Below, in pieces: positions 1 to 64,000 of a DNA stretch of 64,000 nt. The position numbers were made by a program, and so were the translations under genes. The notes below the pieces were generated by a model. It was not told the DNA's origin, searched no databases, and was given only the letters and a program-made list of their open reading frames with translations. The first letter of the stretch is position 1. Every line of letters starts with the position of its first letter. This DNA is from Candidatus Parcubacteria bacterium (lineage in GTDB: Bacteria; Patescibacteriota; Minisyncoccia; UBA6257; HR35). The DNA is taken from NCBI GenBank assembly GCA_026004535.1, contig BPJI01000001.1, positions 15,915 to 79,914 on the forward strand, written 5' to 3'.

Positions 1-559
1 AACTTTAAAATTTGAAACTAATTTTAATTGTTTAGAGTGTAACCAAAGAGTAGTTAACAGTTGTCACCTTAAGAGACATTCAAATTTAATAAAACTTTTA
101 ATTAGTTTTAATAATTATGAAAATATGTTTTTAAGAGAGATGGTCTTATTGGGTAAAAATGGTAGCAAAGAAATTTTTCAAGATTTTGGTGAAATAATTG
201 CTCGTTATTTAAAGAATTTTTCTGATTATTATTTAACTTTTGTGCCCCTAACATCTAAAAAGCGTCTTCAACGCGGTTTTAATCAAAGCGAGGTTCTGGC
301 TCAAGCAATTGCTAAAAGTTTAAATTTAAAAATATTTAATGGCTTAATAAAAATTAAAGAAACCAAGGATCAAACTGAACTAAATTCTGAACAAAGATTA
401 ACTAATCTAACCGGCGCTTTTGCTTTGAAAGAAAAACCTCCAAGGAAAGTAATTTTAATTGATGATATAAAAACAACTGGAGCAACATTAAAAGAATGTG
501 CCCGGACTTTAAAAAATGGAGGCACTAAAGAAATAATTGCTTTAACAATTTTAAAATAA
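1..559 (+). CDS. comFC: ComF-family phosphoribosyltransferase (competence protein ComFC-like). The ORF is open to the window edge, so it is 5'-partial.
   Basis: The C-terminal PRTase motif VILIDDIKTTGATL is present. The reading frame stays open back to position 2. It encodes NCLECNQRVVNSCHLKRH, a CxxC...CxH zinc-finger typical of the ComF N-terminus. Confidence 0.6.
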   Translation, partial: TLKFETNFNCLECNQRVVNSCHLKRHSNLIKLLISFNNYENMFLREMVLLGKNGSKEIFQDFGEIIARYLKNFSDYYLTFVPLTSKKRLQRGFNQSEVLAQAIAKSLNLKIFNGLIKIKETKDQTELNSEQRLTNLTGAFALKEKPPRKVILIDDIKTTGATLKECARTLKNGGTKEIIALTILK

Positions 560-567
560 AAACATTT

Positions 568-3174
568 TTAAATCACATCAGGGAATTTTTGATAAAAGAT
601 TTTTTTAACAATTTCTGTGCCTAAAATAAAAACTGAGATTAAAAGCAAAGAAGCAAAAATTAGTTTTTGATCTAAAAAGGAAAATTCAAAAATTTTATTA
701 AATGGGGGCAGAAAGACGAAAATTAAAGTTAGAATAAGCCCTATTACCGAAGAAATTATAAAAGATTTACCGGGCTTAGACAAAAAGAACCAATTTTTGG
801 TTCTGATAAGAAAAGAAACAATCAAGCCAGTCATTGTTGTTAAAAAGAAGATATAAGTTCGAATAACTTCAATTGGCTGATTTTTGACAATTAAATAACC
901 AATAATATTAATAAATCCAGCAACAATGCCTAAACCTAAAAGGAGTAAAATTAAATGATAACTTGACATTTTAACCGGCTTTTTAATTTCTTTAACTTCA
1001 ACATTATCATTAGCAAAAGCAATCAAAGGAATGTCAGTTAAAAAATTAGTTAACAAAACTTGAAGTGGTGTCATTGGCACAAAAGGCAAAATTGAGGTTA
1101 AAATAGCAACTGAAGTTAAATTGCCAAAATTGTCACTCATTGTATGCTTAATATATTTGCCAATATTTTCTAAAACTCTTCGACCCTGATAAATACCATC
1201 AATAATTGTTTTCAAATCTTTTTCTTTTAAAATAATATCCGCTTCCTGTTTAACAACATCAGTGGCAGTATCAACAGCTAAAGCAACGTTTGCCATTTTT
1301 AAAGCTGGGGCATCATTAATTCCTTCACCTAAAAAACCAACAAATTTTTCTTTTTGCAAAACCTCGATGATTTTTAATTTATCTTCAGGCAAAACGCGAG
1401 CAAAAATTTTTGTTTCTTTAATAATTTTTTTCAATTCTTCACCAGTTAAATTTCTTATTTCTTCTCCAAGGACAACCTTTTCATTTTCTTCAATTAAACC
1501 AAGTTTTAAACCAACAGCCCGAGCGACATTCAATGAATCACCGGTTAAAATCTTTATTTCTAAATTTAATCTTTTGGCCAAATTGATAGCTGAGAAAGCA
1601 GTTTCTTTCAAAGGATCAACGAAAGAAGCAATGCCCAAAAATTTATTATTTACAGCTAAAGCTAATGTTCTTAAACCATTTTTATCTTCTTCTTTAAAAA
1701 TCTCTAAACAATTACCATCTTGAGTTATTTTGGCAATTTCTTCGGGTGAACCTTTAACAATTTCGATAATTTCATCATTTACTTTAACAATCACTTTTCT
1801 TATTCTTTTGATTGGGTCAAAATCAATATCTTCAATTAACTCCCAATTAGAATAATCAGGTAATTCTTTTATTTTTTCTAAAATTGCTTTTTCATAAGGA
1901 CTAGCTTCTTGAGTGAAATAATAGTCTGCTAAAAAATATTTTATAAATTCGGAACTAGCAGAAACTGACGCAGAACTAACAAAATTATTCTGTAAGTTCT
2001 GCGTAAGTTCTGTAAAGTTCTGCGTTGTTATAATTCTTTCTAACCTTAATTCATTGGTTGTAATTGTCCCTGTTTTATCAGTACATAAAATTTCAATTGC
2101 TCCTAAGTCTTCGATTGATGAAAGTCTTTTAATAATTAATCCCTTTTTAGCCAATCTATTTCCAACTAAACTTAAAGCTAAAACAGTCATTGTTGGTAAA
2201 AATTCTGGCACGATAGCAACAGCTAAAACAATTGAAAAAATTATTAATTCTTGAAAATTTAGATAACCTGGTTTGAAAAGACTAACTGTAATTATCGCCA
2301 AAGCAATGAAAATAGCAACAAAGGCAATATTTTTAGCAAATTTATCCATCATTTTTTGATAAGCTGTTTCTTTACTAATTTCAATTGTTTTTTTGGCAAT
2401 TGAACCAAAATAACTTTCTTTACCAGTAGCCAAAACAATTCCTTCAATTTCTCCCCTGATTAATGTTGTGCCTAAAAGGACAATATTTTCTGGAATAAAA
2501 GAAGATGCGGAAACTGACGCGGAACGAGCGGAATAATCGGAAGGATCGGAAACGAACCCTGACTTAGCGGAATTATCGAGAAAATTTTTTTCGTTTTTTC
2601 CATTTCTTCCGTGTCCGCTTCCGTTAGTTCCGTATATCGAGGTTTTATATATTGGCTCGCTTTCACCAGTAATTATTGATTCATCAACTAAAGCATCTGT
2701 TGTTTTTAAAATTCTAACATCAGCTGGAATCAAATAACCAGCTTGAACTTTTACATAATCTCCAGGAACCAAATATTCAGCTTCAATTTCCTGCCATTTA
2801 CCATCTCTTTTAACCCAAGCATAATTTTTAAAATAAGATAAAAGTTTTTCGCTTAATTTATTAACTCTATAATCTTGGAAAGTAGCAATTAAAATCGAAA
2901 GAATTAAAAAGAAAAAAATTAAAATAGTTTCAACTTCAGGACCGTTAATTAAAAAAGAAAGTAAACCAGCAAGAAAAAGAAAAATATTAAAAAAATTTAA
3001 AGAATTTCTTTTAATAATTTCTAAAAGATCAATCTTAAAGGAAGTAATTTTATTTAAACCAAATTTTCTTAATCTTTCTTCAGCTTCTTTTTTATCTAAT
3101 CCTTCTTGAGAAGTTTTTAATTCAGTTAAAATTTCAGCCTCACTTTTTCGAGCAAATTCAATTAATTTTTCCAT
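568..3174 (-). CDS. P-type cation-transporting ATPase (P2/P3-type, Mg/Ca-like). It carries two in-frame insertions of a short palindromic element.
   Basis: Motifs TGES, DKTGTIT, TGDSLNVA and GDGINDAPAL are present, with multiple TM helices and a length of 868 aa. The inserted peptides SARSASVSASS and QNFTELTQNLQNNFVSSASVSASS are encoded by higher-GC palindromic DNA. Confidence 0.85.
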   Translation of the reverse strand: MEKLIEFARKSEAEILTELKTSQEGLDKKEAEERLRKFGLNKITSFKIDLLEIIKRNSLNFFNIFLFLAGLLSFLINGPEVETILIFFFLILSILIATFQDYRVNKLSEKLLSYFKNYAWVKRDGKWQEIEAEYLVPGDYVKVQAGYLIPADVRILKTTDALVDESIITGESEPIYKTSIYGTNGSGHGRNGKNEKNFLDNSAKSGFVSDPSDYSARSASVSASSFIPENIVLLGTTLIRGEIEGIVLATGKESYFGSIAKKTIEISKETAYQKMMDKFAKNIAFVAIFIALAIITVSLFKPGYLNFQELIIFSIVLAVAIVPEFLPTMTVLALSLVGNRLAKKGLIIKRLSSIEDLGAIEILCTDKTGTITTNELRLERIITTQNFTELTQNLQNNFVSSASVSASSEFIKYFLADYYFTQEASPYEKAILEKIKELPDYSNWELIEDIDFDPIKRIRKVIVKVNDEIIEIVKGSPEEIAKITQDGNCLEIFKEEDKNGLRTLALAVNNKFLGIASFVDPLKETAFSAINLAKRLNLEIKILTGDSLNVARAVGLKLGLIEENEKVVLGEEIRNLTGEELKKIIKETKIFARVLPEDKLKIIEVLQKEKFVGFLGEGINDAPALKMANVALAVDTATDVVKQEADIILKEKDLKTIIDGIYQGRRVLENIGKYIKHTMSDNFGNLTSVAILTSILPFVPMTPLQVLLTNFLTDIPLIAFANDNVEVKEIKKPVKMSSYHLILLLLGLGIVAGFINIIGYLIVKNQPIEVIRTYIFFLTTMTGLIVSFLIRTKNWFFLSKPGKSFIISSVIGLILTLIFVFLPPFNKIFEFSFLDQKLIFASLLLISVFILGTEIVKKIFYQKFPDVI
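1951..2032. repeat. Palindromic element copy PE1, in-frame inside the P-type ATPase.
   Basis: Inverted repeat gcagaact...agttctgc, with tandem gtaagttctgc x3. The DNA is homologous to the copies at 21985-22085 and 44690-44812. Confidence 0.6.
2501..2640. repeat. Palindromic element copy PE2, in-frame inside the P-type ATPase (actuator-domain insertion).
   Basis: gcggaaactgacgcggaacgagcggaa ... ttccgtgtccgcttccgttagttccg form an inverted repeat. The local GC is far above background. It encodes the same SASVSASS peptide as PE1 using different codons. Confidence 0.55.
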
Positions 3175-3205
3175 TAATCTTATTATAAAATATAATTGAA
3201 TTATA

Positions 3206-3528
3206 ACCTGGATATGAACCGGATATAGTTACCCGGATATACACCGGATGAATTTACACGGATTTAGACCGGATAAGGGCTACCCAGATATCAACCGGAT
3301 ACAGCTAGCCGAATATGAACCGGATATAATTACCCGGATATTAAACGGATAGAACTACCCGGATTATAGCCGGATAAGTTATACCTGGATGTAAACTGGA
3401 TAAATTACCCGTATTATAACCGGATAAGTCACCCGGATTTAAACCGGATGATTTATAAAATATTTTTTATCCGGGTAATCTATTCCGGTAACCATCAGGG
3501 TAAAACAATCCGGTATTCATCCGGGTAA
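3206..3528. repeat. Phased CCGGATA/TATCCGG array a. It is a dyad-symmetric tandem array between the divergent ATPase and folD genes.
   Basis: About 18 forward units (tacccggatat / aaccggatat, 11-12 bp period). Then an AT-rich centre tttataaaatatttttt. Then about 6 reverse-complement units. The array ends 11-13 nt before the folD ATG. Confidence 0.8.
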
Positions 3529-3538
3529 ATGTAAACAA

Positions 3539-4363
3539 ATGATTATTGATGGTAAAAAATTGGCCCAAGAAATTTTAGAAAATTTAAAAGAGAAAAGAAA
3601 AAATTATGAGAAATTAAAAATTGCTGCTTTTTTAATAGGCAAAGGAGAAGAAAAATTAAGTTTTTTAAAAATTAAACAAGAGTTTGCCCAAGAATTAAAT
3701 ATTGAATTTAGAATTTATGAACTTGACGAGAATTTATCTAAAAGAAAAATTAGAAAATATCTAAGTCAAATTTTAAAGCATAAAACAATTCAAGGAGCAA
3801 TTTTCCAATTACCAATTCCTGAAAAATTTTCAACTCAATATTTATTAAATTCTATTCCAGCTAAAAAAGATATTGATTGTTTGTCTTCAAGGATGTTAGG
3901 CAAATTTTATACTGATAATTTTATTATTCGTCCGCCAGCAGTTGAAGTTGTTGATTTTTTAAAAGAAAAATTCAATTTAGAATTTAGGGGCAAGAATGTT
4001 TTAATTGTTGGTTATGGTCGGCTTGCTGGTAAACCATTGGCTCATTATTTTGCTAATTTAAATTCAACAGTTATTATTGCTCAAAGCCAAACAAAAATTG
4101 AAAATTATTTAAAAATTACTGATATTATAGTTAGTGGTGTTGGTAAAGCTAATTTAATTCAAGATTGTCAAAAAGGAGCAATTTTAATTGATTTTGGTTA
4201 TAGTTTTGAAAAGGGAAAAATTTATGGTGATATTGATTTTGAAAAATTAAAAGATAAAGCAAGTTTAATTACTCCAACTCCTGGTGGTACTGGTCCAATT
4301 TTAGTTGCTAAATTATTTGAAAATTTTTTTAAATTATTAGAAAAAGAAAAAGTGGTAATATAG
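3539..4363 (+). CDS. folD: Bifunctional methylenetetrahydrofolate dehydrogenase/cyclohydrolase.
   Basis: Rossmann motif GYGRLAGKP. PTPGGTGPILVA matches the FolD C-terminal consensus TPVPGGVGPMT. Length 274 aa. Confidence 0.8.
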   Translation: MIIDGKKLAQEILENLKEKRKNYEKLKIAAFLIGKGEEKLSFLKIKQEFAQELNIEFRIYELDENLSKRKIRKYLSQILKHKTIQGAIFQLPIPEKFSTQYLLNSIPAKKDIDCLSSRMLGKFYTDNFIIRPPAVEVVDFLKEKFNLEFRGKNVLIVGYGRLAGKPLAHYFANLNSTVIIAQSQTKIENYLKITDIIVSGVGKANLIQDCQKGAILIDFGYSFEKGKIYGDIDFEKLKDKASLITPTPGGTGPILVAKLFENFFKLLEKEKVVI

Positions 4364-4436
4364 TGGGCGGGAGAGGACTCGAACCTCTGACCTTCTCGAC
4401 GTCAACGAGACGCTCTGCCAACTGAGCTACCCGCCC
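4364..4436 (-). tRNA. tRNA-Val (anticodon GAC).
   Basis: The reverse complement folds as a cloverleaf: acceptor GGGCGGG, anticodon loop ttGACgt, T-loop GGTTCGAGTCC. CCA is not encoded. Confidence 0.8.
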
Positions 4437-4726
4437 ACAGTGAGGGAAGCGAACAATGACGGGTGGCTGCAAGGACAACAAGTGTTGCCCTCGTAAATAT
4501 TAGCTACCCGCCTGAACAAAACTTTTAATCTGACTAATTATATCATATTTTTTAAAAAGCCTGAAAACTGAAGCCTAAACCCTGACAGCTGACTTTAAAT
4601 ATTCATTTATTTTCCGTAACCATAACAATGGCTAACACCATTATAGAGTATTAAGTTGATTGAATAACTTTGAGTAATAATATTTAAATTGTCTGCAAAA
4701 TTTTTTCCAAGAGAATTTGATATAGT

Positions 4727-6364
4727 TTATTCTGATAATAATTTTTTAATTGAATCAGGAATATTTGGGTTTTTTAATAAAGCATCAAGAGCATCCTCAG
4801 CATCATTTTTAGCTTGCTCCAATTTTCTTCTTTGTTCCTCTTCCTCCTTTTCCTTCATTCTTCTTTTTTCTTCTTCAGGCAGTGAAGCCCTTTCAACTAG
4901 AATATCAAAAATTTCTTTTCTTGTTATAATTTTTCCTTCAAATTCAATTTTACCAGTATCACCCTCTAGCAATTCTTTAAGATTGTTTTTCATCGTTTCC
5001 TTAAGGTCTTCATCAGCCAATCTATCAATATAATAGAAGTTAATAAGATTTATTAATGTTGCGGTCAAATCTAATCTACCCGTTTCTTTGTCGCGAATTT
5101 GATTGTAAATCAAGGCATCAGCCACTCTCGCCATATCATCGAGCGTCAGAGGAATTCTCTGTCTTCTGCCCTTTTCTCCTTTCTTAAGTTCTTTGTTAAG
5201 ATCATTATGAAATGCGGCAATAACTTTTGCTACTTCTTTACCGATATCCGAATGATTATAAATATCTAAAATACATCCTTCAGGTTTTACCTCGGGTTTT
5301 TTACCTAGCTTATAAGTAAAATAATAATCAGAAGCTAATCGCAAAGATTCTTCTGAAAGTTCAGTCATTCGTTTAAAAACAACTCCTCTGGCTAAAGCCG
5401 GATCAACTTCATTTCTTGCCAAATATTCTTCTGGCGGATTAGTAGAAAAGAAAACCCAAAATTTAGGACCGCTTTTTATTTTTCTACCACCATTTTCCCA
5501 AAGCTGGATTTCTTCTGCTAATTGACCTCTTTTGCCTCTTAATTTAAGCAGGACATCTATCACCTGCGGTTCTGCCAAGCCAACTTCTTCAATATGTAGG
5601 ATAAACCCCTCCCCTTTCTGCTCATCAAAAGAAAAACTGCCATCAGGATTTTTTATTAATCCCATCGCTTTAGGCACGACTCCATATTGAAATTGCCATT
5701 GGGTTCTTTCTGAAAGACCAGCTTGTTTTGCTAACTCTTGCAATTTGGTGCGAATCAGGTTCAATTTTTGTTCTGGGGATAACCATGTTTTTTGCTCTAC
5801 TTCTTGGGCAATCTGAGAAATTTGGATTTGAGTTTCGGATAATTCCAAAAACTCATTCCATCTTCTTTTTTCTTCTTCAGTTTCTGCTTTCGGCACCCAT
5901 TTTCCCATTAGTTCTGAAACATCAGTTTGTCCTGAACAGTAAAAATCAAGTGGTTTTACTCCGCGACCATAGAGAAGTTCAGTGAATTTTTCTGCTAGAT
6001 AGGTTTTGCCGATAGCGGTTGGTGCTTCAATCAAAAGCGGCTGGCGGCGTTTATAAGTCATTGCCATTGCTACTAAAATCTCAAAAGATTCTCTCATTGG
6101 AATAATTTCTCTTTTAATTGCTTCAATGTCTTCTTTTGTAGCATATGTTTCTAATTTTATGATTAATGGTCTTTCTTCATAAGGATTACCAATATAAATA
6201 TATCTTTTTATTGTTTTTTCTCCTGTTTCAGGATCAATTACTTCCTCTTCTTCAAATATAATACCGCCTAAAATTTCTCCTTCAGGTCCTCTTTCTTTTA
6301 TCCTCGCTTCAATTTCTTCTTCTCTTATTTCTTCTGGTGATTTAAAACGAAATGTTTCTGGCAT
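4727..6364 (-). CDS. MoxR-like AAA+ ATPase (AAA_5 type) with N- and C-terminal extensions.
   Basis: Walker A LLIEAPTAIGKTYLAEKF. Walker B ILHIEEVGLAEP. Sensor region FWVFFSTNP. It lies in an operon with a VWA protein. Confidence 0.7.
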   Translation of the reverse strand: MPETFRFKSPEEIREEEIEARIKERGPEGEILGGIIFEEEEVIDPETGEKTIKRYIYIGNPYEERPLIIKLETYATKEDIEAIKREIIPMRESFEILVAMAMTYKRRQPLLIEAPTAIGKTYLAEKFTELLYGRGVKPLDFYCSGQTDVSELMGKWVPKAETEEEKRRWNEFLELSETQIQISQIAQEVEQKTWLSPEQKLNLIRTKLQELAKQAGLSERTQWQFQYGVVPKAMGLIKNPDGSFSFDEQKGEGFILHIEEVGLAEPQVIDVLLKLRGKRGQLAEEIQLWENGGRKIKSGPKFWVFFSTNPPEEYLARNEVDPALARGVVFKRMTELSEESLRLASDYYFTYKLGKKPEVKPEGCILDIYNHSDIGKEVAKVIAAFHNDLNKELKKGEKGRRQRIPLTLDDMARVADALIYNQIRDKETGRLDLTATLINLINFYYIDRLADEDLKETMKNNLKELLEGDTGKIEFEGKIITRKEIFDILVERASLPEEEKRRMKEKEEEEQRRKLEQAKNDAEDALDALLKNPNIPDSIKKLLSE

Positions 6365-6368
6365 ATTT

Positions 6369-6836
6369 TTACTCTAAACTTAATACTGGGCCAAATAAAG
6401 TATAAAAATGAGGGTAAGTAATTTTGTTTTCTATAAAATCTCTTTCAGCAAAAACAATTACTCTTGAACTTTCCGGCATCTTCGTTTCAAAAACATCTTT
6501 GCCTCGATAATCTAATAATTGGAATGAGTTATAATTTGCTAAATGCTTTAATTGATTAAGTAATGGACTTGAAATATCTTTTTTAATTTCTAAAAATATC
6601 CATTTATTTCCCTCAAACGCCTTAATGATTTTTTCAAAAACTTTCTCATCTATTGCGGTTTCATCATAAATTATTTGCTCAATATCTACTATTTTTCTTA
6701 CTTCATTAAAAATCTCATCTGCTTGTAATTCACTTCCCGGTTCCTTTACGATTAAACCTAAATCAAAAATCCGGCTCGGCTGTTTACGAACATTTTGAAG
6801 AAGAAGAATGAATGTATTTAATTGTTCTTTGTCCAT
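6369..6836 (-). CDS. Hypothetical protein in the MoxR-VWA operon.
   Basis: A 155 aa ORF tightly packed between the AAA+ and VWA genes. No recognisable motif. Confidence 0.4.
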   Translation of the reverse strand: MDKEQLNTFILLLQNVRKQPSRIFDLGLIVKEPGSELQADEIFNEVRKIVDIEQIIYDETAIDEKVFEKIIKAFEGNKWIFLEIKKDISSPLLNQLKHLANYNSFQLLDYRGKDVFETKMPESSRVIVFAERDFIENKITYPHFYTLFGPVLSLE

Positions 6837-6928
6837 AATTTTGACTTAATTATTCTTATTTTATTTTACATTTTACTATTATTTTACTATAATAATAATT
6901 TCTTATAAAATACAAATTTTTAGTGGGA

Positions 6929-8554
6929 TTAATATTTTTCCGGATGTCTAATCATATATTCCAAAAGTTCAGCAAATGCCTCAGCAAAATCTTTTTTTCC
7001 TTGGCGACGTTCTTCCTCAGTAACCTTCATTGGCATATTGGCAAAACCATAAGGATAATAATCTCTAACATGTTCAGTACCAGGACCAAGACCAATACCA
7101 ATTAGTTTAACTTTGCCCTCATTCAGAATGCCTTTTATAACTTTACCCAATTCATATTCCGGTCCAGAGTGCTCCGGATCAGGTACTGGTAAACCGTCAG
7201 ACAAAACAATCAAAAAATTGTTCTTGCCTGCATGTCTTAGCAGGCGTTGATAAGCTTCTTGAAGACAGTAGCCATCGCTGTTCCACCTGGCTTGATTATG
7301 AACACCTTCATTAAATGGTTCTTTTTTTGCAGTTGACAATCTATCCCTTAGCTCTTTATTTAATTTATCTTTAAACTCTTTATAAGGAATAATTGTATCT
7401 TGAAATCCTAAAATTTCGTATTGAATACCTAATCTTTCCAATACTTCTGCTAATACTACCACTCCTTTAAATGTTTCTTCAATTTTTTTTCCTTGCATTG
7501 AGCCAGAAAGGTCGACCAAAAGAGAAAAGCGATAATCAGGCTTACGAGGAATGGTTTTTCTCTGCCAAATTTTTTCTAAATACCTTGGGTCAGCTTCAGC
7601 TTGCATTGCTGTTCCCACGTCAAGCTGCGAGCCAGTAGGATATCCCTTTCTCCATTTTGGATGGCGCTCCGGTAAAAAGAATTTTTCCAGACGGTTGTAA
7701 AATGAATTGATAATATCTGCCACTTCTTCATAGGCTTTATCATATTCGGTCATTCTTTCTCTTCGCATTCTTTCTAACTGTTCCTCCAATTTTCTTCTTT
7801 CTTCTTCGGTCCTTTTCCTTTCTTCAGCGGCTCTTTTTTCTTTCTCCTCTCTTTCCCTTCTTTCTCTATGACTTTCTGGTTTATCTATATTTAGTTTCCC
7901 TTCCAATTCTTTATTGATCGCATCTTCAAAATCCTCAAGCTGTTTTTTAGCTTTTCCTCTTAATTCTTCTCTTTTTTTTCTTGGTAGCTTCTGAAAAAGT
8001 TTATCTAATTCCTGTTTTGTCTTTTCTGATAATTTATCTTCTGGATAAGGCATTTCTTCGCCCGATTGGATATTTTCTAAAGCATCTTGAATATCTTTAA
8101 GTTCCTGCTCTGCTTGTTTTTGTTTCATTTCTTGGGCTAATTTTTCCGCTTTCTTTTGTTCAATTTGCTTTTCCAATTCCTCTTTTTCTTTACCAGTAGC
8201 GCTTTTGATTCTTTCTTCCAAATCTTTGATTTCTCTATCTAATTGTTCTTGCTTTTGTTTTGCTTCTTCAATTTGCTTTTGTTTTTCCTCAATTTTTTTA
8301 TTCAATTGTTCAGCTGCCTCCCTTATTGCCTTATCAATTTGTTCTTGAAGTTCTTTTTTTACATCTTCTGGCAATCCCTCGAAAGGATCTAGTTCTTTTT
8401 TTAATTGCTCAATTTCTTTTTGTAATTCTTCTATTCTTTGACTATCACCTTGCTTCTCTGCTTCATTTAACTCTTCTTCTTTCTGTTTTAATTCTTTCTG
8501 TTTTTGTCTAAATTCTTCTATCATCTGTCTTTGCTCTTCGGTATGTAAATCCAT
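6929..8554 (-). CDS. Coiled-coil plus von Willebrand factor A (MIDAS) domain protein. It is probably the C-terminal two-thirds of a longer gene interrupted at an A8 tract.
   Basis: About 300 aa of E/K/Q-rich coiled coil, then DLSGSM (DxSxS MIDAS) with a VWA fold. The same frame stays open upstream for 112 codons, to a TGA that overlaps the stop of ORF 8892-9335. Confidence 0.65.
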   Translation of the reverse strand: MDLHTEEQRQMIEEFRQKQKELKQKEEELNEAEKQGDSQRIEELQKEIEQLKKELDPFEGLPEDVKKELQEQIDKAIREAAEQLNKKIEEKQKQIEEAKQKQEQLDREIKDLEERIKSATGKEKEELEKQIEQKKAEKLAQEMKQKQAEQELKDIQDALENIQSGEEMPYPEDKLSEKTKQELDKLFQKLPRKKREELRGKAKKQLEDFEDAINKELEGKLNIDKPESHRERREREEKEKRAAEERKRTEEERRKLEEQLERMRRERMTEYDKAYEEVADIINSFYNRLEKFFLPERHPKWRKGYPTGSQLDVGTAMQAEADPRYLEKIWQRKTIPRKPDYRFSLLVDLSGSMQGKKIEETFKGVVVLAEVLERLGIQYEILGFQDTIIPYKEFKDKLNKELRDRLSTAKKEPFNEGVHNQARWNSDGYCLQEAYQRLLRHAGKNNFLIVLSDGLPVPDPEHSGPEYELGKVIKGILNEGKVKLIGIGLGPGTEHVRDYYPYGFANMPMKVTEEERRQGKKDFAEAFAELLEYMIRHPEKY

Positions 8555-8891
8555 CTCTACTAATTTTCTTACTTCAGGCCATATATATTCAGTATTGATC
8601 CTAAATCTCTCCTTAGCAGTTAAGATAACTTCCTTTTTGTCTGTTCTTTCTGGATTGGGAATTATTGTACGGCTTCTGCGTACATACTCAATCGTTCTTA
8701 TTAGCGATTTTTCTACCGCTGGATCTAATACTTTACTAAATCTTCGTTGATGCCAATCGCGAATTATTTCTGAACCATATTGGCCGAATCTCGGCCAATA
8801 GCCTAATTGAATAGCAATTATCTCAACTTCAGGCGTGCTTAAAATTACGTTTTCTTCTTTAAATTGGTCATCGTAGACTTTCCTGACATAC

Positions 8892-9335
8892 TCATCTAAC
8901 CCTGGAAATTTTTTTTCTCAACCAATCATTGACCGCCATATCTTCAATAACGTTTTGTAAATAGCCAAAACCAATTTGAGAATAAAGTTCTTGAATTTGC
9001 TCTCTTGAAAGGCCTATTTCTTTGGGGTGAGGAGTGATTGCCCGATGGGCTCCTTCGTGACCAGCCACAAATTTGGCTAACTCGGGACTTTCTTTAATGT
9101 GAAGGGGATCGAAAGTAATAGAAACATCCTCTGGATTAAAAAAACTACCCCTTCCAGGTTTTCCCAATTTAACTTTCATTCTAAAATCTCCTCCAACCCG
9201 TTTAGCAATAATTTCTAAATTTTCCCAAACTTCTTTTGGAATTTCTATTTTTAATTCTTCCGTTTTCCTCGCCGCACCCTCTGGAAAATATTGTCTTGTT
9301 TTAAATTTCTCCATACATATTGTTATTTTACTCAA
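8892..9335 (-). CDS. HExxH metallopeptidase-like N-terminal domain (putative metal-dependent peptidase of the DUF2201_N / COG3864 type). It is probably the 5' part of the same gene as 6929-8554.
   Basis: Motif AGHEGAHRA. The ORF ends in an A8 run. A 1-nt indel there fuses it to the downstream coiled-coil/VWA ORF, giving about 800 aa. Confidence 0.5.
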   Translation of the reverse strand: MSKITICMEKFKTRQYFPEGAARKTEELKIEIPKEVWENLEIIAKRVGGDFRMKVKLGKPGRGSFFNPEDVSITFDPLHIKESPELAKFVAGHEGAHRAITPHPKEIGLSREQIQELYSQIGFGYLQNVIEDMAVNDWLRKKISRVR

Positions 9336-9356
9336 ATTTTTTGATAAAATATCAAT

Positions 9357-10625
9357 ATGTCAAATTCTCTCGAAAAAAATTTTGCCCAAAAACATGAAAA
9401 ACTGGAATCTGCTAAGAAGATTAAAGAAGAAAGAGCTTTAAAACTGGCAAGAGAAATAAAGAGAATAAAAGAAAAAATATCTAAAGAAGCAGGAACAATT
9501 AAAGATTATCAAAGAATAATTGAATTAGCAAAGAAAATAGAGAGTCTTTATAATAAAGCCTGGGAACTTGAAGGTAAATTGACTAAAAAAAATATCTTAG
9601 TTGAACATAGAGTTTTTGGAGCGATTTATGAAGCCAACTTCAGCCCCGAAGGAGATAAGATAGTTATTGGGAGTAACGGTAGAATAATGCAAGTTCTTTC
9701 TTTAACCGAAGGCAAAATATACGAAAGAGGAATATTAAGACCAAAAGTTTTAGCTGAATTTAAGACTGAAGGAGTAGTTTATACAGCTAATTTCAATCCC
9801 GAAGGAGACAAGATAGTTATTGGAGATAGCAGGGGAATAATGAGAGTTCTTTCTTTAACTGAAGGTGAAATAGATGAAAAAGGAATATTAAGACCAAAGA
9901 TTTTAGTCGAATTTAATGTTGAGGGAGCAGTTTATGAAGCTAATTTCAGCCCCGAAGGAGATAAGATAGTTATTGGAAGCAGCGATAAAATGATGAGGGT
10001 TCTTTCTTTAACCGAAGGCAAAATAGATGAAAGAGGAATATTAAGACCAAAAGTTTTAGCTGAATTTAAGACTGAAGGAGTAGTTTATACAGCTAATTTC
10101 AATCCCGAAGGAGACAAGATAGTTATTGGAGGCAACGATAAAATGATGAAAGTTCTTTCTTTAATTGAAGATGAAATATACAGAGGAAAAATATTAATAC
10201 CAAGAGTTTTAGTTGAATTTGAAGCTAATGGAGTGATTTATGAAGCTAACTTCAGTCCCGAAGGAGATAAGATAGTTATTGTAACCAACAAGGGAATAAT
10301 GAAGGTTCTTTCTTTAACTGAAGGCGAAATAGATGAAAGAGGAATATTAAGACCAAAGGTTTTGGCTGAATTTAAGACTAGGTTAGAAATTTATACAGCT
10401 AATTTCAATCCCGAAGGAGACAAGATAGTTATTGGAGATTTCGATAAAATGAAAGTTCTTTCTTTAACTGAAGGCGAAATAGATGAAAGAGGAATATTAA
10501 GACCAAAGGTTTTGGCTGAATTTGAAACTGAAGGATGGGTTTATACAGCTAATTTCAGCCCTGAAGGAGATAAGATAGTTATTGGAGATTTCTATGGGGT
10601 GACGAAAGTTATTGGAGAAAAGTAG
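9357..10625 (+). CDS. Coiled-coil N-terminus plus a 7-blade beta-propeller-like repeat protein (WD40-like blades, about 50 aa).
   Basis: Seven near-identical repeats of ANF(S/N)PEGDKIVIG...M(R/K)VLSLTEGEIDERGILRPKVLAEF. The repeats are also near-identical at DNA level, with a 150 bp unit. Confidence 0.6.
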   Translation: MSNSLEKNFAQKHEKLESAKKIKEERALKLAREIKRIKEKISKEAGTIKDYQRIIELAKKIESLYNKAWELEGKLTKKNILVEHRVFGAIYEANFSPEGDKIVIGSNGRIMQVLSLTEGKIYERGILRPKVLAEFKTEGVVYTANFNPEGDKIVIGDSRGIMRVLSLTEGEIDEKGILRPKILVEFNVEGAVYEANFSPEGDKIVIGSSDKMMRVLSLTEGKIDERGILRPKVLAEFKTEGVVYTANFNPEGDKIVIGGNDKMMKVLSLIEDEIYRGKILIPRVLVEFEANGVIYEANFSPEGDKIVIVTNKGIMKVLSLTEGEIDERGILRPKVLAEFKTRLEIYTANFNPEGDKIVIGDFDKMKVLSLTEGEIDERGILRPKVLAEFETEGWVYTANFSPEGDKIVIGDFYGVTKVIGEK

Positions 10626-10750
10626 CAGAATATCTATTTTCCAATATCTTCATAAAATATTAATGTAGAAAATTCTCTTGAAAAATTTTGAAGATGATAT
10701 AAATATTACTACTCAAAGTTATTCAATCAACTGAATGCTCCATAATAGTA

Positions 10751-12091
10751 TTAGTCATTGTTACTGAAAACCGACTTTAAATATTCACTTATTTCTTCTA
10801 TCTTTATTCTTTCTTGTTTAGTACTATCTCTATCTCTTATAGTTACAGTCTCATCTTCTAATGTTTGAAAATCGATTGTTAAACAAAAAGGAGTACCAAT
10901 TTCGTCTTGTCTTCGGTATCTTCTTCCAATTGAACCTGATTCATCATAAAAACTGATAAAATCTTTCTTAACAATTTGGTAGACCTCTTTTGCTTTATCA
11001 ACTAATTTTTTTTTATTACCTAATAAAGGAAAAACAGCAACTTTAATTGGCGCTAAAAAAGGGGGAAATCTAAAAATTCTTCTTCTCTCTCCTTCAATAA
11101 TATCTTCATCATAAAATTCCACTAAAACTGCCAACAATAGCCTCTCAACACCAACTGATGGCTCAATCACGTAAGGTAAAATTTTTTTCTTGGTTTTTTC
11201 ATCAAAATAAACAAGTTCTTCGCCAGAAAAATGAGAATGTCTTGACAAATCATAATTAGTTCGATTGGCAATTCCCTCTAATTCATCGAATCCCCAAGGA
11301 AATTTATACTCAATATCAGTAGTTGCAGCTGAATAATGAGCTAATTCTTCCCTTAAGTACTCTCTTTTGCGAATATTTTCTTTTTTAAACCCTAATTTTA
11401 AATACCAACCATATCTCTCTTCAACCCAATACTTATACCATTTTTCAGCTTCTTTGGGGTCTATAAAAAATTCAAGCTCCATTTGTTCAAATTCTCGAAT
11501 GCGAAAAATAAAATTTCTGGGAGTTATTTCATTTCTAAAAGCTTTACCAATTTGAGCGATACCAAATGGCAATTTAGTTCTCATTGAATTTAAAACATTT
11601 TTAAAGTTGCAGAACATTCCCTGAGCAGTTTCTGGTCTTAAGTAAGCTTCAGTGGCTAATTCTTCAACTGGACCAACATAAGTTTTAAACATCAAATTAA
11701 ATTGTCTTTCTTCGGTTAACTCTCCACCGCAAAGAGGGCACAATGGTTTATTATCTTTTAATTTAACTTCACCATATTCACCTTTCATTAAATGATCAGA
11801 ACGGAATCTTTGATGACAATTTTTACACTCAACCAATGGGTCTTGGAAACCTTCAATATGACCTGAGGCTTCATAAACTTTTCTTGGACCGACGATTGAA
11901 CTTTCAATCAAAAAAATATTATCTCTTGAAAAAACAATACTTTTTAACCATAAATTTTTGAGATTATTCTTCAGCAAAACTCCTAAATAACCGTAATCAT
12001 AAAATCCCTTAAGTCCACCATAAATTTCAGCTGATTGAAAAATAAAACCTCTCTGTTTACAAATTTGAATTATTGTTTCTAAATTTTTCAT
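10751..12091 (-). CDS. glyQS: Glycyl-tRNA synthetase (dimeric class II type).
   Basis: N-terminus MKNLETIIQICKQRGFIFQSAEIYGGL. Class II motifs. Length 446 aa. Confidence 0.85.
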   Translation of the reverse strand: MKNLETIIQICKQRGFIFQSAEIYGGLKGFYDYGYLGVLLKNNLKNLWLKSIVFSRDNIFLIESSIVGPRKVYEASGHIEGFQDPLVECKNCHQRFRSDHLMKGEYGEVKLKDNKPLCPLCGGELTEERQFNLMFKTYVGPVEELATEAYLRPETAQGMFCNFKNVLNSMRTKLPFGIAQIGKAFRNEITPRNFIFRIREFEQMELEFFIDPKEAEKWYKYWVEERYGWYLKLGFKKENIRKREYLREELAHYSAATTDIEYKFPWGFDELEGIANRTNYDLSRHSHFSGEELVYFDEKTKKKILPYVIEPSVGVERLLLAVLVEFYDEDIIEGERRRIFRFPPFLAPIKVAVFPLLGNKKKLVDKAKEVYQIVKKDFISFYDESGSIGRRYRRQDEIGTPFCLTIDFQTLEDETVTIRDRDSTKQERIKIEEISEYLKSVFSNND

Positions 12092-13770
12092 TGATAAAGA
12101 ACCTGACCAACAGAAATCGGATTTATTGTCTTTTGAATAACTCCTTGACTAAAAGAGCCAGTAGCTGAATATTCGGCTTGAGGAATAATAATAAAGCTTT
12201 GTGGTTCAACATTGGCTGGTAATTCAACTAAAATTTGAAAGGCTAAATCTAATTCTTTATTAACATAACCGAGATTAGCAGGCAATTTGTTTATTTGATA
12301 TATAAAAGCACCGGTTTTCGAATCATACTTTAAATTATCTAAAATTGCATCGCCACCAACTTTACCGGTAAAATTAACTCCCATCGGTAATCTGGTTTTA
12401 ATAGTTAAATTGTCAAAATCTTCACCAATTGATTTTATTTTCAAATGCCAAATAAGAGTTGATGGCTGATTGGGTTGCAAAGGAAATGGACCCTCCGGAA
12501 CAAAAATTGGATCTTGATAAACTAACTTGCTTTCTAAATTAATATCACCAATTATTCTTTTTTCATCTTCCTGAAAAACAAAATATTCTCTGCCTCCTTC
12601 CTCAATTTCAATTGGAATACTCGGTGTTCTAAATTCGGCCCTTATTTTAGTAGTAAAATTTTTATTATTTTCTCCTAAGATTGGGTAACTTCTAAATAAA
12701 GAAACAGCAAAATTAAACTTAACCCTATCTCCAGGTTTTAAAACCAAAAGTTCTGGTTTATTCCTTGAAGTCCAGTAAATAGCTTGCTCAAATTCATTGA
12801 AATAACCATCAGTATTTAAAGAATAAAAATCAAAAGGACCGGAAAAAATAATCTTGACCTGGCCATTTTCTAATATTGTCTGGCTTTTATTTTCTAAAAT
12901 AATCTCATAAAATAAGCTTGAACCAATATTTATGTTTTTACTTTCAGGAGTTGATTTAATGTAAAAAACAATCGGATTTTCTAGAACATTGATTTTAGCG
13001 ATTTCCTTAGTTAAAGAAAAACTAAAATTTTGATAACTAAAATCAACCTTGATGCTAAAAATTCCAGAAGATTTTGAATTCTGAATTTGCCCAATTAAGG
13101 AAACGTTTTTTATTTCTTCAGTATCAAGACTTGGAAATTCCCAATAAAAATTTTCAGTCTGCGGAAAAGATGAGGTCAAAAGAAAATGAGTTGGAGTTTC
13201 AATACTAACTTTAATATTATTTAGTTTTTGTTTAGTTAAATTAATAATACGAAAGTTAGCTTGGAACTCTTGATTAACATAAATTTTAGTCGGGAGAAAA
13301 ATCTGAGCTTTGATTGGAGGATTTTTGACTAAAATCGAGAAATTTTCTTCTTTAGCAAAAATATGATCCTTATCTTCAATCTTATAGTTTAAAACTATTT
13401 TTAAATTTTCCTTTAAATCTCCGGCATTAACAAAAAACAAACTGAGATTTTGAACATTAGTTTTTTGTTGTTCAATTTCTCCTAAAAATAGAGACAAATT
13501 TTTTTCTTGAGGATTATTGACTAAAAAAGCACCATCAGAAAGAGAAATTTTAAGAGTTACATCGGTCAATTTTTTATTTGAACCATTAACAATCTCGATT
13601 TTATAATCATAATTTTCTAAAGATAAAACTTCATTCGGTCCGGTTAGGCCTATTTTTAAGTCTGAAGCTGGGGTTGGTCGAAAATAAATAAAATAGACAA
13701 AAAAAACAATAGATAAAACAAACAAAATAAATGAAAAAATTAAAATTCGATTTAAAAATTTTTCTTTCAT
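12088..13770 (-). CDS. Membrane-anchored large extracytoplasmic protein, hypothetical.
   Basis: Single N-terminal TM helix. A 530 aa beta-rich, N/S/T-rich ectodomain. No catalytic motif. Confidence 0.5.
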   Translation of the reverse strand: MKEKFLNRILIFSFILFVLSIVFFVYFIYFRPTPASDLKIGLTGPNEVLSLENYDYKIEIVNGSNKKLTDVTLKISLSDGAFLVNNPQEKNLSLFLGEIEQQKTNVQNLSLFFVNAGDLKENLKIVLNYKIEDKDHIFAKEENFSILVKNPPIKAQIFLPTKIYVNQEFQANFRIINLTKQKLNNIKVSIETPTHFLLTSSFPQTENFYWEFPSLDTEEIKNVSLIGQIQNSKSSGIFSIKVDFSYQNFSFSLTKEIAKINVLENPIVFYIKSTPESKNINIGSSLFYEIILENKSQTILENGQVKIIFSGPFDFYSLNTDGYFNEFEQAIYWTSRNKPELLVLKPGDRVKFNFAVSLFRSYPILGENNKNFTTKIRAEFRTPSIPIEIEEGGREYFVFQEDEKRIIGDINLESKLVYQDPIFVPEGPFPLQPNQPSTLIWHLKIKSIGEDFDNLTIKTRLPMGVNFTGKVGGDAILDNLKYDSKTGAFIYQINKLPANLGYVNKELDLAFQILVELPANVEPQSFIIIPQAEYSATGSFSQGVIQKTINPISVGQVLYQ

Positions 13771-13779
13771 TAAATTTAA

Positions 13780-14436
13780 TTATATCAAAAATTCATTAAA
13801 ACTATTTTTAATCAGAACTTTTAAAAAATCAGGAATTTCTCGAGGAAGTTTAATTAAATTTTTAATTTTTCGAGCCTGAGTTAGTTCTTGTTGGCTTATT
13901 CTTAAATAAAAATCCTGACGACAATAAAAACAATAAAGAAATCTTTTGTTATCAAAATAAGCAAATTTTCTTAATCTTCTTTGGCATTTTTGGCAATTTT
14001 CTAAATCAACCTCATAACCTAATTCTCTTAGAAGATGAAATAGAAACCAAAAAGAAAAAACTTTTGATCTTTGTCTTAAGTAATTTTCTAAATGAGTTAA
14101 GACAAACCAAATAAATTTTGGAGTCTCCAATAATCCTAAATTTTTAACAATCCTTAAAGTCCATAAGAAAAGATAAGGTTGGGATTTAAAGATATTAGTA
14201 GTAGTTTTTAAAGGCAAGGCTGAAATTATTTGATATTTTTTAAAATTGGTTATAATAAAGAAACGATTCAGATTGCCAGGTTCAAAAAGGGTTAGATTTT
14301 TACTTTGGGGTCTAAAAATTCCCCTAAGATAACATTTCAGTAAACCATAGTTTTTTGTTAAAATATATATTAAAGCATCATTTTCTTTTAATTTTTCTTT
14401 GGCCAAAATTAAACCTTGAACCTTAAAGTAAATCAT
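13780..14436 (-). CDS. recO: RecO-like DNA repair protein.
   Basis: A 218 aa N-terminal OB-like region. C-terminal CxxC...CxxC (ENCQKCQ...YCFYCRQ) as in RecO. Confidence 0.5.
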   Translation of the reverse strand: MIYFKVQGLILAKEKLKENDALIYILTKNYGLLKCYLRGIFRPQSKNLTLFEPGNLNRFFIITNFKKYQIISALPLKTTTNIFKSQPYLFLWTLRIVKNLGLLETPKFIWFVLTHLENYLRQRSKVFSFWFLFHLLRELGYEVDLENCQKCQRRLRKFAYFDNKRFLYCFYCRQDFYLRISQQELTQARKIKNLIKLPREIPDFLKVLIKNSFNEFLI

Positions 14437-15595
14437 GAATAAAAGAATAAAACAATTATCTTTTCTGTTAATAATTTTAATCTTAATTCTTTCAGCTTAC
14501 AAATTTGGTTATCAAAAAGCTTTAGCTGAAACAACAGCTGGTAAATTTTTTAGTGTGCAAAATTTTTTGATGTTTTTAAGAGCCTGGGAAATAATTAATA
14601 GAAATTTTATTGATCCTCAAAAAATTGATAACGATAAAGCAATGTTTGAAGCAACTCGAGGTCTAATAAAATCTTTAGATGATCCATATTCAGATTTACT
14701 TTCAGAAGAACAAAGAAAAATTTTTGAAGAAGATTTAACTGGTTCATTTGGTGGGATCGGTATAGAAATTGGCATTCGTAAAGGAGTTTTAACAGTTATT
14801 GCTCCGCTTGAAGAAACTCCAGCTCAACGAGCTGGACTTAAGGCTGGAGATAAAATTTTAAAAATTAACGCTGAAGAGACAGAAAATATGTCTTTAGAAG
14901 AAGCTGTATCAAAAATAAGAGGCAAACCAGGAACTAAAGTAACTTTAACGATTTTTCGTGATGAATGGTTAGAACCAAAAGATTTTGAAATTACTCGAGA
15001 AGTTATTAATATTGCCGTTATTAAAACAAAATTTATTTCACCTAATATTGGTTATATAAAGATTAACTCTTTTGGGGCAACAGTTTATTCAGAATTTATG
15101 AAAGCCTATAATCAACTTAAAAGCCAAGGCGCTGATAGATTTATTATTGATTTAAGAAACAACCCTGGTGGTTATTTGGAAATGGCAATTAAAATGAGCG
15201 AACTATTTTTGCCCCGGGGTAAAATTATCTTAAAAGAAGTTAAAAGAAATGGAGGAACAAAGTCGATTATTTCTGAAGGCCCAGGTGTGATTCAAGAAAA
15301 AGTCGTTATTCTAATTAATAAAGGTTCAGCTTCAGCTTCAGAAATTTTTGCTGGTGCTCTGAGAGATAATTTAGGAATTAAATTAATTGGCGAAAAAAGC
15401 TTTGGCAAAGGCAGTGTTCAGCAAACTTTTCCTTTAAACGGAAATTTGTTAAAATTAACTATTGCTTATTGGTTAACCCCCAGTGGAACAAAAATTGAAG
15501 GTAACGGCTTAAAACCAGATATTGAAGTTGAAGAACCGAAAGAAGAAACAGAAAAAGATCCAGTTTTAGATAAAGCAATTGAAGTGTTAAAATAA
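14435..15595 (+). CDS. ctpA: C-terminal processing peptidase (S41 family) with a PDZ domain.
   Basis: PDZ stretch GIEIGIRKGVLTVIAPLEETPAQRAGLKAGDKIL. S41 motifs DLRNNPGGY and NKGSASASEIFAGAL. Confidence 0.8.
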   Translation: MNKRIKQLSFLLIILILILSAYKFGYQKALAETTAGKFFSVQNFLMFLRAWEIINRNFIDPQKIDNDKAMFEATRGLIKSLDDPYSDLLSEEQRKIFEEDLTGSFGGIGIEIGIRKGVLTVIAPLEETPAQRAGLKAGDKILKINAEETENMSLEEAVSKIRGKPGTKVTLTIFRDEWLEPKDFEITREVINIAVIKTKFISPNIGYIKINSFGATVYSEFMKAYNQLKSQGADRFIIDLRNNPGGYLEMAIKMSELFLPRGKIILKEVKRNGGTKSIISEGPGVIQEKVVILINKGSASASEIFAGALRDNLGIKLIGEKSFGKGSVQQTFPLNGNLLKLTIAYWLTPSGTKIEGNGLKPDIEVEEPKEETEKDPVLDKAIEVLK

Positions 15596-15610
15596 AATAA
15601 AGAAATTAAT

Positions 15611-15754
15611 TATCCGGATATAAACCGGATATAACTACCCGGATTTTTACCGGATAGAACTATCCGGATGTAAAACGGATAATACTACCCAGATGTAAAC
15701 CGGATATATCCGGTAATCATCAGGGTAAAATAATCCGGTAGCCCATCCGGGTAA
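15611..15754. repeat. Phased CCGGATA/TATCCGG array b.
   Basis: Forward units, then reverse units (atccggtaatcatcagggtaaaataatccggtagcccatccgggtaa). It ends 11 nt before the rplI ATG. Confidence 0.75.
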
Positions 15755-15761
15755 TACATAA

Positions 15762-16202
15762 ATGAAAAGAAAAAAAGATAAAAAAATTCCAGTTTTGCTT
15801 TTAGAGGATATGTCAAATTTAGGTCAAAGAGGAGAAATTGTTTTAGTGAAGCCTGGTTATTTTCGTTATTTAATTTCTCAAAAAAAGGCTTTATTAGCAA
15901 GCAAAGAAAAATTAGAAAACGAACTTAAACCATTGGTCTTAGAAGAAAAAATAAAATCAAGGGAAACAATAATTCAAAAAATGAAAGAACAAATCGAAAA
16001 TTTGGTTTTAGAATTTAAAATTAATCAATATTCAGGAGTTAGCAAAGAGAAAATAATCCAAGCCTTAAAGGAAAAAGGTTTTAACATTTCTAAAAATTCA
16101 ATTGAACTTAAAGAAAAAATAAAAAAAGAAGGAGAGTATCTAATCCCAATTAATTTAGGTTTTAATCTTAAGGCGAATTTAAAAATTAAATGTTCAGCCT
16201 AA
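15762..16202 (+). CDS. rplI: Ribosomal protein L9.
   Basis: IPVLLLEDMSNLGQRGEIVLVKPGYFRYLI matches the L9 N-domain consensus. Confidence 0.75.
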   Translation: MKRKKDKKIPVLLLEDMSNLGQRGEIVLVKPGYFRYLISQKKALLASKEKLENELKPLVLEEKIKSRETIIQKMKEQIENLVLEFKINQYSGVSKEKIIQALKEKGFNISKNSIELKEKIKKEGEYLIPINLGFNLKANLKIKCSA

Positions 16203-16203
16203 A

Positions 16204-16554
16204 ATGACCCATCAATTAATCCAATATATTGAAGAAAAATATTCTCGTCAGGATTTGCCAGAAATAAAACCAGGAATGGTTGTTCGTGTTTGGCAAAAAT
16301 TTAAGGAAAAAAAGGGAGAAAGTTTAAAACCATTTGAAGGTATTGTTATTAGTCTTAAAAAGAAAAAAGGAACAAAAAAAATGTTTACAGTAAGAGGCGA
16401 AGCAGCTGGTCAAATGGTTGAAAAAACTTATCCCTTTAATTTACCAACAATTACGAAAATAGAAATTTTAAAACAAGGAAAAACTAAAAGAGCCAAACTT
16501 TACTTTATCAGAAAACTCCACCCACGAAAAATTAAAAGAAAACTCAGGATTTAG
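16204..16554 (+). CDS. rplS: Ribosomal protein L19.
   Basis: PGMVVRVWQKF...FEGIVISLKK...FTVRGEAAGQMVEKTYPFNLP...KRAKLYFIRKL matches L19. Confidence 0.85.
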   Translation: MTHQLIQYIEEKYSRQDLPEIKPGMVVRVWQKFKEKKGESLKPFEGIVISLKKKKGTKKMFTVRGEAAGQMVEKTYPFNLPTITKIEILKQGKTKRAKLYFIRKLHPRKIKRKLRI

Positions 16555-16568
16555 ACTTAAGTTTTTAT

Positions 16569-19500
16569 TTAACCTTTAATAACTCCAATTGGTACTAATT
16601 TTACTACTTTTTTAGCAATCCCAATATTATGGACAACATCGACAACCGCAGAGACATCTTTATAAGCAATTGGTGCTTCCTCGGCCAAGCCTGACATACT
16701 TCCAGCAGCAACTGAAATTCCTCTTCCTTCCAATTCTTTTTTTAATTCACTTCCTCTTATTTTTCTTTTTGCTTCAGCTCTTGACATCATTCTACCTGCA
16801 CCATGAGGTGCTGAACCAAAAGAAATTTCTTTGGCTAATTCTTGACCAATTAAAACATAACTTGAAGTTCCCATCGATCCAGGAATCAATGTTGGCTGAC
16901 CAATTTGACGATATTTTTCAGGAAGCTCAGAATGACCTTGCCAAAAAGCCCTTGTTGCTCCTTTACGATGTACCAATAGCTTTTTATTATCATATTCTTC
17001 AATTTTCACAATATTATGAGCAACATCATAAACTTGTTTTAATTCAATTTCTTTACCAAAAACTTTTTTAAATGCTTTTCTTACTTCATAAGTAATAAGT
17101 TGTCTATTAGCAAAAGCAAAATTAGCTGAAGCTTTCATTGCTGATAAATAAGCTTGACCAAGTTCGTGGCTATAAGGAAAATAAGCCAATTCTCTATCAA
17201 CTAAGTCAATTCCTTGTTTATCTAAATATCTTAAAGCTTCGCGAATATAATCAGTTGCAACTTGATGGCCTAAGCCTCTTGAACCGCAATGAATTAAAAC
17301 ACAAACTTTATTTTTTTCTAAACCTAATTTTTTAGCAATTTCTTCATTCTTGTCTGTCGACCAGGCAGGAAAAATTTCAGCTACTCTTTGAATTTCAACA
17401 AAATGATTGCCAGCACCAATTGTTCCTAATTGATCCCTGCCCCGATCTTTAGCTGTTTTTGAAACCCTATCAGAATCTGCGCCTTCAATTTTTCCATAAC
17501 TTTCTGTTGCTTCTAAATCTTCTTTAGTAGCATAACCAATTTCATAAAGCCATTTTGCTCCTTCTTCTAAAACTTTTTTCATCTCATTATTATTCAATCT
17601 CCAAAAACCACCTCTACCAACACCTGAAGGAACTTCTTTAAAAATTTGTTCTGTTAATTTTGGTATTTTATCTTTAATTTCTTCATAATAAAAAGGAGAA
17701 ACTAAAAGACGAACGCCACAATTTGAAACAACAATATTATTAGCAATAAAATTGTGATCTGGATGGTCAATAGTTAAATCATAAACATAACCTGAATAAT
17801 TAATTTCTTCTATACCTTCTATTTCATCAATAACAAAATCACCATAAGAGTAAAATTTAATAAAATCTTTAAAAGAAAGAAAATTAAAAGCAATTCTTAC
17901 TTCACTTGCACCTTCCCAAATCGATCTTTCAATAAATCTTTCATTAATAAACTCACTAGAAAAAACTTTGACTAATTCTCTTTTAGAAACTCTGTTGATT
18001 AAATAATATTCTTTTATTTTGTTTCTTATATCCTGCCTTTGATTTTTTATTTTCTCTTTATATTTCAAATAAGCAAGAGCTAAGTTACTTAATTTTTGTT
18101 TTTCTTGATTATATTCAAAACCAATTGCTTCAAAAAATCTAATTAAATTCTTTGGCTCTGATTTAATTTGAAACCTTAAACCAATTGTTTTATTTTTTAT
18201 CCCTAATTCCTCCATAACTTTTATTTCTGACGTCTCGATGCCAAATTCTTTAAGCATATCTCTAATTTCTTGCATAAACTCTAAGCCATTATTTACTAAC
18301 TTTTTATTTTTATTAATATTTAAAACTAAAGCAGATAGATTAAATTTATGAAAAGCACTTGGAGAAGAAAGTTCAGCACCAAAAAACGAAGCCAAGAACA
18401 ACCTTTTTTGCCATAAAGGTAATTTTTTTAACCAATAAGGCAATTTAAATTCAACTTCTGTCTTTTTACCAATTGGATAACCCAAAGCTCCTAAAAGCAA
18501 AGCAAAACTTTTACTAATTCTTAAGCAATATTCTGTTCTTTCAAATTCACAATTTTTGCCATAAGTATTAATCAATTTATGTTTTTTCTTTCTTTTAACT
18601 ATTATTGAATTAACACCAATTTTTTCTAAATCTTTTTTTATTAGTTTTAAATCACCTAATTGACCCCATAAAGATAGATGATTAAAATTTTTAGGGATAT
18701 TTCCGTCGCCTAAGGCATAAGCAAAAATTTTAATAATATAAGGAAAAACAAATGAATCTGAATACAAAGGCAAGAGATTTTTTCTTTCTAAGTAATTAGT
18801 AATTTGAGCTAATTGATTGCCTTTTTTTGTTATACCATTTTTAGTACAAAATTCAATAAATTTTTCTTTACTTAAAATCAATATTCTTTTAGGCTTTTCA
18901 TACTTAACGCCTTTAAAGGGATAGGTTAATATTTTTTCTCCAATTTCTAAATTTTTAGCTTCCTTCATACCAAAAAGAGTATATATTGGATGATCTGGAG
19001 TTATTAAAATTTCATTTCCGAATTTTGTTTTAATTTTAAGAAGTTTTGTTTCTTTTCTCTTAAGATTTAAAATAATTTTTGCTTTTTCTAATTTTTTCTT
19101 TTTTTTGTTTAAAAGATAAACTTCAAAATCTTTATTTAAATCTTTAATTTCTAAATAAGTACCATTTTCTAAATTAACCAAAGTATCGGGATGAAGACAG
19201 TTGATATCAAAGCCAACACCGCCAGGAGAAACTGTGCCTTCTTTTCCCAGATCTGTAGCTAAAACACCACCAACGCAATTTGAAACCACAAAATTATTAG
19301 CAATAAAATTATGATCTTGATGATTAACAGTCAAATCATAAACATAATCTGAATAATCTACTTCTTCAATTTTTTCTATTTCATCAAAGCAAAAACCGCT
19401 ATTTGATAAAGCTTTTGTTTTAACAAAATCTCTTAAGCTAATAAATTTAGTTGGTACTTTAGGTTTTAAGTAATTCAAGTTATTATTTAATCGATAACAA

Positions 19501-21011
19501 ACATCTTCGATCCATCTTTGGGTAAACAATTCATTCTTCAACTTAGCTCCTATTTTTTGATAACTTAAACCTGAATTTAAAAACTGAAAGATTGAGTAAA
19601 TTAATTTCTCTCGCTCTAATAATATTTTTTTCTTAGCCCTTAAATAAATACTATAAATACTTGCTTTAGCCATTCTTCCTCGGTTATACTCATAACCTAT
19701 TTTTGACCAAAGATTCAAAAGTGATTCTAATTTGCTTGAAAAAACTAGTTCTAAAGAAATAGTTAAATTTCCATTTTTATCTTTTATTAGTCTTCTTTTA
19801 TTTATTTTTGTTGTTTCAACCCCAAATTCTTGACAAAGCTTGGCAATATCATTAAGAAAATCTAATCCATTTTTAACTAAATCAATTCTTTTGTTCATTG
19901 GATAAACAGGAGAATCAAAGCCAAATCTTCTTTTAAGACGACGATGAGGGGTTCTAAGTTCACAACCAAATAAAGTAGCTAAAAATAATCTTTTTTGCCA
20001 TAATGGTGCTTTAAAAATCCATTTAGGTACTCTGTATTTTTGATTAACTTTATTTCCTAATGGAGCACCTAAAGAAGCTAATAAAATTAAAAGACTTGAA
20101 GCATTAACATAAAATTCATAAGCTTTATATTTCCCATCCTTTATCCTTCTATAAATTTTTGAAGAATGATAGCCAATTTTTGATAAGTCTTCTTTAATCT
20201 CTAATAAATCTTCTTTTTCACCAACAAAAGATAAAACTCCGTCTTTCTTTTTACCAATAAAATTCATTGATCCATCACCAAAAATAAAAGCTAAAATTTT
20301 AATAACTTCTGGAAGTTTAGGATTGTCATAGGTTAGAGGTATGAGATTTTTTTCTTTTAATTTTTTTATAATAATTTTTAATGAATTTTTACTTTTAGAA
20401 GGATTGATTTTATTAAAAGTTTCTTTGATTGACTTTTCATCAACTATTATTTCTGAACCCGGTTTTTCAAAATGAACTCCTTCAAATCCACAAACAAGAA
20501 CTTCATCACCTATTTTTAAGTCTTCTATTTTTTTCATCCCATCCCAAGTAAAAATTGGATGGTCTTGGGTAGCAGTTATTTCTAAGCCAGATTTGGTAGT
20601 CAATTTAAATATTTTGTTATAAGGTTTTAATTTGTAAAACCTCAAAATATTGGCTTTGACTAATTTAGCTTTGCTTTTGTCAAAAAGGCAAATTTTTTCA
20701 TTTTTATATATTTTTTCAAAATCTTCAATATTTAAATAATAACCATAAGAACTTAAAATTTTAGTTCCTTTAATTAAACAAAAACCATAACCTTCATGAA
20801 CATCGGGCATAGCTAAAGCATACTTATAGGCCCCAGGTAAAGTTGCCATATTCACTAATTGCCATAAACTTTTATCTTCCAAAATATCATCCAGCATTTT
20901 TTCAGAAGCAAAAATCCGAGCAGGTACTTTCATATCTTCACGAAAACTTTGAGGAATTTCCCAAATATAATCTGAAACTTTAATTAAATCCTTTTTCTCT
21001 GGTTTTTTCAT
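16569..21011 (-). CDS. rtcB: RNA-splicing ligase RtcB. The precursor carries two full-length inteins. The start is assigned to the internal Met (MKKPEKKD), not the upstream extension.
   Basis: Extein motifs AMPDVHEGYGF | CVGGVLATD...GVGFDIN | CGVRLL are interrupted twice. Extein total is about 486 aa. Each insert begins with Cys, ends HNFIANN(F/I)VVSN, and is followed by Cys. Confidence 0.85.
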   Translation of the reverse strand: MKKPEKKDLIKVSDYIWEIPQSFREDMKVPARIFASEKMLDDILEDKSLWQLVNMATLPGAYKYALAMPDVHEGYGFCLIKGTKILSSYGYYLNIEDFEKIYKNEKICLFDKSKAKLVKANILRFYKLKPYNKIFKLTTKSGLEITATQDHPIFTWDGMKKIEDLKIGDEVLVCGFEGVHFEKPGSEIIVDEKSIKETFNKINPSKSKNSLKIIIKKLKEKNLIPLTYDNPKLPEVIKILAFIFGDGSMNFIGKKKDGVLSFVGEKEDLLEIKEDLSKIGYHSSKIYRRIKDGKYKAYEFYVNASSLLILLASLGAPLGNKVNQKYRVPKWIFKAPLWQKRLFLATLFGCELRTPHRRLKRRFGFDSPVYPMNKRIDLVKNGLDFLNDIAKLCQEFGVETTKINKRRLIKDKNGNLTISLELVFSSKLESLLNLWSKIGYEYNRGRMAKASIYSIYLRAKKKILLEREKLIYSIFQFLNSGLSYQKIGAKLKNELFTQRWIEDVCYRLNNNLNYLKPKVPTKFISLRDFVKTKALSNSGFCFDEIEKIEEVDYSDYVYDLTVNHQDHNFIANNFVVSNCVGGVLATDLGKEGTVSPGGVGFDINCLHPDTLVNLENGTYLEIKDLNKDFEVYLLNKKKKKLEKAKIILNLKRKETKLLKIKTKFGNEILITPDHPIYTLFGMKEAKNLEIGEKILTYPFKGVKYEKPKRILILSKEKFIEFCTKNGITKKGNQLAQITNYLERKNLLPLYSDSFVFPYIIKIFAYALGDGNIPKNFNHLSLWGQLGDLKLIKKDLEKIGVNSIIVKRKKKHKLINTYGKNCEFERTEYCLRISKSFALLLGALGYPIGKKTEVEFKLPYWLKKLPLWQKRLFLASFFGAELSSPSAFHKFNLSALVLNINKNKKLVNNGLEFMQEIRDMLKEFGIETSEIKVMEELGIKNKTIGLRFQIKSEPKNLIRFFEAIGFEYNQEKQKLSNLALAYLKYKEKIKNQRQDIRNKIKEYYLINRVSKRELVKVFSSEFINERFIERSIWEGASEVRIAFNFLSFKDFIKFYSYGDFVIDEIEGIEEINYSGYVYDLTIDHPDHNFIANNIVVSNCGVRLLVSPFYYEEIKDKIPKLTEQIFKEVPSGVGRGGFWRLNNNEMKKVLEEGAKWLYEIGYATKEDLEATESYGKIEGADSDRVSKTAKDRGRDQLGTIGAGNHFVEIQRVAEIFPAWSTDKNEEIAKKLGLEKNKVCVLIHCGSRGLGHQVATDYIREALRYLDKQGIDLVDRELAYFPYSHELGQAYLSAMKASANFAFANRQLITYEVRKAFKKVFGKEIELKQVYDVAHNIVKIEEYDNKKLLVHRKGATRAFWQGHSELPEKYRQIGQPTLIPGSMGTSSYVLIGQELAKEISFGSAPHGAGRMMSRAEAKRKIRGSELKKELEGRGISVAAGSMSGLAEEAPIAYKDVSAVVDVVHNIGIAKKVVKLVPIGVIKG
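17721..19199 (-). mobile_element. Intein 2 in RtcB (about 493 aa) with a LAGLIDADG homing endonuclease domain. It is paralogous to intein 1.
   Basis: N-terminal C-LHPD. FAYALGDGNIP. C-terminal DHPDHNFIANNIVVSN + C. The C-terminal about 70 nt are near-identical to intein 1. Confidence 0.75.
19278..20780 (-). mobile_element. Intein 1 in RtcB (about 501 aa) with a LAGLIDADG homing endonuclease domain.
   Basis: N-terminal C-LIKG. LAGLIDADG-type ILAFIFGDGSM. C-terminal DHNFIANNFVVSN followed by extein Cys (tgc at 19275-19277). Confidence 0.75.
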
Positions 21012-21027
21012 AATATAATAATTATAA

Positions 21028-22395
21028 ATGGATAAGAAATTATGGCAGATAATTGAAAAAGAAATAAAAAGGCAAGAAGAAACTTTAGATCTCATTCCCT
21101 CAGAAAATTTTGTTGACTTAGAAACCCTATTTATAGTTGGTTCCCCTTTAATGAATAAATATGCTGAAGGTTATCCTGGTAAAAGATATTATCCGGGAAA
21201 TAAATTTATTGATGAAATTGAAAATTTGGCTAAAGAAAGAGCTTTAAAGGTTTTTAAGTTAAATCCTAATGAGTGGGCAGTCAACGTTCAGCCTTATTCA
21301 GGTTCACCAGCAAATTTAGCTGTTTATTTAGCTTTAGCTGAACCAGGAGAGACAATAATGGGATTAAATCTGTTTCATGGTGGTCATTTAACTCATGGCC
21401 ATAAAGTTAGTTATACTGGTAAATTATTTAAATCAGTTCAATATGGAGTTAATCCTCAAACTGAAACAATTGATTATGAAGAATTAGAAAAATTAGTTTT
21501 GGAATATAAACCAAAAATCATTATTTCAGGAACAACTGCTTATCCAAGAACAATTGATTTTAAAAGAATTGGAGAAATTGCTAAAAAAGTCGGAGCTTAT
21601 CATGTTGCTGATACTTCGCATATTGCTGGTTTAGTTATTGCTAATTTGCATCCTTCTCCATTTTCCTTTGCTGATATAGTTACAATGACAACTCATAAAA
21701 CTTTAAGAGGACCAAGAGGAGCAGTTATTTTTATGAGGAAAGAACTTGAAGAAAAAATTAATAAATCTGTTTTTCCTGGTCTTCAAGGAGGACCACATAT
21801 GCAGACAATTGCTGGAATTGCTTATGCTTTTGGTCGAGCTTTGAAAAAAGATTTTTTTAATTATCAAAAACAAATAGTTAAAAATGCAAAATTTTTAGCT
21901 GAAGAACTTAAAAAAAGAGGCTTTAAATTATATACTGATGGAACCGATAATCATTTAATGATAGTTGACCTAAAACCTTTAACTCAAACTTCCTTAGGAT
22001 GCATGCAGACTAAAGCATATAGTAAACAGAACTACAACAAATTAACGCAGAAATTAGATAAAAATTCAAATTCTACTCAATCTATAGGGAAAATTGCTGA
22101 AACTCTTTTAGAAAGAGCAAATATTATCGCCAATCGTAATTCTTTACCTTCGGATACTTCACCCTTCAATCCTACTGGTATTAGATTAGGTACACCAGCA
22201 GTCACTAGTCGAGGAATGAAAGAAAAAGAAATGAAACTTATTGCTGAATTTTTTGAAAGAATCTTAATTAAAAAAGAAAAGCCAGAGAGAATTAAAAAAG
22301 AAGTTATTAAATTAGTAAAGAATTTTCCTTTGCCTTATAGAAAATGGCTGATTAGATTACATTTACTACCTTCTTCCAGATTTTTTTACCACTAA
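21028..22395 (+). CDS. glyA: Serine hydroxymethyltransferase. It carries an in-frame about 30 aa insertion from a palindromic element.
   Basis: SHMT motifs [16 protein letters not shown] and [11 protein letters not shown]. The insertion [34 protein letters not shown] sits between conserved DLKP and IGKIAE. Confidence 0.85.
21985..22085. repeat. Palindromic element copy PE3, in-frame inside glyA.
   Basis: cagaactacaacaaattaacgcagaaatta is homologous to cagaactttacagaacttacgcagaactta (PE1, same frame). The encoded [10 protein letters not shown] matches QNFTELTQNL. Confidence 0.5.
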
Positions 22396-22624
22396 AAGTT
22401 GTTTTTCTAATCGTTTTAAATTTTACTTTTCCCTCTTTTAAAGCATAAATAGTATCATCATCAGCTAGGGCGACATTTTTCCCAGGCAAAAATTTTGTTC
22501 CCCTTTGACGAACAATAATGTATCCAGGTTTTACAATTTGACCATCAAAAACCTTAACGCCTAAATATTTTGGTTTGGAATCTTTTCCGGCTCTAGCTGT
22601 TTTTCCTGACTTTTTCTGAGCCAT
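22352..22624 (-). CDS. rpmA: Ribosomal protein L27.
   Basis: [24 protein letters not shown]...[10 protein letters not shown] matches L27. Its 5' end overlaps the rpoC 3' end by 64 bp. Confidence 0.8.
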
Positions 22625-25600
22625 TGTCTAAATTCTTCGCCAATTAATGGCTTACGACCAATAATAATGTTTTCTTTAATTCCTCTTAAAGGATCATCGC
22701 GACATTCTAGAGCTGCTCTAACTAAAGCTCTAGCAGTTTCTTGAAATGAAGCTGAAGATAAAAAGCTATAAGCAGTTAAAGCAACATTTTTAATTCCCGT
22801 TAAAAGCAAAATACCTTTAGCTAATTTTTTACCTTCAGCCTTTAATCTCTTGTTTTCCTCTAAGAACATATCTTTTTCCACAATTTCATCAACTACAAAC
22901 TCACTCTCGCCTGGATCAATTACTCTTACCCGAGAAAACATTTTTCGTATAACGATTTCAACATATTTGTTATGAATTCCTGCACCTTGAGGATTATAAA
23001 TTTTCTTAACCTCCTCTAAAACATACTTAAAAGCTTCTAATTTACCGCGGTTAGTATAAATTTTTTTAGGGTCAGCTAAACCTTCATTTAAAATATCACC
23101 ACGATTTATTTTATCTCCCTTCTTAACCAAAAGTCTAAATTTTCTTGGAATCTTTATTTCAATTGTTTCCTTTTTCTCAGTCTTTTTATTTTTGACTACA
23201 ATTTGTAAAACATAATATTTTGGGGTATCAAGTATATTTTTAACCTTACCGGAAAATGGAGCAATAATGCTCTCCATTCTTGGCTGTCGAGCTTCAAAAA
23301 TTTCTTCAACACGAGGAAGCCCCAAAGTAATATCACCGGCAGTAATAACACCACCATAGTGGAAAGTTCTCATTGTCAATTGCGTACCAGGTTCACCAAT
23401 TGATTGAGCCGCAATGATGCCAATGGCTTCACCAAGTTTAATTAATTGATTATTGCCCAAATCTAAACCAAAACATTTTTGACAAATACCATACAAAGTT
23501 TTACAAGTAAATGGCGAACGAACTCTAATTTTTTCTATACCGGCTTCTTCAATTTTTTTAGCTATTTCTCTAGTTATGATTTCATCTTTATTAACTAAAA
23601 TATTGCCATCTTTATCTTTAACCGTCTCCAAACTAAACCTTGAATAAATTTGTTCAGCAAATCTATCACCAACTTTTTGACATTCATTTTTGTCAATAAC
23701 AATACCGGACTCATCACCACAATCAACTTCTTTAATAATCAAATCATGTAAAGCATCAACTAATCGGCGAGTTAAATAACCTGAACGTGGAGTTTTTAAG
23801 GCTTTATCAGCTGCTCCTTTTCTTGCTCCATGAGTACTAATAAAATATTCTAATGGAGAAAAGCCTTTTTTATAAGAAGAGACAATTGGTAAATCAATTG
23901 CTTCACCAGTTGGTTTAGCTACAATACCCTTAACTGCTGTCATTTGAAGAAGCTGAGGATAACTACCTCGACCACCAGAATCAATCATGATTCTTGGATT
24001 ACTTAATGGCGATGTTTCCTTTTTTAAACTACTGGTAATGTCTTTATTGGCTAAACTCCAAATTTCTTCTAATTGAGCTCTTTTTTCGCTTTCACTTATC
24101 CAACCAGCTTGATAGGCACTAAGAATTTTTTTATGTCGCTCAAGACATTCATTAATTATCTTTTCCAAATTAGAAGGAGTAACCAGATCATCAACACCTA
24201 AAGTTAAACCACTCAAGGTTGAATATCTAAAACCAAGTTCTTTCAGGCTATCTAGGATAAAGGCCAATCTCTCACCGCCATATTGATTAAAAAGTTCATG
24301 AATTAATTCGGCGATTGTGTCTTTGCTGATAACCTCATTAACAAAACGAAAATCAGTAGGCAAGTTTTGATTAAAAATTAATCGGCCAACCGATGTTTCA
24401 ACATTTTTCTCGTTCTTAATTTCATTAATAATAATTTTAGCCTGTAAATCTAATTGATTAATTGAATAAAGATAAATAGCTGTTTTGGGGTCTAAAATTT
24501 TTCCTTCACCCTTTTTACCTTCAGTAATATAAGTTAGGTAATATAAACCACTTAACATATCGTGTCTTGGCTTAACAATTGGATCACCAGTTGCAGGTTT
24601 GAATAAAGTTTTATTGGCAGACATAATTTCTCTGGCTTCTTTTTGAGCCTTAGTTGAAAGAGGCAAAAAGACTCCCATTTGATCTCCATCAAAATCAGCA
24701 TTATAACCCTCACAAACTAGAGGAGGAATTCTAATTGCTAAACCCTCAGTTAAAACAGGCTTGAAAGCTAAAAAACTTAATTTATGTAAAGTCGGTGGAC
24801 GATTAAGTAAAACATATTTATTTTGAACGGCTCTTTCTAAAGCAGCCAAAGCATCGGGATCTTGAATTTCAATCAGATAACTAGCTTGTTTATTTGTCTG
24901 CACCTTGTTTTCTTTCAAAAGTTCATAAATCACAAAAGGTTTAAAAATTTCAAAGGCAAGTTTTTTGGGTAAGCCACATTCATCAATCCTTAACTTTGGA
25001 TCAACAACAATAACTGATCTACCTGAATAATCAACCCTTTTACCTAAAAGATTTTGCCTAAATCTTCCCTCTTTACCTTTTAAATTATCAGCTAATGATT
25101 TAATAACTTTACGCTTACCGATTGTTATTTGGGTCTTTTTACGAGAGATATCAATTAAAGTATCAACAGCTTCCTGAAGCATTCTTTTTTCATTTCTTAA
25201 AATTATTTCTGGAGTTTTAAGGTCAATTAATTTTTTAAGTCGATTGTTGCGATTAATTATTCGTCGATAAAGATCGTTTAAATCTGAAGAGGTATATTTA
25301 CCACCAGCTAATTGGACAATTGGCCTTAGATCAGGAGGAATAACGGGCAAAACAGTAAATATCATCCATTCAGGACGACGATTATGCTTAATAAAAGCAT
25401 TAACAAATCTTAATTTCAAAGAAAGATTCTTTTTTTCAATACCAGTCGCTTTGGGCAGTTTCTTTAAAATATCTTTTCTCATTTCTTCTAAATCAATCTC
25501 TTCTAGAAATCTACGAATTGGTTCAACACCAATACCAACTTCAAAAGTATTAGGATATTTACGAGAAAAATAGAAATATTCAGTATCAGAAAGAACCTTT

Positions 25601-26169
25601 TTAACCTGAATTGTTTTTAATTCTTCTTTAATTTGATTAAAAATAATTGTTTTTTGCTTTTTCTCTTCCCTTGATTCAGCCTTAGCCATAAATTCTTTAT
25701 ATTCTTTCTCAATTTCAGTTAAAATTCTTTTTTTCTCTTCCTCATTAACACGAGTAATAATATAAGCAGAATAGTAAATAACTTTTTCTAATTGATATAA
25801 AGGAATGTCTAAAAATAGTTTCAAAGGATAAGGATAAACTTTTAGGAACCAAATGTGAGCACAAGGAGAGACTAAAGTAATATGCCCCATTCTTTCCCGC
25901 CTAACTGAAGAGTGAGTAACCTCAACTCCACATCTTTCGCAAACTATGCCCTTAACTTGAGGATTTTTATATTTACCACAAGCACATTCATAGTTTTTCA
26001 TTGGACCAAAAATTACTTCCGAGAAAAGACCAAGTCTTTCTGGCTTACCAGTTCGATAATTAATTGTCTCTGGCCTTAAAACTTCTCCCTTGCTCCAAGT
26101 TAAAATCTCCTCAGGCGAAGCAATCTTTAAAACTAATTTTTCAATTTCGGTTGTAGAAATATTTCTCAT
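22561..26169 (-). CDS. rpoC: DNA-directed RNA polymerase subunit beta'.
   Basis: Zn-finger CACGKY...CERCGVEV. Catalytic [11 protein letters not shown]. Length 1202 aa. Confidence 0.9.
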
Positions 26170-29100
26170 TCTTGTTTAATTTCTTTAACTTGGACTTTTT
26201 CAATTTCTGGCGATTTTTCTTTTTCTTCTTCTTGACGATAATGAATTTCAATATTTAAACCTAAACCTCTAAGTTCATTAATTAAAACATTAAAAATAGC
26301 TGGCGAGGAAGTGGTTTCGACATCTTCGCCTTTAGTTATTCTTTCATAAGTCAAATGACGACCACGAATATCATCAGATTTAATTGTCAATGTTTCATGT
26401 AAGATTTCTGTTGCTCCATGCGCTTCAAAAGCCCACATTTCCATTTCACCAACTCTTTGACCCCCAGCCTGGGCTCGACCACCCAATGGTTGTTGAGTAA
26501 TTAGAGAGTAAGGACCAGAAGAACGAGCGTGGATCTTGTCTTCAACCATATGAATTAACTTCATCACAGTCATATAACCAACAACAACTCTTTGAGCAAA
26601 TGGTTCACCAGTTAAACCGTCATAAAGCATTGTTTTACCATCTTCAGGAAGTCCTGCTTTTCTTAATTCCTCTTTAATTTCTTCTGGTGTAACGCCCGAA
26701 AATGGAGGAATTACTGCTCGATAACCTAATTTTTTAGCTGCCAAACCCAAATGAGTCTCTAAAATCTGGCCAAGATTCATTCTTGAAATTACTCCGAGGG
26801 GATTTAAGATAATATCTAATCTTCGGCCATCAGGTAAAAATGGCATATCTTCCTCTTTAGCAATGAGCGAAATTACTCCTTTATTACCATGACGATTGGC
26901 TAATTTGTCACCAACCTGAATTTTTCTTAATTTACCAATTTCAACAAAGATCCTTTTCAAGACGCCTAATTCAGTAATTTCACCTTTGCTTCTTTCTAAA
27001 ATTCTTATCTTAATTACCCTTCCCTCTTTGCCTTGTTCTAAATACAAAGATGAATCTTTCTTTTCCTCAGCTTTTTCTCCAAAAATTGCCTTTAATAATT
27101 TTTCTTCTGGTGTCAGGGTTACCTCTCTTTTAGGAGTAATCTTACCAACTAAAATATCTCCGGGCTTAACCCAAGTACCAACTCTTACTAAACCATCAAC
27201 ATCTAGATTCTTTAATTTAGCCTCGGGCACACCAGGAATATCTGAAGTTGTCATTTCTGGCCCTAAACGAGTATCTAAAACATCAATTGAAAATTCTTCT
27301 AAATAAACAGATGAGAAAATATCTTCTTTTAACAATCTTTCAGAAATAATAATCGCATCTTCGTAATTATATCCATACCAAGACAAAAAACCAACCAAAA
27401 GATTTTGACCTAGGGCCAAAGTGCTATCTTTAATTGCTGGGCCATCAGTTAAAATATCACCTTTTTTAACTTTTTGACCGAGCTTAACAATTGGTTTTTG
27501 ATTATAACAAGTAAATTTAGATGTTCTTTCAAATTTTTTCAATTGATAAACCTTTTTACTGTAACCTCTAGCTGTTTTCACTCTTAAGGTAATATGATCA
27601 GCATCAACTTCAATCACCTCACCGTCTTCCTCAGCAATTAAAACCAAACCTGAATCACGAGCAACTTTTTCCTCTAAACCAGTTGAAACCAAAGGAATAT
27701 CCGGCTTAACTAAAGGTACGGCTTGTTTTTGCATATTTGTTCCCATTTGAGCACGATTAGCATCATTATGTTCACCAAAAGGAATTAAAGAAGTTGAGGC
27801 TGAAAAAATCTGAAAAGGCGAAACATCAATAAACTCAACTTTTTCTCTTTCAATTATTGTTGGCTCGCCTTTAACTCGAGCCTCAACATCTTTTTCTAAA
27901 ATATTTCCTTTATCGTCTATCTTTACAAATCTTGAAGCAATAACATGCTCTTTCTCTTCAGCCGCAGTTAACCAAACTATTTCATTAGTTACTTTGCCAT
28001 TAATGACTTTAAAATAGGGTGTTTCTAAAAAGCCATAAGGATTTCTTCGGCTATATAAAGCCTTAGCTAAGTTAATACCAACGTTTTGACCTTCAACTGG
28101 AGTATGAATTGGGCAAATTTTGCCGTAATGAGTTGGATGAACATCTCTAGCCTCTAGCGTTGCTCTTTCTTTAGTTAAGCCTCCTGGACCACCAGCAGTC
28201 AATTTTCTTTTATGTTCAACTTCAGCTAAAGGATTGGTCTGGTCTAAAATTTGAGAAAGTTGTGAAGTATTAAAAAACTCAATTAAACTATTCAAAAATT
28301 TTCTTGGATAAACAACTTGTGAGGGCATTAAGGCTTGAGTACGATCGACAGAGCTCATTCTATCTTGAATATCTTTTTTAAGTCTAACAATACCAATTCT
28401 AGCTTGATTTTCCAAAAGTTCGCCAACATCACGGACACGTCGATTATATAGAGAATCAACTTCGTCAGCTTCAGCTAAAGGATCATTATTTAAACGAACG
28501 ATTTCTTTTAATGTTTCTAGAATATCTTCTTTTTCTAAAGTTAAAGATTGAGAATTTCTTTTAAGTCTTCGGTTTAAATGATAACGGCCAATATCAAAAA
28601 GATTGTAACGACCAAGATTTAAGAATGTCGATTCAAAATAAAAAACAGCATTATCATAGGTATTAGGTTCAAAAGATTTTAATTTACGATGGATTTCTAA
28701 AAGAGCCTCTTCTTTTGTTTGAGTTTCATCTTTTTTTAGTGTATTATCAATTAAATCAAATTCATCCTTGATTCCCTTAAAAGCTTCTAAAATTTCTTCA
28801 TTATTTTCATAACCAAAGGCTTTAAGCAAAATAGTGGCATAGACTTTTTTACGACGATCGATTCTGACAGTAATAACATTAGTTGGCTCAGTTTGAAATT
28901 CAAGCCAAGCTCCTTGTTGAGGTAAAATTTTAGCACCAAATTTTTTAGATTCACCGTAAATAAGATAGTTAAAATAAATTCCTGGAGAGCGGAGAAGTTG
29001 ATTGACAATTACTCTTTCGATACCATTAATAATGAAAGAACAATTTTTAGTCATAATCGGAATTTCACCGAAAAATATTTTTTGTGTTCTTTCCTCTCTA

Positions 29101-29372
29101 GCAACCAGATTCTCTAATTTAAGAGTAATTCTTAAAGGAGCAGCGTAATTAACACCATAATATTTTGCTTCTTCTTCAGTAATTTTTGGTTCACCAATTT
29201 CATAATCAACAAAATCTAACTTAAGTTCTTTTTCTGAATAATCATAAATAGGAAAATAATCCTGAAAAACCTTTCTCAATCCTTCACTTAAAAATCGATT
29301 AAATGAGTTTTGTAAATCCTCCAAAAGATATCCTGGCTCTAAATAGGAAAATTTGGAAAAATTTTTGAGCAT
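26166..29372 (-). CDS. rpoB: DNA-directed RNA polymerase subunit beta.
   Basis: Conserved rpoB blocks (GEMEMWAFEAHGA, NLGQILE). 1068 aa. It overlaps rpoC by 4 bp. Confidence 0.9.
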   Translation of the reverse strand: MLKNFSKFSYLEPGYLLEDLQNSFNRFLSEGLRKVFQDYFPIYDYSEKELKLDFVDYEIGEPKITEEEAKYYGVNYAAPLRITLKLENLVAREERTQKIFFGEIPIMTKNCSFIINGIERVIVNQLLRSPGIYFNYLIYGESKKFGAKILPQQGAWLEFQTEPTNVITVRIDRRKKVYATILLKAFGYENNEEILEAFKGIKDEFDLIDNTLKKDETQTKEEALLEIHRKLKSFEPNTYDNAVFYFESTFLNLGRYNLFDIGRYHLNRRLKRNSQSLTLEKEDILETLKEIVRLNNDPLAEADEVDSLYNRRVRDVGELLENQARIGIVRLKKDIQDRMSSVDRTQALMPSQVVYPRKFLNSLIEFFNTSQLSQILDQTNPLAEVEHKRKLTAGGPGGLTKERATLEARDVHPTHYGKICPIHTPVEGQNVGINLAKALYSRRNPYGFLETPYFKVINGKVTNEIVWLTAAEEKEHVIASRFVKIDDKGNILEKDVEARVKGEPTIIEREKVEFIDVSPFQIFSASTSLIPFGEHNDANRAQMGTNMQKQAVPLVKPDIPLVSTGLEEKVARDSGLVLIAEEDGEVIEVDADHITLRVKTARGYSKKVYQLKKFERTSKFTCYNQKPIVKLGQKVKKGDILTDGPAIKDSTLALGQNLLVGFLSWYGYNYEDAIIISERLLKEDIFSSVYLEEFSIDVLDTRLGPEMTTSDIPGVPEAKLKNLDVDGLVRVGTWVKPGDILVGKITPKREVTLTPEEKLLKAIFGEKAEEKKDSSLYLEQGKEGRVIKIRILERSKGEITELGVLKRIFVEIGKLRKIQVGDKLANRHGNKGVISLIAKEEDMPFLPDGRRLDIILNPLGVISRMNLGQILETHLGLAAKKLGYRAVIPPFSGVTPEEIKEELRKAGLPEDGKTMLYDGLTGEPFAQRVVVGYMTVMKLIHMVEDKIHARSSGPYSLITQQPLGGRAQAGGQRVGEMEMWAFEAHGATEILHETLTIKSDDIRGRHLTYERITKGEDVETTSSPAIFNVLINELRGLGLNIEIHYRQEEEKEKSPEIEKVQVKEIKQE

Positions 29373-29456
29373 AAAAAATTAAAACAAGGCTAAAAGCCTC
29401 TTCGCTAAGATTTTTAAAATTTAATTTTTAATTCCCATCTGGGTTTTAATTTTATT

Positions 29457-29486
29457 ATTATACCATAAAAAGATTAACCTTGTCAA
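29457..29486 (-). promoter_or_regulatory. Sigma-70-like promoter upstream of rpoB (TTGACA-18-TATAAT on the gene strand).
   Basis: Reverse complement reads ttgacaaggttaatctttttatggtataat, about 85 nt upstream of the rpoB ATG. Confidence 0.45.
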
Positions 29487-29653
29487 GTACCCCATTTTTG
29501 TATAAATTCATAAATTCCTCAGTTGCGAATTACGAGTTAACGAGTTCATTTTTTTTATATTTTGTATTTGAACTCGGAACTTACGAAGCAAATTCTTTCG
29601 TTGGCGGACCGCGCCCGCCGTAGCCCGATGGAGCTTTAACTACGGAGGGCAAG

Positions 29654-29789
29654 GGCGGAGGTGGTGGGGCTCGAAAACGGTAAGCTCCACGAAAACCATA
29701 ATTATAACAACGCTATTTTGCTCTCGTTCCTGTTTAGTGCTTTTGGTTAGTTAGGTTGTAGTGGGTTCATCGCCCACCCCCAATCCTTG
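29654..29789 (-). ncRNA. tRNA-adjacent conserved element, copy 1 (about 135 nt). It is structured, and its 3' end copies the tRNA-Ser T-loop/acceptor.
   Basis: Core gggtgggcgatgaacccactacaa ... cactaaacaggaacgagag ... cgtggagcttaccgttttcgag. It ends with gagccccaccacctcc. It sits directly 3' of tRNA-Ser. Confidence 0.4.
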
Positions 29790-29874
29790 CGGAGGGGGTG
29801 GGGCTCGAACCCACAAGGCCGCAAGGGCCACCGGTTTTCAAGACCGGCCGATTAGCCAATTCTCGCACCCCTCC
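29790..29874 (-). tRNA. tRNA-Ser (anticodon TGA) with a long variable arm.
   Basis: Reverse complement ggaggggtgcgagaattggctaatcggccggtcttgaaaaccgg..., anticodon loop ctTGAaa, variable arm, T-loop GGTTCGAGCCCC. Confidence 0.75.
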
Positions 29875-30027
29875 ACTATAAATAGCTTCTCAGCTTCATA
29901 GCCTCTCAGCTTTTAAGCTTATTAATTATAACATACTTTACGACTTGGCAAATTTTTTAAAAACAAACTCACTTCTCCTAACTTGATACGATCGTATTTA
30001 AATAGTAGAAATGAAAAATTTATAGGT

Positions 30028-30232
30028 TATCCCGATAGAAACATGATATACTACCCGGATTATTACCGGATATAGTTACCCGGATTATTACCGGATAGAT
30101 TACCCGGATGAATACTGGATATATTAGCATGATGGAAAGTATATAATATTATCCTGATGAAAACCGGATATACTACCCGGATTAGTACTGGATATTAATA
30201 CCATGATGAAAACTATATATTATCTAAAGTAA
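30028..30232. repeat. Phased CCGGATA array c (forward-type units only, as two tandem subarrays). A 15 bp inverted repeat agcttctcagcttca flanks it at 29884 and 30268.
   Basis: Sequence tactacccggattattaccggatatagttacccggattattaccggatagattacccggatg ... a second subarray. Confidence 0.7.
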
Positions 30233-30292
30233 AAATTGAGGACATACGATGTCCCGATATTTTCTTTGAAGCTGAGAAGCTGAGGGATTATT

Positions 30293-31483
30293 TAGTTGCT
30301 TCATACAGGGCCTTTATTTCTTGATCTGATAAAGCACGATTGTAGATGCGAACTTCGTCGATGAGACCTTCAAAACGTTAGTCGAAACTACCTATACAAA
30401 TGAATAAGGATCTAGTATCTATCAATCCTGCTCCGAGCAACTGCAGTTGTATCTCTCTCACCATTTAAAAATTATCATTAGCTGCCATTAAGTGAGATAC
30501 AACATAATGCCATTTACCTAAAGAATCATTAGTATTTCCTAATGATCCAGTATTATAATTCTCCATAGTGTTCACGTTTGCTCTAAGAATTAGCTTCACA
30601 TTATCTTGCCTATAAACTCCAGCTTTCCTTTCAATGCCGTGGCTTACATACAATGTTTTCTGAGTTTTTGACTCCAGCCAGTAACATAAACCAAATGAAT
30701 TGTGATTATGCTATCTTATATCTAAAGTTGAGAATGAGGCACCTCTACATAATCATCCACTCCATCAAAACTTAAAGCTTTGCCTACTTTACCATCAACC
30801 CATTGAGGACCATTATAGAGTGTTCCATTATTATTGTTTCCTGAATAATCATTAGCAATATTTCCAGTTCCTTCATCAAAAGACCAATACCCTACAAGTC
30901 CTTGAGCTTGATCAATGAGTCTTTTATTTGTTCCTACTGAAAATAGATGAGGATAATTATCATTGTCTGTTTTTGAGGCTTGAGACTGAGGATTTTCTAA
31001 TTGAGCATAGAGAGCATAACTTCCTCCAGCAACAAATGCATAGTAATATGGAGGTCTATTGATTGGATCAATGAAAAGTCTAGAAAGATTAATGCTTGAA
31101 AATTGATTAAAAGGAATAGGAATCCAGCCAGTACCATCAATATTTGTTGGAGTTGCTGAGCATCAATATGACCAGCCTGAAGGAAGCTGTGGTAATTGAC
31201 TTATCCATTGACCACAAGTTGATGAAGTATCAGGAAGAGAGATATAGACAACATTTGAGGAAGCATATTGAAGTTCAGAAAAGGTGCCTTGAGTTTCAAA
31301 AAGAATAAGGTCAAATATTTTTTCAAGATTTTTAAGGTCTGAAGTTCTTTGACTATCTCTACCTCTTTTAAAGATATCTGCTGGCTTAATGACAACAATT
31401 AAGACAGTAGCTAAGATAGCTATTAGAGCTAAGACAACTAAGAGTTCAACTAAAGTGAAGGATTTATTCATTTTTTTATTCAT
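30293..31483 (-). pseudogene. Degraded type IV pilin-like gene with a C-terminal LamG/concanavalin-A-like lectin domain.
   Basis: Prepilin N-terminus KSFTLVELLVVLALIAIL. The frame continues through an in-frame TGA at about 31160 into GYWSFDEGTGNIANDYSGNNNNGTLYNGPQWVDGKVGKALSFDGVDDYV. After a frameshift comes ...FEGLIDEVRIYNRALSDQEIKALYEAT*. GC is about 40%, against about 30% around it. Confidence 0.5.
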
Positions 31484-31499
31484 TTGTTAATTTAAGAAT

Positions 31500-31572
31500 T
31501 AATGAATTACGAGTTAACGGGTTATTTAATATTTTTAATTATAACTCGTTAATTCGTTAACTCGTTAATTGA
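31500..31572. promoter_or_regulatory. Inverted pair of the GAATTACGAGTTAACG motif upstream of the pilin pseudogene and downstream of the 101 aa ORF.
   Basis: gaattacgagttaacgggtt ... aactcgttaattcgttaactcgttaatt. The same motif occurs at 29517-29542 and 45478-45505. Confidence 0.35.
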
Positions 31573-31593
31573 GGAATTATTGAATTGGTTTAA

Positions 31594-31899
31594 TTATAAC
31601 ATAAATTTTTTAAAATTTTTTGATTTTGGGTTATAAATCCAGAGTTCGTAAGAAATTTTTTTAGGTTTGGGGAGTTTAAAAATTTTTTTAATTTTATAAG
31701 GTCTTTTTCTTTGTTTTTGAACTTGAATCAATTTTAGTTCTTTTTTATTTAAGGCAATCAAATCAAATAGCCCAAAAATATCTTGGGAATGAAATTTTAC
31801 TCTAACAGGTTTCCAAACTAAAAATTTATCATTTTTCAATTCCTCAAAAGCAATCTTTTCAATTCTCTGTCCCCTTTTCCTTCTTTGTATTTTCATCAA
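31594..31899 (-). CDS. Hypothetical basic protein, possibly a PD-(D/E)xK-like nuclease fold.
   Basis: 101 aa. DIFGLFDLIAL...ELKLIQVQK loosely resembles a D...(D/E)xK motif. It overlaps the rbfA 3' end by 41 bp. Confidence 0.3.
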   Translation of the reverse strand: MMKIQRRKRGQRIEKIAFEELKNDKFLVWKPVRVKFHSQDIFGLFDLIALNKKELKLIQVQKQRKRPYKIKKIFKLPKPKKISYELWIYNPKSKNFKKFML

Positions 31900-32206
31900 T
31901 TAATTTTAAAACTCTTTCAGCTAATTTAAACTCAAATGATGGATAAAAAATAATTTTTGAAGGCAAATATCTTAAATAAACATTTTTTCTAATTTCATCT
32001 TTAATTGTTTTTTGCTTTTTATTTAAATAACCAATAATATTTTCTATATCGTTTTCTGGGAAAACACTTAGATAAACTTTCATCACCCCTCCTTTTTTGG
32101 GTAGTTTTAAATCAACAATCGTTAACAAAACATTTTTCTTTGGATTTAACTTATAAATTATCTCTGATATTTTTCTAATTGTTTCAAACTTTTTGCGTTC
32201 TTTCAT
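31859..32206 (-). CDS. rbfA: Ribosome-binding factor A.
   Basis: NVLLTIVDLKLPKKGGVMKVYLSVFPEND...KDEIRKNVYLRYLPSKIIFYPS matches the RbfA KH-like consensus. Confidence 0.6.
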   Translation of the reverse strand: MKERKKFETIRKISEIIYKLNPKKNVLLTIVDLKLPKKGGVMKVYLSVFPENDIENIIGYLNKKQKTIKDEIRKNVYLRYLPSKIIFYPSFEFKLAERVLKLIDENTKKEKGTEN

Positions 32207-32215
32207 TTTATTTAA

Positions 32216-32572
32216 CGCGGAAGCAGCTGTAAAATATTTTTACCCGGATATTAACCGGATTTAGACCGGATATAATACCCGGATGTGAACCGGATAATAT
32301 TACCCGGATATAGACCGAATATACTACCCAGATATAAACCGGATGATTTATAAAATATTTTTTATCCGGTACTCATCCGGTTAAAACAATCCGGGTGGCT
32401 ATCCGGGTAATCTATTCCGGTAATCATACGGGTAGATATTTTTATCCGGTGTTTATCCGGGTAAAATAATCTGGTAATAGTCCGGGTAAATATATATCCG
32501 GTTGGTTATCCGGGTAACTATATCCGGTAGACCATCCGGGTAGTTAAAACATTTCTGCAGTTGTCAGCTGAT
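32216..32572. repeat. Phased CCGGATA/TATCCGG array d, with cagctg-containing terminal inverted flanks. Array e is its near-identical inverted copy.
   Basis: gcggaagcagctgtaaaatattttt + about 10 forward units + centre tttataaaatatttttt + about 14 reverse units + ttctgcagttgtcagctga. Confidence 0.8.
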
Positions 32573-33766
32573 TTCAATTATTCCAAAATCATTTTTGCCT
32601 TTTTTGATCAAATAAAATCTTTTTAATAAAAAATAAGATTTCACTCCTTTTTGATCAATCAATCTCTTAGCTTCATTTTTTGAATGAACTAAACCTAAAT
32701 CAATCAAATTTTTTTCTAAATTAAATTTATCTTTTTTATAAGGTAAAAATTTTTTCAAAAAATTAATTTCAGCTAAATTTAAATCTTCTGGTTTTGTTTC
32801 AAAAAGAAGTTTTGTTAATTTAATCACATTTTCTTTTTCTTTTTGACCATATAAAAGCTCAACTAACTCTTCGGCTAATGATTTTTGTAAAATTCTAGAA
32901 GCTTTATTTTTTTGCCATTCATTTTCTAATTCTTCAATTTCTTTTAAATCTTTAAAAGAAAAATATCTCATTAAGGTTGGTGTTAAATCATCGGAAACAT
33001 TAAATAAAAATTGATACAATTTAAATGGAGGGGTTTTTTGAGGATCAAGCCAAATATTTTCACCAGCTTCTGTTTTGCCAAATTTTCTTCCTGTTTGGGG
33101 GTCAATCAATAAAGGATAAACTAGGCCATAAGCTTTTTGATTTAATTTTTTTCTTATTAATTCAATTCCTTGAACAATATTACCTAATTGATCAGAACCA
33201 CCAATCTGAACCTGACAATTATATTTTTGAAACAAAACTAAAAAATCATAAGACTGTAATAATTGATAAGTAAATTCGGCAAAAGAAATGCCTTCTTTAG
33301 CTTGAAGTCTCGTTTTAATAAATTCTAAATCAAGCATTGAGTTAACAGGTACAAATTTTCCTATTTCTCTTAAAAATTTGATTAAAGTAATATCCTTAAG
33401 CCACAAAGCATTATCAACTAAAATGACATTTTTCTTATCAAAATCAAAAATTCTTTCTAATTGCTTTCTTATTTTTCTTTTATTAGCCTCAATAACTTCA
33501 ATTGGCAATATCGGTCTTTCTTTTTCTTTACCTGAAGGATCACCAATTAAAGTTGTGCCACCACCTAAAAGTAAAATAACTTTATGACCAAAATTATTAA
33601 TTCTTTTTAAAGTTAAAAGACCCAGTAAATGGCCAAGATGCAAACTATCCCCAGTCAAATCAACTCCAAAATAACAAACTGTTTCTTTTCTAAAAGTCTC
33701 TTCAATGCCCGGTGTTGCTTGATAAATTAAGCCACGAAGTGAAAGTTCATCGATAATAGTTTTCAT
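32564..33766 (-). CDS. tyrS: Tyrosyl-tRNA synthetase.
   Basis: HIGH-type HLGHLLG. KMSKS-type KFGKTE. C-terminal S4-like domain. Confidence 0.85.
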   Translation of the reverse strand: MKTIIDELSLRGLIYQATPGIEETFRKETVCYFGVDLTGDSLHLGHLLGLLTLKRINNFGHKVILLLGGGTTLIGDPSGKEKERPILPIEVIEANKRKIRKQLERIFDFDKKNVILVDNALWLKDITLIKFLREIGKFVPVNSMLDLEFIKTRLQAKEGISFAEFTYQLLQSYDFLVLFQKYNCQVQIGGSDQLGNIVQGIELIRKKLNQKAYGLVYPLLIDPQTGRKFGKTEAGENIWLDPQKTPPFKLYQFLFNVSDDLTPTLMRYFSFKDLKEIEELENEWQKNKASRILQKSLAEELVELLYGQKEKENVIKLTKLLFETKPEDLNLAEINFLKKFLPYKKDKFNLEKNLIDLGLVHSKNEAKRLIDQKGVKSYFLLKRFYLIKKGKNDFGIIEIS

Positions 33767-34236
33767 ATAAGTCGATCAGCTATTTTACTAGCAGCATAAG
33801 ATTCAGGTTTAATTTTGACTTCAAAACCATAGCCACGGATTAAATTAATGATTTCTTTAACAGAAGAGGAACTTTTACCAACTGTACCTAAATCAAGATG
33901 AAGTTCAAATTGAAAAGACAGTTTTCTTTGAGTTAAAATTTTTAAAAGTTCTTGACTGATATTTAAACTCAATAAAGCTTCTTGCCACAATCTTTCATGT
34001 AAACGAAATTTTGAATTACAAATTTTTCTTTGCCAAAAATAACGCGAGCCATAACCAATACGATGAATAACAATAACTGAAACAAAATCAATTTTGTGGT
34101 CAAATATTTCCGAATCAGTACCAACTAAAATACGATAATTAAAATTATTATCAGCCAAAATAAAATCTTCAATTTCTTTAATCAACCTCTCTTTGGTTAA
34201 TTTTTCGCCTTTAGCAGTTTTAAAACCTTCAAGCAT
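33763..34236 (-). CDS. Hypothetical protein, possibly with an RNase H-like fold.
   Basis: 157 aa, ILVGTDSEIFDHKIDFVSVIVIHRIGYGSRYF. No firm family call. Confidence 0.35.
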   Translation of the reverse strand: MLEGFKTAKGEKLTKERLIKEIEDFILADNNFNYRILVGTDSEIFDHKIDFVSVIVIHRIGYGSRYFWQRKICNSKFRLHERLWQEALLSLNISQELLKILTQRKLSFQFELHLDLGTVGKSSSSVKEIINLIRGYGFEVKIKPESYAASKIADRLI

Positions 34237-34251
34237 TAGTTTTATTATAAT

Positions 34252-35295
34252 TTAAACCCTATCTCTTGTCAAACCTTGTAAAATACCTAAAAGCCATAAA
34301 TCAAAAACCAAATAGGAACCACCATAACTTAGAAATGGCACAGGTAAACCAATAATCGGAAAAATACCAAAATTAACTAAAGTTGTTAATAGATATTTAG
34401 CTAAAAAATACTGAGAAATAACAAAAAGAAAATTTTTGGTTAAAGGATTTTTATGAAAATTTTGAGCCTTAATCAACTCATAAATTAAAAGAAAAATAAG
34501 CAAAGAATAAATAATAAAGATGAAAATACCCCTTTCTTCAATTAAAAATGTCAAAATAAAATCAGTCGGAGCAGAAGGCAAAAATCCTAAACGACCAATT
34601 TCTCCTAGACCAATTCCTTTACCAAAAAAGCTACTCGTACCTAAGGAAAGTTTAATTTGTCTTAAATTATAACCGGATTTTAAAGGATCAGTATCAGGAT
34701 TAACAAAAACTAAAATTCTTTCTTTCTGATATTCCTTTAAAACAAAAAACCATAAAAGAAAAAAAATTAAAATCAAGATCACCGAACCGAGAAGAATTTC
34801 TTTCTTGGACAAATAAGAAATTATAACCAAAAGCCAAATTAAAAAGTATAAAAAGGCCATTCCCCAATCAGGCTGAAGTAAAATCAAAATTAAGTAAGGA
34901 ATTAAAGTAATTGAAGAATAAATTAAATAGATTGGATTGATTAAATCAAGCTGATATTTGCTTAAAAAATTTACTAGTAAGAGAAAAAAACCGATTTTAC
35001 TAAATTCGGCTGGTTGAAAAGAAAAACCAAAAATGTTAAACCAACTTTTTAAATGTCCAGGAGTGAAAAGAACTAAAATTAAAATCAAAAAAGAAAGAAA
35101 TATAATTATATAAGAGAAATATTTTTCAAAAAGAAAGCGATAATCAACGAATAGAAAAGAAAAAAATAAGAAAAAACCTATTAGCCAAAAAAGATATTGT
35201 TTATAAAATAAGTCTAAACGATCAAGAGCAAAAAGGGCAGTTAAAGAAATTACCATTAAATTGAGTAAAATTAAAATAATTAATGATTGATTCAT
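34252..35295 (-). CDS. SEDS-family peptidoglycan glycosyltransferase (FtsW/RodA-like). The start is assigned to the internal Met MNQSLIIL.
   Basis: About 9 TM helices. C-terminal region NPDTDPLKSGYNLRQIKLSLGTSSFFGKGIGLG...LPSAPTDFILTFLIEERG matches the SEDS consensus. Confidence 0.7.
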   Translation of the reverse strand: MNQSLIILILLNLMVISLTALFALDRLDLFYKQYLFWLIGFFLFFSFLFVDYRFLFEKYFSYIIIFLSFLILILVLFTPGHLKSWFNIFGFSFQPAEFSKIGFFLLLVNFLSKYQLDLINPIYLIYSSITLIPYLILILLQPDWGMAFLYFLIWLLVIISYLSKKEILLGSVILILIFFLLWFFVLKEYQKERILVFVNPDTDPLKSGYNLRQIKLSLGTSSFFGKGIGLGEIGRLGFLPSAPTDFILTFLIEERGIFIFIIYSLLIFLLIYELIKAQNFHKNPLTKNFLFVISQYFLAKYLLTTLVNFGIFPIIGLPVPFLSYGGSYLVFDLWLLGILQGLTRDRV

Positions 35296-35543
35296 GGCTT
35301 TAAAAGAAAAGTTTAAAAACAAGGAAAAATTAATATTATTATCTATAATTTTGCTTTTAAATTTATTTAGTTTTGGTCTTGGCTTTATTTTAGGGTCGAG
35401 ACTTTTTCTTCCTAATCCAATTATAATCAATGGAATTTCTTTCTAGTGCCTTTGATCTTTTAGGTAAATTTTTATTTTTTCTTTTCCTGATAATTTTTCT
35501 TTCTTATCGTTGGTTAAAAAACTATATCAACAATTTTTGGCTT

Positions 35544-37187
35544 TCAATTTAATTTTTTAAATAAAGGCTCCGGTTTTTGAGTTAACTTAATATTTCTTAA
35601 TAAACCGAAAACAAAATTATCTTGACCAGTTTTTGTTTCTATCTTTAAGTTAAAAAATTGACTCAATTTTTCCATCGCTTGAGGGATAAATGGCCAGAGT
35701 AAAATTCTTAAATTATTAATTATTTGAAAACAAGAGAAAATTATTTCTTCACATTTATTTTTATTTTCATTCAAAAGTTTCCAGGGTTCATTTTTATCCA
35801 AATACTGATTAGCAAAATTTACATAATCTAAAATTAAATTAAAAGTTTTAACCATCTCGCATTTTTCTAAATTTTCTTGATAAAGTTTTAAAGTTTCTTC
35901 AGTTTTTACTAAAACCTCTTGGGTTAGATTTTCATTTTCAATTTTTTGATTTAATTTTTGTTGAAAAAAAATTAAAACCCGATGAATAAAATTACCTATT
36001 TTATCGACCAACTCATTATTGATTGTTTCTTTAAATTCTTGCCACTTAAAATCAGCGTCTTTATTTTCCGGTAAAATCGAAGCAATATAAAATCTAACAT
36101 TCTCGACACCATACTTTTTAGCAATCTCTAAAGAGTCAATATGAATGCCACGACTTTTGGAAAATTTTTTACCTTCTAAAAGTAAAAAATTATTAACAGC
36201 TGGAAAATAAGGTAAATTGTATCCTTTTTCTTGACCAATTAACTGGCCAGGCCAAAAAATAGTATGAAAAATTAAATTATCTTTACCCATAAAATAATAA
36301 TGTCGACAAGAAGAATCAAGCCAAAAATCTTCCCAATCTTTATTGTTTTTTTTTGCCCATTCAACTGAAGCCGAAAAATAACCAATTACCGCCTCAAACC
36401 AAACATAAAATCTTTTATGTTCAATATTATCAATTAAAAAATTAGTTGAAATTTTATTTTTTGGTATTTCAATGCCCCAGTCAATATCCCGAGTAATTGC
36501 TCTTGCTCTTAATCCTTCTTTTAAATAGCCAACTGATTCATTGTAAACCCATTTTCGCCAATGATTAGAATTAAAAACAAAATTCTCAATTTGTTTTTGT
36601 AATTTTGAATAATCAAGAAAATAATGCTCTGTTTCTTTTAAAATAACGCTTGAACCAGTTAATTTACTTTTGGGATTGATTAGTTCTCCTGGTTCTAAGC
36701 TTCGACCACAATTTTCACATTGATCACCTCTCTGTTCTTTAGCTTGACAATGCTTACATTCGCCTTCAACATAACGGTCAGGTAAAAATTTATTTTCTGT
36801 TAGAGAAAAATATTGATAAGATTTTTGTCTACTAATATAACCTTTATTTAATAAATTCAAAAAGAACTCTTGAGTGATTTTTTTATGATTGTCAGTTGTA
36901 GTTGAAGTAAAAAGATCATAAGTTATTTGATAAGTTTGAATTAATTCTAAAACTTTAGGCGTATACTCAGCCACTAAATCTTGAGGAGAAATTTTTCTTT
37001 TATCAGCTTCAATAGTAATTGGTGTTCCATGACAATCTGTACCTGAAACCATCAATGTCTCATAGCCTTTTAATCTACAAAAGCGAGAAAAAATATCAGC
37101 TGGAATTAAATAACCAGCTAAATGACCAACATGTAAATCTCCGTTCACATAAGGCCAAGCTGTACCAATAAAGATTTTTTTTATCAT
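35544..37187 (-). CDS. metG: Methionyl-tRNA synthetase.
   Basis: HVGH (PYVNGDLHVGHL). KMSKS (KFSKSRG). Zn knuckle CKHCQ...CENCG. Confidence 0.85.
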   Translation of the reverse strand: MIKKIFIGTAWPYVNGDLHVGHLAGYLIPADIFSRFCRLKGYETLMVSGTDCHGTPITIEADKRKISPQDLVAEYTPKVLELIQTYQITYDLFTSTTTDNHKKITQEFFLNLLNKGYISRQKSYQYFSLTENKFLPDRYVEGECKHCQAKEQRGDQCENCGRSLEPGELINPKSKLTGSSVILKETEHYFLDYSKLQKQIENFVFNSNHWRKWVYNESVGYLKEGLRARAITRDIDWGIEIPKNKISTNFLIDNIEHKRFYVWFEAVIGYFSASVEWAKKNNKDWEDFWLDSSCRHYYFMGKDNLIFHTIFWPGQLIGQEKGYNLPYFPAVNNFLLLEGKKFSKSRGIHIDSLEIAKKYGVENVRFYIASILPENKDADFKWQEFKETINNELVDKIGNFIHRVLIFFQQKLNQKIENENLTQEVLVKTEETLKLYQENLEKCEMVKTFNLILDYVNFANQYLDKNEPWKLLNENKNKCEEIIFSCFQIINNLRILLWPFIPQAMEKLSQFFNLKIETKTGQDNFVFGLLRNIKLTQKPEPLFKKLN

Positions 37188-37298
37188 TTTTAAAATGGTC
37201 TGTTTTATAATTATTTATATTATAATAAAAACAAGACGTACGACGTTCATTCTGAAACCTAACCACTAAAAGCTGATTAGCCGTAAAGTTTTTTATTT

Positions 37299-37345
37299 GC
37301 TCCTGTAGCTCAATTGGAACAATAGTTGCCTTTCAAGCAAACAAA
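37299..37345 (+). other. tRNA-Arg 5' fragment, a partial duplicate of the downstream intact gene.
   Basis: gctcctgtagctcaattggaa is identical to the first 21 nt of tRNA-Arg at 37512, then diverges. Confidence 0.4.
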
Positions 37346-37511
37346 AGATCGTTTAGCTAAAAAACCCCCGAAAATATATTAATTTTTTGTTTAAATCTTT
37401 TCCTTATAGGAGAAAAAAATAGTAACACAAAATTCATATTTTGTCAATAGCGATTGACTAAAACAAAATTTGCTTTTAAAATCAATGTTTTTATAATATA
37501 ATTAAATTGTT

Positions 37512-37584
37512 GCTCCTGTAGCTCAATTGGAAGAGCGTGTGGCTTCGGACCACAAGGCTGGAGGTTCGAGTCCTCCCAGGAGCA
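37512..37584 (+). tRNA. tRNA-Arg (anticodon TCG).
   Basis: gctcctgtagctcaattggaagagcgtgtggcttcggaccaca..., anticodon loop ctTCGga, T-loop GGTTCGAGTCC. An upstream TTGCTT-17-TATAAT-like promoter is present. Confidence 0.8.
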
Positions 37585-37747
37585 AAAAAAATCAATTTGT
37601 CAAGTATTGAAAAGAGATTAAAAAATTAATTAAAAATTGGAAATTTTTAATGGTTTTCCCTATCTCTAAATCATTTTTATTATTTCTTCTGTTATAGCAA
37701 TGAGTAATGGAAAAATTAATAAGAGATTCGATGCTTTAAATTTTTTG

Positions 37748-37875
37748 TGCTGGGGGTGGGACTCGAAAACGGTAAACTCCACGCCAGTATTATCAAAAAC
37801 AAAGCCCTTTGACTCTCGTTCCTGTTTAGTGATTTTAATTCGTTGGATTGTAGTGGGTTCATCGCCCACCCTCAG
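37748..37875 (-). ncRNA. tRNA-adjacent conserved element, copy 2 (about 128 nt). Its 3' end copies the tRNA-Leu T-loop/acceptor.
   Basis: Same core as copy 1 (gggtgggcgatgaacccactacaa, cactaaacaggaacgagag, cgtggagtttaccgttttcgag). It ends gagtcccacccccagc, identical to the tRNA-Leu 3' end. It lies 52 nt 3' of tRNA-Leu. Confidence 0.4.
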
Positions 37876-37927
37876 CTGGTAATGATAGTTTTGTGAACGA
37901 CATAAAGGTTCTACTCCATTACGTTTT

Positions 37928-38013
37928 TGCTGGGGGTGGGACTCGAACCCACATGCTCCAAAAGGAGCCCATGGTCCTAAGCCATGGCTGTCTACCAATT
38001 CCAGCACCCCAGC
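37928..38013 (-). tRNA. tRNA-Leu (anticodon TAG) with a long variable arm.
   Basis: Reverse complement gctggggtgctggaattggtagacagccatggcttaggaccatgg..., anticodon loop ctTAGga. Confidence 0.75.
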
Positions 38014-38160
38014 ATCAGAATGAATATCCGTGTAAATCCGTGGTTATTTGATAATCCGTGTACCCCGAACCAGAGCAAAGCACGATTCGGGGTTACCCCG
38101 TACCGTACTTCATTTCTGGTACGGGGTAAATCCGTTTTAAATCCGTGTAAGTCCGTGGTT
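38014..38160. repeat. Two adjacent GC-rich hairpins bracketed by 24 bp direct repeats (aaataaccacgga[c/t]ttacacggat). A possible terminator or small structured insert.
   Basis: Hairpins accccgtacc...ggtacggggt and ccccgaa...ttcgggg. Direct repeats at about 38026-38050 and 38135-38160. Confidence 0.45.
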
Positions 38161-38392
38161 ATTTAAAAAACATCTCAATTAATTTAGGAATTGTCCTTGA
38201 AAGAAAAACTAAAACAATCCCTCCTAAAATCAAACCCCATCTTTTATGAACTTTCTTTATTTTTTCTTCAGCTGGCGAAGTTATATAAATTATGCCTAAA
38301 TAAATTATAACTCCAGCCAACAAACTAAGAGATAAAACAAAAATCAAATTAAACAAACTATTAATTAACTTTAAAAATCCTGGCTCGATCAT
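38159..38392 (-). CDS. Pilin-like small membrane protein, paralog family member 1.
   Basis: Two hydrophobic helices separated by a basic loop: LAGVIIYLGIIYITSPAEEKIKKVHKRWGLILGGIVLVFLS. Confidence 0.5.
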   Translation of the reverse strand: MIEPGFLKLINSLFNLIFVLSLSLLAGVIIYLGIIYITSPAEEKIKKVHKRWGLILGGIVLVFLSRTIPKLIEMFFK

Positions 38393-39093
38393 TGTAACTT
38401 AGTAAAGAATAAGTCAATCATCTTGACAATTGTAAATGAAAGGATAGCAATAACTATACCAATAATACCATAAATTAATCTTTTATGAATATCCTTACTC
38501 TTTTCAGGTTTGGTTATATATAAAATTCCTGCCCAAGAAAGAAAAATTACTCCCAAAAATATTGCTAAAACATATAACAAAGATAAAATTCTTTGAAGAT
38601 AATATAAAAAACAATCTTTCCAAGCTGCTCCAGATACATTTGTACTTTCTAAAACCGAGGGGATATTGCATCCAGCTATTTTTTTTGGTAATTCTGGTTC
38701 AGTTACCTGAGCATAAGTAAAATTTATTGGCAAGTATATTTGTTGTTTAGTTAGCCAAGTCTCTATAGCCATAACAAAAGCATAAGAAAGCAAAGCAACA
38801 ACTAAACCAATTACTGCATAAATTATTTTTTGATGAATTTCTTTTCCTTTTTCACCCGGGCTTCCCTTAGAAATATATAAAATTCCAGCCCAAGCAATAA
38901 AAATCGCCGCCAAAACCAAAGCTAAAACTATTATAATCCTTAAAATTTTATTAAAGAAAAATCCTAAACAAGCAAAAAAATTCTCTCCACAATCAATAAC
39001 TGGAGGCAAATTAATAGAAGGAAAACCTAAATTCTGAGCCAAAACAATATTAAACAAAACCAACCCTATTATTATTTTTTTCATTATAATCAC
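38389..39093 (-). CDS. Pilin-like membrane protein with an internal tandem duplication (paralog 2).
   Basis: Module one: LAAIFIAWAGILYISKGSPGEKGKEIHQKIIYAVIGLVVALLS. Module two: IFLGVIFLSWAGILYITKPEKSKDIHKRLIYGIIGIVIAILS. Each module has the family motif (W/A)AGI.YI...K....(R/K).IY..IG...A.LS. Confidence 0.55.
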   Translation of the reverse strand: MIIMKKIIIGLVLFNIVLAQNLGFPSINLPPVIDCGENFFACLGFFFNKILRIIIVLALVLAAIFIAWAGILYISKGSPGEKGKEIHQKIIYAVIGLVVALLSYAFVMAIETWLTKQQIYLPINFTYAQVTEPELPKKIAGCNIPSVLESTNVSGAAWKDCFLYYLQRILSLLYVLAIFLGVIFLSWAGILYITKPEKSKDIHKRLIYGIIGIVIAILSFTIVKMIDLFFTKLQ

Positions 39094-39096
39094 TCA

Positions 39097-39495
39097 CTAT
39101 ATTCTTCCCCCACCTATAATCCTAGTGAATATAGTAACTAAAACCCATGACAAAAAGGCAAAAATTAAGCCAATTGCCGCATAAATGAGACGATTTTTAG
39201 CTGCTTCTCTTTTCTTATCGTCAGTCCCACCTGATATATAAGTGATGCCGGCCCAAGCAATGGATAAAGCGGAGAAAATTAAGGCAACAACCAAAATAAC
39301 CCTCAATAAATCTCCTAAAAGTTTCAACATACATCGTCTTAAAGTATCGTTTGGCGAACAACTAAAAAGTCGTGTGGGGATATCTGGCTCGGGCAAAACT
39401 TCAGGACTATATACGTACTGGGCAAAAGATGAATAAGGTGCTAAAAGTGTCAATAAAGTAAGCAAAATAATTAGTTGATTTAATTTCATCTTCAA
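39097..39495 (-). CDS. Pilin-like small secreted/membrane protein (paralog 3).
   Basis: Signal peptide, then LIFSALSIAWAGITYISGGTDDKKREAAKNRLIYAAIGLIFAFLS. Confidence 0.55.
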   Translation of the reverse strand: MKMKLNQLIILLTLLTLLAPYSSFAQYVYSPEVLPEPDIPTRLFSCSPNDTLRRCMLKLLGDLLRVILVVALIFSALSIAWAGITYISGGTDDKKREAAKNRLIYAAIGLIFAFLSWVLVTIFTRIIGGGRI

Positions 39496-39542
39496 AATTC
39501 TTTTTAACCTCGACCTTTTTCTATTAATAATTATATCATAAA

Positions 39543-39956
39543 TTACGGCGAAGGACCCCCTAATAAAGCACTAATAATTGTGAAAATTAAAGTAACTAAA
39601 AGTAGCAAAATATAGCCAAACACTGCATATTTTATATATTTATGACCTTTCTGAATATAGTTTTCCACACCCAAAGGACTTAATAAATACATTAAGCCAC
39701 CTAAAATAAGGAGAATAACAAGAACATATGGAGAAATTGTTATCAAAAGATTATTAATTCTCTTAAAAAAATCTATTAGAGAAGGATAATTCCAGCAACC
39801 ATCTTTAGCCGGCTCAACTCCAAAAATTCCCGGCGGACAAACTGAAATTTGAACTGGAGTCCAAGTGACAATAACTTGTCCTGGTTCAAAGTTTTCGTTA
39901 GCAAAACTAAAATTTAAAACTAAAAGCGAAATAATAAGAATGATTATTTTTTTCAT
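39543..39956 (-). CDS. Pilin-like small membrane protein (paralog 4, divergent).
   Basis: Signal peptide, two TM helices, YIQKGHKYIKYAVFGYILLLLV. Confidence 0.45.
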   Translation of the reverse strand: MKKIIILIISLLVLNFSFANENFEPGQVIVTWTPVQISVCPPGIFGVEPAKDGCWNYPSLIDFFKRINNLLITISPYVLVILLILGGLMYLLSPLGVENYIQKGHKYIKYAVFGYILLLLVTLIFTIISALLGGPSP

Positions 39957-40651
39957 CTTACTAATCTTTCAATTTGGGCTCTGATTAAATCTGCTAATAA
40001 AATAATTATTAAGCCAACCGTTGACCAGATTAAAATTTTGTAAGCCCGCGAAATTTGTTTTAAACCAAATAATGGAGTTGCTATTAAATAAACAGCAGCC
40101 CAAATAATTGCTCCAGCTAACAAAACAACAGCAACATTTTTCAAAAGACCAATTGCTTGAAATGCACATCTATAAACTCTACCCAAGGAAGGGCTATTAA
40201 AAAGAGGTGGGGCATTTTGACCACATTTTAACTCTGACATTATTGGAGTTTTTAATGGATTAAAAAAGGTTCTTGGGGTAAGATCCTGAGCTAAAGCAAA
40301 TTGAGGAGAGAAGAATTCTAAAATAATCTCAAAAACAATTCCTGATAATAAAACCAAAATATAACCCCAGATAGCAATTCTAATCATTTCTCTACCCCTT
40401 TTTAACAAACCCTCATTTGGTCCAGCAAACATCATTAAAAAAGCACCAATTGAAACAAGCAAAAAGGCAGTCCAATAAGAAACAATAACAACAGTTTTAA
40501 TAAGATTATTAACACTTTTAATAAAATCTTGCCAAGTGCAAATTGTTGTTGTACTTCCTTTAGGAGTTGTGGTCACCGTACATTCAACAATTGCAGCTTT
40601 GGTTAAGCTCAAAAAAGCTAAACATAAAATTATTAAAGTTATTTTTTTCAT
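39953..40651 (-). CDS. Pilin-like membrane protein with a duplicated module (paralog 5).
   Basis: Signal peptide. VSIGAFLMMFAGPNEGLLKRGREMIRIAIWGYILVLLS. A second module: LLAGAIIWAAVYLIATPLFGLKQISRAYKILIWSTVGLIIILLA. Confidence 0.5.
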   Translation of the reverse strand: MKKITLIILCLAFLSLTKAAIVECTVTTTPKGSTTTICTWQDFIKSVNNLIKTVVIVSYWTAFLLVSIGAFLMMFAGPNEGLLKRGREMIRIAIWGYILVLLSGIVFEIILEFFSPQFALAQDLTPRTFFNPLKTPIMSELKCGQNAPPLFNSPSLGRVYRCAFQAIGLLKNVAVVLLAGAIIWAAVYLIATPLFGLKQISRAYKILIWSTVGLIIILLADLIRAQIERLVR

Positions 40652-41835
40652 AATGAATAATTTATTTCAACTAAAATTCTATTTAATTCATTTTCATCTT
40701 TGTGATAAACTTCTAAAATTCTATCTATATTATTAAATAAAACTTCTTTATTAAGAAAATCAAAGGTTTCGCCGAAATTTTTAACTGAATCAAAAACAAT
40801 TTTCTTTTCTGGAGTTAAATCAGCTTCTTTAAATGGCACTAAATCAAGATCTTGACTAAATCTTTTTAATTGCATTGCATAAAACCAATTAATGAAATAA
40901 GGTACTGCTTTGGATCGACTTTTTTTAACCTGAGCTAAATAAAAAATTTTTGAATAAATTTTGACTTTTGGTGGAAAAGTGTTTAAGGGATAAATATCTA
41001 AACTAAGATTAATTCTTGGATTGATTTGCAAGATTTCTTTTTTATCACTGTAAAAACCAATGTACATGGCAGATTTTTCATTGGCAAAATTAATCAAATC
41101 ATCACCTGCGTTCTCAGGATAAGTATAAAACTCACTTTGAGGATTATTAAAACTAGTAAAAATATCTAAAGCTGATAAAATATTTTTCTGAAATTCTTCT
41201 TTTTGCTTATATGACTCATTCAGACTCATCAAACTTAAAATAATTTCTTTTCTATGTCTAATTTCTTTAGTGCCTAAACCTAAAGGATAAAAATCTTGGC
41301 TATAATTTTTAAATTGTTGGATAAAGTTTTTAAGCTCATCGAATGTTTTTGGTTTTTGTAAATTTAAAAAATTTAAAATGTCCTGGTTATAGAAAGCAAT
41401 TAGAGAATCAACAATAATTGGCGTTGAGCTCGAAAATAAATCAGGTTCTTTATTTAAAAAATCATTATCAATTAAAACAATATCAGGAAAATCACCTTTG
41501 GCAAGAGCCAAAATCAAGTCTCTCTTTATCTCTTCTAAGTTTTTAGTTGTAATTTCAAAATTAACACAATAACGACTAAAATCAGAAAAATAGGGATAAA
41601 TTTGATCTTCTATAAATGGTACCCATATTTTTATTGTTTCTTGATAGCAGGGTGTTTTCACTTTTTTGGGGAAAATTATTGGCCGAAAAATAAAAAATAA
41701 AATTAAAAGTAAAATTAGATTGCCAGCAACTATTATTTGCAAAAGTCTATCTGTTTTCAGTCTTCCTAAAAATCCCTCAGCCTGACTATCTCTAACAGAC
41801 TCTATAAATTCTTGAAACTTTGTTTTTTCTTTCAT
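40648..41835 (-). CDS. Membrane-anchored extracytoplasmic protein with weak resemblance to family-1 solute-binding proteins.
   Basis: N-terminal TM. TIKIWVPFIEDQIYPYFSDF...LAKGDFPDIVLIDNDFL resembles the SBP_bac_1 N-lobe. Confidence 0.35.
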   Translation of the reverse strand: MKEKTKFQEFIESVRDSQAEGFLGRLKTDRLLQIIVAGNLILLLILFFIFRPIIFPKKVKTPCYQETIKIWVPFIEDQIYPYFSDFSRYCVNFEITTKNLEEIKRDLILALAKGDFPDIVLIDNDFLNKEPDLFSSSTPIIVDSLIAFYNQDILNFLNLQKPKTFDELKNFIQQFKNYSQDFYPLGLGTKEIRHRKEIILSLMSLNESYKQKEEFQKNILSALDIFTSFNNPQSEFYTYPENAGDDLINFANEKSAMYIGFYSDKKEILQINPRINLSLDIYPLNTFPPKVKIYSKIFYLAQVKKSRSKAVPYFINWFYAMQLKRFSQDLDLVPFKEADLTPEKKIVFDSVKNFGETFDFLNKEVLFNNIDRILEVYHKDENELNRILVEINYSL

Positions 41836-42353
41836 TTCTGAGAAACTATTAAGTAATAATTGCTTGACTGTTCTATTTCTTTAATTTTAAAATTTTCTTT
41901 TTCAACTAATCGACAAATTTCTTGAGGATCATAAATTTTTTGTCCGGCAAAAAGTAGATTTTCTCTTTGGGGTTCTAAAATTATTAAATAACCTTTATCT
42001 TTTAAAACCCTTCTTGATTCTTGAATAATTTTCTCTGGATCTTCAGCTTGATAAAGAACCTGGGAAATAAAGACAAAATCTAATGAATTGTCTTCTAAGC
42101 CTGAATTTATTTCTAAATCCTGATTTAAAAACTTAATATTATGTAAACCAAATTGGCTTACAAATTCTTGAGCTTCTTTTAAAACTTCCTCATCGATATC
42201 AATGGCATAAATTTTGCCACTCGGACCAACTTCTTGGGCCAATAAAGCCGTAAAATAACCAGCACCACAACCGAAATCCGCACCTTTAATCGAAGGTAGA
42301 ATATATTTTTTTTCTCTTAAATGTTGAATTATTTCTCCAGGCCTTAAAAACAT
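41832..42353 (-). CDS. Class I SAM-dependent methyltransferase.
   Basis: Motif I DFGCGAGYFTALLAQ, motif II KIYAIDID. Length 173 aa. Confidence 0.6.
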   Translation of the reverse strand: MFLRPGEIIQHLREKKYILPSIKGADFGCGAGYFTALLAQEVGPSGKIYAIDIDEEVLKEAQEFVSQFGLHNIKFLNQDLEINSGLEDNSLDFVFISQVLYQAEDPEKIIQESRRVLKDKGYLIILEPQRENLLFAGQKIYDPQEICRLVEKENFKIKEIEQSSNYYLIVSQK

Positions 42354-44665
42354 TAAATTAATAAAATTGAATTAATAAAATTAAGATTGTCGATTTTCTT
42401 TGGCACTTGTGTTCTTTTTATTAGTGGCAATTTCTTAATTTCTATTCTTTTTAATTTATCATCGGCAATTATGATTTCCTTTTCATCCTTGATTGATTCA
42501 GCAGCCAAAAGCTCGCCATACTTATTGTCAAAAATTTTAACACCAACACCACCTCGGTTTTGAATTTTAATTTCTTGAAGATCAATTTTTTTATAAAAGC
42601 CTTGTTGAAAAATTAAAAGTAAAAGATTGCTATTTTTAACAAAAGCTTTCGTAATTTTTTCATTTTTCAATTTCATTATCTTTACTCCTTTAGCAGTTTT
42701 TCTTTGTAAAGGTAAATTTTCTTTAAAAAGCAAAATATTACCACTATTATTTATAACTCCTAAGGTTTCTCCCCCATTAATTAAAAAAGCATCAACAACT
42801 TCATCTTTCCCAGCTGAAACACCGCTTCTTCTGTTAGTTAAAACCTCCTCTAATTCAATTTTTTTGCCCAAACCATTAGCAAAAATTAATAATAAGTATT
42901 TTGCTTTTTCTTGAACTAAAATTTTTACAATCTCATCATTTTTATCCAAAATAATTTGTGATTCCAGATATTTAGCTGAAGAATAAAAAGACCCTAAACT
43001 CAGATTATAAACCTTGCCTAAACGACTGATTAAAATTAATTTATCATGAGTTGAAACTAATTTTAAAATTTTTGGTAGTTCATTTTGTTTTATTACTTTT
43101 TCAAGATTAAATTTATCAACAGGAATTAGATTAACTAAATTTTTCCGATCGACAACTAACCAAACTTTTTCTTCAGGAATAATTTCTTCTTTTTTAGTAA
43201 AAATTAATTCTTGATTAATAATATTTGTTAGTCTTTCGCTTGGATAGTTTTTAATAATTTCATCTGCTTCTCCAACAATTATCTCATCTATTTTTTTGGC
43301 GCTTTTTAAAATTAATTCTAATTCTTTGATGATCGATCTTCTTTCTTTTAGTTCGTCTAAAATTTTATGTCTTTCCATCTGAGTTAGGGTTCGAAGGGGC
43401 ATTTCTAAAATTGCATCTGCTTGTTTTTCTGAAAGTTTAAATTTCTTCATTAAATTTTCTAAAGCTTCTTTTTTATCTTTGGCTTTTTTAATTGTATTAA
43501 TGACTTTATCTAAGTTTTCTAAAGCAATATCAAAACCTTCCAGTAAATGAACTCTCTCTTTATTTTTTTCTAAATCAAATTTTGTTCTTCTTTTAATAAC
43601 CTCGCGTCGATGTTGTATCCAGGCAATTAAAAGTTCTTTGAAGGAAAAAATTTTGGGTTGAATTCCTTTATCTAAAGCAATCAAATTAAAATAAAAAGTT
43701 TTAGCCAAAGAAGTCAAGCGATAAAGATTTTCTTTTAATTTTTCTAAATTGGCCTCTGATCTTGTTTCAATTACAATTCTTATCCCCTCTTTACTTGATT
43801 CATCACGCACATCCTTAATTTCAGGCAAAACTTTTTCCAAGGCTAGATTAGCAATTTCCTTAACTAATTCTGCTTTATTTACTTGCCAAGGTATGGAAGT
43901 TATAATTAGTCTTTCTTTTCTGCCTTGCTCAATATTGATCTCTCCAGCCAAAGTTATGCCACCTTTGCCTGTTTCATAGATTTCTTTTAATTTTTCGGCA
44001 CCATAAATTTTGCCTCCAGTTGGAAAATCAGGGCCTTTAACGTAATTTAAAATCTCTTCAGTTGTTGCTTCTGGTTTTTTAATCAAAAATTTAATTGCTG
44101 ACATAACTTCAGTTAAATTATGAGGCGGAATTGAGGTTGCCATACCAACAGCAATTCCTAAAGAACCATTAATAATTAAATTTGGAATTTTCGAAGGTAA
44201 GACAACCGGCTCCTGACGAGTATTATCATAATTTGGTCTAAAATCAACAGTTTCTTTATCAATATCAACCAACATTTCTTCAGCAATTTTTGAGAGTTTG
44301 GCCTCTGAGTAACGCATTTGAGCTGGCGGATCACCATCAATTGAACCGAAATTTCCCTGCCCCCAAACTAAAGGATATCTTAAAGAAAAATTCTGAGCCA
44401 TTCGAACCAAGGCTTCATAAATTGGTGCATCACCATGGGGATGATAACGCCCCATACATTCACCAACAATGGCTGCGCATTTTCTGAATTTCTCTCTGGC
44501 CCATAACCCTAATTCTTTCATTGTATATAAAATTCTTCGCTGAACAGGTTTTAAACCATCGCGAGCATCAGGTAAAGCACGAGAAACGATAACACTCAGA
44601 GCATAATCTAGATAAGATTGTCTTAACTCTTGAGAAATCTCCTGACTAATTATTTTTTCTTTCAT
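42353..44665 (-). CDS. gyrA: DNA gyrase subunit A. The start is assigned to the ATG ([10 protein letters not shown]). The longer track ORF begins at a GTG inside a palindromic element.
   Basis: QRDR-region [23 protein letters not shown]. The [16 protein letters not shown]...[11 protein letters not shown]-terminus aligns with the GyrA start. C-terminal beta-pinwheel repeats. Confidence 0.9.
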
Positions 44666-44689
44666 TTTATTAATATGCAGAGCATAATG

Positions 44690-44812
44690 AACTGACACTG
44701 AACATACTAAACCAACGCTGAACTAACAGAAGATGATGAATAAATAGTAAAATTATTCTATGAGTTTTGTGTTAGTTCGGTATAGTTCTGCGTATAGTTC
44801 TTTAAGTTATGT
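44690..44812. repeat. Palindromic element copy PE4, intergenic, in the gyrA 5' leader.
   Basis: gaactgacactgaac...gctgaactaacagaag...attattctatgag...tgttagttcgg...agttctgcgtatagttct aligns with PE1 gaaactgacgcagaactaacaaaattattctgtaagttctgcgtaagttct. Confidence 0.6.
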
Positions 44813-44813
44813 G

Positions 44814-45002
44814 TCATTTTATTAAATTGCCAACAGCTTCGAAAATAGTTGCTAAGCCTAGATTAAAATTTTGCCAAACAAAAGCTAATGTTTTTTCTGC
44901 TGGTGATGGACTAAGATAACCGCCCCAGATTGTACCACCACTAAACCACCAAAGAAAAATCAACACTAACATTATTGAAGTAACAAATAAAAACTTTTTC
45001 AT
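44814..45002 (-). CDS. Small hypothetical membrane protein.
   Basis: 62 aa, one TM helix, overlaps the next ORF by 4 bp. Confidence 0.3.
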   Translation of the reverse strand: MKKFLFVTSIMLVLIFLWWFSGGTIWGGYLSPSPAEKTLAFVWQNFNLGLATIFEAVGNLIK

Positions 45003-45472
45003 TGCAAGACAAAAATTAATTTATCGACCTTTTTCAAATTGATCTTTAATTTATCTCCCTTTGAACTTTGGAATTTTTCTAATTTAATATTTTTATTAGT
45101 TAAAATCAAATTTGGCTTAAATAGAGAAACCATTCTTTCATCAAAAAAGTCAACTAAAAACAAAGCTTCGACTTCTTTTTTAGTCATTCTAATTTTTTTA
45201 AGTGTTTCTTCGCTAAGTTCTTTGCTATAGACAAGGCTTCCCTCTTTGCTGTCAAAAAGATAAGTGATAAAATTTTTATTACTAAAGCCCCAAAAATAAA
45301 CATCGCCAACATTATATTCACCAGCAGAATTAAAAATTTTGTCATAATTAATATTTTTTGAGATATCAGTTAAAATTATATTCTTATCTTTAGAAACCGA
45401 AGGTGGATCAAGAACAAAATTTACACCATCTAAAACTAATTCATAATAATTATTTATTTTTTTAATTTCCAT
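44999..45472 (-). CDS. Hypothetical protein.
   Basis: 157 aa ORF. The GAATTA(A)CGAGTTAA motif lies 6 nt upstream of its ATG. Confidence 0.4.
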   Translation of the reverse strand: MEIKKINNYYELVLDGVNFVLDPPSVSKDKNIILTDISKNINYDKIFNSAGEYNVGDVYFWGFSNKNFITYLFDSKEGSLVYSKELSEETLKKIRMTKKEVEALFLVDFFDERMVSLFKPNLILTNKNIKLEKFQSSKGDKLKINLKKVDKLIFVLQ

Positions 45473-45551
45473 TTAATAATGAACTCATTAACTCGTTAAT
45501 TCGCGAACTAATGAATTAAATTTTTGTTTTATGTTATAATTTTATCACAAA

Positions 45552-46589
45552 ATGAATAATCAAAAAACAAAAACTATTCTAAGATTAACAACAAAGCCAT
45601 TAGAAATTGGTTCAATTTTAGAAGGAAGAGTGATTAGTAAAAAAAGAGGAGAGCTTTATGTTGATTTGAGTCCTTATGGTACTGGCAGACTTTATGGTTC
45701 TTTTTATTTACAATCCAAAGATTTGGCTCAAAAATTAAATCCTGGTGATATAACTGGAGTTAAAATTATTGGTTTGGATGATGGTTATGGTAATTATGAA
45801 ATTTTACTTCAGGAACTAAGCGCTATTGATAAGTGGGAGAAAATTTTAAATTATCATCAAAAAGGAGAAATTTTAGAATTAGAAATAAAAGATGCTAATC
45901 GTGGCGGCTGGGTTGTTGAAGTTGAAGGCGTTCAAGGATTTGTTCCTGTTTCTCAACTTTCGCCTGAATATTATCCTCGAGTTGAAGCCAATAATAAAAA
46001 CTTAATTTACGAACATTTAAAAAGCTTTGTTGGCCAAAAAATAAAATTAAAAATTATTGCCGCTACACCAAAAACTAACAAACTTGTTTTATCAGAAAAG
46101 GCTGCTAAAGAAGAACTTTATCAACAGATTTTAGATAAACTAATGGTTGGAGATATTTTAAAAGTTAAGGTTGTCGGCCTAAGCCCTTTTGGCCTTTTTG
46201 TTAGATTCAATGAAAATCCAGCTATGGATGGCTTGATTCACATTTCTGAAATCCCTGAAGAAAAATCCGAGTTGGAAAAACACTTCAAAGTCGGCGATGT
46301 TTTGGAAGCTAAGCTAACCCAAATTAAACAAGATAAGGTTAGTTTTAGTTTGAAAGATCTTGAACCTGATCCCTGGGTAATTTTGGCTAAAAATTATAAA
46401 GAGGGAGATAAAGTAATTGGCTTAGTTAAAGAAAAAAATGAAATTTTTGGCTTAGTTGAAATTGGAAGGGTTCAAGGTTTAGTTTTTGAAAATTTGAATA
46501 AAATTGATATCGGCCAAGAATATAATTTTATCATCGACAAACTCAATCCCAAGGAAAAAAATTTAATCTTAAAACTTAGTCATGAATAA
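45552..46589 (+). CDS. rpsA: Four-S1-domain RNA-binding protein (short ribosomal protein S1-like).
   Basis: Repeated S1 motifs GRVISKKRGELYVDL, GDILKVKVVGLSPFGLFVRF, GDKVIGLVKEKNEIFGLVEIG. Confidence 0.55.
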   Translation: MNNQKTKTILRLTTKPLEIGSILEGRVISKKRGELYVDLSPYGTGRLYGSFYLQSKDLAQKLNPGDITGVKIIGLDDGYGNYEILLQELSAIDKWEKILNYHQKGEILELEIKDANRGGWVVEVEGVQGFVPVSQLSPEYYPRVEANNKNLIYEHLKSFVGQKIKLKIIAATPKTNKLVLSEKAAKEELYQQILDKLMVGDILKVKVVGLSPFGLFVRFNENPAMDGLIHISEIPEEKSELEKHFKVGDVLEAKLTQIKQDKVSFSLKDLEPDPWVILAKNYKEGDKVIGLVKEKNEIFGLVEIGRVQGLVFENLNKIDIGQEYNFIIDKLNPKEKNLILKLSHE

Positions 46590-48393
46590 TAATCTAAGAA
46601 ATCTCCTTTTAATTGGATCATTGATTTTTTTTACTCTTATCTTATATCTTGGTTATAATCAAAATTTATTAGCGGAAAAGATTTCTTTTGAAGAATTTTT
46701 AACAAAAGTCAAAAATAACGAAATTAAAACAATTACTCTTTCGGGCAAAGCCAATATTATCGCTCAAACCAAAGAAGGTAAAATTTTAAGAACAACCAAA
46801 GATCCTGACGAAAGCTTGACCCAGCTTTTTAAAGACTATGGTGTTGCTTCCTCAACAATACTGACTCTAGAAATCAATCAAGAAACAGGAAATTGGAAAG
46901 ATATTTTGTATGCTTTAATATTTAACGTTCTTCCTTTTTTGCTTGTTGCTTGGATTTTTTGGCAAATATTTAAACAAGCACAAAGAGGCACAACTCAAAT
47001 TTTCTCTTTCAGTAAATCAGGAATTAAAGTTTATAATCCCAATGATCCAGATCGAGTAACTTTTAAAGATGTGGCTGGACTTGAAGAAGCTAAACAAGAA
47101 CTTATGGAGATTGTCGAGTTTTTAAAAAATCCCGATAAATTTTTCAAAATTGGAGCTAGAATTCCTAAAGGAGTTTTATTAGTTGGACCACCTGGATCCG
47201 GAAAAACGCTTTTGGCCCGCAGCGTAGCTTCAGAAGCTGGCGTTCCTTTCTTTTATATTTCTGGATCAGAATTTGTGGAAATGTTTGTCGGAGTTGGAAG
47301 CGCCAGAGTCCGTGACAGTTTTTCAATTGCTAAGAAAAATCAGCCTAGCATTTTATTTATTGATGAACTAGATGCCATTGGAAAAATTAGAGGTGCGGGA
47401 ATTACTGGGGCTCATGAAGAAAGAGAACAAACCTTGAATCAAATTTTAGTCGAAATGGACGGTTTTGAAAAAGGAACAAAAGTTGTTGTGTTGGCAGCAA
47501 CAAATAGAGCTGATGTCTTAGATCCGGCTCTTTTAAGACCGGGAAGGTTTGACAGAAAAATTATTTTAGATTTGCCTGATATTAAAGCTCGTGAAGAAAT
47601 ATTAAAAATTCACTTAAGAGATAAAAAATTTAGTAAGGTTAATTTAAGACAGATAGCTGAAAGAACTCCGGGTTTTTCTGGTGCTGATTTAGCTAATTTA
47701 TGTAATGAAGCAGCAATTTTAGCTGCTAGAAGAAATAAAGAGTTTATCACTCAACAAGAACTTTTAGATTCAATTGAAAAAGTTTTATTAGGACCAGAAA
47801 GAAAAACAAAAGCTTATTCGAAAAAAGAAAAAGAGATTGCTGCTTATCATGAAGCTGGTCATGCCATTGTTGCTCATTATTTACCTTACACTAGCCCAGT
47901 TCAAAAAATTTCAATTATTGCTCGTGGGCGAGCAGGTGGTTATACTTTAAAAACACCTCTTGAAGAAAGAAGTTTTTATTTTAAGAAAGAATTCTTAGAT
48001 GAATTAGCCTCAATGCTTGGTGGTTATGCTGCTGAAAAATTAATTTTTGATGATACTACCACTGGAGCCAGTAATGATTTAGAAGTTGCCACTGATTTAG
48101 CCAGACAATTAGTAACTAAATTTGGTATGTCAGAAAAACTTGGACCGATTTCAATTTCTCAAAAACAAAGAGAATTTGTTTTAGGAAAAGAATATTCTGA
48201 AAAAACAGCTGAATTAATTGACGAAGAAGTCAAAAATATTATTAATCAAGCTTTAGAAAGGGCTTTAAAAGTTTTAGAAATCAAAAAAGATAAATTAGAA
48301 AAAATAGCTCAAGTTTTAATTAAAAAAGAAGTTATTGAAAAAAAACAATTTGAAAAATTAGTTGGCGATAAAAAAGGCAGTTTGGAAATCTAA
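46582..48393 (+). CDS. ftsH: ATP-dependent zinc metalloprotease FtsH.
   Basis: N-terminal TMs. AAA Walker [12 protein letters not shown]. Protease HEAGHAIV. Confidence 0.9.
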
Positions 48394-48962
48394 TGGAAAT
48401 TATTTTTATTTTTCTAATTCTAATTTATTCAATAATCTTACATGAAATCTCTCATGGCTATGTTGCTTATAAATTAGGCGATCCAACTGCTAAATATGAA
48501 GGCAGATTAAGCTTGAATCCAATTCCCCATATTGATCCAATTGGGACAATTTTGCTTCCAGCTTTAACTTTTTTAACCTCAGGTTTTATTTTTGGTTGGG
48601 CTAAACCCGTTCCTTATAATCCTTATAACTTAAAAAATCCGAACAGGGATTCAATTTATATTGCTTTAGCTGGACCATTGACTAATATTTGTTTAGCAAT
48701 TATTTTTTCTTTTTTATATAAATTTTTTCCTCTTCAAGCTTTTCTTTTTGGTTTAAGAATTAATTTAGTTTTAGCTTTTTTTAATCTTTTACCAATTCCT
48801 CCTTTAGATGGCTCAAAAATTTTACTAACAAAAATTCCTTTAGAAATTTACCAATATCTAGAAATTTACGGTTTTATCTTAATTATTATTTTTATGATTT
48901 TCTTTTTTCCCTATTTCTCAAACTTTATAAATTTGTTACAAAATTTCCTTATAAGAATTTAA
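48393..48962 (+). CDS. M50 family (site-2 protease-like) membrane metallopeptidase.
   Basis: HEISHG (HExxH) in TM1. NPIPHIDPIGT (M50B motif). Confidence 0.6.
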   Translation: MEIIFIFLILIYSIILHEISHGYVAYKLGDPTAKYEGRLSLNPIPHIDPIGTILLPALTFLTSGFIFGWAKPVPYNPYNLKNPNRDSIYIALAGPLTNICLAIIFSFLYKFFPLQAFLFGLRINLVLAFFNLLPIPPLDGSKILLTKIPLEIYQYLEIYGFILIIIFMIFFFPYFSNFINLLQNFLIRI

Positions 48963-49447
48963 GGAGATTTAATTTTTAATATCGAAGAAGATTCAACTAT
49001 TAGTATAGACTCGGCAAAAGATAATAGTTTCCGATAAACAAAAATATCAGCTAAGATAGTTGCTGGAATAGTAATAAGTAAACCAACTATCAGAAACAAT
49101 AATCCTAAAAAATTAATAAAAGAAAGCATTACTCCAAAAATAAATAATCCAAATACAGAACCTTTTATAATTTCAGCACTTTTCTTCAAAGCATCTATTG
49201 GTCCGTATCCCCTATCAATGATTAAATATTTGTAAAATTGAAATTTTATCATAAGAATAACTGAAATAACAAAACCAACTATAATATCTATAATAATAGG
49301 AATAGTGTTGTTCAAGAAAATTTTTAGACTATAACCTCCTAATACAATAATAATTACTGAAGATGCTGCAATCAAAAAGAAAAGAATGTGACCGATTAAA
49401 TATCTAAAAAACAAAAACAAAGAAGGGGGTCTGAAAAGATCAACCAA
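48959..49447 (-). CDS. Hypothetical polytopic membrane protein.
   Basis: 162 aa with 4 predicted TM helices. Confidence 0.35.
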   Translation of the reverse strand: MVDLFRPPSLFLFFRYLIGHILFFLIAASSVIIIVLGGYSLKIFLNNTIPIIIDIIVGFVISVILMIKFQFYKYLIIDRGYGPIDALKKSAEIIKGSVFGLFIFGVMLSFINFLGLLFLIVGLLITIPATILADIFVYRKLLSFAESILIVESSSILKIKSP

Positions 49448-49463
49448 TTTTGGTTTTTCATTA

Positions 49464-49712
49464 TCAATAAAATTTAAATAAATTTTTAATAAAATTAATC
49501 AAAATTATAATGTTTACGATAAAATTAACTATATAAAAAGTTACCGATAAAAATAAAGATTGTTTGGTTATAAATTTTTGAATAAAAGCTAGAAAAAAAC
49601 TAATAAGAATAATAATTAATAATAACTTAATTAAAAATCCGAGGTTATTTTTAATTATACTCCAGCTAAAAAGTATTGCCTCATTATAAGAAAACTTTTG
49701 CTGCTGGCTCAT
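49464..49712 (-). CDS. Hypothetical small membrane protein.
   Basis: 82 aa with 2 TM helices. Confidence 0.3.
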   Translation of the reverse strand: MSQQQKFSYNEAILFSWSIIKNNLGFLIKLLLIIILISFFLAFIQKFITKQSLFLSVTFYIVNFIVNIIILINFIKNLFKFY

Positions 49713-49760
49713 AAAAATGTTTTTTTAATATTAACCTTTAGCTTAATTTTATTTTATCTT

Positions 49761-49831
49761 AGCCGGCGGTGGGACTCGAACCCACATCTTCCCTTTACGA
49801 AAGGGACGCTCTGCCCTTGAGCTACACCGGC
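49761..49831 (-). tRNA. tRNA-Thr (anticodon CGT).
   Basis: Reverse complement gccggtgtagctcaagggcagagcgtccctttcgtaaaggga..., anticodon loop ttCGTaa. Confidence 0.75.
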
Positions 49832-49832
49832 A

Positions 49833-49903
49833 TGGACCTACGGGGAATTGAACCCCGATCTCTGCTGTGCGACAGCAGTGTTTTACCATTAAACTATAGG
49901 CCC
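49833..49903 (-). tRNA. tRNA-Ala (anticodon CGC).
   Basis: Reverse complement gggcctatagtttaatgg...ctgctgtCGCacagcag. A G3:U70 identity pair is present. Confidence 0.7.
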
Positions 49904-49943
49904 AGTTTAATTTTATAATATAATTAGACCATAAAATAATTTA

Positions 49944-50015
49944 GGGCGGGTAGCTCAGTGGCAGAGCATCACGTTTACACCGTGAAGGTCGTGGGTTCAA
50001 ATCCCACCCCGCCCA
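49944..50015 (+). tRNA. tRNA-Val (anticodon TAC).
   Basis: gggcgggtagctcagtggcagagcatcacgtttacaccgtga..., anticodon loop ttTACac. Confidence 0.8.
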
Positions 50016-50146
50016 ATAGACATGGTGGGCAATAACCCACTTATAAATTAATAATATCTAAGCGTAAAACAAAAATGAGGAAGTCAAAACAAAATATTAG
50101 TAAAAAGAATAAGTTTTGCCGTTTTAGAATCATCTTCTGCCGCTAG

Positions 50147-50677
50147 ATGAAAAAATTCATTATTTCAATAATTATAATATTTTCAGCAATATTGTTAATT
50201 GGCTCGCTTGAAAAAAAGAGAGAATTTACCATCACCCATAGTTTTAACAATAAAAAAAGCAATGAAAAAAACCTAGCGGAAAATAAAAACAATGATTCCC
50301 AACAAACAAATAGCGATTTTTTGATAAGTATTCAAGATAAGATAAATAGCAATTTAGAGTCTTTAATTTCAAAACTAACACCAGATCAAGATAAATCAAT
50401 GGATAGATATAATGAAGAAATTAATCAATTACTACAAAAGTACAAAGCTCCAGATATACAGAATTTAGATTCTGACTATTTTATAAATATTGCCAAAGAA
50501 TTAGCAAACATAAATCCTCCGCTTTCTTTATATGAACAACATTTAGAATTAATAAGATATTACTACACAGCTGGTTTTATTTTAAAAGAAATTCAACAAA
50601 CTAATAGTTTCCCAGAAAAAATAATCTTAGCCGAATATCTTAAAACATTTTTACGAAAGATTAAGTCATCACAATAA
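50147..50677 (+). CDS. Signal-anchored hypothetical protein. It is the first gene of the T4SS-like cluster.
   Basis: N-terminal TM/signal, then a hydrophilic helical 150 aa region. Confidence 0.4.
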   Translation: MKKFIISIIIIFSAILLIGSLEKKREFTITHSFNNKKSNEKNLAENKNNDSQQTNSDFLISIQDKINSNLESLISKLTPDQDKSMDRYNEEINQLLQKYKAPDIQNLDSDYFINIAKELANINPPLSLYEQHLELIRYYYTAGFILKEIQQTNSFPEKIILAEYLKTFLRKIKSSQ

Positions 50678-50733
50678 ATAGTTAAAATATTGGAAATATT
50701 TTATAATATAAATATCTTAAAACATTCAAGAAG

Positions 50734-52752
50734 ATGCTAAGTAAAAACTTAAAAATTTTAATACTAATAACTACGGTGGTTATTTTCTTATTGCCATTTA
50801 ATAAAATAGAAGGCCTAACAACAGTTCCTGTAAGTGATTATGGAGCACGACAATTACTACAAAATATAGGTGGTTTATTAGACGTCTTAAATACTCAATT
50901 ACCAAAACTCTTAAATCCCTTAAATGTTAACACAAAAGGAATTTTAGAAAGCATGACTAATGAAAAATTAGACAAATATCTCAATGATTCTCTTAAGTTT
51001 TATGAACTAACTAGGTATGTTCAGTATTATGAAAATCAATTGAAAACTTTAGAAAAAGAGACCGAGAATTATAAAAAAGTTCAATTAGAAGAAGCAAAGA
51101 TAGCCGGTGCTTATCTTGCTTTACAAGAAATTGCACAACAAATAAAATGCACCGCACCATCCGTAAGAGATAAATTTAACGCTGCCATTGTTACAATTTT
51201 TAGTCCCTATGACTTAGCTAATAGAGCTTTAATTGGTTATTTTAAGGATATAATCAATTGTCGAGAATCATCAATGGAATCAACGATAACCAAAATGTCA
51301 AAACAAAAAAGCTCATTCGTTTTTTTACGACCATTCGTTATAACACCTTTTTTATCTCAAATAAATCTAGAAACAGACGTATCCGACTCCAGTATGATAC
51401 AAATTAAGTCAGCATTTTTAGAAACTGAACTTACAATCTATACAAACGATATAATTAACACAATATCGATCCTGGTTAACCAAAAAGTTAAAGAAAAAGT
51501 AAGAGAAAGAGAAAATGAAATTGGCACAATTAAACCCTATTATGAAAAATGTGTCTCTAAGTTAAATCTTGATACAGTAACTGATCAAGGAATAGTTTTT
51601 TGTACTGATTATAAAGTATATATCAGCGGAGAAGATTTTCGACAAATAGTTAGTGATTTAAAACGACAGATAACTAACCCTCAATTATCATTTAATCAAA
51701 CCTATGATTATCTGATGAATTTAATAAAATTTAATGAATCAACCACAGCATTAACAGTTTCAAATAGTGGTGATATATTTTTATCCGAAGCCCTAAAAGA
51801 AAAAATATGTGGAAGATTCGAGAAAGATAACGCAACAGCCGGACAATATAGCGCTTATACTCAATGCTTAAAAGATTTAGCTGAAAAATATAACGAGTAT
51901 ATAAAAAAAATTGAAGAAGAAATTAAACGTTTTAGAGACCTACAACTAGCCGCTGAATCTAAAACAGTAGAACTCGAAAATAAAGCAAAGGCGATAAATC
52001 TACCAAATGGATGCAGAGCTGGTAATAAATATTTATTTGAAATCAGAGAATATCTTGAAACAGAAAGAGAAAATTATAAAATAATAACCATCAGACTTTC
52101 AGATTTATTAGGCTTAATAGGCATTAAACTCAACGACATTAATAGGTCAATAAACCAAATGAACAGCACAATTCAAGAAATTGTTCGTGAAATAAATAAT
52201 CTTATCGATATTCTTAATGACGTCTTGAAGTTAGCAAAAATACCATTAAATATTCCACCTATAGCATTCGATATCCCTATTTTTAATGTACTCGATTTTA
52301 TATTAGGTATTGCTAAAGTAAATGCTTTACTTTTACCAGATACTATCTCAAAAATAAATAATATAACTAATAAAATATCGTCCTCGGTAGATAGTGTCGA
52401 AAATCTTTTTAACGAGAACATAGCTAATATAAATGATTTCCAAAAAACATTGAGTGAAACTTATGATAGATATGATATCTTAAGCGCCAACAATAGATTA
52501 ATGAATGACTATCCATATCTTGAGGAGAAATTAAACATATACGAAGAGTTAACTAAGCAAGATAGAGAAACCTTAGAAAAGATGGGAGTTTGCCTCGAAG
52601 AATTTTATCCATTTATTACTGACAAATCTTCAGAAAGGCAATCTTCTCAACGAATTACAATTAAACCGTCTGAGCAAAAATTTAGCTTTTTTGGTTATAT
52701 AGAAAATTTATTCAAACCAAAAATGGTTAAAATTATATACAATGAAAAATAA
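50734..52752 (+). CDS. Large secreted alpha-helical protein, hypothetical (possible T4SS surface/tip component).
   Basis: Signal peptide. 672 aa with coiled-coil segments. Confidence 0.4.
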   Translation: MLSKNLKILILITTVVIFLLPFNKIEGLTTVPVSDYGARQLLQNIGGLLDVLNTQLPKLLNPLNVNTKGILESMTNEKLDKYLNDSLKFYELTRYVQYYENQLKTLEKETENYKKVQLEEAKIAGAYLALQEIAQQIKCTAPSVRDKFNAAIVTIFSPYDLANRALIGYFKDIINCRESSMESTITKMSKQKSSFVFLRPFVITPFLSQINLETDVSDSSMIQIKSAFLETELTIYTNDIINTISILVNQKVKEKVRERENEIGTIKPYYEKCVSKLNLDTVTDQGIVFCTDYKVYISGEDFRQIVSDLKRQITNPQLSFNQTYDYLMNLIKFNESTTALTVSNSGDIFLSEALKEKICGRFEKDNATAGQYSAYTQCLKDLAEKYNEYIKKIEEEIKRFRDLQLAAESKTVELENKAKAINLPNGCRAGNKYLFEIREYLETERENYKIITIRLSDLLGLIGIKLNDINRSINQMNSTIQEIVREINNLIDILNDVLKLAKIPLNIPPIAFDIPIFNVLDFILGIAKVNALLLPDTISKINNITNKISSSVDSVENLFNENIANINDFQKTLSETYDRYDILSANNRLMNDYPYLEEKLNIYEELTKQDRETLEKMGVCLEEFYPFITDKSSERQSSQRITIKPSEQKFSFFGYIENLFKPKMVKIIYNEK

Positions 52753-54856
52753 AAATCTATTAATAATTTTTTTCTGTTTTGCACTGGTTATACTACCTTT
52801 AAAACAAGCTTGGGCTTTTATTTTTGATTGGCTAGGAGAAAAAGTTGTTAAAGGCATTGCTGGTATTATAAGATTTTTTACTAAATTTATACACGAACTT
52901 TTATTTTTCATAAATATAGATTTATTGGCTAAAATAGTAAATTATGTTGCGACACTAAATCCTTTTAAAGATGATGTTCAATATAGAGATGAGGGAGGGC
53001 AGACAAAAACAGTAATGTCTCCAGTAAAGGTTATCTGGAATATACTTAAAAATTTTGCTTATATTCTTTTAGTTTTTTCTGCTCTTTTTGCTGGTTATGA
53101 ATGGCTAATGGGAAAAGACGCAAACGCTAAAAGATTGATTTTCAATATTATTATTGTTGCTCTTCTAATTAGTTTCACTTTTGTTTTAGTTCGAGAAGCT
53201 TTTTTGGTTGTCTATGGTTTTGAAAAAGGAATAACTGGCGGTAATTCAAACCAAATTGGAACCATTATTGCTGCTTCATTATGGCAAAAAAATCCTTTTA
53301 CTGAGATAGATTCGTTTGCTAATAGTTTAGCATCACAACAAAGGGATAATGAGGAAATTTTTATATCATTAGCCAGTGCTATTGGTTATATCTTTATTAT
53401 TGTCTTTGATATGCTCATCCTCATCATTTTATTCATAACTGCCGTTTTGTTTATTATTCGTTACTTAATGATTATTTTCCTTGGCGGGACATCATCAATT
53501 GCTTTAGCAACTTTAGCTTTTCCTGAATTTAAAGGAGCACTTGGGCAAGTATTTGCTAATTTAAAGTTTTGGAATACATGGTTAGAATATTTTATCCGTT
53601 GGCTTTTGGTAATTCCTATTTTTGTTATTTTGGTTATTTTGGGTAATGCTTTAAAAGAAAATACTTTAGGCCAAATTCAAGCTCAATCTGTAAAAAGTGA
53701 TTTAATTGAGTTTATGATGCTACTTTTGATGCTAGAAGGTTGGTATATTATCTCGATTATTATCGCTAACAAAATTTCTAAAGGTGCAGCTAATCTGGGT
53801 AAAGCAGCAGCAACAGCGGCAATGCTCACTGTTGGTGGTTTGACTACCAAAGGGCTAATGAGCGCTGTTGGACCAAGAATTGGAAATATACTCTCGAAGA
53901 CTGGCGGAGAGGTAGAAGAACGTTTTGCTGGTCGTGGTTTCCTTGGGTCATGGGTTAGTCAAAAAATTGGTAAACCAGTAAAAAAAGCTGGTGAAGATAT
54001 GCTCAAAAGAAGATATGAACTAGAAGCTAAAGCAATTAAATCAAGAATTAGCACAATTGATGAACAATTAAGAAGGGAAAAAGATCCAGAAAAACAAGCA
54101 AAACTAACTGATCAATTAGTTCAATTAACAAAAAGATACGAGAATGTTCCTTATGTTTTAAAACAAATAAATGAAGAGATTGGTAAAATGTCAAGAATGT
54201 CCTTTGAAAAAATAGCGACAAATAAAGATGCTATAAGTCTTTTAGCAGGAGCTGACAAACCTCAAGAATTAAGAGAAAAAGTCATTAGTCAGGTTGATAA
54301 ATTGAGTAAAGGCACTTTAAGAAATATCTTGGGAGATAGAGAACTTTTGGAGGTTTGGAGCAAACTTTCTCTTGATGTTAGTAATGCTTTTATAGATAAA
54401 TTAGGCAAAGAGCTTAGTGATGCTGATGTTATTGAACAATTGACCAAAGAAGAAATAAGAAATCTTATACCTGGATTGCCAGGTAATTTTCAAAAAGCTA
54501 TCAATAGATTATCAAAGGGCTTTGTTGAGGCAGCTACCAAAAAAGATTTAGAAGCTGTAAGTAATGCTCTAGCTTCTTTGAGTGAAGATGTTTGGAGGCA
54601 ACCAGAAAATATTGATAAAGCGTTGAGGGGTTATGAATTAAACGATCAAGAAATCAAAGAGTCTCTTAAAAATGCTCTTACTCGAAGCACAAAGCCAGAA
54701 ATAATCATCAATACTTTAAGAAGCGCACCTAAAGGTGATCCTATAAGACGAACACTATCTTTATTAACTGATACGGAAATTAATGAAATAGAGAGAATTT
54801 TAACTCCTCAATTAAAAAATAAACTTGAAACGATCATCTTAGAAGAAAGCGCTTAA
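52742..54856 (+). CDS. Polytopic membrane protein (VirB6/TrbL-like) with a 350 aa cytoplasmic C-terminal extension.
   Basis: About 7 TM helices in the first 350 aa (FIIVFDMLILIILFITAVLFII...). It sits adjacent to the PrgI-like and VirB4 genes. Confidence 0.45.
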   Translation: MKNKNLLIIFFCFALVILPLKQAWAFIFDWLGEKVVKGIAGIIRFFTKFIHELLFFINIDLLAKIVNYVATLNPFKDDVQYRDEGGQTKTVMSPVKVIWNILKNFAYILLVFSALFAGYEWLMGKDANAKRLIFNIIIVALLISFTFVLVREAFLVVYGFEKGITGGNSNQIGTIIAASLWQKNPFTEIDSFANSLASQQRDNEEIFISLASAIGYIFIIVFDMLILIILFITAVLFIIRYLMIIFLGGTSSIALATLAFPEFKGALGQVFANLKFWNTWLEYFIRWLLVIPIFVILVILGNALKENTLGQIQAQSVKSDLIEFMMLLLMLEGWYIISIIIANKISKGAANLGKAAATAAMLTVGGLTTKGLMSAVGPRIGNILSKTGGEVEERFAGRGFLGSWVSQKIGKPVKKAGEDMLKRRYELEAKAIKSRISTIDEQLRREKDPEKQAKLTDQLVQLTKRYENVPYVLKQINEEIGKMSRMSFEKIATNKDAISLLAGADKPQELREKVISQVDKLSKGTLRNILGDRELLEVWSKLSLDVSNAFIDKLGKELSDADVIEQLTKEEIRNLIPGLPGNFQKAINRLSKGFVEAATKKDLEAVSNALASLSEDVWRQPENIDKALRGYELNDQEIKESLKNALTRSTKPEIIINTLRSAPKGDPIRRTLSLLTDTEINEIERILTPQLKNKLETIILEESA

Positions 54857-54858
54857 AA

Positions 54859-55470
54859 ATGAATAAGGAAATTATAAAATTTATTGGTAGTGAGGAATAT
54901 GACAAACAAGTAGAAGATATCGGGAAATCTTTAGGTTTTAACTGGGGTGATAAAGAAATGACCAAAATAATAATTTTAATGGATGGAATTGTTAAATATA
55001 ATCTTACTTCCGAGAATCAAGTTAAAGAAGCAATCAAAAAATGGTTGGATTTCTTAAATGAAGAACAAATAAATTCTCTCTATAACTATCTCAAAGAAAA
55101 TTTTTTGCCTAAAGTAAAAGAGCTTTGGCAGAAAGAAGAAATAGAAATAAGTGAAGAAACAATACCTGAAGAAACTTTTGAAGAAAAAGAAAAAAAATAT
55201 ATTGAGATGATGAAAGAATTAATTAAAACTGGAGAATTAAAATTACCACCCAAAAGAGAAACAAAACAAATAATTGAACAAAAACCAAAAGAAGAAAAAG
55301 AAGAGGTCAAAATAATTACTTTTGAACCCGAAGAAAAAATTAACCTTAAAGAGAAATCAACACAAGAAGGAACAACTTTGCCTGAGTCAGCAATTATTAT
55401 TAAGAAAAAGGGCGAAGAAGAAAAACCAAAACCAGAAGATGAAGAACTTTTAGATCTTTCTAAGTTATAA
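54859..55470 (+). CDS. Acidic E/K-rich hypothetical protein.
   Basis: 203 aa, low complexity, no TM helix. Confidence 0.35.
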   Translation: MNKEIIKFIGSEEYDKQVEDIGKSLGFNWGDKEMTKIIILMDGIVKYNLTSENQVKEAIKKWLDFLNEEQINSLYNYLKENFLPKVKELWQKEEIEISEETIPEETFEEKEKKYIEMMKELIKTGELKLPPKRETKQIIEQKPKEEKEEVKIITFEPEEKINLKEKSTQEGTTLPESAIIIKKKGEEEKPKPEDEELLDLSKL

Positions 55471-55477
55471 TAATAAT

Positions 55478-56035
55478 ATGGCTACCAGATTTTATGTGCC
55501 AAAATTTATTACTATTGAGGACAAATTAGCCGGACTTTTAACTTTTCGACAGCTTTTTGCTTTGTTGGGGGCTTTTCTTTTAAGCTTCCTAGTTTTTAGA
55601 ATTAACCAATTTTTAGGCTTTATTACCATGATAATTTCTTTTGGCACAGCTTTTTTATTAACTTTTGTTCATCTCAATGGCAAACCATTCGTTTATATTT
55701 TGCCTCAAGTTTTTGGCTTTGTTTTTGGTAGTAAAAGATTTGTCTGGCAAAAAATTGAAAAAGTAACTTATAAAGAAGTAGCCCTATCTCCAGAAATAAC
55801 CGATAGAGTTCCCTATCCTAAAATTAAGGAAAGAAAAAAAAATATCGGCGATAAAGCTGAAATAATTTTGGAATATCCTGAAACTAACATCAAAGAGAAA
55901 TTGTCTGTTTCTTTAAAAGAACCGATCGCCCTCCAAGCCGAAGAAATTAATCGTTATGTTCATCGTCATCTAAGCAATCCCAAAAATCCTTATCGCTTTT
56001 TTCCTTATGTTAAATTTTATCGAACCATAAAATGA
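55478..56035 (+). CDS. PrgI/TcpE-like (VirB3-like) small membrane protein of Gram-positive-type T4SS.
   Basis: YVPKFITIEDKLAGLLTFRQLFALLGAFLL followed by two TM helices. It sits immediately upstream of VirB4 with a 4 bp overlap. Confidence 0.5.
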   Translation: MATRFYVPKFITIEDKLAGLLTFRQLFALLGAFLLSFLVFRINQFLGFITMIISFGTAFLLTFVHLNGKPFVYILPQVFGFVFGSKRFVWQKIEKVTYKEVALSPEITDRVPYPKIKERKKNIGDKAEIILEYPETNIKEKLSVSLKEPIALQAEEINRYVHRHLSNPKNPYRFFPYVKFYRTIK

Positions 56036-56661
56036 TTGCCCCAACATTTTCTTTAATTAAAGTTAAAGACATTAAAAATGACACCTTAATCCTAGCTAAT
56101 GGAGGTTTAAGAGGCATCTTAGAGGTTAGTGGCCTTAATCTTTCTTTATTAGATGAAAAAGAGCAAGAAATAATTATTAATCAGTTTAAAAATTTACTTG
56201 ATGGTTTAGATTTTCCAATTGAGATTTTAGTTCTGTCGCGGATGGAAAATATTAATAATTATTTAAAAGTTTTACATTTAAGACTTGAAGAAGAAAAAGA
56301 TCCGCTAATCAAGTTTCAATTAGAAGAATATATTAGTTTTTTAGAAGATTATTTACAAAACCATAAGATAATGAAAAAAATTTTTTATCTTGTCGTGCCC
56401 TATGATTCAATTGAAACTGACTTGGGGCCATTGGCTAAAATTCAAAAACAATCTGGCTTGGGAGAAAATGAAGAAACAAAATTTGAACAATTAGAAGCAA
56501 GAATAAATTATGTAATCGATGCTTTAAATAGCGTTGGTCTTTCTGCTTTTAGACTTTCTGATTTAGAATTAATTGAACTTTTATTTGAAGTATATAATCC
56601 TAATTTAAGGTGGCAACAATTACCAAAACAAATTATTGAAAAATTAGCCGAGGTACTATGA
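56032..56661 (+). CDS. VirB4/TrbE-family N-terminal domain (CagE_TrbE_VirB-like), encoded as a separate ORF.
   Basis: DTLILANGGLRGILEVSGLNLSLLDEKEQEIIINQFKNLLDGLDFPIEILVL matches the VirB4 N-domain pattern. There is an ATGA overlap with the ATPase ORF. Confidence 0.5.
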   Translation: MIAPTFSLIKVKDIKNDTLILANGGLRGILEVSGLNLSLLDEKEQEIIINQFKNLLDGLDFPIEILVLSRMENINNYLKVLHLRLEEEKDPLIKFQLEEYISFLEDYLQNHKIMKKIFYLVVPYDSIETDLGPLAKIQKQSGLGENEETKFEQLEARINYVIDALNSVGLSAFRLSDLELIELLFEVYNPNLRWQQLPKQIIEKLAEVL

Positions 56662-58466
56662 TTAACATTCCAAAAATACCGTTTCTAAAACAAAACCAGA
56701 AAGCAAAGATTCCTATACCTCAAGAATTAACTGCTTTTGAAAAGGTGAAAGAATTAATTGCTCCTCCAGGAGCAGAATTTGCTACTGATTACTTTCAAAT
56801 AGGCAATATTTTTGGCCGAACATTTCTTGTCATAGATTACCCTTCTTATCTTTTTTCTGGTTGGTTAGAAAAAATAATTAATTTAGACGAGGCCTTCAAT
56901 TTAAGTTTATATTTTTACCCTCTAGAAACAGGAGCGGTTTTAAAACAACTAGAAAAACAACTGGCAAGAATATCCGTACAAATACTTGAACGTGAAGAGG
57001 CAGGTAAAGTTAGATCACCTGAATTGGAAGCGGCTTACAAAAATGTTGAAGAATTAAGAGATTTACTAGCTCAGGCTGAAGAAAGAATGCTCAAGGTTGG
57101 ACTTTATTTAACAATCTTTGCCAGTGACAAAAAAGAACTTGACCAAAAATCAATAAAAATTTCAAAAATCTTAGAAAGCATTTTGGTAACAGTCAAGCCA
57201 ATTATGTTTCTTCAAAAAGAAGCATTTATCTCAACTTTACCTTTAGGCTTAGATGAGATAAAAACTAACTATCATTTAAATTCCTCAACCGCCTCTTCGT
57301 TTTTCCCTTTCATTTCTTCGGAATTAGTTGATGAATCAGGAATTTTTTTTGGTATCAATCTTCAAAATGCTGGTTTTGTTATTTTAGATCGCTGGAAATA
57401 TGAAAACCCTCATTTAATCATTTTAGCTCGCTCAGGGTCTGGGAAATCTTACACAGCCAAATTAGAAGTAATGAGAAATCTAATGATAGGAACAGACGTT
57501 TTAATTTTAGATCCTGAAAACGAATATCAAAGTATTACTGATCTTTATGGTGGCTCTTTTATTCCTCTGTCTTTAAAAGCTGACAATACATTTAACCCCT
57601 TTGATTTGCCCCCTGTTTTACCCAACGAAGAACCGATTGATATTTATAAGGAACATATTGCTGATTTAATTATTTTTTGCCAATTAATTATGAATGAAAA
57701 ATTATCATCCGAAGATTTGGCAATTTTAGATCAAGCAATTAATCAAACCTATGCTTCATTTAACATCTTACCTCATCAAGATTTCTCTAAAATTGAAAGA
57801 TTTCCAACTTTAAACGATCTAGAAAAAATCTTAAATGGTCTTGTTGGTGGAAGTAAAATTGCAAGCAAACTCTATCCTTATACCCAAGGAAACTTCAGTG
57901 GCTTTGTTAATAAACCAACGACAGTTGAACTCAACAAAAGATTAATTGTTTTTGGTTTTAAAGATCTACCTGAAATTTTAAAACCAATTGGAATGTTTGT
58001 TGTTTTAAACTATATCTTAAACAGGGTCAGACGAGAAATGAAAAAAAGACTAGTGATCATTGATGAGGCTTGGTGGATAATGAGACAAGAAATTGGGGCT
58101 GAATTTTTGTTAAATGTTGTTAAACGAGGAAGAAAATATAATTTAGCTGTAACCAATATCACTCAAGACGTTGAGGATTTTCTTAATTCTCCTTATGGTC
58201 GACCAATTATTACCAATTCAGCTATTGTTTTTTTAATGAAACAATCAACAGCAACGATTGATCTTTGTGGTCAAACTTTTGCTTTATCTGAAGGCGAAAA
58301 GCAGTTTTTACTTCAAGCTGAAAGAGGGCAAGGTTTAATTTTAGTCGGCCAAAAAAAAGCGCCTGTTTATGTTTTAGCCTCCTATGCTGAAGATCAAATT
58401 ATTCGAACCAGACCCGAACAATTAATTGCCTTAAGAAAAGCCAAAGAGGCCTTAATGAAAAAATGA
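56658..58466 (+). CDS. VirB4-like type IV secretion/conjugation ATPase (C-terminal ATPase domain).
   Basis: Walker A LARSGSGKSYT. Walker B RLVIIDEAWWIM. ITQDVEDF. Length 602 aa. Confidence 0.7.
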   Translation: MINIPKIPFLKQNQKAKIPIPQELTAFEKVKELIAPPGAEFATDYFQIGNIFGRTFLVIDYPSYLFSGWLEKIINLDEAFNLSLYFYPLETGAVLKQLEKQLARISVQILEREEAGKVRSPELEAAYKNVEELRDLLAQAEERMLKVGLYLTIFASDKKELDQKSIKISKILESILVTVKPIMFLQKEAFISTLPLGLDEIKTNYHLNSSTASSFFPFISSELVDESGIFFGINLQNAGFVILDRWKYENPHLIILARSGSGKSYTAKLEVMRNLMIGTDVLILDPENEYQSITDLYGGSFIPLSLKADNTFNPFDLPPVLPNEEPIDIYKEHIADLIIFCQLIMNEKLSSEDLAILDQAINQTYASFNILPHQDFSKIERFPTLNDLEKILNGLVGGSKIASKLYPYTQGNFSGFVNKPTTVELNKRLIVFGFKDLPEILKPIGMFVVLNYILNRVRREMKKRLVIIDEAWWIMRQEIGAEFLLNVVKRGRKYNLAVTNITQDVEDFLNSPYGRPIITNSAIVFLMKQSTATIDLCGQTFALSEGEKQFLLQAERGQGLILVGQKKAPVYVLASYAEDQIIRTRPEQLIALRKAKEALMKK

Positions 58467-59086
58467 AAAAAATATTTTTCTTAATTATAATTACTTCTTT
58501 ATTGACAATTAAAAATTTTGCCTTGGCTAAGGATAATATTTATATCAGTTTTAAAAAAACTGCTGCTGGCTTGGTTATAGGTAATGAAATCTTTGATCAT
58601 CAAACAAAAAAATTTTTAAATCCAACTGAATATATTTATGAATGGACAATCCCAGCTTTAGGAATAAATAAGCAAATAACATATTCAAATATTATTTTTA
58701 TTCCATTAGAAGGTAAAATATCTAATATATCTAATATTTTCCTAAATCTAAAAGTAACCAAAAAATTTTCTGATAGGGTGTTTTATTTTAATGAACTTAA
58801 AGTATCATTGCTAAAGCCAAAGGTAGTAATTGGCTTAAAACGAAATAATATTCTGATCCCCTTGATATCTAAACTAAAACCTGATGATATTTTAACCCTT
58901 ACAACTGAAGGTTTCTCTTCAACTAATTTAAATTACATCTGGACATTCAATGAAGCTTTTATTTCTAACGAAAAAGAGATATCAGTCAGTAATTTAGAAG
59001 AAAAAAATGGTATAATAAAAATTAAGGTCTTTGCCCCACTAACTGGTGAAAAAGCCGAAGATTCAGCGCCAATCCAAATTGAATAA
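58463..59086 (+). CDS. Secreted/lipoprotein-like hypothetical protein.
   Basis: Signal peptide. 207 aa, beta-rich. Confidence 0.35.
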   Translation: MKKIFFLIIITSLLTIKNFALAKDNIYISFKKTAAGLVIGNEIFDHQTKKFLNPTEYIYEWTIPALGINKQITYSNIIFIPLEGKISNISNIFLNLKVTKKFSDRVFYFNELKVSLLKPKVVIGLKRNNILIPLISKLKPDDILTLTTEGFSSTNLNYIWTFNEAFISNEKEISVSNLEEKNGIIKIKVFAPLTGEKAEDSAPIQIE

Positions 59087-59925
59087 TGCCAAAAATTAAG
59101 TCACCATCAGAATATATCCAATGTACTGATATTGCTTCTTGTTTTCAAGCAATTTATAATTTCTTCTTTGCTCTCTTGATTGCTTTAGCTTTTTTATATT
59201 TTCTTTGGGGTGCTATTCAATATTTAATTTCAGGTGCAAATATATATCCAAAAGAGGAGGGTAAAAAGAAAATGAAGGATTCTATTATTGCTGTAATTAT
59301 TGCTTTAAGTGTGCCAATTATTTTAAATATGATTAATCCTGATATTTTTAGAGCAGAATTAAGCATACCAATAGTTGAAGCCCGTCTTCCTGGCTACATA
59401 TCTGCCCCAGAAACACCGCCAGCAGATATTCTACCATCAGGACAAAAAGTAGTTGATGCTCAACCAAATTCAAATTTAATGAATAAATTGAGGGATATAA
59501 ACTATATAAAGTATCTTATTATTGACTGTGACGCTTTGAGAATGACAATTGTTGGGGTTAATAACGAAGGTCAAGAAATCCAAGTAGCTAATGATATTCC
59601 AATAAATACCGGGAAACGGATAAATGGGAAAAATTGTAATGAAAAAAATGTACCAAACAGTCATACTACTCCTAAAGGTTCGTTTAAAATTTCAGGTAAA
59701 AGATATAATCCTAATGGTCTTGTATCATTAGAATCTGGAGCTTCTCTGGGCACCAGGGCTCTGGTATATCATCAACAACGCGGACTTCTTATTCATGGTA
59801 GCGCAACAGAAGAAAAAAATAGGAGTTTTCCGGAAACTTGGGGCTGTATTAGAATGAAAAATGAAGATTTAGCTGCTATATTTGACAAGGTAAGAGTAGG
59901 TACAACTATATTGAAAATTAAATAA
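59086..59925 (+). CDS. Pilin-like N-terminal membrane module fused to an L,D-transpeptidase (YkuD) catalytic domain.
   Basis: N-terminus ALLIALAFLYFLWGAIQYLISGANIYPKEEGKKKMKDSIIAVIIALSVPII carries the pilin-paralog motif. C-terminus LIHGSATEEKNRSFPETWGCIRMKNEDLAAIFD carries the YkuD H...GC(I)R motif. Confidence 0.55.
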   Translation: MPKIKSPSEYIQCTDIASCFQAIYNFFFALLIALAFLYFLWGAIQYLISGANIYPKEEGKKKMKDSIIAVIIALSVPIILNMINPDIFRAELSIPIVEARLPGYISAPETPPADILPSGQKVVDAQPNSNLMNKLRDINYIKYLIIDCDALRMTIVGVNNEGQEIQVANDIPINTGKRINGKNCNEKNVPNSHTTPKGSFKISGKRYNPNGLVSLESGASLGTRALVYHQQRGLLIHGSATEEKNRSFPETWGCIRMKNEDLAAIFDKVRVGTTILKIK

Positions 59926-59951
59926 TCAAAGAATATCAAAATTATTAAAAA

Positions 59952-61052
59952 ATGAAAAAAAGAGTTATTATTGGGATAATTATATTATTGATTGTGGCTT
60001 TAATAGTTATTTTAGGTTATTTTAGAAGTAAATCAGCAAAAGAAAAAGCAGAATCGCCTGGAGTTATTGAAGTAGAACAACCACCACAATCATTACCTCT
60101 GCCTATTAATCAAATAACATCCTCAATTCCATCAATACCTACCTTACCGACAGCAACAACAGAACCAACAAAAACTTATCAATTACTTTTCAATCAATCT
60201 TTTATTTATCTTGATTTAGATTATCCTCTGCTTTATGTTTACGATCCTCAACAAGAAATTATTAAATATCTAAGTTTAGAAGATGAAACCTATAGAGAAA
60301 TAGCAAAAATACCTAACCTAAAACAAGGTTGGCTATCTGAAGATAAAACAAAAATTGTTATTGAAACTAATAATGGCTTCTCTTTGATAGATATAAAAGC
60401 TGATAAACTAGATACTCTGCCAATATTCACTCAAAAAGTCGTTTTAAATAAAAATATTATTCTATATTTAAGTAATGATAAAGATATTTCTTATATAGCT
60501 TACTTTAATGATAAAACTGGGGATGTTAAAAAAATTAGAAACTTAGGTATTTTAAACCCTGATTTTGCTATTTTAAAAAACGGTATTTTGATCTATGAAC
60601 AAAATAGTCCGGTCTTATTCTTAGATTTCAAAAATCAAGCTGATCTTAGTCTATTTTTAGATATACAAACTGCAACCATTATACCTAATAAAAATAAAGA
60701 TTTGATTTTTATGAGTTTTAAAAAAAATGATATATGGCAAAGTCAAATTATCGATATAAATAAAAAACTGATTTACTCTTTTTCTTGGGCAGCCATTAAA
60801 GACAAATGTACTTTTGATGAAATTTTAGTTTGTGCCCTGACAAGCAATTTTAATGATTCAAGTCCTTCAGATTGGTATTCTAATAAAACGAGTGTTGACG
60901 ATAAAATAGTTATTTATTATCCTCAAAATAATAAACTCGAAGAAATTCAATTAGAAGGAAAATTTGATTTTGTTAGACCAAAATTAACTCCCTTAGGTAT
61001 TATTGCCTGGAATCGTCTAGATGCTAAGTTTTATTTATTGAAGATCGAGTGA
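59952..61052 (+). CDS. Membrane-anchored extracytoplasmic hypothetical protein.
   Basis: N-terminal TM, a P/T/S linker, then a 300 aa beta-rich domain. Confidence 0.35.
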   Translation: MKKRVIIGIIILLIVALIVILGYFRSKSAKEKAESPGVIEVEQPPQSLPLPINQITSSIPSIPTLPTATTEPTKTYQLLFNQSFIYLDLDYPLLYVYDPQQEIIKYLSLEDETYREIAKIPNLKQGWLSEDKTKIVIETNNGFSLIDIKADKLDTLPIFTQKVVLNKNIILYLSNDKDISYIAYFNDKTGDVKKIRNLGILNPDFAILKNGILIYEQNSPVLFLDFKNQADLSLFLDIQTATIIPNKNKDLIFMSFKKNDIWQSQIIDINKKLIYSFSWAAIKDKCTFDEILVCALTSNFNDSSPSDWYSNKTSVDDKIVIYYPQNNKLEEIQLEGKFDFVRPKLTPLGIIAWNRLDAKFYLLKIE

Positions 61053-61641
61053 ATTTGATAAAAAGAGGTCTTTCTAAAAAAGCTAAAATAATGTTAGTTA
61101 ACCAATAAAGACTAAAAAGTGCTGGGAGTTGAAATAAAACCAAGCTTATTAAACCAAAGAAAAATAAAGATATTTTTCTTTGTTCTTGAGGTAATTGGAA
61201 CAAACTTAAAGCTTGTAAAACAAGAATAGCCAGAACAAGAAAAATATTTCTTTGAGTTAAATCAATTAAACCCAAAAAAGAAAGATTGAGCCCAGATGTT
61301 TTTAGAAGAAGATCGAGGGCTAAAAAAATAATTATAAAAATTGGCAAAGATAAAAACTGAATAAAAATTGTAAAAAATGGATTATAGTTTTCTTGTTGAT
61401 AAATTTTTGTTAATTCCTCAGCTTGTTTTTGAAAATCATTTTTATATTTTTTTAAGACCTCATTGATTTTAGGTCTTAATCTTTTCATTTTTTCCCCTTC
61501 TAAAAAAACTAAATATTCAATTGGCAAAATAACAACTTTTAAAATCAAGGTGAAAACAATGATTGTTAAACCAAAATCCTGGATAAAATTATTTAACCAG
61601 AAAATAAAACCTAATAAACTTTGGCCCAAAAATTTAAACAT
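61024..61641 (-). CDS. yidC: Membrane protein insertase YidC (short form).
   Basis: GLTIIVFTLILKVVILPI...MKRLRPKINEVLKKYKND...ELTKIYQQENYNPF matches the YidC/Oxa1 core. Confidence 0.7.
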   Translation of the reverse strand: MFKFLGQSLLGFIFWLNNFIQDFGLTIIVFTLILKVVILPIEYLVFLEGEKMKRLRPKINEVLKKYKNDFQKQAEELTKIYQQENYNPFFTIFIQFLSLPIFIIIFLALDLLLKTSGLNLSFLGLIDLTQRNIFLVLAILVLQALSLFQLPQEQRKISLFFFGLISLVLFQLPALFSLYWLTNIILAFLERPLFIKFTRSSINKT

Positions 61642-61957
61642 TAATCAAAATTCTTATTAAAGATTCTTTCAATTTTAAAAAATCGACATCTTTTCTAAGA
61701 ATAATAAAAAAATCATAGTTTTTAGTTTTTTTCTTTTTTAGAAACTCTCTAATTATAGCATAAACTCTTCGGCGCGCTTTATTTCTTTGAACTGCTTTTT
61801 TAAAAACTTCTTTTTGGGGTAAAATGGCAAAACGAGGATGATTGAGATTGTTTTTTTGAAAATAAACTAAAAAAATATCATTCGAAATTTTTTGGTAAGA
61901 GCGAGAAAAGAAATTTTTTATTTCTTCACCTTTCAGACGATATTTTTTTTTAAGCAT
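61634..61957 (-). CDS. rnpA: RNase P protein component.
   Basis: Basic 107 aa. KKAVQRNKARRRVYAIIRE matches the RnpA RNR motif. It lies in the rpmH-rnpA-yidC order. Confidence 0.65.
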   Translation of the reverse strand: MLKKKYRLKGEEIKNFFSRSYQKISNDIFLVYFQKNNLNHPRFAILPQKEVFKKAVQRNKARRRVYAIIREFLKKKKTKNYDFFIILRKDVDFLKLKESLIRILINV

Positions 61958-61960
61958 TAA

Positions 61961-62077
61961 TTAAACAGTTAATTTCTTTCTTCCCTTCCTTCTTCGTCTT
62001 TGCAAAATCTTTCTTCCTGCTTTTGTCCCTTTTCTGGCTAAAAATCCAGAAGTTCTTTTTTGTTTTAACTTTGTCAT
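61961..62077 (-). CDS. rpmH: Ribosomal protein L34. It is not in the six-frame track, which shows a spurious 69 aa ORF in another frame.
   Basis: Translated by hand: [38 protein letters not shown]. Confidence 0.8.
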
Positions 62078-62081
62078 TTGG

Positions 62082-62152
62082 CTGCGGGGCTTGGATTCGA
62101 ACCAAGACTAACGGCTCCAAAGGCCGCTGTGCTGCCATTACACCACCCCGCA
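62082..62152 (-). tRNA. tRNA-Gln (anticodon TTG).
   Basis: Reverse complement tgcggggtggtgtaatggcagcacagcggcctttggagccg..., anticodon loop ctTTGga, U1:A72. Confidence 0.7.
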
Positions 62153-62160
62153 AATACAAA

Positions 62161-62488
62161 ATATCTACCCGGATGATTACCGGATAATATATACCCGGAT
62201 AACTAACCGGATATATATTTACCCGGACTATTACCAGATTATTTTACCCGGATAAACACCGGATAAAAATATCTACCCGGATGATTACCGGAATAGATTA
62301 CCCGGATAGCCACCCGGATTGTTTTAACCGGATGAGTACCGGATAAAAAATATTTTATAAATCACCCGGTTTATATCTGGGTAGTATATCCGGTCTATAT
62401 CCGGGTAATATTATCCGGTTCACATCCGGGTATTTATATCCGGTCTAAATCCGGGTAGAAAATATTTTTCAGCTGCTGTCTGCGTTAT
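62161..62488. repeat. Phased CCGGATA/TATCCGG array e. It is a near-identical inverted copy of array d, including the cagctg flank.
   Basis: The reverse complement of 62161-62488 aligns end-to-end with 32216-32572 with only a few mismatches. Confidence 0.8.
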
Positions 62489-62494
62489 ATAATT

Positions 62495-63586
62495 TTATTT
62501 TACCTCAAAATACTCTAATAATGCAAGTTCTAATGGTAAAAGAAGTGACGGTGGCTCTCTTCTTAGATTCATTTCGGCTTCAAAAAAGAGTGAGCTTAAT
62601 TTTTTTAAATCATTAATTTTAAAATTCTCAGCTAATTTTTTCATTTTAGCTATTAACTCTTCAGATTTTTCTGTTTCTAAATGTTTAGCATAATTGGGTT
62701 GAAGTTTTAAGAAAATTAATTGCCGAATAGTTTTTAACAGTGATTTGATGAATAAATTGAGATCAAATCCCTGGGCATAAACATTAAAAATAAAATTCAG
62801 AGATTCTTCAATTTTCTTTTGGCTGATTAATTCTAAAAATTCTAAAATTTTAGTTGGACTTAAATGACCTAAAAATTCGGCCACTAATTCTTCCGAAAGC
62901 TCAAAATGAGGATTTAAACTTAAAACTATTTTTTCTAATAAAGTTTCAGCATCTCTTAATGATCCCCCAGCTTCTTCAGCAATTAAATATAAAGCTGGTT
63001 CTTGGTATTTAAATCCTTCTTTATCAGCAATTAATTTTAATTTAGTTACAATTTGAGGTAGACTAATCCGACGAAAATCTAATCTTTGAACTCGAGAATG
63101 AATTGTATTTAAAATCCGATCAGGTTCAGTTGTAGCTAAAATAAAAATAGCATGACTGGGTGGTTCCTCTAAAGTTTTAAGCAAAGCATTAGAAGCTTCT
63201 TCGGTTAATGAATGGGCTTCATCGATAATGAAAACTTTATATTTGCCCTGAATTGGTCTAAAACCAATATGTTCTTGAATATTTCTAATGTCTTCAATTT
63301 TTCGATGAGAAGCAGCATCTAATTCAATTAAATCCAGAAATTTATTTTCTTGAAATAATTGACAAATTCGACAATGACCACAAGGTTCAGATTCTTTTAA
63401 ATCTAAACAATTCAAAGCTTTGGCATAAATTCGAGCAACACTTGTTTTACCTGTACCCCTTTCGCCCGCAAATAAATAACCATGGGGTGGTCTTTCCCTT
63501 TTTAAAAAATTCTTTAAAATACGAACAACAACATCTTGACCAATAATTTCTTTGAAAAATTGAGGTCGATATTTGTGATAAAACAT
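62495..63586 (-). CDS. dnaX: DNA polymerase III subunit gamma/tau (short form).
   Basis: Walker A GERGTGKTS. Zn module CGHCRIC. Box VII and sensor motifs. Length 363 aa. Confidence 0.85.
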   Translation of the reverse strand: MFYHKYRPQFFKEIIGQDVVVRILKNFLKRERPPHGYLFAGERGTGKTSVARIYAKALNCLDLKESEPCGHCRICQLFQENKFLDLIELDAASHRKIEDIRNIQEHIGFRPIQGKYKVFIIDEAHSLTEEASNALLKTLEEPPSHAIFILATTEPDRILNTIHSRVQRLDFRRISLPQIVTKLKLIADKEGFKYQEPALYLIAEEAGGSLRDAETLLEKIVLSLNPHFELSEELVAEFLGHLSPTKILEFLELISQKKIEESLNFIFNVYAQGFDLNLFIKSLLKTIRQLIFLKLQPNYAKHLETEKSEELIAKMKKLAENFKINDLKKLSSLFFEAEMNLRREPPSLLLPLELALLEYFEVK

Positions 63587-64000
63587 TAAACTCCTTGTTT
63601 TTTTATTTTTTTAATTAATTCATTATCTTTTAATTTTTCTAGAGCCTTGATTTCAATTTGCCTAACTCTTTCTCGGGTAATACCAAAAATTTTACCAATG
63701 TCTTCTAAAGTATACATTGTTCCATCTTCTAAGCCATATCTCAAACTGATAACTTGTCTTTCCCTTGGGCTTAGGCTTTGAATTGCTTTTTTTAATTGTT
63801 CTCTCAAAATAGCTAAGGCGGCTGTTCTTTCTGGTGTCATTTCCGAAGTATCAGGTATTAATTCTTTTAGCAATGATTCGCCCTCGCCAATAGGTGTTTC
63901 CAAGGAAATTGTATCAGGTACATATTTTAAAAGTCTTTGAACTTTTTGCGGTGGCAAACCAACTTCAGCAGCCAATTCTTCAGGAGTTGGCTCGCGATCT
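63586..64000 (-). CDS. Sigma-70 family RNA polymerase sigma factor. Only the C-terminal regions 3-4 are in the window (5'-partial at the window edge).
   Basis: Region 4.2 helix-turn-helix YTLEDIGKIFGITRERVRQIEIKALEKLK. Region 3 LKELIPDTSEMTPE. Confidence 0.75.
   Translation of the reverse strand, partial: DREPTPEELAAEVGLPPQKVQRLLKYVPDTISLETPIGEGESLLKELIPDTSEMTPERTAALAILREQLKKAIQSLSPRERQVISLRYGLEDGTMYTLEDIGKIFGITRERVRQIEIKALEKLKDNELIKKIKKQGV

What the first reader, a model, noticed from the sequence alone, without database searches (positions are those of the whole stretch)
29654..29789. A conserved ~130 nt element immediately 3' of two different tRNAs, each copy ending in a duplicate of its own tRNA 3' end
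Downstream of tRNA-Ser(TGA) (29790-29874) and of tRNA-Leu(TAG) (37928-38013) lie two homologous segments. They share a core: a T-arm-like hairpin gggtgggcgatgaacccac, then tacaa, cactaaacaggaacgagag and cgtgga g(c/t)ttaccgttttcgag. Each copy ends with the T-loop plus acceptor 3' strand of the adjacent tRNA: gagccccacc(a)cctcc for Ser and gagtcccacccccagc for Leu. A partial 3' tRNA duplicate bordering a foreign segment is the hallmark of integration into a tRNA gene. Here the insert is only about 130-185 bp, and the same insert occurs at two different tRNAs. Two readings are possible. One is a miniature tRNA-targeting mobile element, possibly the attL-attR scar of a T-loop-targeting integrase. 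The other is a co-transcribed structured RNA with a tRNA-like 3' end that RNase P/Z would process.
Basis: seen in the sequence. Interest (0 to 1): 0.75.

Follow-up and report, generated by a model that had tools for sequence, protein, structure and literature searches.

The report
Tiny insertion element targeting tRNA genes
A roughly 110-base non-coding DNA element sits just behind several different tRNA genes in a small group of Parcubacteria, each copy followed by a duplicate of that tRNA's last 20-25 bases, and it behaves like a miniature mobile element rather than an RNA gene, although the enzyme that moves it is unknown.

Summary
Two homologous about 106-109 nt cores lie 3' of tRNA-Ser(TGA) and tRNA-Leu(TAG). 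Each is followed by a copy of its own tRNA from T54 (the first base of the T loop) to the discriminator base. A third, decayed copy follows tRNA-Val(TAC).

Related Parcubacteria contigs carry the same core behind tRNA-Ser, Leu(CAA), Leu(TAA) and a Thr-like tRNA end. Short relics follow tRNA-Pro, and one tandem array follows a tRNA-Leu(TAA). All host tRNAs share the T arm GTGGG-TTCRARY-CCCAC. Near-identical genomes differ by a clean 190-nt presence/absence bounded by a 25-nt direct repeat, and five other tRNA-Ser sites are empty.

The two ends of the core are the best conserved parts and form an imperfect inverted repeat. The interior varies and the duplicated tRNA ends decay. Both strands fold about equally, and none of 20 predicted pairs covaries. 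There is no Rfam match and no phage or plasmid match. No integrase, transposase or reverse transcriptase was found in the 64-kb window, or among the genes checked at related loci, apart from one Xer-like recombinase 4.5 kb from an empty site.

Best reading: a non-autonomous, T-arm-targeted insertion element that duplicates the tRNA 3' segment. The structured-RNA reading is not supported. The mobilising enzyme and the locus-specific spacer remain unexplained.

The parts
29790..29874 (-). tRNA-Ser(TGA), intact. T arm GTGGG-TTCGAGC-CCCAC. This is the host or target gene of copy S.
   Evidence: ARAGORN. Rfam tRNA model, 52 bits.
29789..29809 (-). Left copy of the direct repeat: T54 to G73 of tRNA-Ser plus 1 nt (TTCGAGCCCCACCCCCTCCGC).
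   Evidence: the repeat finder family D3. Side-by-side comparison.
29782..29788 (-). Locus-specific spacer of copy S (AAGGATT).
   Evidence: Sequence. Alignment.
29676..29781 (-). Core of copy S, 106 nt. Left terminal block GGGGGTGGGCGATGAACCCAC. Central block CACTAAACAGGAACGAGAG (29721-29739). Right terminal block GTGGAGCTTACCGTT (29676-29690).
   Evidence: nhmmer E = 8e-31.
29655..29675 (-). Right copy of the direct repeat (TTCGAGCCCCACCACCTCCGC), 20/21 identical to the tRNA-Ser 3' end.
   Evidence: (D3).
37928..38013 (-). tRNA-Leu(TAG), intact. T arm GTGGG-TTCGAGT-CCCAC. Host gene of copy L. Its last 20 nt (37928-37947) are the left copy of the direct repeat.
   Evidence: ARAGORN. (D3).
37768..37876 (-). 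Core of copy L, 109 nt. It begins with GCTGAGG-GTGGG, the inverted complement of the tRNA-Leu 3' strand CCCAC-CCCCAGC with one mismatch. It ends with GTGGAGTTTACCGTT.
   Evidence: nhmmer E = 5e-32.
37748..37767 (-). Right copy of the direct repeat (TTCGAGTCCCACCCCCAGCA), 20/20 identical to the tRNA-Leu(TAG) 3' end.
   Evidence: (D3).
49944..50015 (+). tRNA-Val(TAC). T arm GTGGG-TTCAAAT-CCCAC. Host gene of a decayed third copy.
   Evidence: ARAGORN. Rfam..
50024..50143 (+). Probable decayed third copy. It has GGTGGGCAATAACCCACT (50024-50041), then AGTTTTGCCGTT (50112-50123), then a C-to-T-eroded Val 3' end (50124-50143). Order and spacing match copies S and L.
   Evidence: Sequence. The local alignment of the 5' block is significant (p = 0.002-0.005). 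The copy is not picked up by nhmmer, so it is only probable.

Best explanation
This is a family of very small (about 105-125 bp), non-coding, non-autonomous insertion elements found in one Parcubacteria (candidate phyla radiation, CPR) clade.

Target. The elements go to tRNA genes whose T arm reads GTGGG-TTCRARY-CCCAC(C).

Anatomy of a copy, in order:
- an intact tRNA
- a short spacer of 7-77 nt that differs at every locus
- the conserved core
- a second copy of the tRNA segment from T54 to the 3' end, plus 0-20 nt of trailer

The two ends of the core are its best conserved parts and form an imperfect inverted repeat: GGGGTGGG-CGA-n-GAAC ... GTTT-TCG-AGY-CCCACCCC. The right end therefore merges into a T-loop/T-stem sequence.

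Most likely mechanism (inferred). A recombinase or transposase encoded elsewhere in the genome recognises the palindromic T-arm DNA. It opens the gene at or just 3' of position 53/54 and joins the element there. The stretch from the T loop to just beyond the tRNA end is duplicated. The tRNA gene therefore stays whole, and any tRNA with that T arm can be used.

This geometry resembles casposase or Cas1 integration next to a TΨC-loop palindrome. It resembles less a classical integrase, which would need an attP matched to each tRNA.

Later events are recombination between the direct repeats, which deletes the element or amplifies it into arrays, and mutational decay.

Shown: the repeats, the tRNA range, the T-arm association, the presence/absence polymorphism, the decay, and the lack of RNA covariation.

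Inferred: the cut site, the duplication step, mobilisation in trans, and the type of enzyme.
For: 1. Copies behind many tRNA species. The same core follows tRNA-Ser(TGA), Leu(TAG), Leu(CAA), Leu(TAA) and a Thr-like end. There are relics behind Val(TAC) and Pro(CGG). Each copy is followed by the 3' end of its own tRNA, and every host tRNA is intact.

2. Shape of the direct repeat. The repeat always starts at T54. It ends at variable points: 20, 21, 21, 21, 23, 25 and 40 nt. In three cases it runs past the tRNA end.

3. Presence/absence. L002 (empty) and L015/L008 (filled) have nearly identical flanks and differ by a 190-nt indel bounded by a 25-nt repeat. Five further tRNA-Ser sites are empty: L004, L005, L024, L025 and L002.

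4. T-arm association. 11 of 19 tRNAs with the GTGGG/CCCAC T stem carry a copy, against 0 of 13 with other T stems. Part of this sample was ascertained through the element itself. In the window the count is 3 of 4 against 0 of 4.

5. Relationships among copies. The two window copies are more alike (76%) than either is to the Ser copies of other genomes (60-67%). That fits spread between tRNA species within a lineage.

6. Conservation pattern. The terminal blocks are invariant while the interior varies. This is the pattern of transposon ends.

7. Not an RNA signature. There is no compensatory pair among 20 predicted pairs. Both strands fold similarly. There is no Rfam family.

8. Decay. The duplicated tRNA ends carry lineage-specific substitutions, and whole copies decay.

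9. Precedents in the literature. The A. boonei casposase uses the TΨC-loop region of tRNA-Pro as its target and duplicates 15 bp overlapping the tRNA end (PMC5137440). The T-loop integrase of phage Ms6 needs a 26-bp attP core matched to each tRNA (PMC1762012).
Against: - No candidate enzyme was seen. All 48 ORFs of at least 120 aa in the window (plus the shorter ORFs beside copies S and L), and the genes checked at related loci, lack an integrase, transposase, reverse transcriptase, Cas1 or TnpB (gene tables). The single exception is a Xer-like tyrosine recombinase in L024, 4.5 kb from an empty tRNA-Ser site, where no element is present.
- No autonomous relative and no phage or plasmid source was found.
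- The spacer between tRNA and core differs at every locus and matches nothing. A simple cut-and-paste element should not carry a different left part each time.
- A duplication of 20-25 bp is longer than any known transposon target-site duplication except CRISPR repeat duplication.
- In two copies (L017 Pro, L007 Ser) the T loop of the duplicate reads TTCGAGT, the family consensus, and not the T loop of its own tRNA. That fits a crossover inside the shared T-arm homology better than a plain duplication.
- Only about 8 independent copies are known, all from one narrow clade.
Confidence: 0.5

Rival explanations
1. These are remnants or mini-derivatives of classical integrative elements. A T-loop-specific tyrosine integrase recombines attP with the tRNA T loop. 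The functional tRNA 3' end is then supplied by the element (attL) and the original end is displaced (attR). The conserved core would be the P arm next to attR. The interior, including the integrase gene, has been deleted. The mini-elements may be moved in trans, as cis-mobilisable elements are.
For: - A 20-25-bp direct repeat running from the T loop to the tRNA end is the classical signature of tRNA-integrating islands and phages (Ms6 T-loop attB, PMC1762012).
- Tandem arrays of such repeats occur (L012).
- The tRNA-Ser 3' flank is a hot spot where a 4.2-kb segment comes and goes.
- The T loop of the right-hand copy matches the family consensus and not its own tRNA in L017 and L007-Ser.
Against: - No integrase lies in or near any of about 10 copies.
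- All metagenome hits are the mini form.
- The same core sits at 6 or more tRNA species, all of which are intact. This would need a separately matched attP for each (compare). Yet the copies within the window genome cluster together across tRNA species.
- The left boundary of the core is the same everywhere, which random deletions would not give.
- A 130-200-bp double-stranded circle is a poor recombination substrate.
Confidence: 0.27
2. This is a functional non-coding RNA. It would be co-transcribed with the tRNA and would fold into an acceptor/T-arm minihelix carrying a roughly 100-nt inserted domain. RNase P, RNase Z or the CCA-adding enzyme would process it, in the manner of a t-element or mascRNA.
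For: - No promoter is predicted between tRNA and element, so co-transcription is likely.
- The 5' and 3' ends pair over 8-12 bp. In the Ser and Leu(TAG) copies the pairing extends into the tRNA-specific acceptor strand, which looks like covariation between loci.
- Sequence blocks are conserved between genomes whose rpoB DNA is only 83% identical.
Against: - None of 20 pairs has a compensatory change. Stem mutations in L008, L007-Ser and copy S are uncompensated.
- Folding z-scores are modest and alike on both strands. Copy S scores +0.07.
- The Rfam tRNA and tmRNA models do not match.
- The tRNA-like end mutates as fast as the rest of the element and in three cases includes trailer DNA.
- The element is absent from close relatives, and some copies are decayed.
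- The acceptor complement is missing in the Leu(CAA) and Leu(TAA) copies.
Confidence: 0.1
3. This is a guide RNA. The core would be a scaffold, and the 20 nt that follow would be a guide matching the tRNA gene. It would direct a nuclease or transposase encoded elsewhere, in the way TnpB omega-RNAs work or the tRNA-homing crRNAs of CRISPR-associated transposons. Insertion would then fall some tens of bases downstream of the target.
For: - The architecture is a conserved scaffold followed by a 20-nt tRNA-matching segment directly after an invariant handle (TGGAGYTTACCGTT).
- The element lies 7-77 nt downstream of the matched tRNA.
- The relics in L012 and L017 keep exactly the handle plus the match.
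Against: - The match runs on into trailer DNA by 3, 5 and 20 nt in three cases, so its length is not fixed.
- The native flank follows the match in the filled-versus-empty comparison. That marks it as displaced target DNA.
- No TnpB, IscB, Cas12 or IS110-type gene was seen.
- There is no evidence for an RNA structure.
- A guide against an essential single-copy tRNA gene would be self-destructive.
Confidence: 0.05

Closest known systems
tRNA T-loop-integrating tyrosine-integrase elements (for example mycobacteriophage Ms6 and P4-like genomic islands)
   Same: - The direct repeat consists of the tRNA segment from the T loop to the 3' end, about 20-26 bp.
- The tRNA stays functional.
- Repeated events at one tRNA can build arrays.
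   Different: - This element is about 110 bp, has no integrase and carries no cargo.
- The same element sits at 6 or more tRNA species. Ms6 needs a core matched to each tRNA (PMC1762012).
- The left boundary is constant, and a locus-specific spacer lies between tRNA and element.
Casposons (Cas1-solo transposons), with CRISPR spacer integration as the related reaction
   Same: - The target is read from the palindromic TΨC-loop DNA at the end of a tRNA gene.
- Insertion duplicates the adjacent segment, which overlaps the tRNA end, so the gene is preserved.
- The element has terminal inverted repeats.
(A. boonei: 15-bp duplication; PMC5137440.)
   Different: - Casposons are large and encode Cas1 and PolB. 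No such genes were seen here.
- The duplication here is 20-25 bp and starts inside the T loop, not after it.
- The host is a CPR bacterium.
- This is a resemblance in mechanism only. Membership was not shown.
Bacterial MITEs (miniature inverted-repeat transposable elements)
   Same: - Small, non-coding and present in several copies.
- Conserved, inverted-repeat-like ends with a variable interior.
- Presence/absence polymorphism.
- Presumed mobilisation in trans.
   Different: - MITEs make 2-10-bp duplications and derive from a recognisable insertion sequence with the same ends.
- Here the duplication is 20-25 bp, the target is a tRNA T arm, and no parent insertion sequence is known.
tRNA-like processing elements in RNA (plant mitochondrial t-elements, the MALAT1 mascRNA), from my own knowledge
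   Same: A tRNA-like acceptor/T-arm mimic lies downstream of another RNA and could be cut by RNase P or RNase Z.
   Different: - No covariation was found and the structure is not specific to one strand.
- The tRNA-like end decays.
- The duplicate includes trailer DNA.

Membership tests
tRNA-integrating tyrosine-integrase element (attL/attR) | The direct repeat is formed by the 3' part of the tRNA gene, starting in the T loop or anticodon loop. | tested here: met
   A 20-25-nt repeat (40 nt in L017) starts at T54 in every copy.
tRNA-integrating tyrosine-integrase element (attL/attR) | An integrase gene lies inside the element, usually next to the tRNA. | tested here: not met
   The distance between the two repeat copies is only 102-200 nt, which leaves no room for an ORF. 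No Phage_integrase domain was found in the window or near any copy.
tRNA-integrating tyrosine-integrase element (attL/attR) | One element lineage is dedicated to one tRNA species, with attP matched to that tRNA. | tested here: not met
   One core family sits at 6 or more tRNA species, and the two window copies cluster together across tRNA species. The requirement itself is taken from PMC1762012.
MITE | Small, non-coding, several copies per genome. | tested here: met
   The core is 106-109 nt. There are three copies in 64 kb and two copies in the 23-kb locus L007.
MITE | Terminal inverted repeats. | tested here: inconclusive
   Eight base pairs are perfect (GGGGTGGG/CCCACCCC) and 7 more pair with bulges. 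94% of cells are paired, against 35-56% when the partner is slid. The right arm is also simply the tRNA T-arm sequence.
MITE | A short target-site duplication (2-10 bp) and a parent insertion sequence with the same ends. | tested here: not met
   The duplication is 20-25 nt. No parent element was found in the genome, metagenome, viral, phage or plasmid searches.
Casposon | Encodes Cas1 (casposase) and PolB between terminal inverted repeats. | tested here: not met
   The element has no ORF, and no Cas1 or PolB was found in the window.
Casposon | The target is the TΨC-loop region of a tRNA gene plus an adjacent segment that is duplicated. | tested here: inconclusive
   The geometry is similar: there is a T-arm association and a duplication that overlaps the tRNA end. 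Here, however, the duplication starts inside the T loop and is longer than 15 bp (PMC5137440).
Known RNA families (tRNA, tmRNA, Y RNA-like, ribozymes and the rest of Rfam 15) | A covariance-model match. | tested here: not met
   Nothing reached the gathering score. The only hits inside the element have E of at least 1, which is noise. ARAGORN finds no tmRNA.
Structured non-coding RNA (generic) | Base pairs kept through compensatory changes, and a structure specific to one strand. | tested here: not met
   None of 20 pairs has a change on both sides, and the covariation score is below the shuffle mean. Folding z-scores are alike on the two strands. Only 7 distinct sequences were available, so statistical power is low.
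IS200/IS605 miniature element or TnpB omega-RNA | Subterminal hairpins at both ends, no target duplication, tnpA or tnpB in the genome, and a guide taken from the flank. | tested here: inconclusive
   A hairpin is present only at the left end, a long duplication is present, and no TnpA or TnpB was found in the window. The whole genome could not be searched.

The most novel reading that the evidence does not exclude
This could be a new kind of bacterial mobile element: a roughly 110-bp non-autonomous unit moved by an as yet unidentified enzyme. That enzyme would read the palindromic T-arm DNA of tRNA genes and insert at the T loop while duplicating 20-25 bp or more. It could be a casposase/Cas1-like, HUH-type or target-primed reverse-transcription mechanism. 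The following features would also fit a SINE-like, RNA-mediated route:
- a precise right junction
- a ragged left junction with filler DNA
- relics truncated at the 5' end
- likely co-transcription with the tRNA
That route would be unprecedented in bacteria.
Probability: 0.25. Interest if true: 0.8.

Novelty: new variant of a known kind. Interest (0 to 1): 0.6.

Why it matters
tRNA genes are the classic landing sites for large islands and phages, but a miniature, protein-less element that spreads among many tRNA species while leaving each intact has not, to my knowledge, been described.

If it is mobile, some enzyme in these very small CPR genomes recognises T-arm DNA and makes unusually long target duplications. 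Apart from CRISPR repeat duplication by Cas1-Cas2, the closest known precedent is the Cas1 casposase. Finding that enzyme could therefore bear on how CRISPR adaptation-like integration evolved, and it could yield a compact tRNA-site integration tool.

The element also marks a recombination hot spot next to rpoB and other core genes. It explains odd partial tRNA duplicates that annotation pipelines will meet in Parcubacteria genomes assembled from metagenomes.

Tried and rejected
- Known RNA family. Rfam at gathering score on the whole window, and at E up to 10 on three copies, gave only noise.
- tmRNA or tRNA-like gene on either strand. ARAGORN and the covariance models found nothing.
- Collection scans. 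The genome-contig scan with the central 19-mer gave one chance hit in an Acidobacteriota genome. In hindsight the right-end pattern would have been a better choice. Three viral scans gave only chance hits in GC-rich contigs. BLAST against phages and plasmids gave no match.
- Spacers as decayed older copies. Similarity to the element is not significant, p above 0.3. The related idea that the spacers are decayed tRNA bodies was only checked by eye on two loci and not tested statistically.
- Spacers copied from elsewhere.
- A short target duplication flanking GGGGTGGG...CCCACCCC. None was seen by inspection of the flanks.
- A helix ACGGCAAAC/GTTTACCGT seen in the L003 clade. It is lost without compensation in both window copies.
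- Extending the window genome through edge proteins. One protein was not on record and the other lies on a 1.2-kb contig.
- A LAGLIDADG endonuclease 740 nt upstream of the tRNA-Leu in L011. It occurs at only one locus, so it was not pursued as the mobilising enzyme.
- RtcB as a partner in an RNA-level 'spare 3' half' scheme. This was rejected because the duplicated ends decay.

Full report
**Source and setting**

The window is a chromosome segment of a Candidatus Parcubacteria (candidate phyla radiation, CPR) genome assembled from a metagenome.
- G+C content is about 30%.
- Its RpoB (26166-29372, minus strand) is 100% identical to a protein that NCBI names as Parcubacteria, on a 556-kb contig.
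- The genes around the finding are housekeeping genes: rpoBC, TyrRS, MetRS, FtsW, RbfA, gyrA and ribosomal proteins. There are also type IV secretion-like genes.

tRNA-Ser(TGA) lies at 29790-29874 and tRNA-Leu(TAG) at 37927-38014. Both are on the minus strand. Downstream of each lies a homologous segment.
- The blocks GGGTGGGCGATGAACCCACTACAA and CACTAAACAGGAACGAGAG each occur exactly twice in 64 kb, where 0.00-0.01 matches are expected by chance.
- Each segment is followed by a copy of its own tRNA from T54, the first base of the T loop, to the discriminator base. For Ser this is 21 nt with one mismatch, with the two copies 134 nt apart. For Leu it is 20/20, with the copies 180 nt apart.
- The conserved core is 106 nt (29676-29781) and 109 nt (37768-37876).
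- Between tRNA and core lies a spacer of 7 nt (Ser) or 51 nt (Leu). The two spacers are not homologous.

**A third copy in the window**

tRNA-Val(TAC) lies at 49944-50015 on the plus strand. It is followed by these pieces, in the same order and spacing as in copies S and L:
- GGTGGGCAATAACCCACT
- AGTTTTGCCGTT
- a C-to-T-eroded Val 3' end

The 5' block is significant against shuffles (p = 0.002-0.005). The whole copy is too decayed for nhmmer to detect.

Of the eight tRNAs in the window, four have the T stem GTGGG/CCCAC: Ser, Leu-TAG, Val-TAC and Thr-CGT. Three of these four carry a copy. None of the four tRNAs with other T stems does.

**Copies elsewhere**

I reached related genomes by two routes. 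One was RpoB homologues and their contigs. The other was one metagenome scan with the right-end motif TGGAGYTTACCGTTTTYGAG.

Full copies follow these tRNAs:
- tRNA-Ser(TGA) in L003, L007, L008 and L015
- tRNA-Leu(CAA) in L007
- tRNA-Leu(TAA) in L011 and L014
- a Thr-like 3' end in L010, where the contig starts inside the element

In every case the copy is followed by the last 20-25 nt of its own upstream tRNA, and that tRNA is intact.

Short relics keep only the last 14-15 nt of the core (TGGAGTTTACCGTT) in front of a duplicated tRNA end.
- L017 has one behind tRNA-Pro(CGG). There the duplication runs 20 nt into the tRNA trailer.
- L012 has a tandem array of three units behind tRNA-Leu(TAA). 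Two of these units carry the 3' end of a different tRNA.

Three other hits of the metagenome scan (L009, L013, L016), all viral hits and the one genome hit are chance matches in unrelated GC-rich DNA.

**Presence/absence**

L002 and L015/L008 have nearly identical flanks on both sides of tRNA-Ser. They differ by a 190-nt block consisting of spacer, core and one repeat copy. The block is bounded by the 25-nt direct repeat TTCGAGCCCCACCC[C/T]CTCCGCAAAC.

The native tRNA trailer follows the second repeat copy. The same holds when L011 is compared with its orthologous locus L012.

tRNA-Ser is also unoccupied in L004, L025, L005 and L024. So the element is dispensable and polymorphic among close relatives. 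rpoB DNA identity is 92-93% among L002, L003 and L007, and about 83% between these and the window.

**Relationships among copies**

- The two window copies are 76% identical to each other, but only 60-67% identical to any copy in the other genomes, including their Ser copies.
- In the L003/L007/L008 clade the Ser copies are 90-95% alike, and the Leu copies are about 80% from them.
- L003 and L007-Ser have cores that are 95% identical but unrelated spacers. The break in homology falls in the loop of the left-end hairpin.
- The two ends of the core are invariant across the family, and the interior varies.
- Between L003 and L008 the core (92%) is no better conserved than the neighbouring intergenic DNA. 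The spacer is 91% identical by BLAST, and the region upstream of the tRNA is about 90% by my own count. So there is no sign of special constraint over short evolutionary distances.

**RNA or DNA?**

RNAalifold predicts that the ends pair: GGGGTGGG with CCCACCCC, CGA with TCG, and GAAC with GTTT. But none of the 20 pairs shows a change on both sides, and the covariation score is below the shuffle mean.

Stem mutations are uncompensated: GTGAG in L008, GTGTA in L007-Ser, and GAGCTT in copy S.

Folding z-scores on the tRNA strand are +0.07, -2.9, -2.2, -0.8, -0.8, -3.6 and -1.5. On the opposite strand they are -1.0, -2.5, -2.4, -0.8, -1.6, -2.2 and -1.7. This is the signature of an inverted repeat in DNA, not of a strand-specific RNA.

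No Rfam family matches, tRNA and tmRNA included.

The duplicated tRNA ends carry different substitutions in each lineage while the real tRNA is invariant. So the 'tRNA-like 3' end' is not maintained by selection.

No promoter is predicted between tRNA and element. The element is therefore probably transcribed with the tRNA. Nothing suggests that this transcript has a function.

**An odd detail at the left end**

The left end of the core is the inverted complement of the tRNA 3' strand. In the Ser copies and in copy L the complementarity runs on into the tRNA-specific acceptor strand:
- copy L has GCTGAGG, against GCTGGGG in tRNA-Leu
- L008 has AGAGGGG, L003 has AGAAGGG and copy S has GGAttGGGG, against GGAGGGG in tRNA-Ser

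This extension is absent in the Leu(CAA) and Leu(TAA) copies. The pattern looks like single mutations away from an originally perfect 12-bp inverted copy. That hints at snap-back synthesis on the T-arm hairpin, or at quasi-palindrome correction. I could not test this.

**The enzyme**

No integrase, transposase, reverse transcriptase, Cas1 or TnpB domain was found in any of the 48 ORFs of at least 120 aa in the window, or in the shorter ORFs beside copies S and L. None was found in the contexts of the other copies either (and the gene tables).

The only exceptions are these:
- a Xer-like recombinase far from the empty tRNA-Ser in L024
- a LAGLIDADG endonuclease 740 nt upstream of the tRNA-Leu in L011

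Whatever moves the element is encoded elsewhere.

**Mechanism**

Two families of explanation fit the repeat.

*Classical T-loop integrase.* This gives exactly such repeats. But Ms6 shows that attP must match the tRNA core (PMC1762012). Here one core family sits at 6 or more tRNA species, each left intact, and the copies of one genome cluster across tRNA species.

*Target-duplicating insertion.* The enzyme reads the T-arm palindrome and duplicates the downstream stretch. This explains those facts directly. It has a precedent in the A. boonei casposase, whose target is the TΨC-loop region of tRNA-Pro plus a 15-bp segment that becomes duplicated (PMC5137440).

I favour the second explanation, with moderate confidence. 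Three things count against it:
- The spacer is locus-specific and matches nothing.
- The duplication is unusually long.
- In two copies the duplicate's T loop shows the family consensus and not the T loop of its own tRNA.

Recombination between the direct repeats then accounts for the empty sites and the arrays.

**Verdict**

It is a small, clade-restricted, tRNA-T-arm-associated insertion element, not a structured RNA gene. It is a new variant of tRNA-targeted mobile DNA. The open question is the mobilising enzyme, and the spacer remains unexplained.

Noticed in passing
window 16569-21095 (-): A 1508-aa RtcB RNA ligase gene is interrupted by intein sequences (Intein_splicing, two stretches, plus a Hint-like domain). 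An intein-free RtcB lies in the same neighbourhood in L005, and an Archease gene lies next to SerRS in L023.
   Followed up: no
window 29875-31160, especially 29879-30294: 1.3 kb with no ORF of 70 aa or more lies directly upstream of tRNA-Ser. Within it, inverted repeats bound a roughly 416-bp unit (29879-29905 and 30268-30294). The unit holds three copies of a 59-nt repeat with the motif ACCCGGATTATTACCGGATA (30027-30207). This may be another small repeat element or a regulatory array.
   Followed up: no
window 38021-38169: Two 29-nt direct repeats, ATCCGTGTAA[A/G]TCCGTGGTTATTT, flank a 17-bp-arm palindrome (38088-38134) just upstream of tRNA-Leu(TAG). A similar CGGATTAACGCGGAT motif recurs in the L007 spacer and in L011/L014.
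   Followed up: no
window 29500-29655 (-): Between copy S and the consensus rpoB promoter (29486-29457) lie a 60-nt GC-rich hairpin region and an AT-rich hairpin with an 8-bp stem, CGAGTTCA/TGAACTCG (z = -2.7). In L003 and L007 the promoter follows the element directly.
   Followed up: partly
L002 5750-9900; L015 4803-8975; L008: A 4.2-kb segment (a DUF5663 gene plus a 1249-aa Metallophos protein) lies between the tRNA-Ser 3' end, or its duplicate, and the rpoB promoter. It is absent in L003, L007, L004, L025 and the window. The upstream neighbour of tRNA-Ser also differs between these genomes. The tRNA-Ser locus is therefore a rearrangement hot spot.
   Followed up: partly
L012 480-931 (-): A tandem array lies behind tRNA-Leu(TAA). 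It has three units. Each is GTGGAGTTT[AC/GG]CGTT, then a 20-nt tRNA 3' end, then an AT-rich terminator-like hairpin. Two of the tRNA ends (TTCGAATCCC[G/A]CCCGTGCCTC) belong to a tRNA that is not present on the contig.
   Followed up: partly
L011 337-915 (+): A free-standing LAGLIDADG_2 homing endonuclease ORF (192 aa, E = 2e-36) lies about 740 nt upstream of the occupied tRNA-Leu(TAA).
   Followed up: no
window 50147-59925 (+): Directly after tRNA-Val(TAC) and its decayed copy comes a roughly 10-kb cluster of mostly unannotated genes. It includes a VirB4/TraG-like ATPase and a T4SS pilin-YkuD fusion. More T4SS pilin genes lie at 38389-39495, upstream of tRNA-Leu.
   Followed up: no
window about 44000-46000: Cumulative GC skew reaches its minimum here. 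Gene orientation switches from the minus strand (22-45 kb) to the plus strand (45-61 kb). This suggests a replication origin near gyrA.
   Followed up: no

Follow-up and report, generated by a model that had tools for sequence, protein, structure and literature searches.

Five co-oriented genes for small hydrophobic proteins stand in tandem on the minus strand of a 64,000-nucleotide stretch of DNA (the window) from 'Candidatus Parcubacteria bacterium KatS3mg096', a member of the Patescibacteria. The locus raises the question of what these proteins assemble into, and whether the several copies are used together or in place of one another. The initial annotation described them as tandem paralogues of a two-helix membrane module and proposed a type IV secretion system (T4SS) pilin family. 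We consider it probable, though by no means settled, that the five genes are a VirB2-like pilin array of a chromosomal Patescibacteria T4SS, with a seven-subunit set that includes fusions.

Gene organization

All five open reading frames were found where they had been annotated, within 38159-40651, and together they carry seven modules (Table 1). Packing is tight: neighbouring genes share 4 nt (ATGA) at 38389-38392, 39953-39956 and 40648-40651. Five consecutive genes constitute an array under the definition in a published survey (at least two tandem pilin genes, or one non-pilin gene between; PMC12102498). In the public records g3 has 130 aa and starts at the next ATG (39489), and g2 (KatS3mg096_044, 100% identical) has 231 aa and starts at 39084; the products of g5 and of the gene directly upstream of the array likewise match proteins of this MAG at 100% identity. 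Counterparts of g1 in the relatives, which are Pacebacteria or Patescibacteria MAGs, are invariably the final array gene and have 76-87 aa. A promoter and terminator scan of 37600-45200 returned sites no more frequently than in shuffled sequence and was uninformative on operon structure.

Table 1. Features of the array, its upstream neighbour and the T4SS cluster (positions in the window)
Feature	Position	Strand	Details
MalE-like solute-binding-protein homologue, membrane-anchored, 395 aa	40648..41835	-	Directly upstream of array, 4-nt overlap
g5, di-pilin, 232 aa	39953..40651	-	Order: signal peptide, Cys pair, m1, linker, Cys pair, m2
g5 inter-module linker	40226..40309	-	SPQFALA↓QDLTPRTFFNPLK...; signal-peptidase-type AxA↓Q kept (A121↓Q122)
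g4, single pilin, module m3, 137 aa	39543..39956	-	PF18895 E 2.3e-5
g3, single pilin, module m4	39097..39495	-	132 aa from TTG, 130 aa from ATG at 39489
g2, di-pilin, modules m5 and m6	38389..39093	-	234 aa from GTG, 231 aa from ATG at 39084
g2 inter-module linker	38674..38748	-	TKQQIYLPINFTYA↓QVTEPELPKK; AxA↓Q kept; A125 codon 38710-38712
g1, short pilin, module m7, 77 aa	38159..38392	-	Without signal peptide, without Cys pair
Polytopic membrane protein, VirB6-like/pLS20_p028-like	52742..54856	+	NF045890 E 8.1e-6; multiple TM segments
PrgI/VirB3-like protein	55478..56035	+	PF12666 PrgI E 7.3e-5
TrsD-like protein, resembling N-terminal part of VirB4	56032..56661	+	NF045975 E 4e-15; NF041427 TrsD E 3e-6
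VirB4-family ATPase	56658..58466	+	NF045971 conju_CD1110, 364 bits (cut-off 325), E 1.6e-108
Eighth pilin module with YkuD L,D-transpeptidase domain	59086..59925	+	PF18895 E 1.4e-9 (residues 21-83)

Module architecture

The module runs from a Cys pair through helix 1 and a basic loop to helix 2. Hydropathy analysis placed helix pairs in all five proteins, one in those of 77, 132 and 137 aa and two in those of 234 and 232 aa, in agreement with the two-helix topology first described, and signal-peptide-like N-terminal segments in four of the five. In g5 it gave four hydrophobic helices and a signal peptide, and the module HMM recognized two domains. The AF2 model of g2 contains helical hairpins at H36-73/H78-112 and H154-191/H193-229, joined by a low-confidence linker (residues 116-128). 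A Cys-Xn-Cys pair before helix 1, which the initial annotation had not recorded, is conserved in modules 1-6 (36 of 36 cases, six genomes) and is not found in module 7; the loop between the helices has a net charge of 0 to +3 across 42 modules. The seven modules were aligned in register with one another and with the N-terminus of the 59086 protein, at pairwise identities of 15-47%. The motif originally written for the module (WAGI.YI...) fits g3, both halves of g2 and, loosely, g1; it does not fit g4 or either half of g5, which are strongly divergent and are recognized by profile only.

Family assignment

PF18895 (T4SS_pilin) was the top Pfam match for all five proteins (E values 7e-11 to 0.012), in line with the family inferred in the initial annotation, and PF04956 (TrbC/VirB2) came second for two of them. 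At or above the PF18895 gathering score of 26.6 bits are g2 (40.5 bits, E 3e-10, two stretches), g3 (42.5 bits, E 7e-11) and the 59086 fusion (38.4 bits); module m4 in isolation reaches 43.7 bits. Below it, although PF18895 is still their top match, are g1 (23.0 bits, E 8.6e-5), g4 (24.8 bits) and g5 (16.1 bits, E 0.012, second module only); many g5 orthologues have a precomputed PF18895 match. Matches to PF04956 lie under its gathering score of 27.9 bits (g2, 25.1 bits, E 2.1e-5; g3, 18.9 bits, E 0.0018). Among 42 modules from six genomes, PF18895 matches 39 (E ≤ 0.01, best E 3e-12), PF04956 13 (E ≤ 0.01) and any other family at most two. Because PF18895 matches every gene and nearly every module, the likeness is more than a chance one. 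The NCBIfam match is to 'pilin-like conjugal transfer protein' (g3 to NF045849, E 1.3e-9). Assignment of the array genes to the VirB2-like T4SS pilin family is supported.

The modest scores could also be read as those of unrelated small membrane proteins (holins, type IV pilins or transporter subunits) that are pilin-like by hydrophobic composition only: hydrophobic two-helix proteins draw weak matches to many membrane families, and the JGI automatic annotations vary widely (YjfL, FtsH-binding, DctQ). Against this, PF18895 is consistently first, and the module co-occurs with VirB4. The two families named at the outset as possible competitors, holins and type IV pilins, were not matched: no holin family in Pfam and no N-methylation family was found at E ≤ 1, and the class III prepilin motif G↓(F/M)TLxE is absent from the six proteins. 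The N-termini are of Sec type (MKK-hydrophobic-AxA). We regard this alternative as largely refuted and give it scarcely any credence.

Orthology of the seven modules

Each of the seven modules has a one-to-one, position-matched orthologue in five other genomes whose GyrA proteins are 62-85% identical, and best matches are position-matched in 34 of 35 cases. Identity is 34-72% between orthologues, as against 16-47% between paralogues. The order gyrA, MTase, SBP, seven modules is kept in L002, L005, L009, L006 and L007. Because every module has position-matched orthologues in distant relatives, the array is, as judged from the sequences, an ancient and fixed set of seven distinct subunits.

These results bear on the earlier suggestion of 'antigenic or functional diversification'. 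A fixed, old set indicates functional specialization and argues against cassettes for antigenic variation, so the second half of the suggestion is retained and the first is disfavoured. Were the paralogues alternative versions of one pilin, kept for antigenic or host-range variation, their strong divergence would be expected (the 16-47% identity is similar to the published average of 25%; PMC12102498), as would the differences in array size among more distant lineages (eight pilin genes in L016, a different layout in L011-L013). However, one-to-one orthology persists at the GyrA distances given above, and the rapid lineage-specific turnover without stable orthology that is the hallmark of antigenic cassettes was not seen across the five genomes. 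The outer-face segments, Cys loops included, are conserved between orthologues; neither recombination repeats nor silent cassettes came to light; and, besides the 4-nt overlaps, the two fused pairs force 1:1 co-expression. We consider variation of this kind improbable here.

Fused genes and linker motifs

The initial annotation attributed the two modules in each of the 234 and 232 aa genes to internal duplication. The module count stands, but the origin is fusion of neighbouring old paralogues. A recent internal duplication in g2 or g5 was rejected: in local alignments the halves are 47% (g2) and 36% (g5) identical, they have orthologues of their own, and they are separate genes elsewhere. When presence and copy number were checked in related genomes, the same seven modules were found in the same order, packaged as five or six genes. 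L006 and L007 encode m1 and m2 in separate genes, as L009 and L010 do m5 and m6; in L010 the m6 gene has a full signal peptide. The g5 orthologue clusters (n = 46) are nearly all of 212-255 aa, and those of g2 (about 58) are of 220-270 aa.

Both linkers retain a signal-peptidase-type motif (Table 1). In g5, A121 varies hardly at all among 41 orthologues; orthologue linkers such as '...GPQIVLA↓QTLEP' resemble those orthologues' own N-terminal 'FALA↓QG', and in L006, where m2 is a gene of its own, its signal peptide is 'MKKIFLFITIFIIIQFVLA↓QQ'. In g2, A125 is invariant in 41 of 41 orthologues, and the linker '..FNFVYA↓QIQEP' has its counterpart in the N-terminal '..FVFA↓QDLGFP'. Because the linkers keep the signal-peptidase motif of the second pilin, the fused proteins may be cleaved; that they are polyproteins cut into two pilins after insertion has, in our estimate from these motifs, about an even chance of being correct. 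Some g2 orthologues have inserts of 20-60 aa between helix 2 and the AxA motif, a long distance for signal peptidase I. No relevant account of VirB2 proteins that are fused or have several domains came up in a literature search, an absence that is not proof of novelty.

Multi-module chains in relatives

Chains of 3-16 modules, joined by short linkers without an AxA motif, are common among related proteins. The archaeal contig L023 encodes 16 concatenated modules, and some archaeal contigs carry concatenated PF18895/TrbC modules. Since the long chains lack AxA, cleavage is not a general requirement, and 16-module chains are awkward for pilin polymerization one subunit at a time.

Such chains are among the observations that would suit a permanent membrane or envelope role, in which the modules are channel parts or anchors whose hairpins stay as a ring or bundle and are not filament subunits. 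ATP-synthase c-subunits form a membrane ring of hairpins and also occur as fused multi-hairpin chains. The module serves, too, as N-terminal anchor for enzymes and for proteins of 211-242 aa in L014. Likeness to solved pilins was not found: PDB sequence searches with di-pilin and single-module profiles gave spurious membrane or designed-coil matches only, and Foldseek, run on the AF2 model of the di-pilin, retrieved no PDB structure at E < 1, two loosely tethered hairpins being a poor query. Helical hairpins in general offer little for such comparisons to work on. Pilins have moreover been argued to descend from bona fide membrane proteins (PMC9905601). On the other side, the recognizable homology is to pilin families only, a pilus is considered likely in reviews (PMC12857230), and an extracytoplasmic Cys loop together with kept cleavage motifs suits an exposed, processed subunit. 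A permanent membrane role is, in our view, unlikely, though it retains some weight.

T4SS cluster, eighth module and MalE-like neighbour

A monoderm-type T4SS cluster (VirB6-like, PrgI/VirB3, TrsD and VirB4) lies 16 kb from the array on the other strand, and this distance from virB4 and the opposite orientation count against the T4SS pilin explanation. The VirB6-like protein is conserved beside VirB4 in L018 and L022, the PrgI/VirB3-like protein is 56-74% identical in L018, L020 and L022, and the ATPase has Pfam matches to TraG P-loop, AAA_10 and CagE_TrbE_VirB. Two genes downstream of VirB4 an eighth module is encoded, at the N-terminus of the L,D-transpeptidase fusion at 59086, where the initial annotation had noticed it; the YkuD domain of this protein spans residues 142-275 (PF03734, E 1.7e-14). 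In its counterparts in L018-L022 the pilin module only is conserved and the C-terminal domain differs. Proteins of 278-279 aa beside the L012 and L013 arrays were considered as pilin-YkuD fusions and rejected; Pfam finds no YkuD in them.

The MalE-like protein has an N-terminal TM helix and an AF2 model with a pLDDT of 91.8, for which the top Foldseek matches are sugar-binding SBPs (E 1e-15, TM up to 0.67). The same gene precedes the array in L002, L005, L006, L007, L009 and the distant L016, and from this synteny, the only link between them, the protein may be a partner or accessory of the array. Neighbourhood alone is no proof that it belongs to the system, because gyrA and metG are also syntenic.

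Proposed mechanism

Under the favoured explanation, a VirB2-like pilin array, each module would enter the membrane as a two-helix hairpin exported by a Sec-type signal peptide, which the last module lacks. The N- and C-termini would lie outside, with the short basic loop in the cytoplasm and the Cys pair, present in the sequence and capable of forming a disulfide, on the outer side. The fused proteins may be cut into two pilins after insertion. From homology to VirB2, TraA and CedA1, the hairpins might then be drawn from the membrane at a VirB6/VirB3/VirB4 platform and packed together with lipid to form a tube or pilus, which could cross the wall and contact the host cell. With seven non-interchangeable subunit types, fixed in order and probably co-expressed, the product would most likely be a defined mixture of subunits. 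The eighth module would anchor a cell-wall peptide enzyme beside VirB4, as a possible accessory. No pilus has been observed so far for PF18895 proteins of Patescibacteria, and for any member a surface filament is inferred.

A more specific proposal, which we put forward tentatively and think doubtful as a whole, is that the subunits are fixed and coupled covalently or stoichiometrically. The seven modules would form a hetero-oligomeric tube, the di-pilins would be cut by signal peptidase I at the internal AxA↓Q with the preceding helix as signal, and the uncut 'poly-pilins' of 3-16 modules would fix the geometry of assembly, in Patescibacteria and some archaea. If true, such a coupled set with di-pilin precursors would represent a way of building a T4SS pilus or channel for which no description was found in the literature searched.

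From the cleavage motif kept in the fused genes follows a simple prediction on pilin processing that can be tested. If the set of seven is fixed and is not a pool of variants, the host-range or antigenic variation suggested for Patescibacteria arrays in published work would not apply to this lineage, and structural work would have to consider mixed filaments. The abundant multi-module chains suggest that concatenation is a general, apparently undescribed feature of the PF18895 pilin family. Candidate accessories that could help to explain wall crossing and the pilus ligand in a monoderm are the wall enzyme with its pilin anchor and the constant MalE-like neighbour.

Comparison with known systems

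Patescibacteria with 2-11 VirB2-like pilins in tandem have already been described (Wang 2023; Quinonero-Coronel 2025), and the survey gives 441 arrays, of 2-11 genes, from 383 assemblies of the phylum (PMC12102498). Southlakia epibionticum cannot do without its array (PMC10633639, PMC12857230). In the single Patescibacterium that has been studied by genetics, epibiotic life depends on both the T4SS and the pilin array. The present locus shares with these arrays (S. epibionticum cluster SEML1_0006-0019) PF18895, tandem divergent two-helix pilins, ultra-small hosts and a relaxase-less, monoderm-type (MPF-FATA-like) chromosomal T4SS with TrsD, PrgI and VirB4. It differs in lying between gyrA and metG, outside the T4SS cluster, in a Parcubacteria/Paceibacteria-type genome, whereas reported arrays are most abundant in Microgenomatia and Saccharimonadia. 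It also differs in its two fused di-pilins with a kept cleavage motif and its seven-fold position-matched orthology; fusions, signal peptides and YkuD are not mentioned in the available portion of PMC12102498.

The TrbC/VirB2/TraA pilins of diderms (PF04956; T-pilus, F-pilus) have the same signal peptide, two helices, basic loop and association with VirB4. Profile likeness to them is weak and below threshold, there is no match to solved structures, and no sign of cyclization was found here. The host here is a monoderm without an outer-membrane core complex, the modules have a Cys pair before helix 1, and there are seven distinct subunits in place of one major pilin. In single-membrane archaea, pili that contain lipid are made of VirB2-like pilins (PMC9905601). 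Compared by description, the archaeal CedA1/TedC DNA-import pili (PMC9905601) share the hairpins, single-membrane cells, VirB4/VirB6-like parts and lack of a relaxase; they have one pilin each and offer a precedent for a role in import. The virB2 arrays of Bartonella and Anaplasma likewise have several tandem copies beside a T4SS and are thought to serve antigenic variation, whereas those described here are ancient, stand in a fixed order and include fused pairs, which speaks for their joint use. The array is therefore of a known kind, to which the present analysis adds the fixed set, the gene fusions, widespread concatenation and a constant MalE-like neighbour.

Array organization and family assignment

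The array comprises genes g5, g4, g3, g2 and g1 in order of transcription (232, 137, 132, 234 and 77 aa), with 4-nt ATGA overlaps at three junctions. In public records the 234 and 132 aa ORFs begin at ATG codons at 39084 and 39489, giving 231 and 130 aa, respectively. The MAG 'Candidatus Parcubacteria bacterium KatS3mg096' encodes proteins that match the products of g2 and g5 and of the gene upstream of the array at 100% identity. The initial annotation had described five consecutive minus-strand paralogues carrying a two-helix module, once in three genes and twice in the 234 and 232 aa genes. All five ORFs are present. By hydropathy, each short protein has a single pair of long hydrophobic helices and the 234 and 232 aa proteins have two such pairs each; four of the five proteins have a signal-peptide-like N-terminal segment. 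The seven helix pairs (m1–m7 in gene order: g5a, g5b, g4, g3, g2a, g2b and g1) were aligned in register with one another and with the N-terminus of the pilin–YkuD fusion, which thus carries the array module as claimed. The motif written for the module fits m4–m6 well and m7 loosely, but m1–m3 are divergent, with only 15–26% identity to the other modules in this eight-module alignment. A feature absent from the earlier description is a Cys-Xn-Cys pair directly ahead of helix 1, found in 36/36 m1–m6 modules of six genomes (one with a third Cys) and missing from all six m7 modules. Inter-helix loops carry a net charge of 0 to +3, which fits an N-out, loop-in, C-out topology.

T4SS_pilin (PF18895; gathering score 26.6 bits) was the top Pfam match for all five proteins. 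Matches to g3 (E = 7e-11, 42.5 bits) and g2 (E = 3e-10, 40.5 bits, two stretches) were the strongest; those to g4 (E = 2.3e-5, 24.8 bits), g1 (E = 8.6e-5, 23.0 bits) and g5 (E = 0.012, 16.1 bits) lie below the gathering score. TrbC/VirB2 (PF04956) followed as a sub-threshold second match for g2 and g3, and NCBIfam assigned 'Mbov_0395 family pilin-like conjugal transfer protein'. When single modules of the six genomes were scanned, PF18895 was found in 39 and TrbC in 13 of 42, and every other Pfam family in at most two. Holins and type IV pilins were rejected: neither family was among the Pfam matches, and there was no class III prepilin motif. Membership of the modules in PF18895 is therefore held with high confidence. 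Sequence and fold searches linked the array proteins to no solved pilin, so the tie to experimentally characterized pilins is one of Pfam-level homology only. The original observation is confirmed, and its assignment to T4SS pilins is right.

Features of the window and of related loci
Feature	Location	Strand	Details
Pilin array	38159-40651	-	Five back-to-back ORFs: 77, 234, 132, 137, 232 aa
MalE-like solute-binding-protein homologue	40648-41835		395 aa, membrane-anchored; 4-nt overlap with g5; single N-terminal TM helix
tRNA-Arg(TCG), first 23 nt	37297-37319, 37510-37532		Repeated 213 bp upstream, 100% identity
tRNA-Leu(TAG), last 24 nt	37744-37767, 37924-37947		Repeated 180 bp downstream, 96% identity
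GC-rich folding element	38015-38175		-50 kcal/mol, z = -4.0
Direct repeats flanking element	38026-38054, 38141-38169		24-29 nt
pLS20_p028-like (VirB6-like) protein	52742-54856	+	Polytopic
PrgI/VirB3	55478-56035	+	
TrsD-like protein	56032-56661	+	
VirB4, CD1110 family	56658-58466	+	364 bits, cut-off 325
Secreted protein	58463-59086	+	207 aa
Pilin-YkuD fusion	59086-59925	+	PF18895 E 1.4e-9, then YkuD E 1.7e-14
Pilin-plus-enzyme genes	L018 6001-6816; L019 2262-3083; L020 4447-5427; L021 605-1384; L022 5995-6855		
Split g2 orthologue	L009 10239-10975		Pacebacteria MAG
Seven-module chain P0209	L016 8001-9821		606 aa
16-module chain P0221	L023 10001-15328		1775 aa
Four tandem genes	L014 8279-11311		Dehalococcoidia MAG, 2.4 Mb contig; 211-242 aa
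Second array type	L011 6274-7821; L012 9521-11092; L013 11007-12587		

Neighbouring elements

The MalE-like gene lies directly upstream of the array in all relatives examined, including the distant locus L016. Its AF2 model (pLDDT 91.8) best matches MalE-like sugar-binding proteins (E ~1e-15, TM up to 0.67), and no adjoining ABC permease was identified. A functional link to the array can be suggested only with reserve, because gyrA and metG are also syntenic. The two tRNA genes located between the array and metG are each partly duplicated, and the duplicates may be integration or excision scars; gene calls made without a tRNA search place no gene in this interval in relatives L002 and L005. 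Immediately after the g1 stop codon lies a strongly folding element whose direct repeats have no other copy within the window and for which Rfam returned nothing significant. A terminator-like structure, a small RNA and a miniature insertion are all conceivable readings of it.

Conservation of the seven modules

Two metagenome contigs and three MAGs, with GyrA 62–85% identical to that of the window, keep the block of gyrA, a methyltransferase gene, the 375–395 aa MalE-like protein and the modules. Each of these five further genomes has exactly seven modules. In the module-by-module comparison 34 of 35 best matches fell on the diagonal, the exception being a near tie (133 versus 135), and identities were 34–72% between orthologues and 16–47% between paralogues inside the window. 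The paralogues are thus older than these lineages and have been maintained individually. Added to the gene overlaps and the fused pairs, this speaks for specialized, co-expressed subunits and against a pool of alternative pilin variants, and with it against the antigenic diversification first proposed. The seven modules are probably non-redundant subunits that are used together.

Fused pilins and multi-module chains

The 234 and 232 aa proteins do contain two modules each, but not through internal duplication: they are fused neighbours that are separate in relatives. The window, L002 and L005 carry the seven modules in five genes; L009 and L010, in which m5 and m6 are separate, and L006 and L007, in which m1 and m2 are, carry them in six. 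Where separate, the downstream gene carries its own full signal peptide, e.g. 'MKKIFLFITIFIIIQFVLA/QQ' in L006 m2 and 'MLKFSLLKIAILVIFLFPIFFVQ/MQQ' in L010 m6 (slash, cleavage end). L009 m6 is excepted: there the g2 orthologue is split within the linker and m6 starts with a short remnant, 'MKFFHQFVLAQ', which looks like a secondary split, although a frameshift or an error of assembly may also be the cause. In 41 orthologues the g2 linker reads '..FNFVYA/QIQEP', with Ala invariant (41/41), and the N-terminal signal peptides end '..FVFA/QD'; the g5 linker reads '..GPQIVLA/QTLEP' versus '..FALA/QG' N-terminally (41 orthologues), with A121 nearly invariant. As judged from these sequences, the linkers preserve the cleavage end of the downstream pilin's signal peptide. 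The AF2 model of g2 has two hairpins, and its low-confidence joining stretch (116–128) includes the motif site. Such di-pilins may yield two pilins through cutting by signal peptidase I, for which the preceding N-in/C-out helix would serve as the signal. The case for cleavage at the retained motif is evenly poised, and inserts of 20–60 aa between helix 2 and the motif in some orthologues count against it.

A full-library profile search returned 22,574 cluster representatives at E ≤ 1e-3; among the best 150, at least two modules were present in 107 and 10–16 in five, a ranking biased to multi-module proteins because scores add. P0221, P0211, P0205 and P0209 hold 7–16 VirB2-like modules in single polypeptides. 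P0209 lies within a larger array with the same gyrA–methyltransferase–MalE-like synteny, and the P0221 contig has genes for archaeal-type ribosomal protein L39e and Cas4. Linkers are short and lack the AxA motif in many such chains. Chains that stay uncut are evidently functional, and this sustains the alternative of the hairpins as a static assembly in the membrane or envelope.

Four tandem genes in a Dehalococcoidia MAG, near a VirB4-like fragment, each encode an N-terminal PF18895 module (E 1e-7 to 1e-11) and then ~140 aa without an assigned family; pilin-module arrays therefore exist outside Patescibacteria too. A second array type, one of which is in the sister MAG KatS3mg094, has a 515–526 aa protein with a single pilin module at ~160–240 and no further Pfam match.

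Secretion cluster and proposed assembly

A monoderm-type T4SS cluster lies 16 kb from the array and recurs in identical order in metagenome loci L018–L022 (VirB4 80–88% identical). There the eighth pilin shares only its module of ~100 aa with the window protein. The C-terminal domains, related among these loci, differ from YkuD and have no Pfam match; their motifs 'CHT..GTCID' and 'HLHLE' (H-x6-D and H-x-H) possibly indicate a LAS/M15-like zinc peptidase. A position that is conserved for a pilin-anchored enzyme acting on wall peptides, with replacement of its domain, would fit a VirB1-like role; VirB1 is mostly absent from the phylum Patescibacteria (PMC12102498).

Diderm bacteria and single-membrane archaea have lipid-containing pili of the VirB2 and CedA1 types (PMC9905601), and by analogy the modules could form an extracellular tube or pilus at the VirB4/VirB6 platform, a proposal for which we see an even chance. 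As a whole, the composite of these statements is somewhat more likely than not.

Comparison with described arrays

In Southlakia epibionticum, an essential series of predicted pilins was reported inside the T4SS cluster (Wang et al., 2023; PMC10633639). A survey with PF18895 and PF04956 gave 441 arrays of 2–11 VirB2-like genes in 383 Patescibacteria assemblies, with within-array identity averaging 25%, and its authors suggested antigenic or host-range versatility (Quinonero-Coronel et al., 2025; PMC12102498). In a 2025 review, Patescibacteria systems are described as unique among monoderms in their potential for a conjugative pilus (PMC12857230). The window array is thus a further example of a described feature. 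Its main value lies in three features: the fixed seven-fold orthology, the fusions with a retained cleavage site and the abundance of concatenated VirB2-like modules, the last apparently not described before.

Follow-up and report, generated by a model that had tools for sequence, protein, structure and literature searches.

A chromosomal type IV secretion and pilus locus with no nearby relaxase or coupling protein in Candidatus Parcubacteria bacterium KatS3mg096

The window analysed here is a 64-kb stretch from Candidatus Parcubacteria bacterium KatS3mg096, a Paceibacteria-type MAG with a 556-kb genome, and it contains ten plus-strand ORFs that form one tight operon-like block, with adjacent genes overlapping by 1-11 nt or separated by gaps of 3-56 nt (Table 1). 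We consider it very likely that this locus is the chromosomal, non-conjugative type IV secretion system (T4SS)/pilus cluster of nearly all ultrasmall parasitic Patescibacteria. The original prediction, a Gram-positive-type (MPF_FATA) T4SS core with neither a coupling protein (T4CP) nor a relaxase nearby, was borne out by profile searches, comparative loci, and the Patescibacteria literature (PMC10633639, PMC12102498), and all ten ORFs that it had called were recovered at the same coordinates. The arrangement is not new: it marks an entire phylum as its signature locus, adjoining yidC-rnpA-rpmH. The KatS3mg096 locus is real but a rediscovery, the Patescibacteria system having been described in 2023-2025.

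Table 1. Genes of the KatS3mg096 T4SS/pilus locus, with positions in the 64-kb window
Feature	Position	Strand	Evidence
Short pilin-like hairpin protein, 77 aa, without leader, last array gene	38159..38392	-	pilin-module HMM 9.5e-7
Tandem double VirB2-like pilin, 234 aa	38389..39093	-	Pfam and pilin-module HMM
VirB2-like pilin, 132 aa	39097..39495	-	Pfam T4SS_pilin 7e-11; pilin-module HMM 7.6e-13
VirB2-like pilin, 137 aa	39543..39956	-	Pfam T4SS_pilin 2.3e-5; pilin-module HMM 1.7e-12
First pilin-array gene, tandem of two pilin modules	39953..40651	-	pilin-module HMM
g01, membrane-anchored protein, 176 aa, first operon gene	50147..50677	+	one TM-like segment
g02, secreted disulfide-rich elongated helical-bundle protein, 672 aa	50734..52752	+	leader, Cys, AF2 model
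g03, extended VirB6-like polytopic membrane protein, 704 aa	52742..54856	+	TM count, family matches
g04, acidic soluble protein, 203 aa	54859..55470	+	pI 4.8, no TM segment
g05, PrgI/TcpE (VirB3-like) two-TM protein	55478..56035	+	Pfam PrgI
TrsD-like protein, VirB4 N-terminal domain homologue as separate polypeptide	56032..56661	+	NCBIfam
VirB4 ATPase, CD1110/MPF_FATA type, motor of the system	56658..58466	+	NCBIfam, Pfam, Walker motifs
g08, exported or anchored protein, 207 aa	58463..59086	+	N-terminal hydrophobic segment
g09, VirB2-like pilin hairpin with extracytoplasmic YkuD L,D-transpeptidase	59086..59925	+	Pfam
g10, membrane-anchored TolB-like beta-propeller, last operon gene	59952..61052	+	TM segment, family profile

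The VirB4 assignment withstood profile searches, with a match to the NCBIfam CD1110 family at 1.6e-108 (364 bits, above the cutoff of 325) and Pfam matches to P-loop_TraG, AAA_10, and CagE_TrbE_VirB. Its Walker A residues G260, G262, K263, and S264 and Walker B residues D469 and E470 are invariant, and its closest plasmid homologues, at 28-33% identity, are from Firmicutes and Actinobacteria. The TrsD-like protein matches positions 106-238 of NCBIfam VirB4_plasma at 4e-15 and TrsD/TraD at 3e-6, its close relatives carry the precomputed Pfam assignment 'TraC-like', and its ORF overlaps the PrgI gene and the VirB4 gene by 4 nt each. TrsD and VirB4 together are colinear with full-length VirB4 models. 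VirB4 had been predicted to lie in two ORFs, and two ORFs are indeed present, but they are a native pair of TrsD and a VirB4 of about 600 aa and not a single broken or split gene. A frameshifted VirB4 was rejected, as the 120 best relatives are all 447-621 aa long (almost all about 600) and TrsD lies directly upstream of virB4 in 79 of 80 related loci.

The PrgI/TcpE-like identity proposed for g05 is supported by its own Pfam PrgI match (E 7.3e-5, under the gathering score) and by its syntenic homologues, 65 of 67 of which match PrgI and 7 of which match TcpE. Its transmembrane (TM) hairpin occupies residues 17-55, and it has a C-terminal extension of about 130 aa. The VirB6/TrbL-like assignment of g03 was confirmed at the family level: the family is present at the same position in 49 of the 80 loci, and Pfam TrbL/VirB6 is matched by six of these 49 members and TrbL_4 by two. 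The protein itself matches NCBIfam pLS20_p028 weakly (8e-6) and has six TM-like segments within residues 1-345, followed by the long tail that had been predicted, a helical cytoplasmic stretch of about 360 aa that retrieved coiled-coil matches only. It should be noted that in the window itself both the VirB6-like protein and the PrgI protein score under curated thresholds, and their assignments rest on family-level evidence. The PrgI/VirB3-like hairpin and the extended VirB6-like protein would together make the membrane translocon.

Downstream of VirB4, the predicted fusion of a pilin module to an L,D-transpeptidase (g09) was recovered with matches to T4SS_pilin (1.4e-9) and YkuD (1.7e-14). 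A Cys pair precedes the first of its two TM segments, a K-rich loop is present, and the catalytic motif IHGS...GCIRM is invariant across nine orthologues. At the same position, relatives encode a pilin fused to an SLT_3, M23, C39_2, or LAS-like domain, and the C-terminal domains of these fusions are hypervariable. The g09 product is a probable VirB1-type wall-remodelling component, and it would fill the VirB1 slot as a peptidoglycan enzyme anchored by a pilin hairpin.

Among the accessory genes, g01 is signal-anchored as predicted, with its one TM-like segment at the N-terminus (residues 4-22); it is fast-evolving, retrieved no match in Pfam, NCBIfam, or PDB searches, and had a homologue detected in one locus only (L002), with a positional equivalent of about 180 aa in two others (L081 and L082). 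The description of g02 as secreted and helical agrees with its hydrophobic N-terminal leader and with the helices of 50-100 residues in an AF2 model made from a 24-sequence alignment (pLDDT 68, pTM 0.60), for which a Foldseek search of the PDB gave no match below E 0.4. Eight Cys are invariant or near-invariant in g02, which is restricted to its lineage (25 cluster representatives among 1.84 billion proteins) and appears to be a candidate surface or pilus-associated factor. The acidic g04 was correctly described as such; it retrieved no family match in Pfam/NCBIfam profile searches and is the positional equivalent of a gene of 200-500 aa that relatives carry between VirB6 and PrgI. The protein g08 had been called lipoprotein-like, but it is not a lipoprotein because it contains no Cys. 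It has a single N-terminal hydrophobic segment (signal or anchor), its family lies directly after virB4 in 26 loci, and its PDB matches are weak and Ig/PKD-like (E 0.004-0.01); it is possibly an Ig-like beta-sandwich. The membrane-anchored, beta-rich character predicted for g10 could be refined to a TolB-like beta-propeller, with a TM anchor at residues 5-23 and a family profile that matches TolB in the PDB at 7e-12, and the family is found just before yidC in 61 of 80 loci. The g10 propeller, the Ig-like exported g08, and the long helical g02 would be extracytoplasmic parts of the machine.

The predicted extent of the system, 50147-61052, held for the ORFs but fell short of the full span, as a VirB2-like pilin array on the minus strand (38159-40651) had been overlooked. 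This array of five genes and about seven modules lies about 10 kb from the main block and shares an operon with gyrA. T4SS_pilin or pilin-module matches were found in six window genes, giving eight pilin modules in all, including the array of divergent paralogues. In the first array gene, module 1 matches the pilin-module HMM at 1.5e-12 and module 2 weakly at 0.24; jackhmmer groups this protein with the pilins, and it has a signal peptide, Cys pairs, and TM hairpins. The tandem double pilin matches Pfam T4SS_pilin over two stretches (3e-10) and TrbC (2.1e-5), with two pilin-module HMM domains (7.5e-12 and 1.3e-9), and the last gene overlaps it by 4 nt. With its five VirB2-like pilin genes, the array could be the source of a variable pilus.

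The operon lies between ftsH on one side and yidC-rnpA-rpmH on the other, a placement common to Paceibacteria. The order VirB6 ... PrgI-TrsD-VirB4-g08-pilin-g10, followed by yidC and rnpA on the minus strand, is kept in dozens of 80 Paceibacteria-like loci, and the entire ftsH ... rpmH context is kept in close relatives. The closest described system is the Patescibacteria-clade T4SS (Quinonero-Coronel et al. 2025, PMC12102498), for which the same component set, a missing relaxase, and a near-origin location were reported across 2,407 assemblies, and its experimental example is Southlakia epibionticum SEML1_0004-0019, a locus with the same gene order that is essential for epibiotic growth and has no recognizable T4CP or relaxase (Wang 2023, PMC10633639). 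Shared with KatS3mg096 are VirB4, a separate TrsD, PrgI/VirB3, an extended VirB6, VirB2-like pilins with an array, and a peptidoglycan enzyme encoded after virB4. In Southlakia, too, the genes run VirB6, PrgI, TrsD, VirB4, then the wall enzyme and an Ig-like exported protein, on the chromosome beside rnpA/rpmH/yidC and with no relaxase or T4CP nearby. In contrast, the Southlakia wall enzyme is a separate lysozyme and not a YkuD domain fused to a pilin hairpin, its pilin array lies inside the cluster, and it has two VirB6-like genes where KatS3mg096 has one. In the KatS3mg096 lineage dnaA and dnaN are not adjacent to the locus, and a VirB8-like (NTF2-fold) gene was not recognised in the window.

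The MPF_FATA conjugation systems compared (pCF10 PrgH-PrgL, C. difficile CTn2 CD1110, pGO1 Trs, and pCW3 Tcp) share with this locus a CD1110-family VirB4, a PrgI/TcpE-like VirB3, a PrgH/TcpH-like VirB6, TrsD (which pGO1 also has), a wall enzyme that is membrane-anchored and encoded after VirB4 (compare PrgK, TraG, and TcpG), and the lack of an outer-membrane core expected of a monoderm. Unlike them, the KatS3mg096 locus is chromosomal and vertically inherited, has no relaxase, T4CP, oriT, adhesin, or mobile-element backbone, and is accompanied by VirB2-like pilins, which are absent from Gram-positive conjugation systems. Profile searches found no T4CP, relaxase, or integrase domains in window ORFs of 100 aa or more, in agreement with the predicted absence of a VirD4-like coupling ATPase and relaxase; a VirD4-like protein is possibly encoded elsewhere in the genome, outside the window. 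Because relaxase, coupling protein, and mobile-element genes are all missing from the window, we infer that the machine is non-conjugative, and it would build a pilus or channel contacting the host bacterium. The earlier suggestion of uptake, contact, or export instead of conjugation is in line with published opinion.

The likeliest role is, tentatively, the import of macromolecules, above all nucleic acids, from the host. This idea is drawn from comparison with the T4CP-less importers ComB of Helicobacter pylori and archaeal Ced (CedA/CedA1/CedA2/CedB), which likewise combine a VirB4-family ATPase, a polytopic VirB6-like protein, and small hairpin membrane proteins without a relaxase or coupling protein; the KatS3mg096 VirB4 weakly matches CedB and CedD. 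However, ComB has a VirB7/9/10 outer-membrane core and passes DNA to ComEC, and the Ced proteins are only remotely related to those of KatS3mg096. ComB and Ced are nucleic-acid importers; for the Patescibacteria T4SS, import is a proposal. Such import has been speculated on (PMC11665869, PMC12102498), and strain OT8 is described as taking up host RNA and having tubular structures (bioRxiv 10.64898/2026.06.21.733656).

Effector export ranks second and is rather doubtful. Here the T4SS and pilus would subvert the host by delivering proteins such as toxins or wall-degrading enzymes to its surface or interior. Wang 2023 suggested that the system 'may instead export proteins' (PMC10633639), effector delivery is also mentioned speculatively in PMC11665869, and the fast-evolving secreted proteins of the operon (g02 and the hypervariable pilin-fusion domains) show variability typical of host-interaction factors. 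T4CP-less exporters are known, namely Ptl and Brucella VirB (PMC12102498), but their substrates come from a periplasm, a compartment that monoderms do not have, and the window yielded neither effector candidates nor a coupling protein to recruit cytoplasmic substrates. It is improbable that the locus encodes an adhesion organelle only, with VirB4 driving the assembly of a VirB2-type pilus for host attachment and nothing being translocated. The abundance of pilin modules, the essentiality of the pilin array in Southlakia, and the use of VirB4 as a pilus-biogenesis ATPase in canonical systems all fit this reading; nevertheless, type IV pili already serve adhesion and motility in Patescibacteria, and the retained extended VirB6 channel protein and wall-remodelling enzyme suit a conduit.

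A bona fide conjugation system, with relaxase, coupling protein, and oriT beyond the window, is very improbable. In its favour, the core shares homology with conjugative MPF_FATA systems (conjugation is predicted for 1,719 of the 2,349 plasmids matched), the T4CP gene is far from virB4 in many systems, and VirD4-like genes are frequent among the genomes of Patescibacteria. Against this, the locus keeps a fixed place between housekeeping genes throughout a whole class, G+C content is uniform throughout the window, no integrase was found there, a relaxase of any kind occurs in only 103 of 3,035 Patescibacteria genomes, and the Southlakia T4SS is essential while its T4CP homologue is non-essential. 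A pseudogenised remnant of an old conjugative element, to which VirB4 homology across two ORFs and the VirB8-like, T4CP, and relaxase genes missing from the window might point, is effectively refuted by conservation, namely by the TrsD and VirB4 pair in nearly all loci and essentially all 120 best homologues, the invariant Walker and YkuD motifs, start/stop codon overlaps as in translationally coupled genes, and the essentiality of the homologous Southlakia genes.

Within the non-conjugative Patescibacteria system, the KatS3mg096 locus adds one modest new detail, a swappable peptidoglycan-enzyme domain on a pilin gene (SLT, M23, LAS-like, C39, and here YkuD).

The ten plus-strand ORFs of the T4SS (type IV secretion system) block (g01-g10) all point in the same direction, with either overlaps of 1-11 nt or gaps of 3-56 nt between neighbours, so that the block resembles one operon. 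This operon is a further example of the well-described T4SS of the Patescibacteria and not a new kind of system. The original prediction had described the block correctly, apart from small corrections, and its reading of the block as a Gram-positive-type T4SS core without coupling protein or relaxase is supported. The features discussed are collected in the table below.

Coordinates, strands and supporting matches of the T4SS genes and other features of the window
Feature	Position	Strand	Match or remark
T4SS operon, g01-g10	50147-61052	+	ten ORFs
g02, 672 aa (KatS3mg096_059)			lineage-restricted
VirB6-like (g03), 704 aa	52742-54856	+	pLS20_p028 conjugation membrane protein, weak, 8e-6 (NCBIfam)
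PrgI-like (g05)	55478-56035	+	Pfam PrgI 7.3e-5, under gathering score
TrsD-like 209-aa ORF (g06)	56032-56661	+	VirB4_plasma positions 106-238, 4e-15; TrsD/TraD 3e-6
VirB4 (g07)	56658-58466	+	CD1110 family 1.6e-108, 364 bits vs cutoff 325
Pilin fusion (g09; KatS3mg096_066)	59086-59925	+	T4SS_pilin 1.4e-9; YkuD 1.7e-14
yidC	61024-61641	-	operon converges on it
rnpA	61634-61957	-	downstream of operon, convergent
rpmH (L34, 38 aa)	61961-62077	-	masked in ORF listing by longer overlapping frame
tRNA genes, upstream flank	49761-50015
tRNA-Gln, downstream flank	62079-62152		abuts rpmH
VirB2-like pilin array	38159-40651	-	five genes, about seven pilin modules
Upstream partners of pilin array	40648-44698	-	SAM methyltransferase, gyrA etc.
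rtcB	16569-21095	-	1508-aa RtcB RNA ligase, two intein-type insertions (Intein_splicing, Hint, LAGLIDADG)
WD40/beta-propeller gene	9357-10625	+	some six tandem repeats of 153 nt, near-identical (81-84% matches)
AAA_5 ATPase, 155-aa ORF, CobT_C/VWA protein	4727-8554	-	consecutive genes
Intergenic repeat arrays (five)	3206-3519, 15607-15745, 30045-30222, 32240-32543, 62158-62460

The assignment of g07 as VirB4 held in profile searches, where it scored above the CD1110 family cutoff and also retrieved the Pfam models P-loop_TraG (6.6e-25) and CagE_TrbE_VirB (1.4e-7). VirB4 had originally been described as lying in two ORFs; both do have VirB4 homology, but they are not a split gene. The upstream 209-aa ORF aligns to the N-terminal region of full-length VirB4 models, and the two products are colinear with such models. 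Nearly all of the best 120 VirB4 relatives are themselves about 600 aa long, no variation occurs in the Walker A or Walker B residues, and in 79 of 80 related loci virB4 is immediately preceded by a TrsD homologue. Together with the colinearity, this conserved arrangement rules out a frameshifted VirB4 in favor of a native TrsD and VirB4 pair. VirB4 relatives were encoded in 595 of the 600 matched genome-contig stretches, and those that are named come from Parcubacteria, Paceibacterota or Patescibacteria. The best 80 stretches (41-75% identity) are titled as Patescibacteria-type or as unclassified uncultured MAGs. The best plasmid homologues, from Firmicutes and Actinobacteria, are 28-33% identical to the window's VirB4, which fits a Gram-positive-type ancestry.

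For the membrane components we relied partly on family-level tests. The PrgI-like protein itself stays below the gathering score, but 65 of 67 homologues in the same syntenic position match PrgI (and seven match TcpE) in Pfam. Similarly, the VirB6-like protein itself gave a weak pLS20_p028 match, and TrbL/VirB6 is matched by 6 of 49 proteins in the VirB6 position and TrbL_4 by 2 of 49, so that its identity is a matter of family-level evidence. The topologies that had been proposed agree with a hydropathy scan, which found one N-terminal TM segment each in g01, g02, g08 and g10, a tail of about 360 aa behind six TM-like segments in the VirB6-like protein, and predicted hairpins in the PrgI-like protein and the pilin fusion; the acidic protein g04 has a pI of 4.8. 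The label "lipoprotein-like" for g08 had to be dropped, as the protein contains no cysteine. The family profile of g08 gave Ig/PKD-like matches, all of them weak, and that of g10 matched TolB beta-propellers in the PDB (7e-12). Sequence searches of g01 and g08 against Pfam, NCBIfam and the PDB yielded no VirB8-like NTF2-fold match (compare PrgL, TraM and TcpC), and the PDB search with g01 returned nothing significant. The secreted protein g02 has only 25 representatives among 1.84 billion proteins and carries eight conserved cysteines; it is predicted, with moderate confidence (pLDDT 68, pTM 0.60), to form an elongated helical bundle, for which no significant PDB neighbour was found.

To place the operon among its relatives, the 80 loci (the best VirB4 stretches, fetched by VirB4 alignment) were compared by tblastn and by jackhmmer on their ORFs. 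The canonical Paceibacteria locus begins with two or three fast-evolving exported proteins, an extended VirB6 and a variable soluble protein, continues with PrgI, TrsD, VirB4, in some cases a small ORF, and the g08 family, and ends with a pilin bearing a C-terminal domain and the g10 family, followed by yidC and rnpA on the minus strand. In most relatives, genes of the size of dnaA and dnaN come after yidC and rnpA. They are absent there in the window's lineage, where dnaX and a sigma-70 gene take their place beyond an intact rpmH-rnpA-yidC cluster. Two close relatives (87% VirB4 identity) have the whole context in common, from ftsH and an M50 peptidase through to rpmH and dnaX, which argues for vertical inheritance of the locus. 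In one of them, L081, the pilin-fusion and TolB-like propeller genes occur in inverted order (L081 12449-14301 against window 59086-61052), and its pilin carries an ES ... GLFQIN lytic-transglycosylase-like tail and no YkuD. The gene order and the difference in tails suggest that the operon was recently rearranged at its 3' end.

Domain searches of all window ORFs of at least 100 aa recovered no relaxase, coupling protein (T4CP), FtsK-like or integrase domain, in agreement, as to relaxase and coupling protein, with what had been seen from the sequence alone, and T4SS-DNA_transf, TraG-D_C, TrwB and FtsK_SpoIIIE had no match within the window. No complete conjugative region with a relaxase was found adjacent to the operon within the 64 kb, and an oriT is not definable where there is no relaxase. 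Signs of a mobile element are likewise absent: G+C is uniform, the flanks are housekeeping genes, and the position is fixed across the class. The even G+C, the fixed position and the lack of an integrase among these ORFs led us to reject an integrated conjugative element. The operon is flanked by tRNA genes on both sides.

These features correspond closely to a published system. In Southlakia epibionticum, Wang et al. 2023 (PMC10633639) described what they termed an "apparent T4SS" (SEML1_0006-0019); its gene order is the one seen here, and neither a coupling protein nor a relaxase could be recognized. In that organism, the only one for which such a requirement is shown, nearly all of the T4SS genes, including the pilins, were essential in epibiotic growth by Tn-seq, as were the neighbouring SEML1_0004-0005. 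Quinonero-Coronel et al. 2025 (PMC12102498) found VirB4 in 2,417 of 3,035 genomes surveyed, as a monophyletic Patescibacteria clade nested within MPF_FATA, the Gram-positive-type class, and accompanied by TrsD, PrgI/VirB3, VirB6, and VirB2-like pilins and pilin arrays; relaxases occurred in only 103 genomes, T4CP homologues were seldom close to virB4, and the locus frequently adjoined dnaA, dnaN, rnpA and rpmH. The window's VirB4 is likewise of the CD1110/MPF_FATA type, about 600 aa long and encoded in a Patescibacteria genome, with separate TrsD, PrgI/VirB3-like and VirB6-like genes beside it, VirB2-like pilins (g09 and five array genes), and no relaxase or T4CP by virB4 among ORFs of at least 100 aa. 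It also shares the chromosomal yidC/rnpA/rpmH context, although dnaA and dnaN do not adjoin. In contrast to conjugative MPF_FATA systems, relaxase, T4CP (VirD4/TcpA) and plasmid or ICE signs are all lacking within the window. Of the machines without which this huge and largely uncultured radiation could not live epibiotically, only a few are known, and the Patescibacteria T4SS is one of them. The window, from a closed genome of 556 kb, offers a clean Paceibacteria-type example that is complete, with the whole operon from g01 to the propeller and a separate pilin array.

That array was missing from the original list of components. Its full modules all combine a leader with a Cys pair and a TM hairpin, and with the hairpin of g09 the window holds eight pilin modules. 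The genes upstream of the array encode a 395-aa membrane-anchored protein, a methyltransferase and GyrA, and overlaps between stop and start codons appear to couple them translationally to the pilins; a gyrA/methyltransferase operon with pilins would be an unusual partnership. A PDB sequence search with the 395-aa protein returned nothing significant.

In one respect only may the window add to what has been published, namely in the exchangeable wall enzyme anchored to a pilin, here a YkuD domain. Both halves of g09, the pilin module and the YkuD domain, were confirmed by profile search, the latter at 55.1 bits against a gathering cutoff of 23.4. The motif IHGS ... GCIRM (H237, G238, S239, G253, C254, I255, R256, M257) is invariant in nine orthologues, and by its sequence the C-terminal domain is a YkuD L,D-transpeptidase of predicted activity. 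The combination of pilin module and YkuD is found in only about nine protein clusters of a 5.8-billion-protein database. In other relatives the pilin module is still 60-70% identical and the C-terminal domains are unrelated. T4SS_pilin was detected in 80 of 90 syntenic pilins, among which the recognisable C-terminal domains were SLT_3 (four), Peptidase_M23 (two), Peptidase_C39_2 (one) and YkuD (one, g09 itself), and BLAST clusters of the C-terminal parts are mostly singletons. Of the 29 closest relatives that lack YkuD, 19 have the motif H-x(3-8)-D ... H-x-H, from which we infer LAS-metallopeptidase-like tails, and six have weak SLT_3 matches. Enzyme domains differ even between genomes whose VirB4 proteins are 84-88% identical. 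We conclude that the g09 slot, functionally in the VirB1/PrgK position, probably specifies a peptidoglycan enzyme that is anchored by a pilin hairpin and often exchanges its catalytic domain. No mention of pilin-wall-enzyme fusions was found in the searchable literature.

Sequence homology establishes the ATPase, TrsD, VirB3-like, VirB6-like, pilin and wall-enzyme parts, in a conserved chromosomal context. In the mechanism we propose, PrgI and the extended VirB6 would serve as the dock for a VirB4/TrsD motor, the anchored enzyme would remodel the wall locally, and the TolB-like propeller, g08 and g02 might form the scaffold or tip of a host-contacting VirB2-type pilus. As to function, reviews bring up effector delivery or nucleotide acquisition (PMC11665869, PMC12857230), and a 2026 preprint describes host-RNA uptake and possible T4SS pili in one cultivated member (bioRxiv 10.64898/2026.06.21.733656). 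We tentatively rank import of host macromolecules first, because ComB and Ced, importers that lack a T4CP, offer parallels and because the phylum is auxotrophic for nucleotides. Effector export comes second, as a possibility in which we place less confidence; the secreted proteins evolve fast and T4CP-less exporters exist. Adhesion by the pilus only is improbable, for all the numerous pilin modules. True conjugation is very improbable, as the core is homologous to conjugative systems but conjugation-specific genes are absent within the 64 kb.

Modular enzyme exchange on a pilin anchor suggests a concrete connection, open to testing, of the T4SS pilus with the breaching of the cell wall. In a rather unlikely reading, the g09-type enzyme would be a tool directed at the host, with a VirB2-like module docked on or incorporated into the pilus presenting a swappable domain (SLT, M23, LAS-like or C39-like, and a YkuD transpeptidase/endopeptidase in KatS3mg096 and its nearest relatives) to the host wall; recombination at the linker would match the domain to the wall chemistry of differing hosts. 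This is opposed to a housekeeping VirB1 that would open the parasite's own wall. The host-directed reading fits the diversity of C-terminal parts against a conserved pilin module, and the differing domains in genomes of closely similar VirB4.

Outside the operon, the window is ordinary housekeeping DNA of about 30% G+C, with rpoB/C, aminoacyl-tRNA synthetases, gyrA, ftsH and the intein-bearing rtcB. The cumulative G-C minimum lies at about 45 kb, at the switch from minus to plus gene orientation (44999-45552). A replication origin close by, some 5 kb upstream of the operon, is compatible with this minimum and not demonstrated by it, since the skew follows the coding strand and a 64-kb window cannot locate an origin. 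Promoter scans did not exceed shuffled expectation, and promoter and terminator scans were uninformative in this AT-rich DNA. The five intergenic arrays are built from a unit of about 25 nt with two half-sites, ACCCGGAT ... ACCGGATA, 11-14 nt apart and GC-rich in a genome of 30% G+C; some flip orientation midway, giving long imperfect inverted repeats. The window contains 76 CCGGAT/ATCCGG hexamers, nearly all inside these arrays. The CCGGAT cluster at 62160-62460 was considered as an oriC with DnaA boxes and rejected, as the same arrays in four other intergenic regions make it not origin-specific. The repeats had no Rfam match, and comparable clusters were seen in none of the 80 related loci; they may be phased sites for protein binding or a REP-like element peculiar to this genome. 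The consecutive AAA_5 (MoxR/dynein-like) ATPase and CobT_C/VWA genes resemble a MoxR-VWA chaperone pair, and the tandem repeats of the WD40/beta-propeller gene suggest recent internal amplification.
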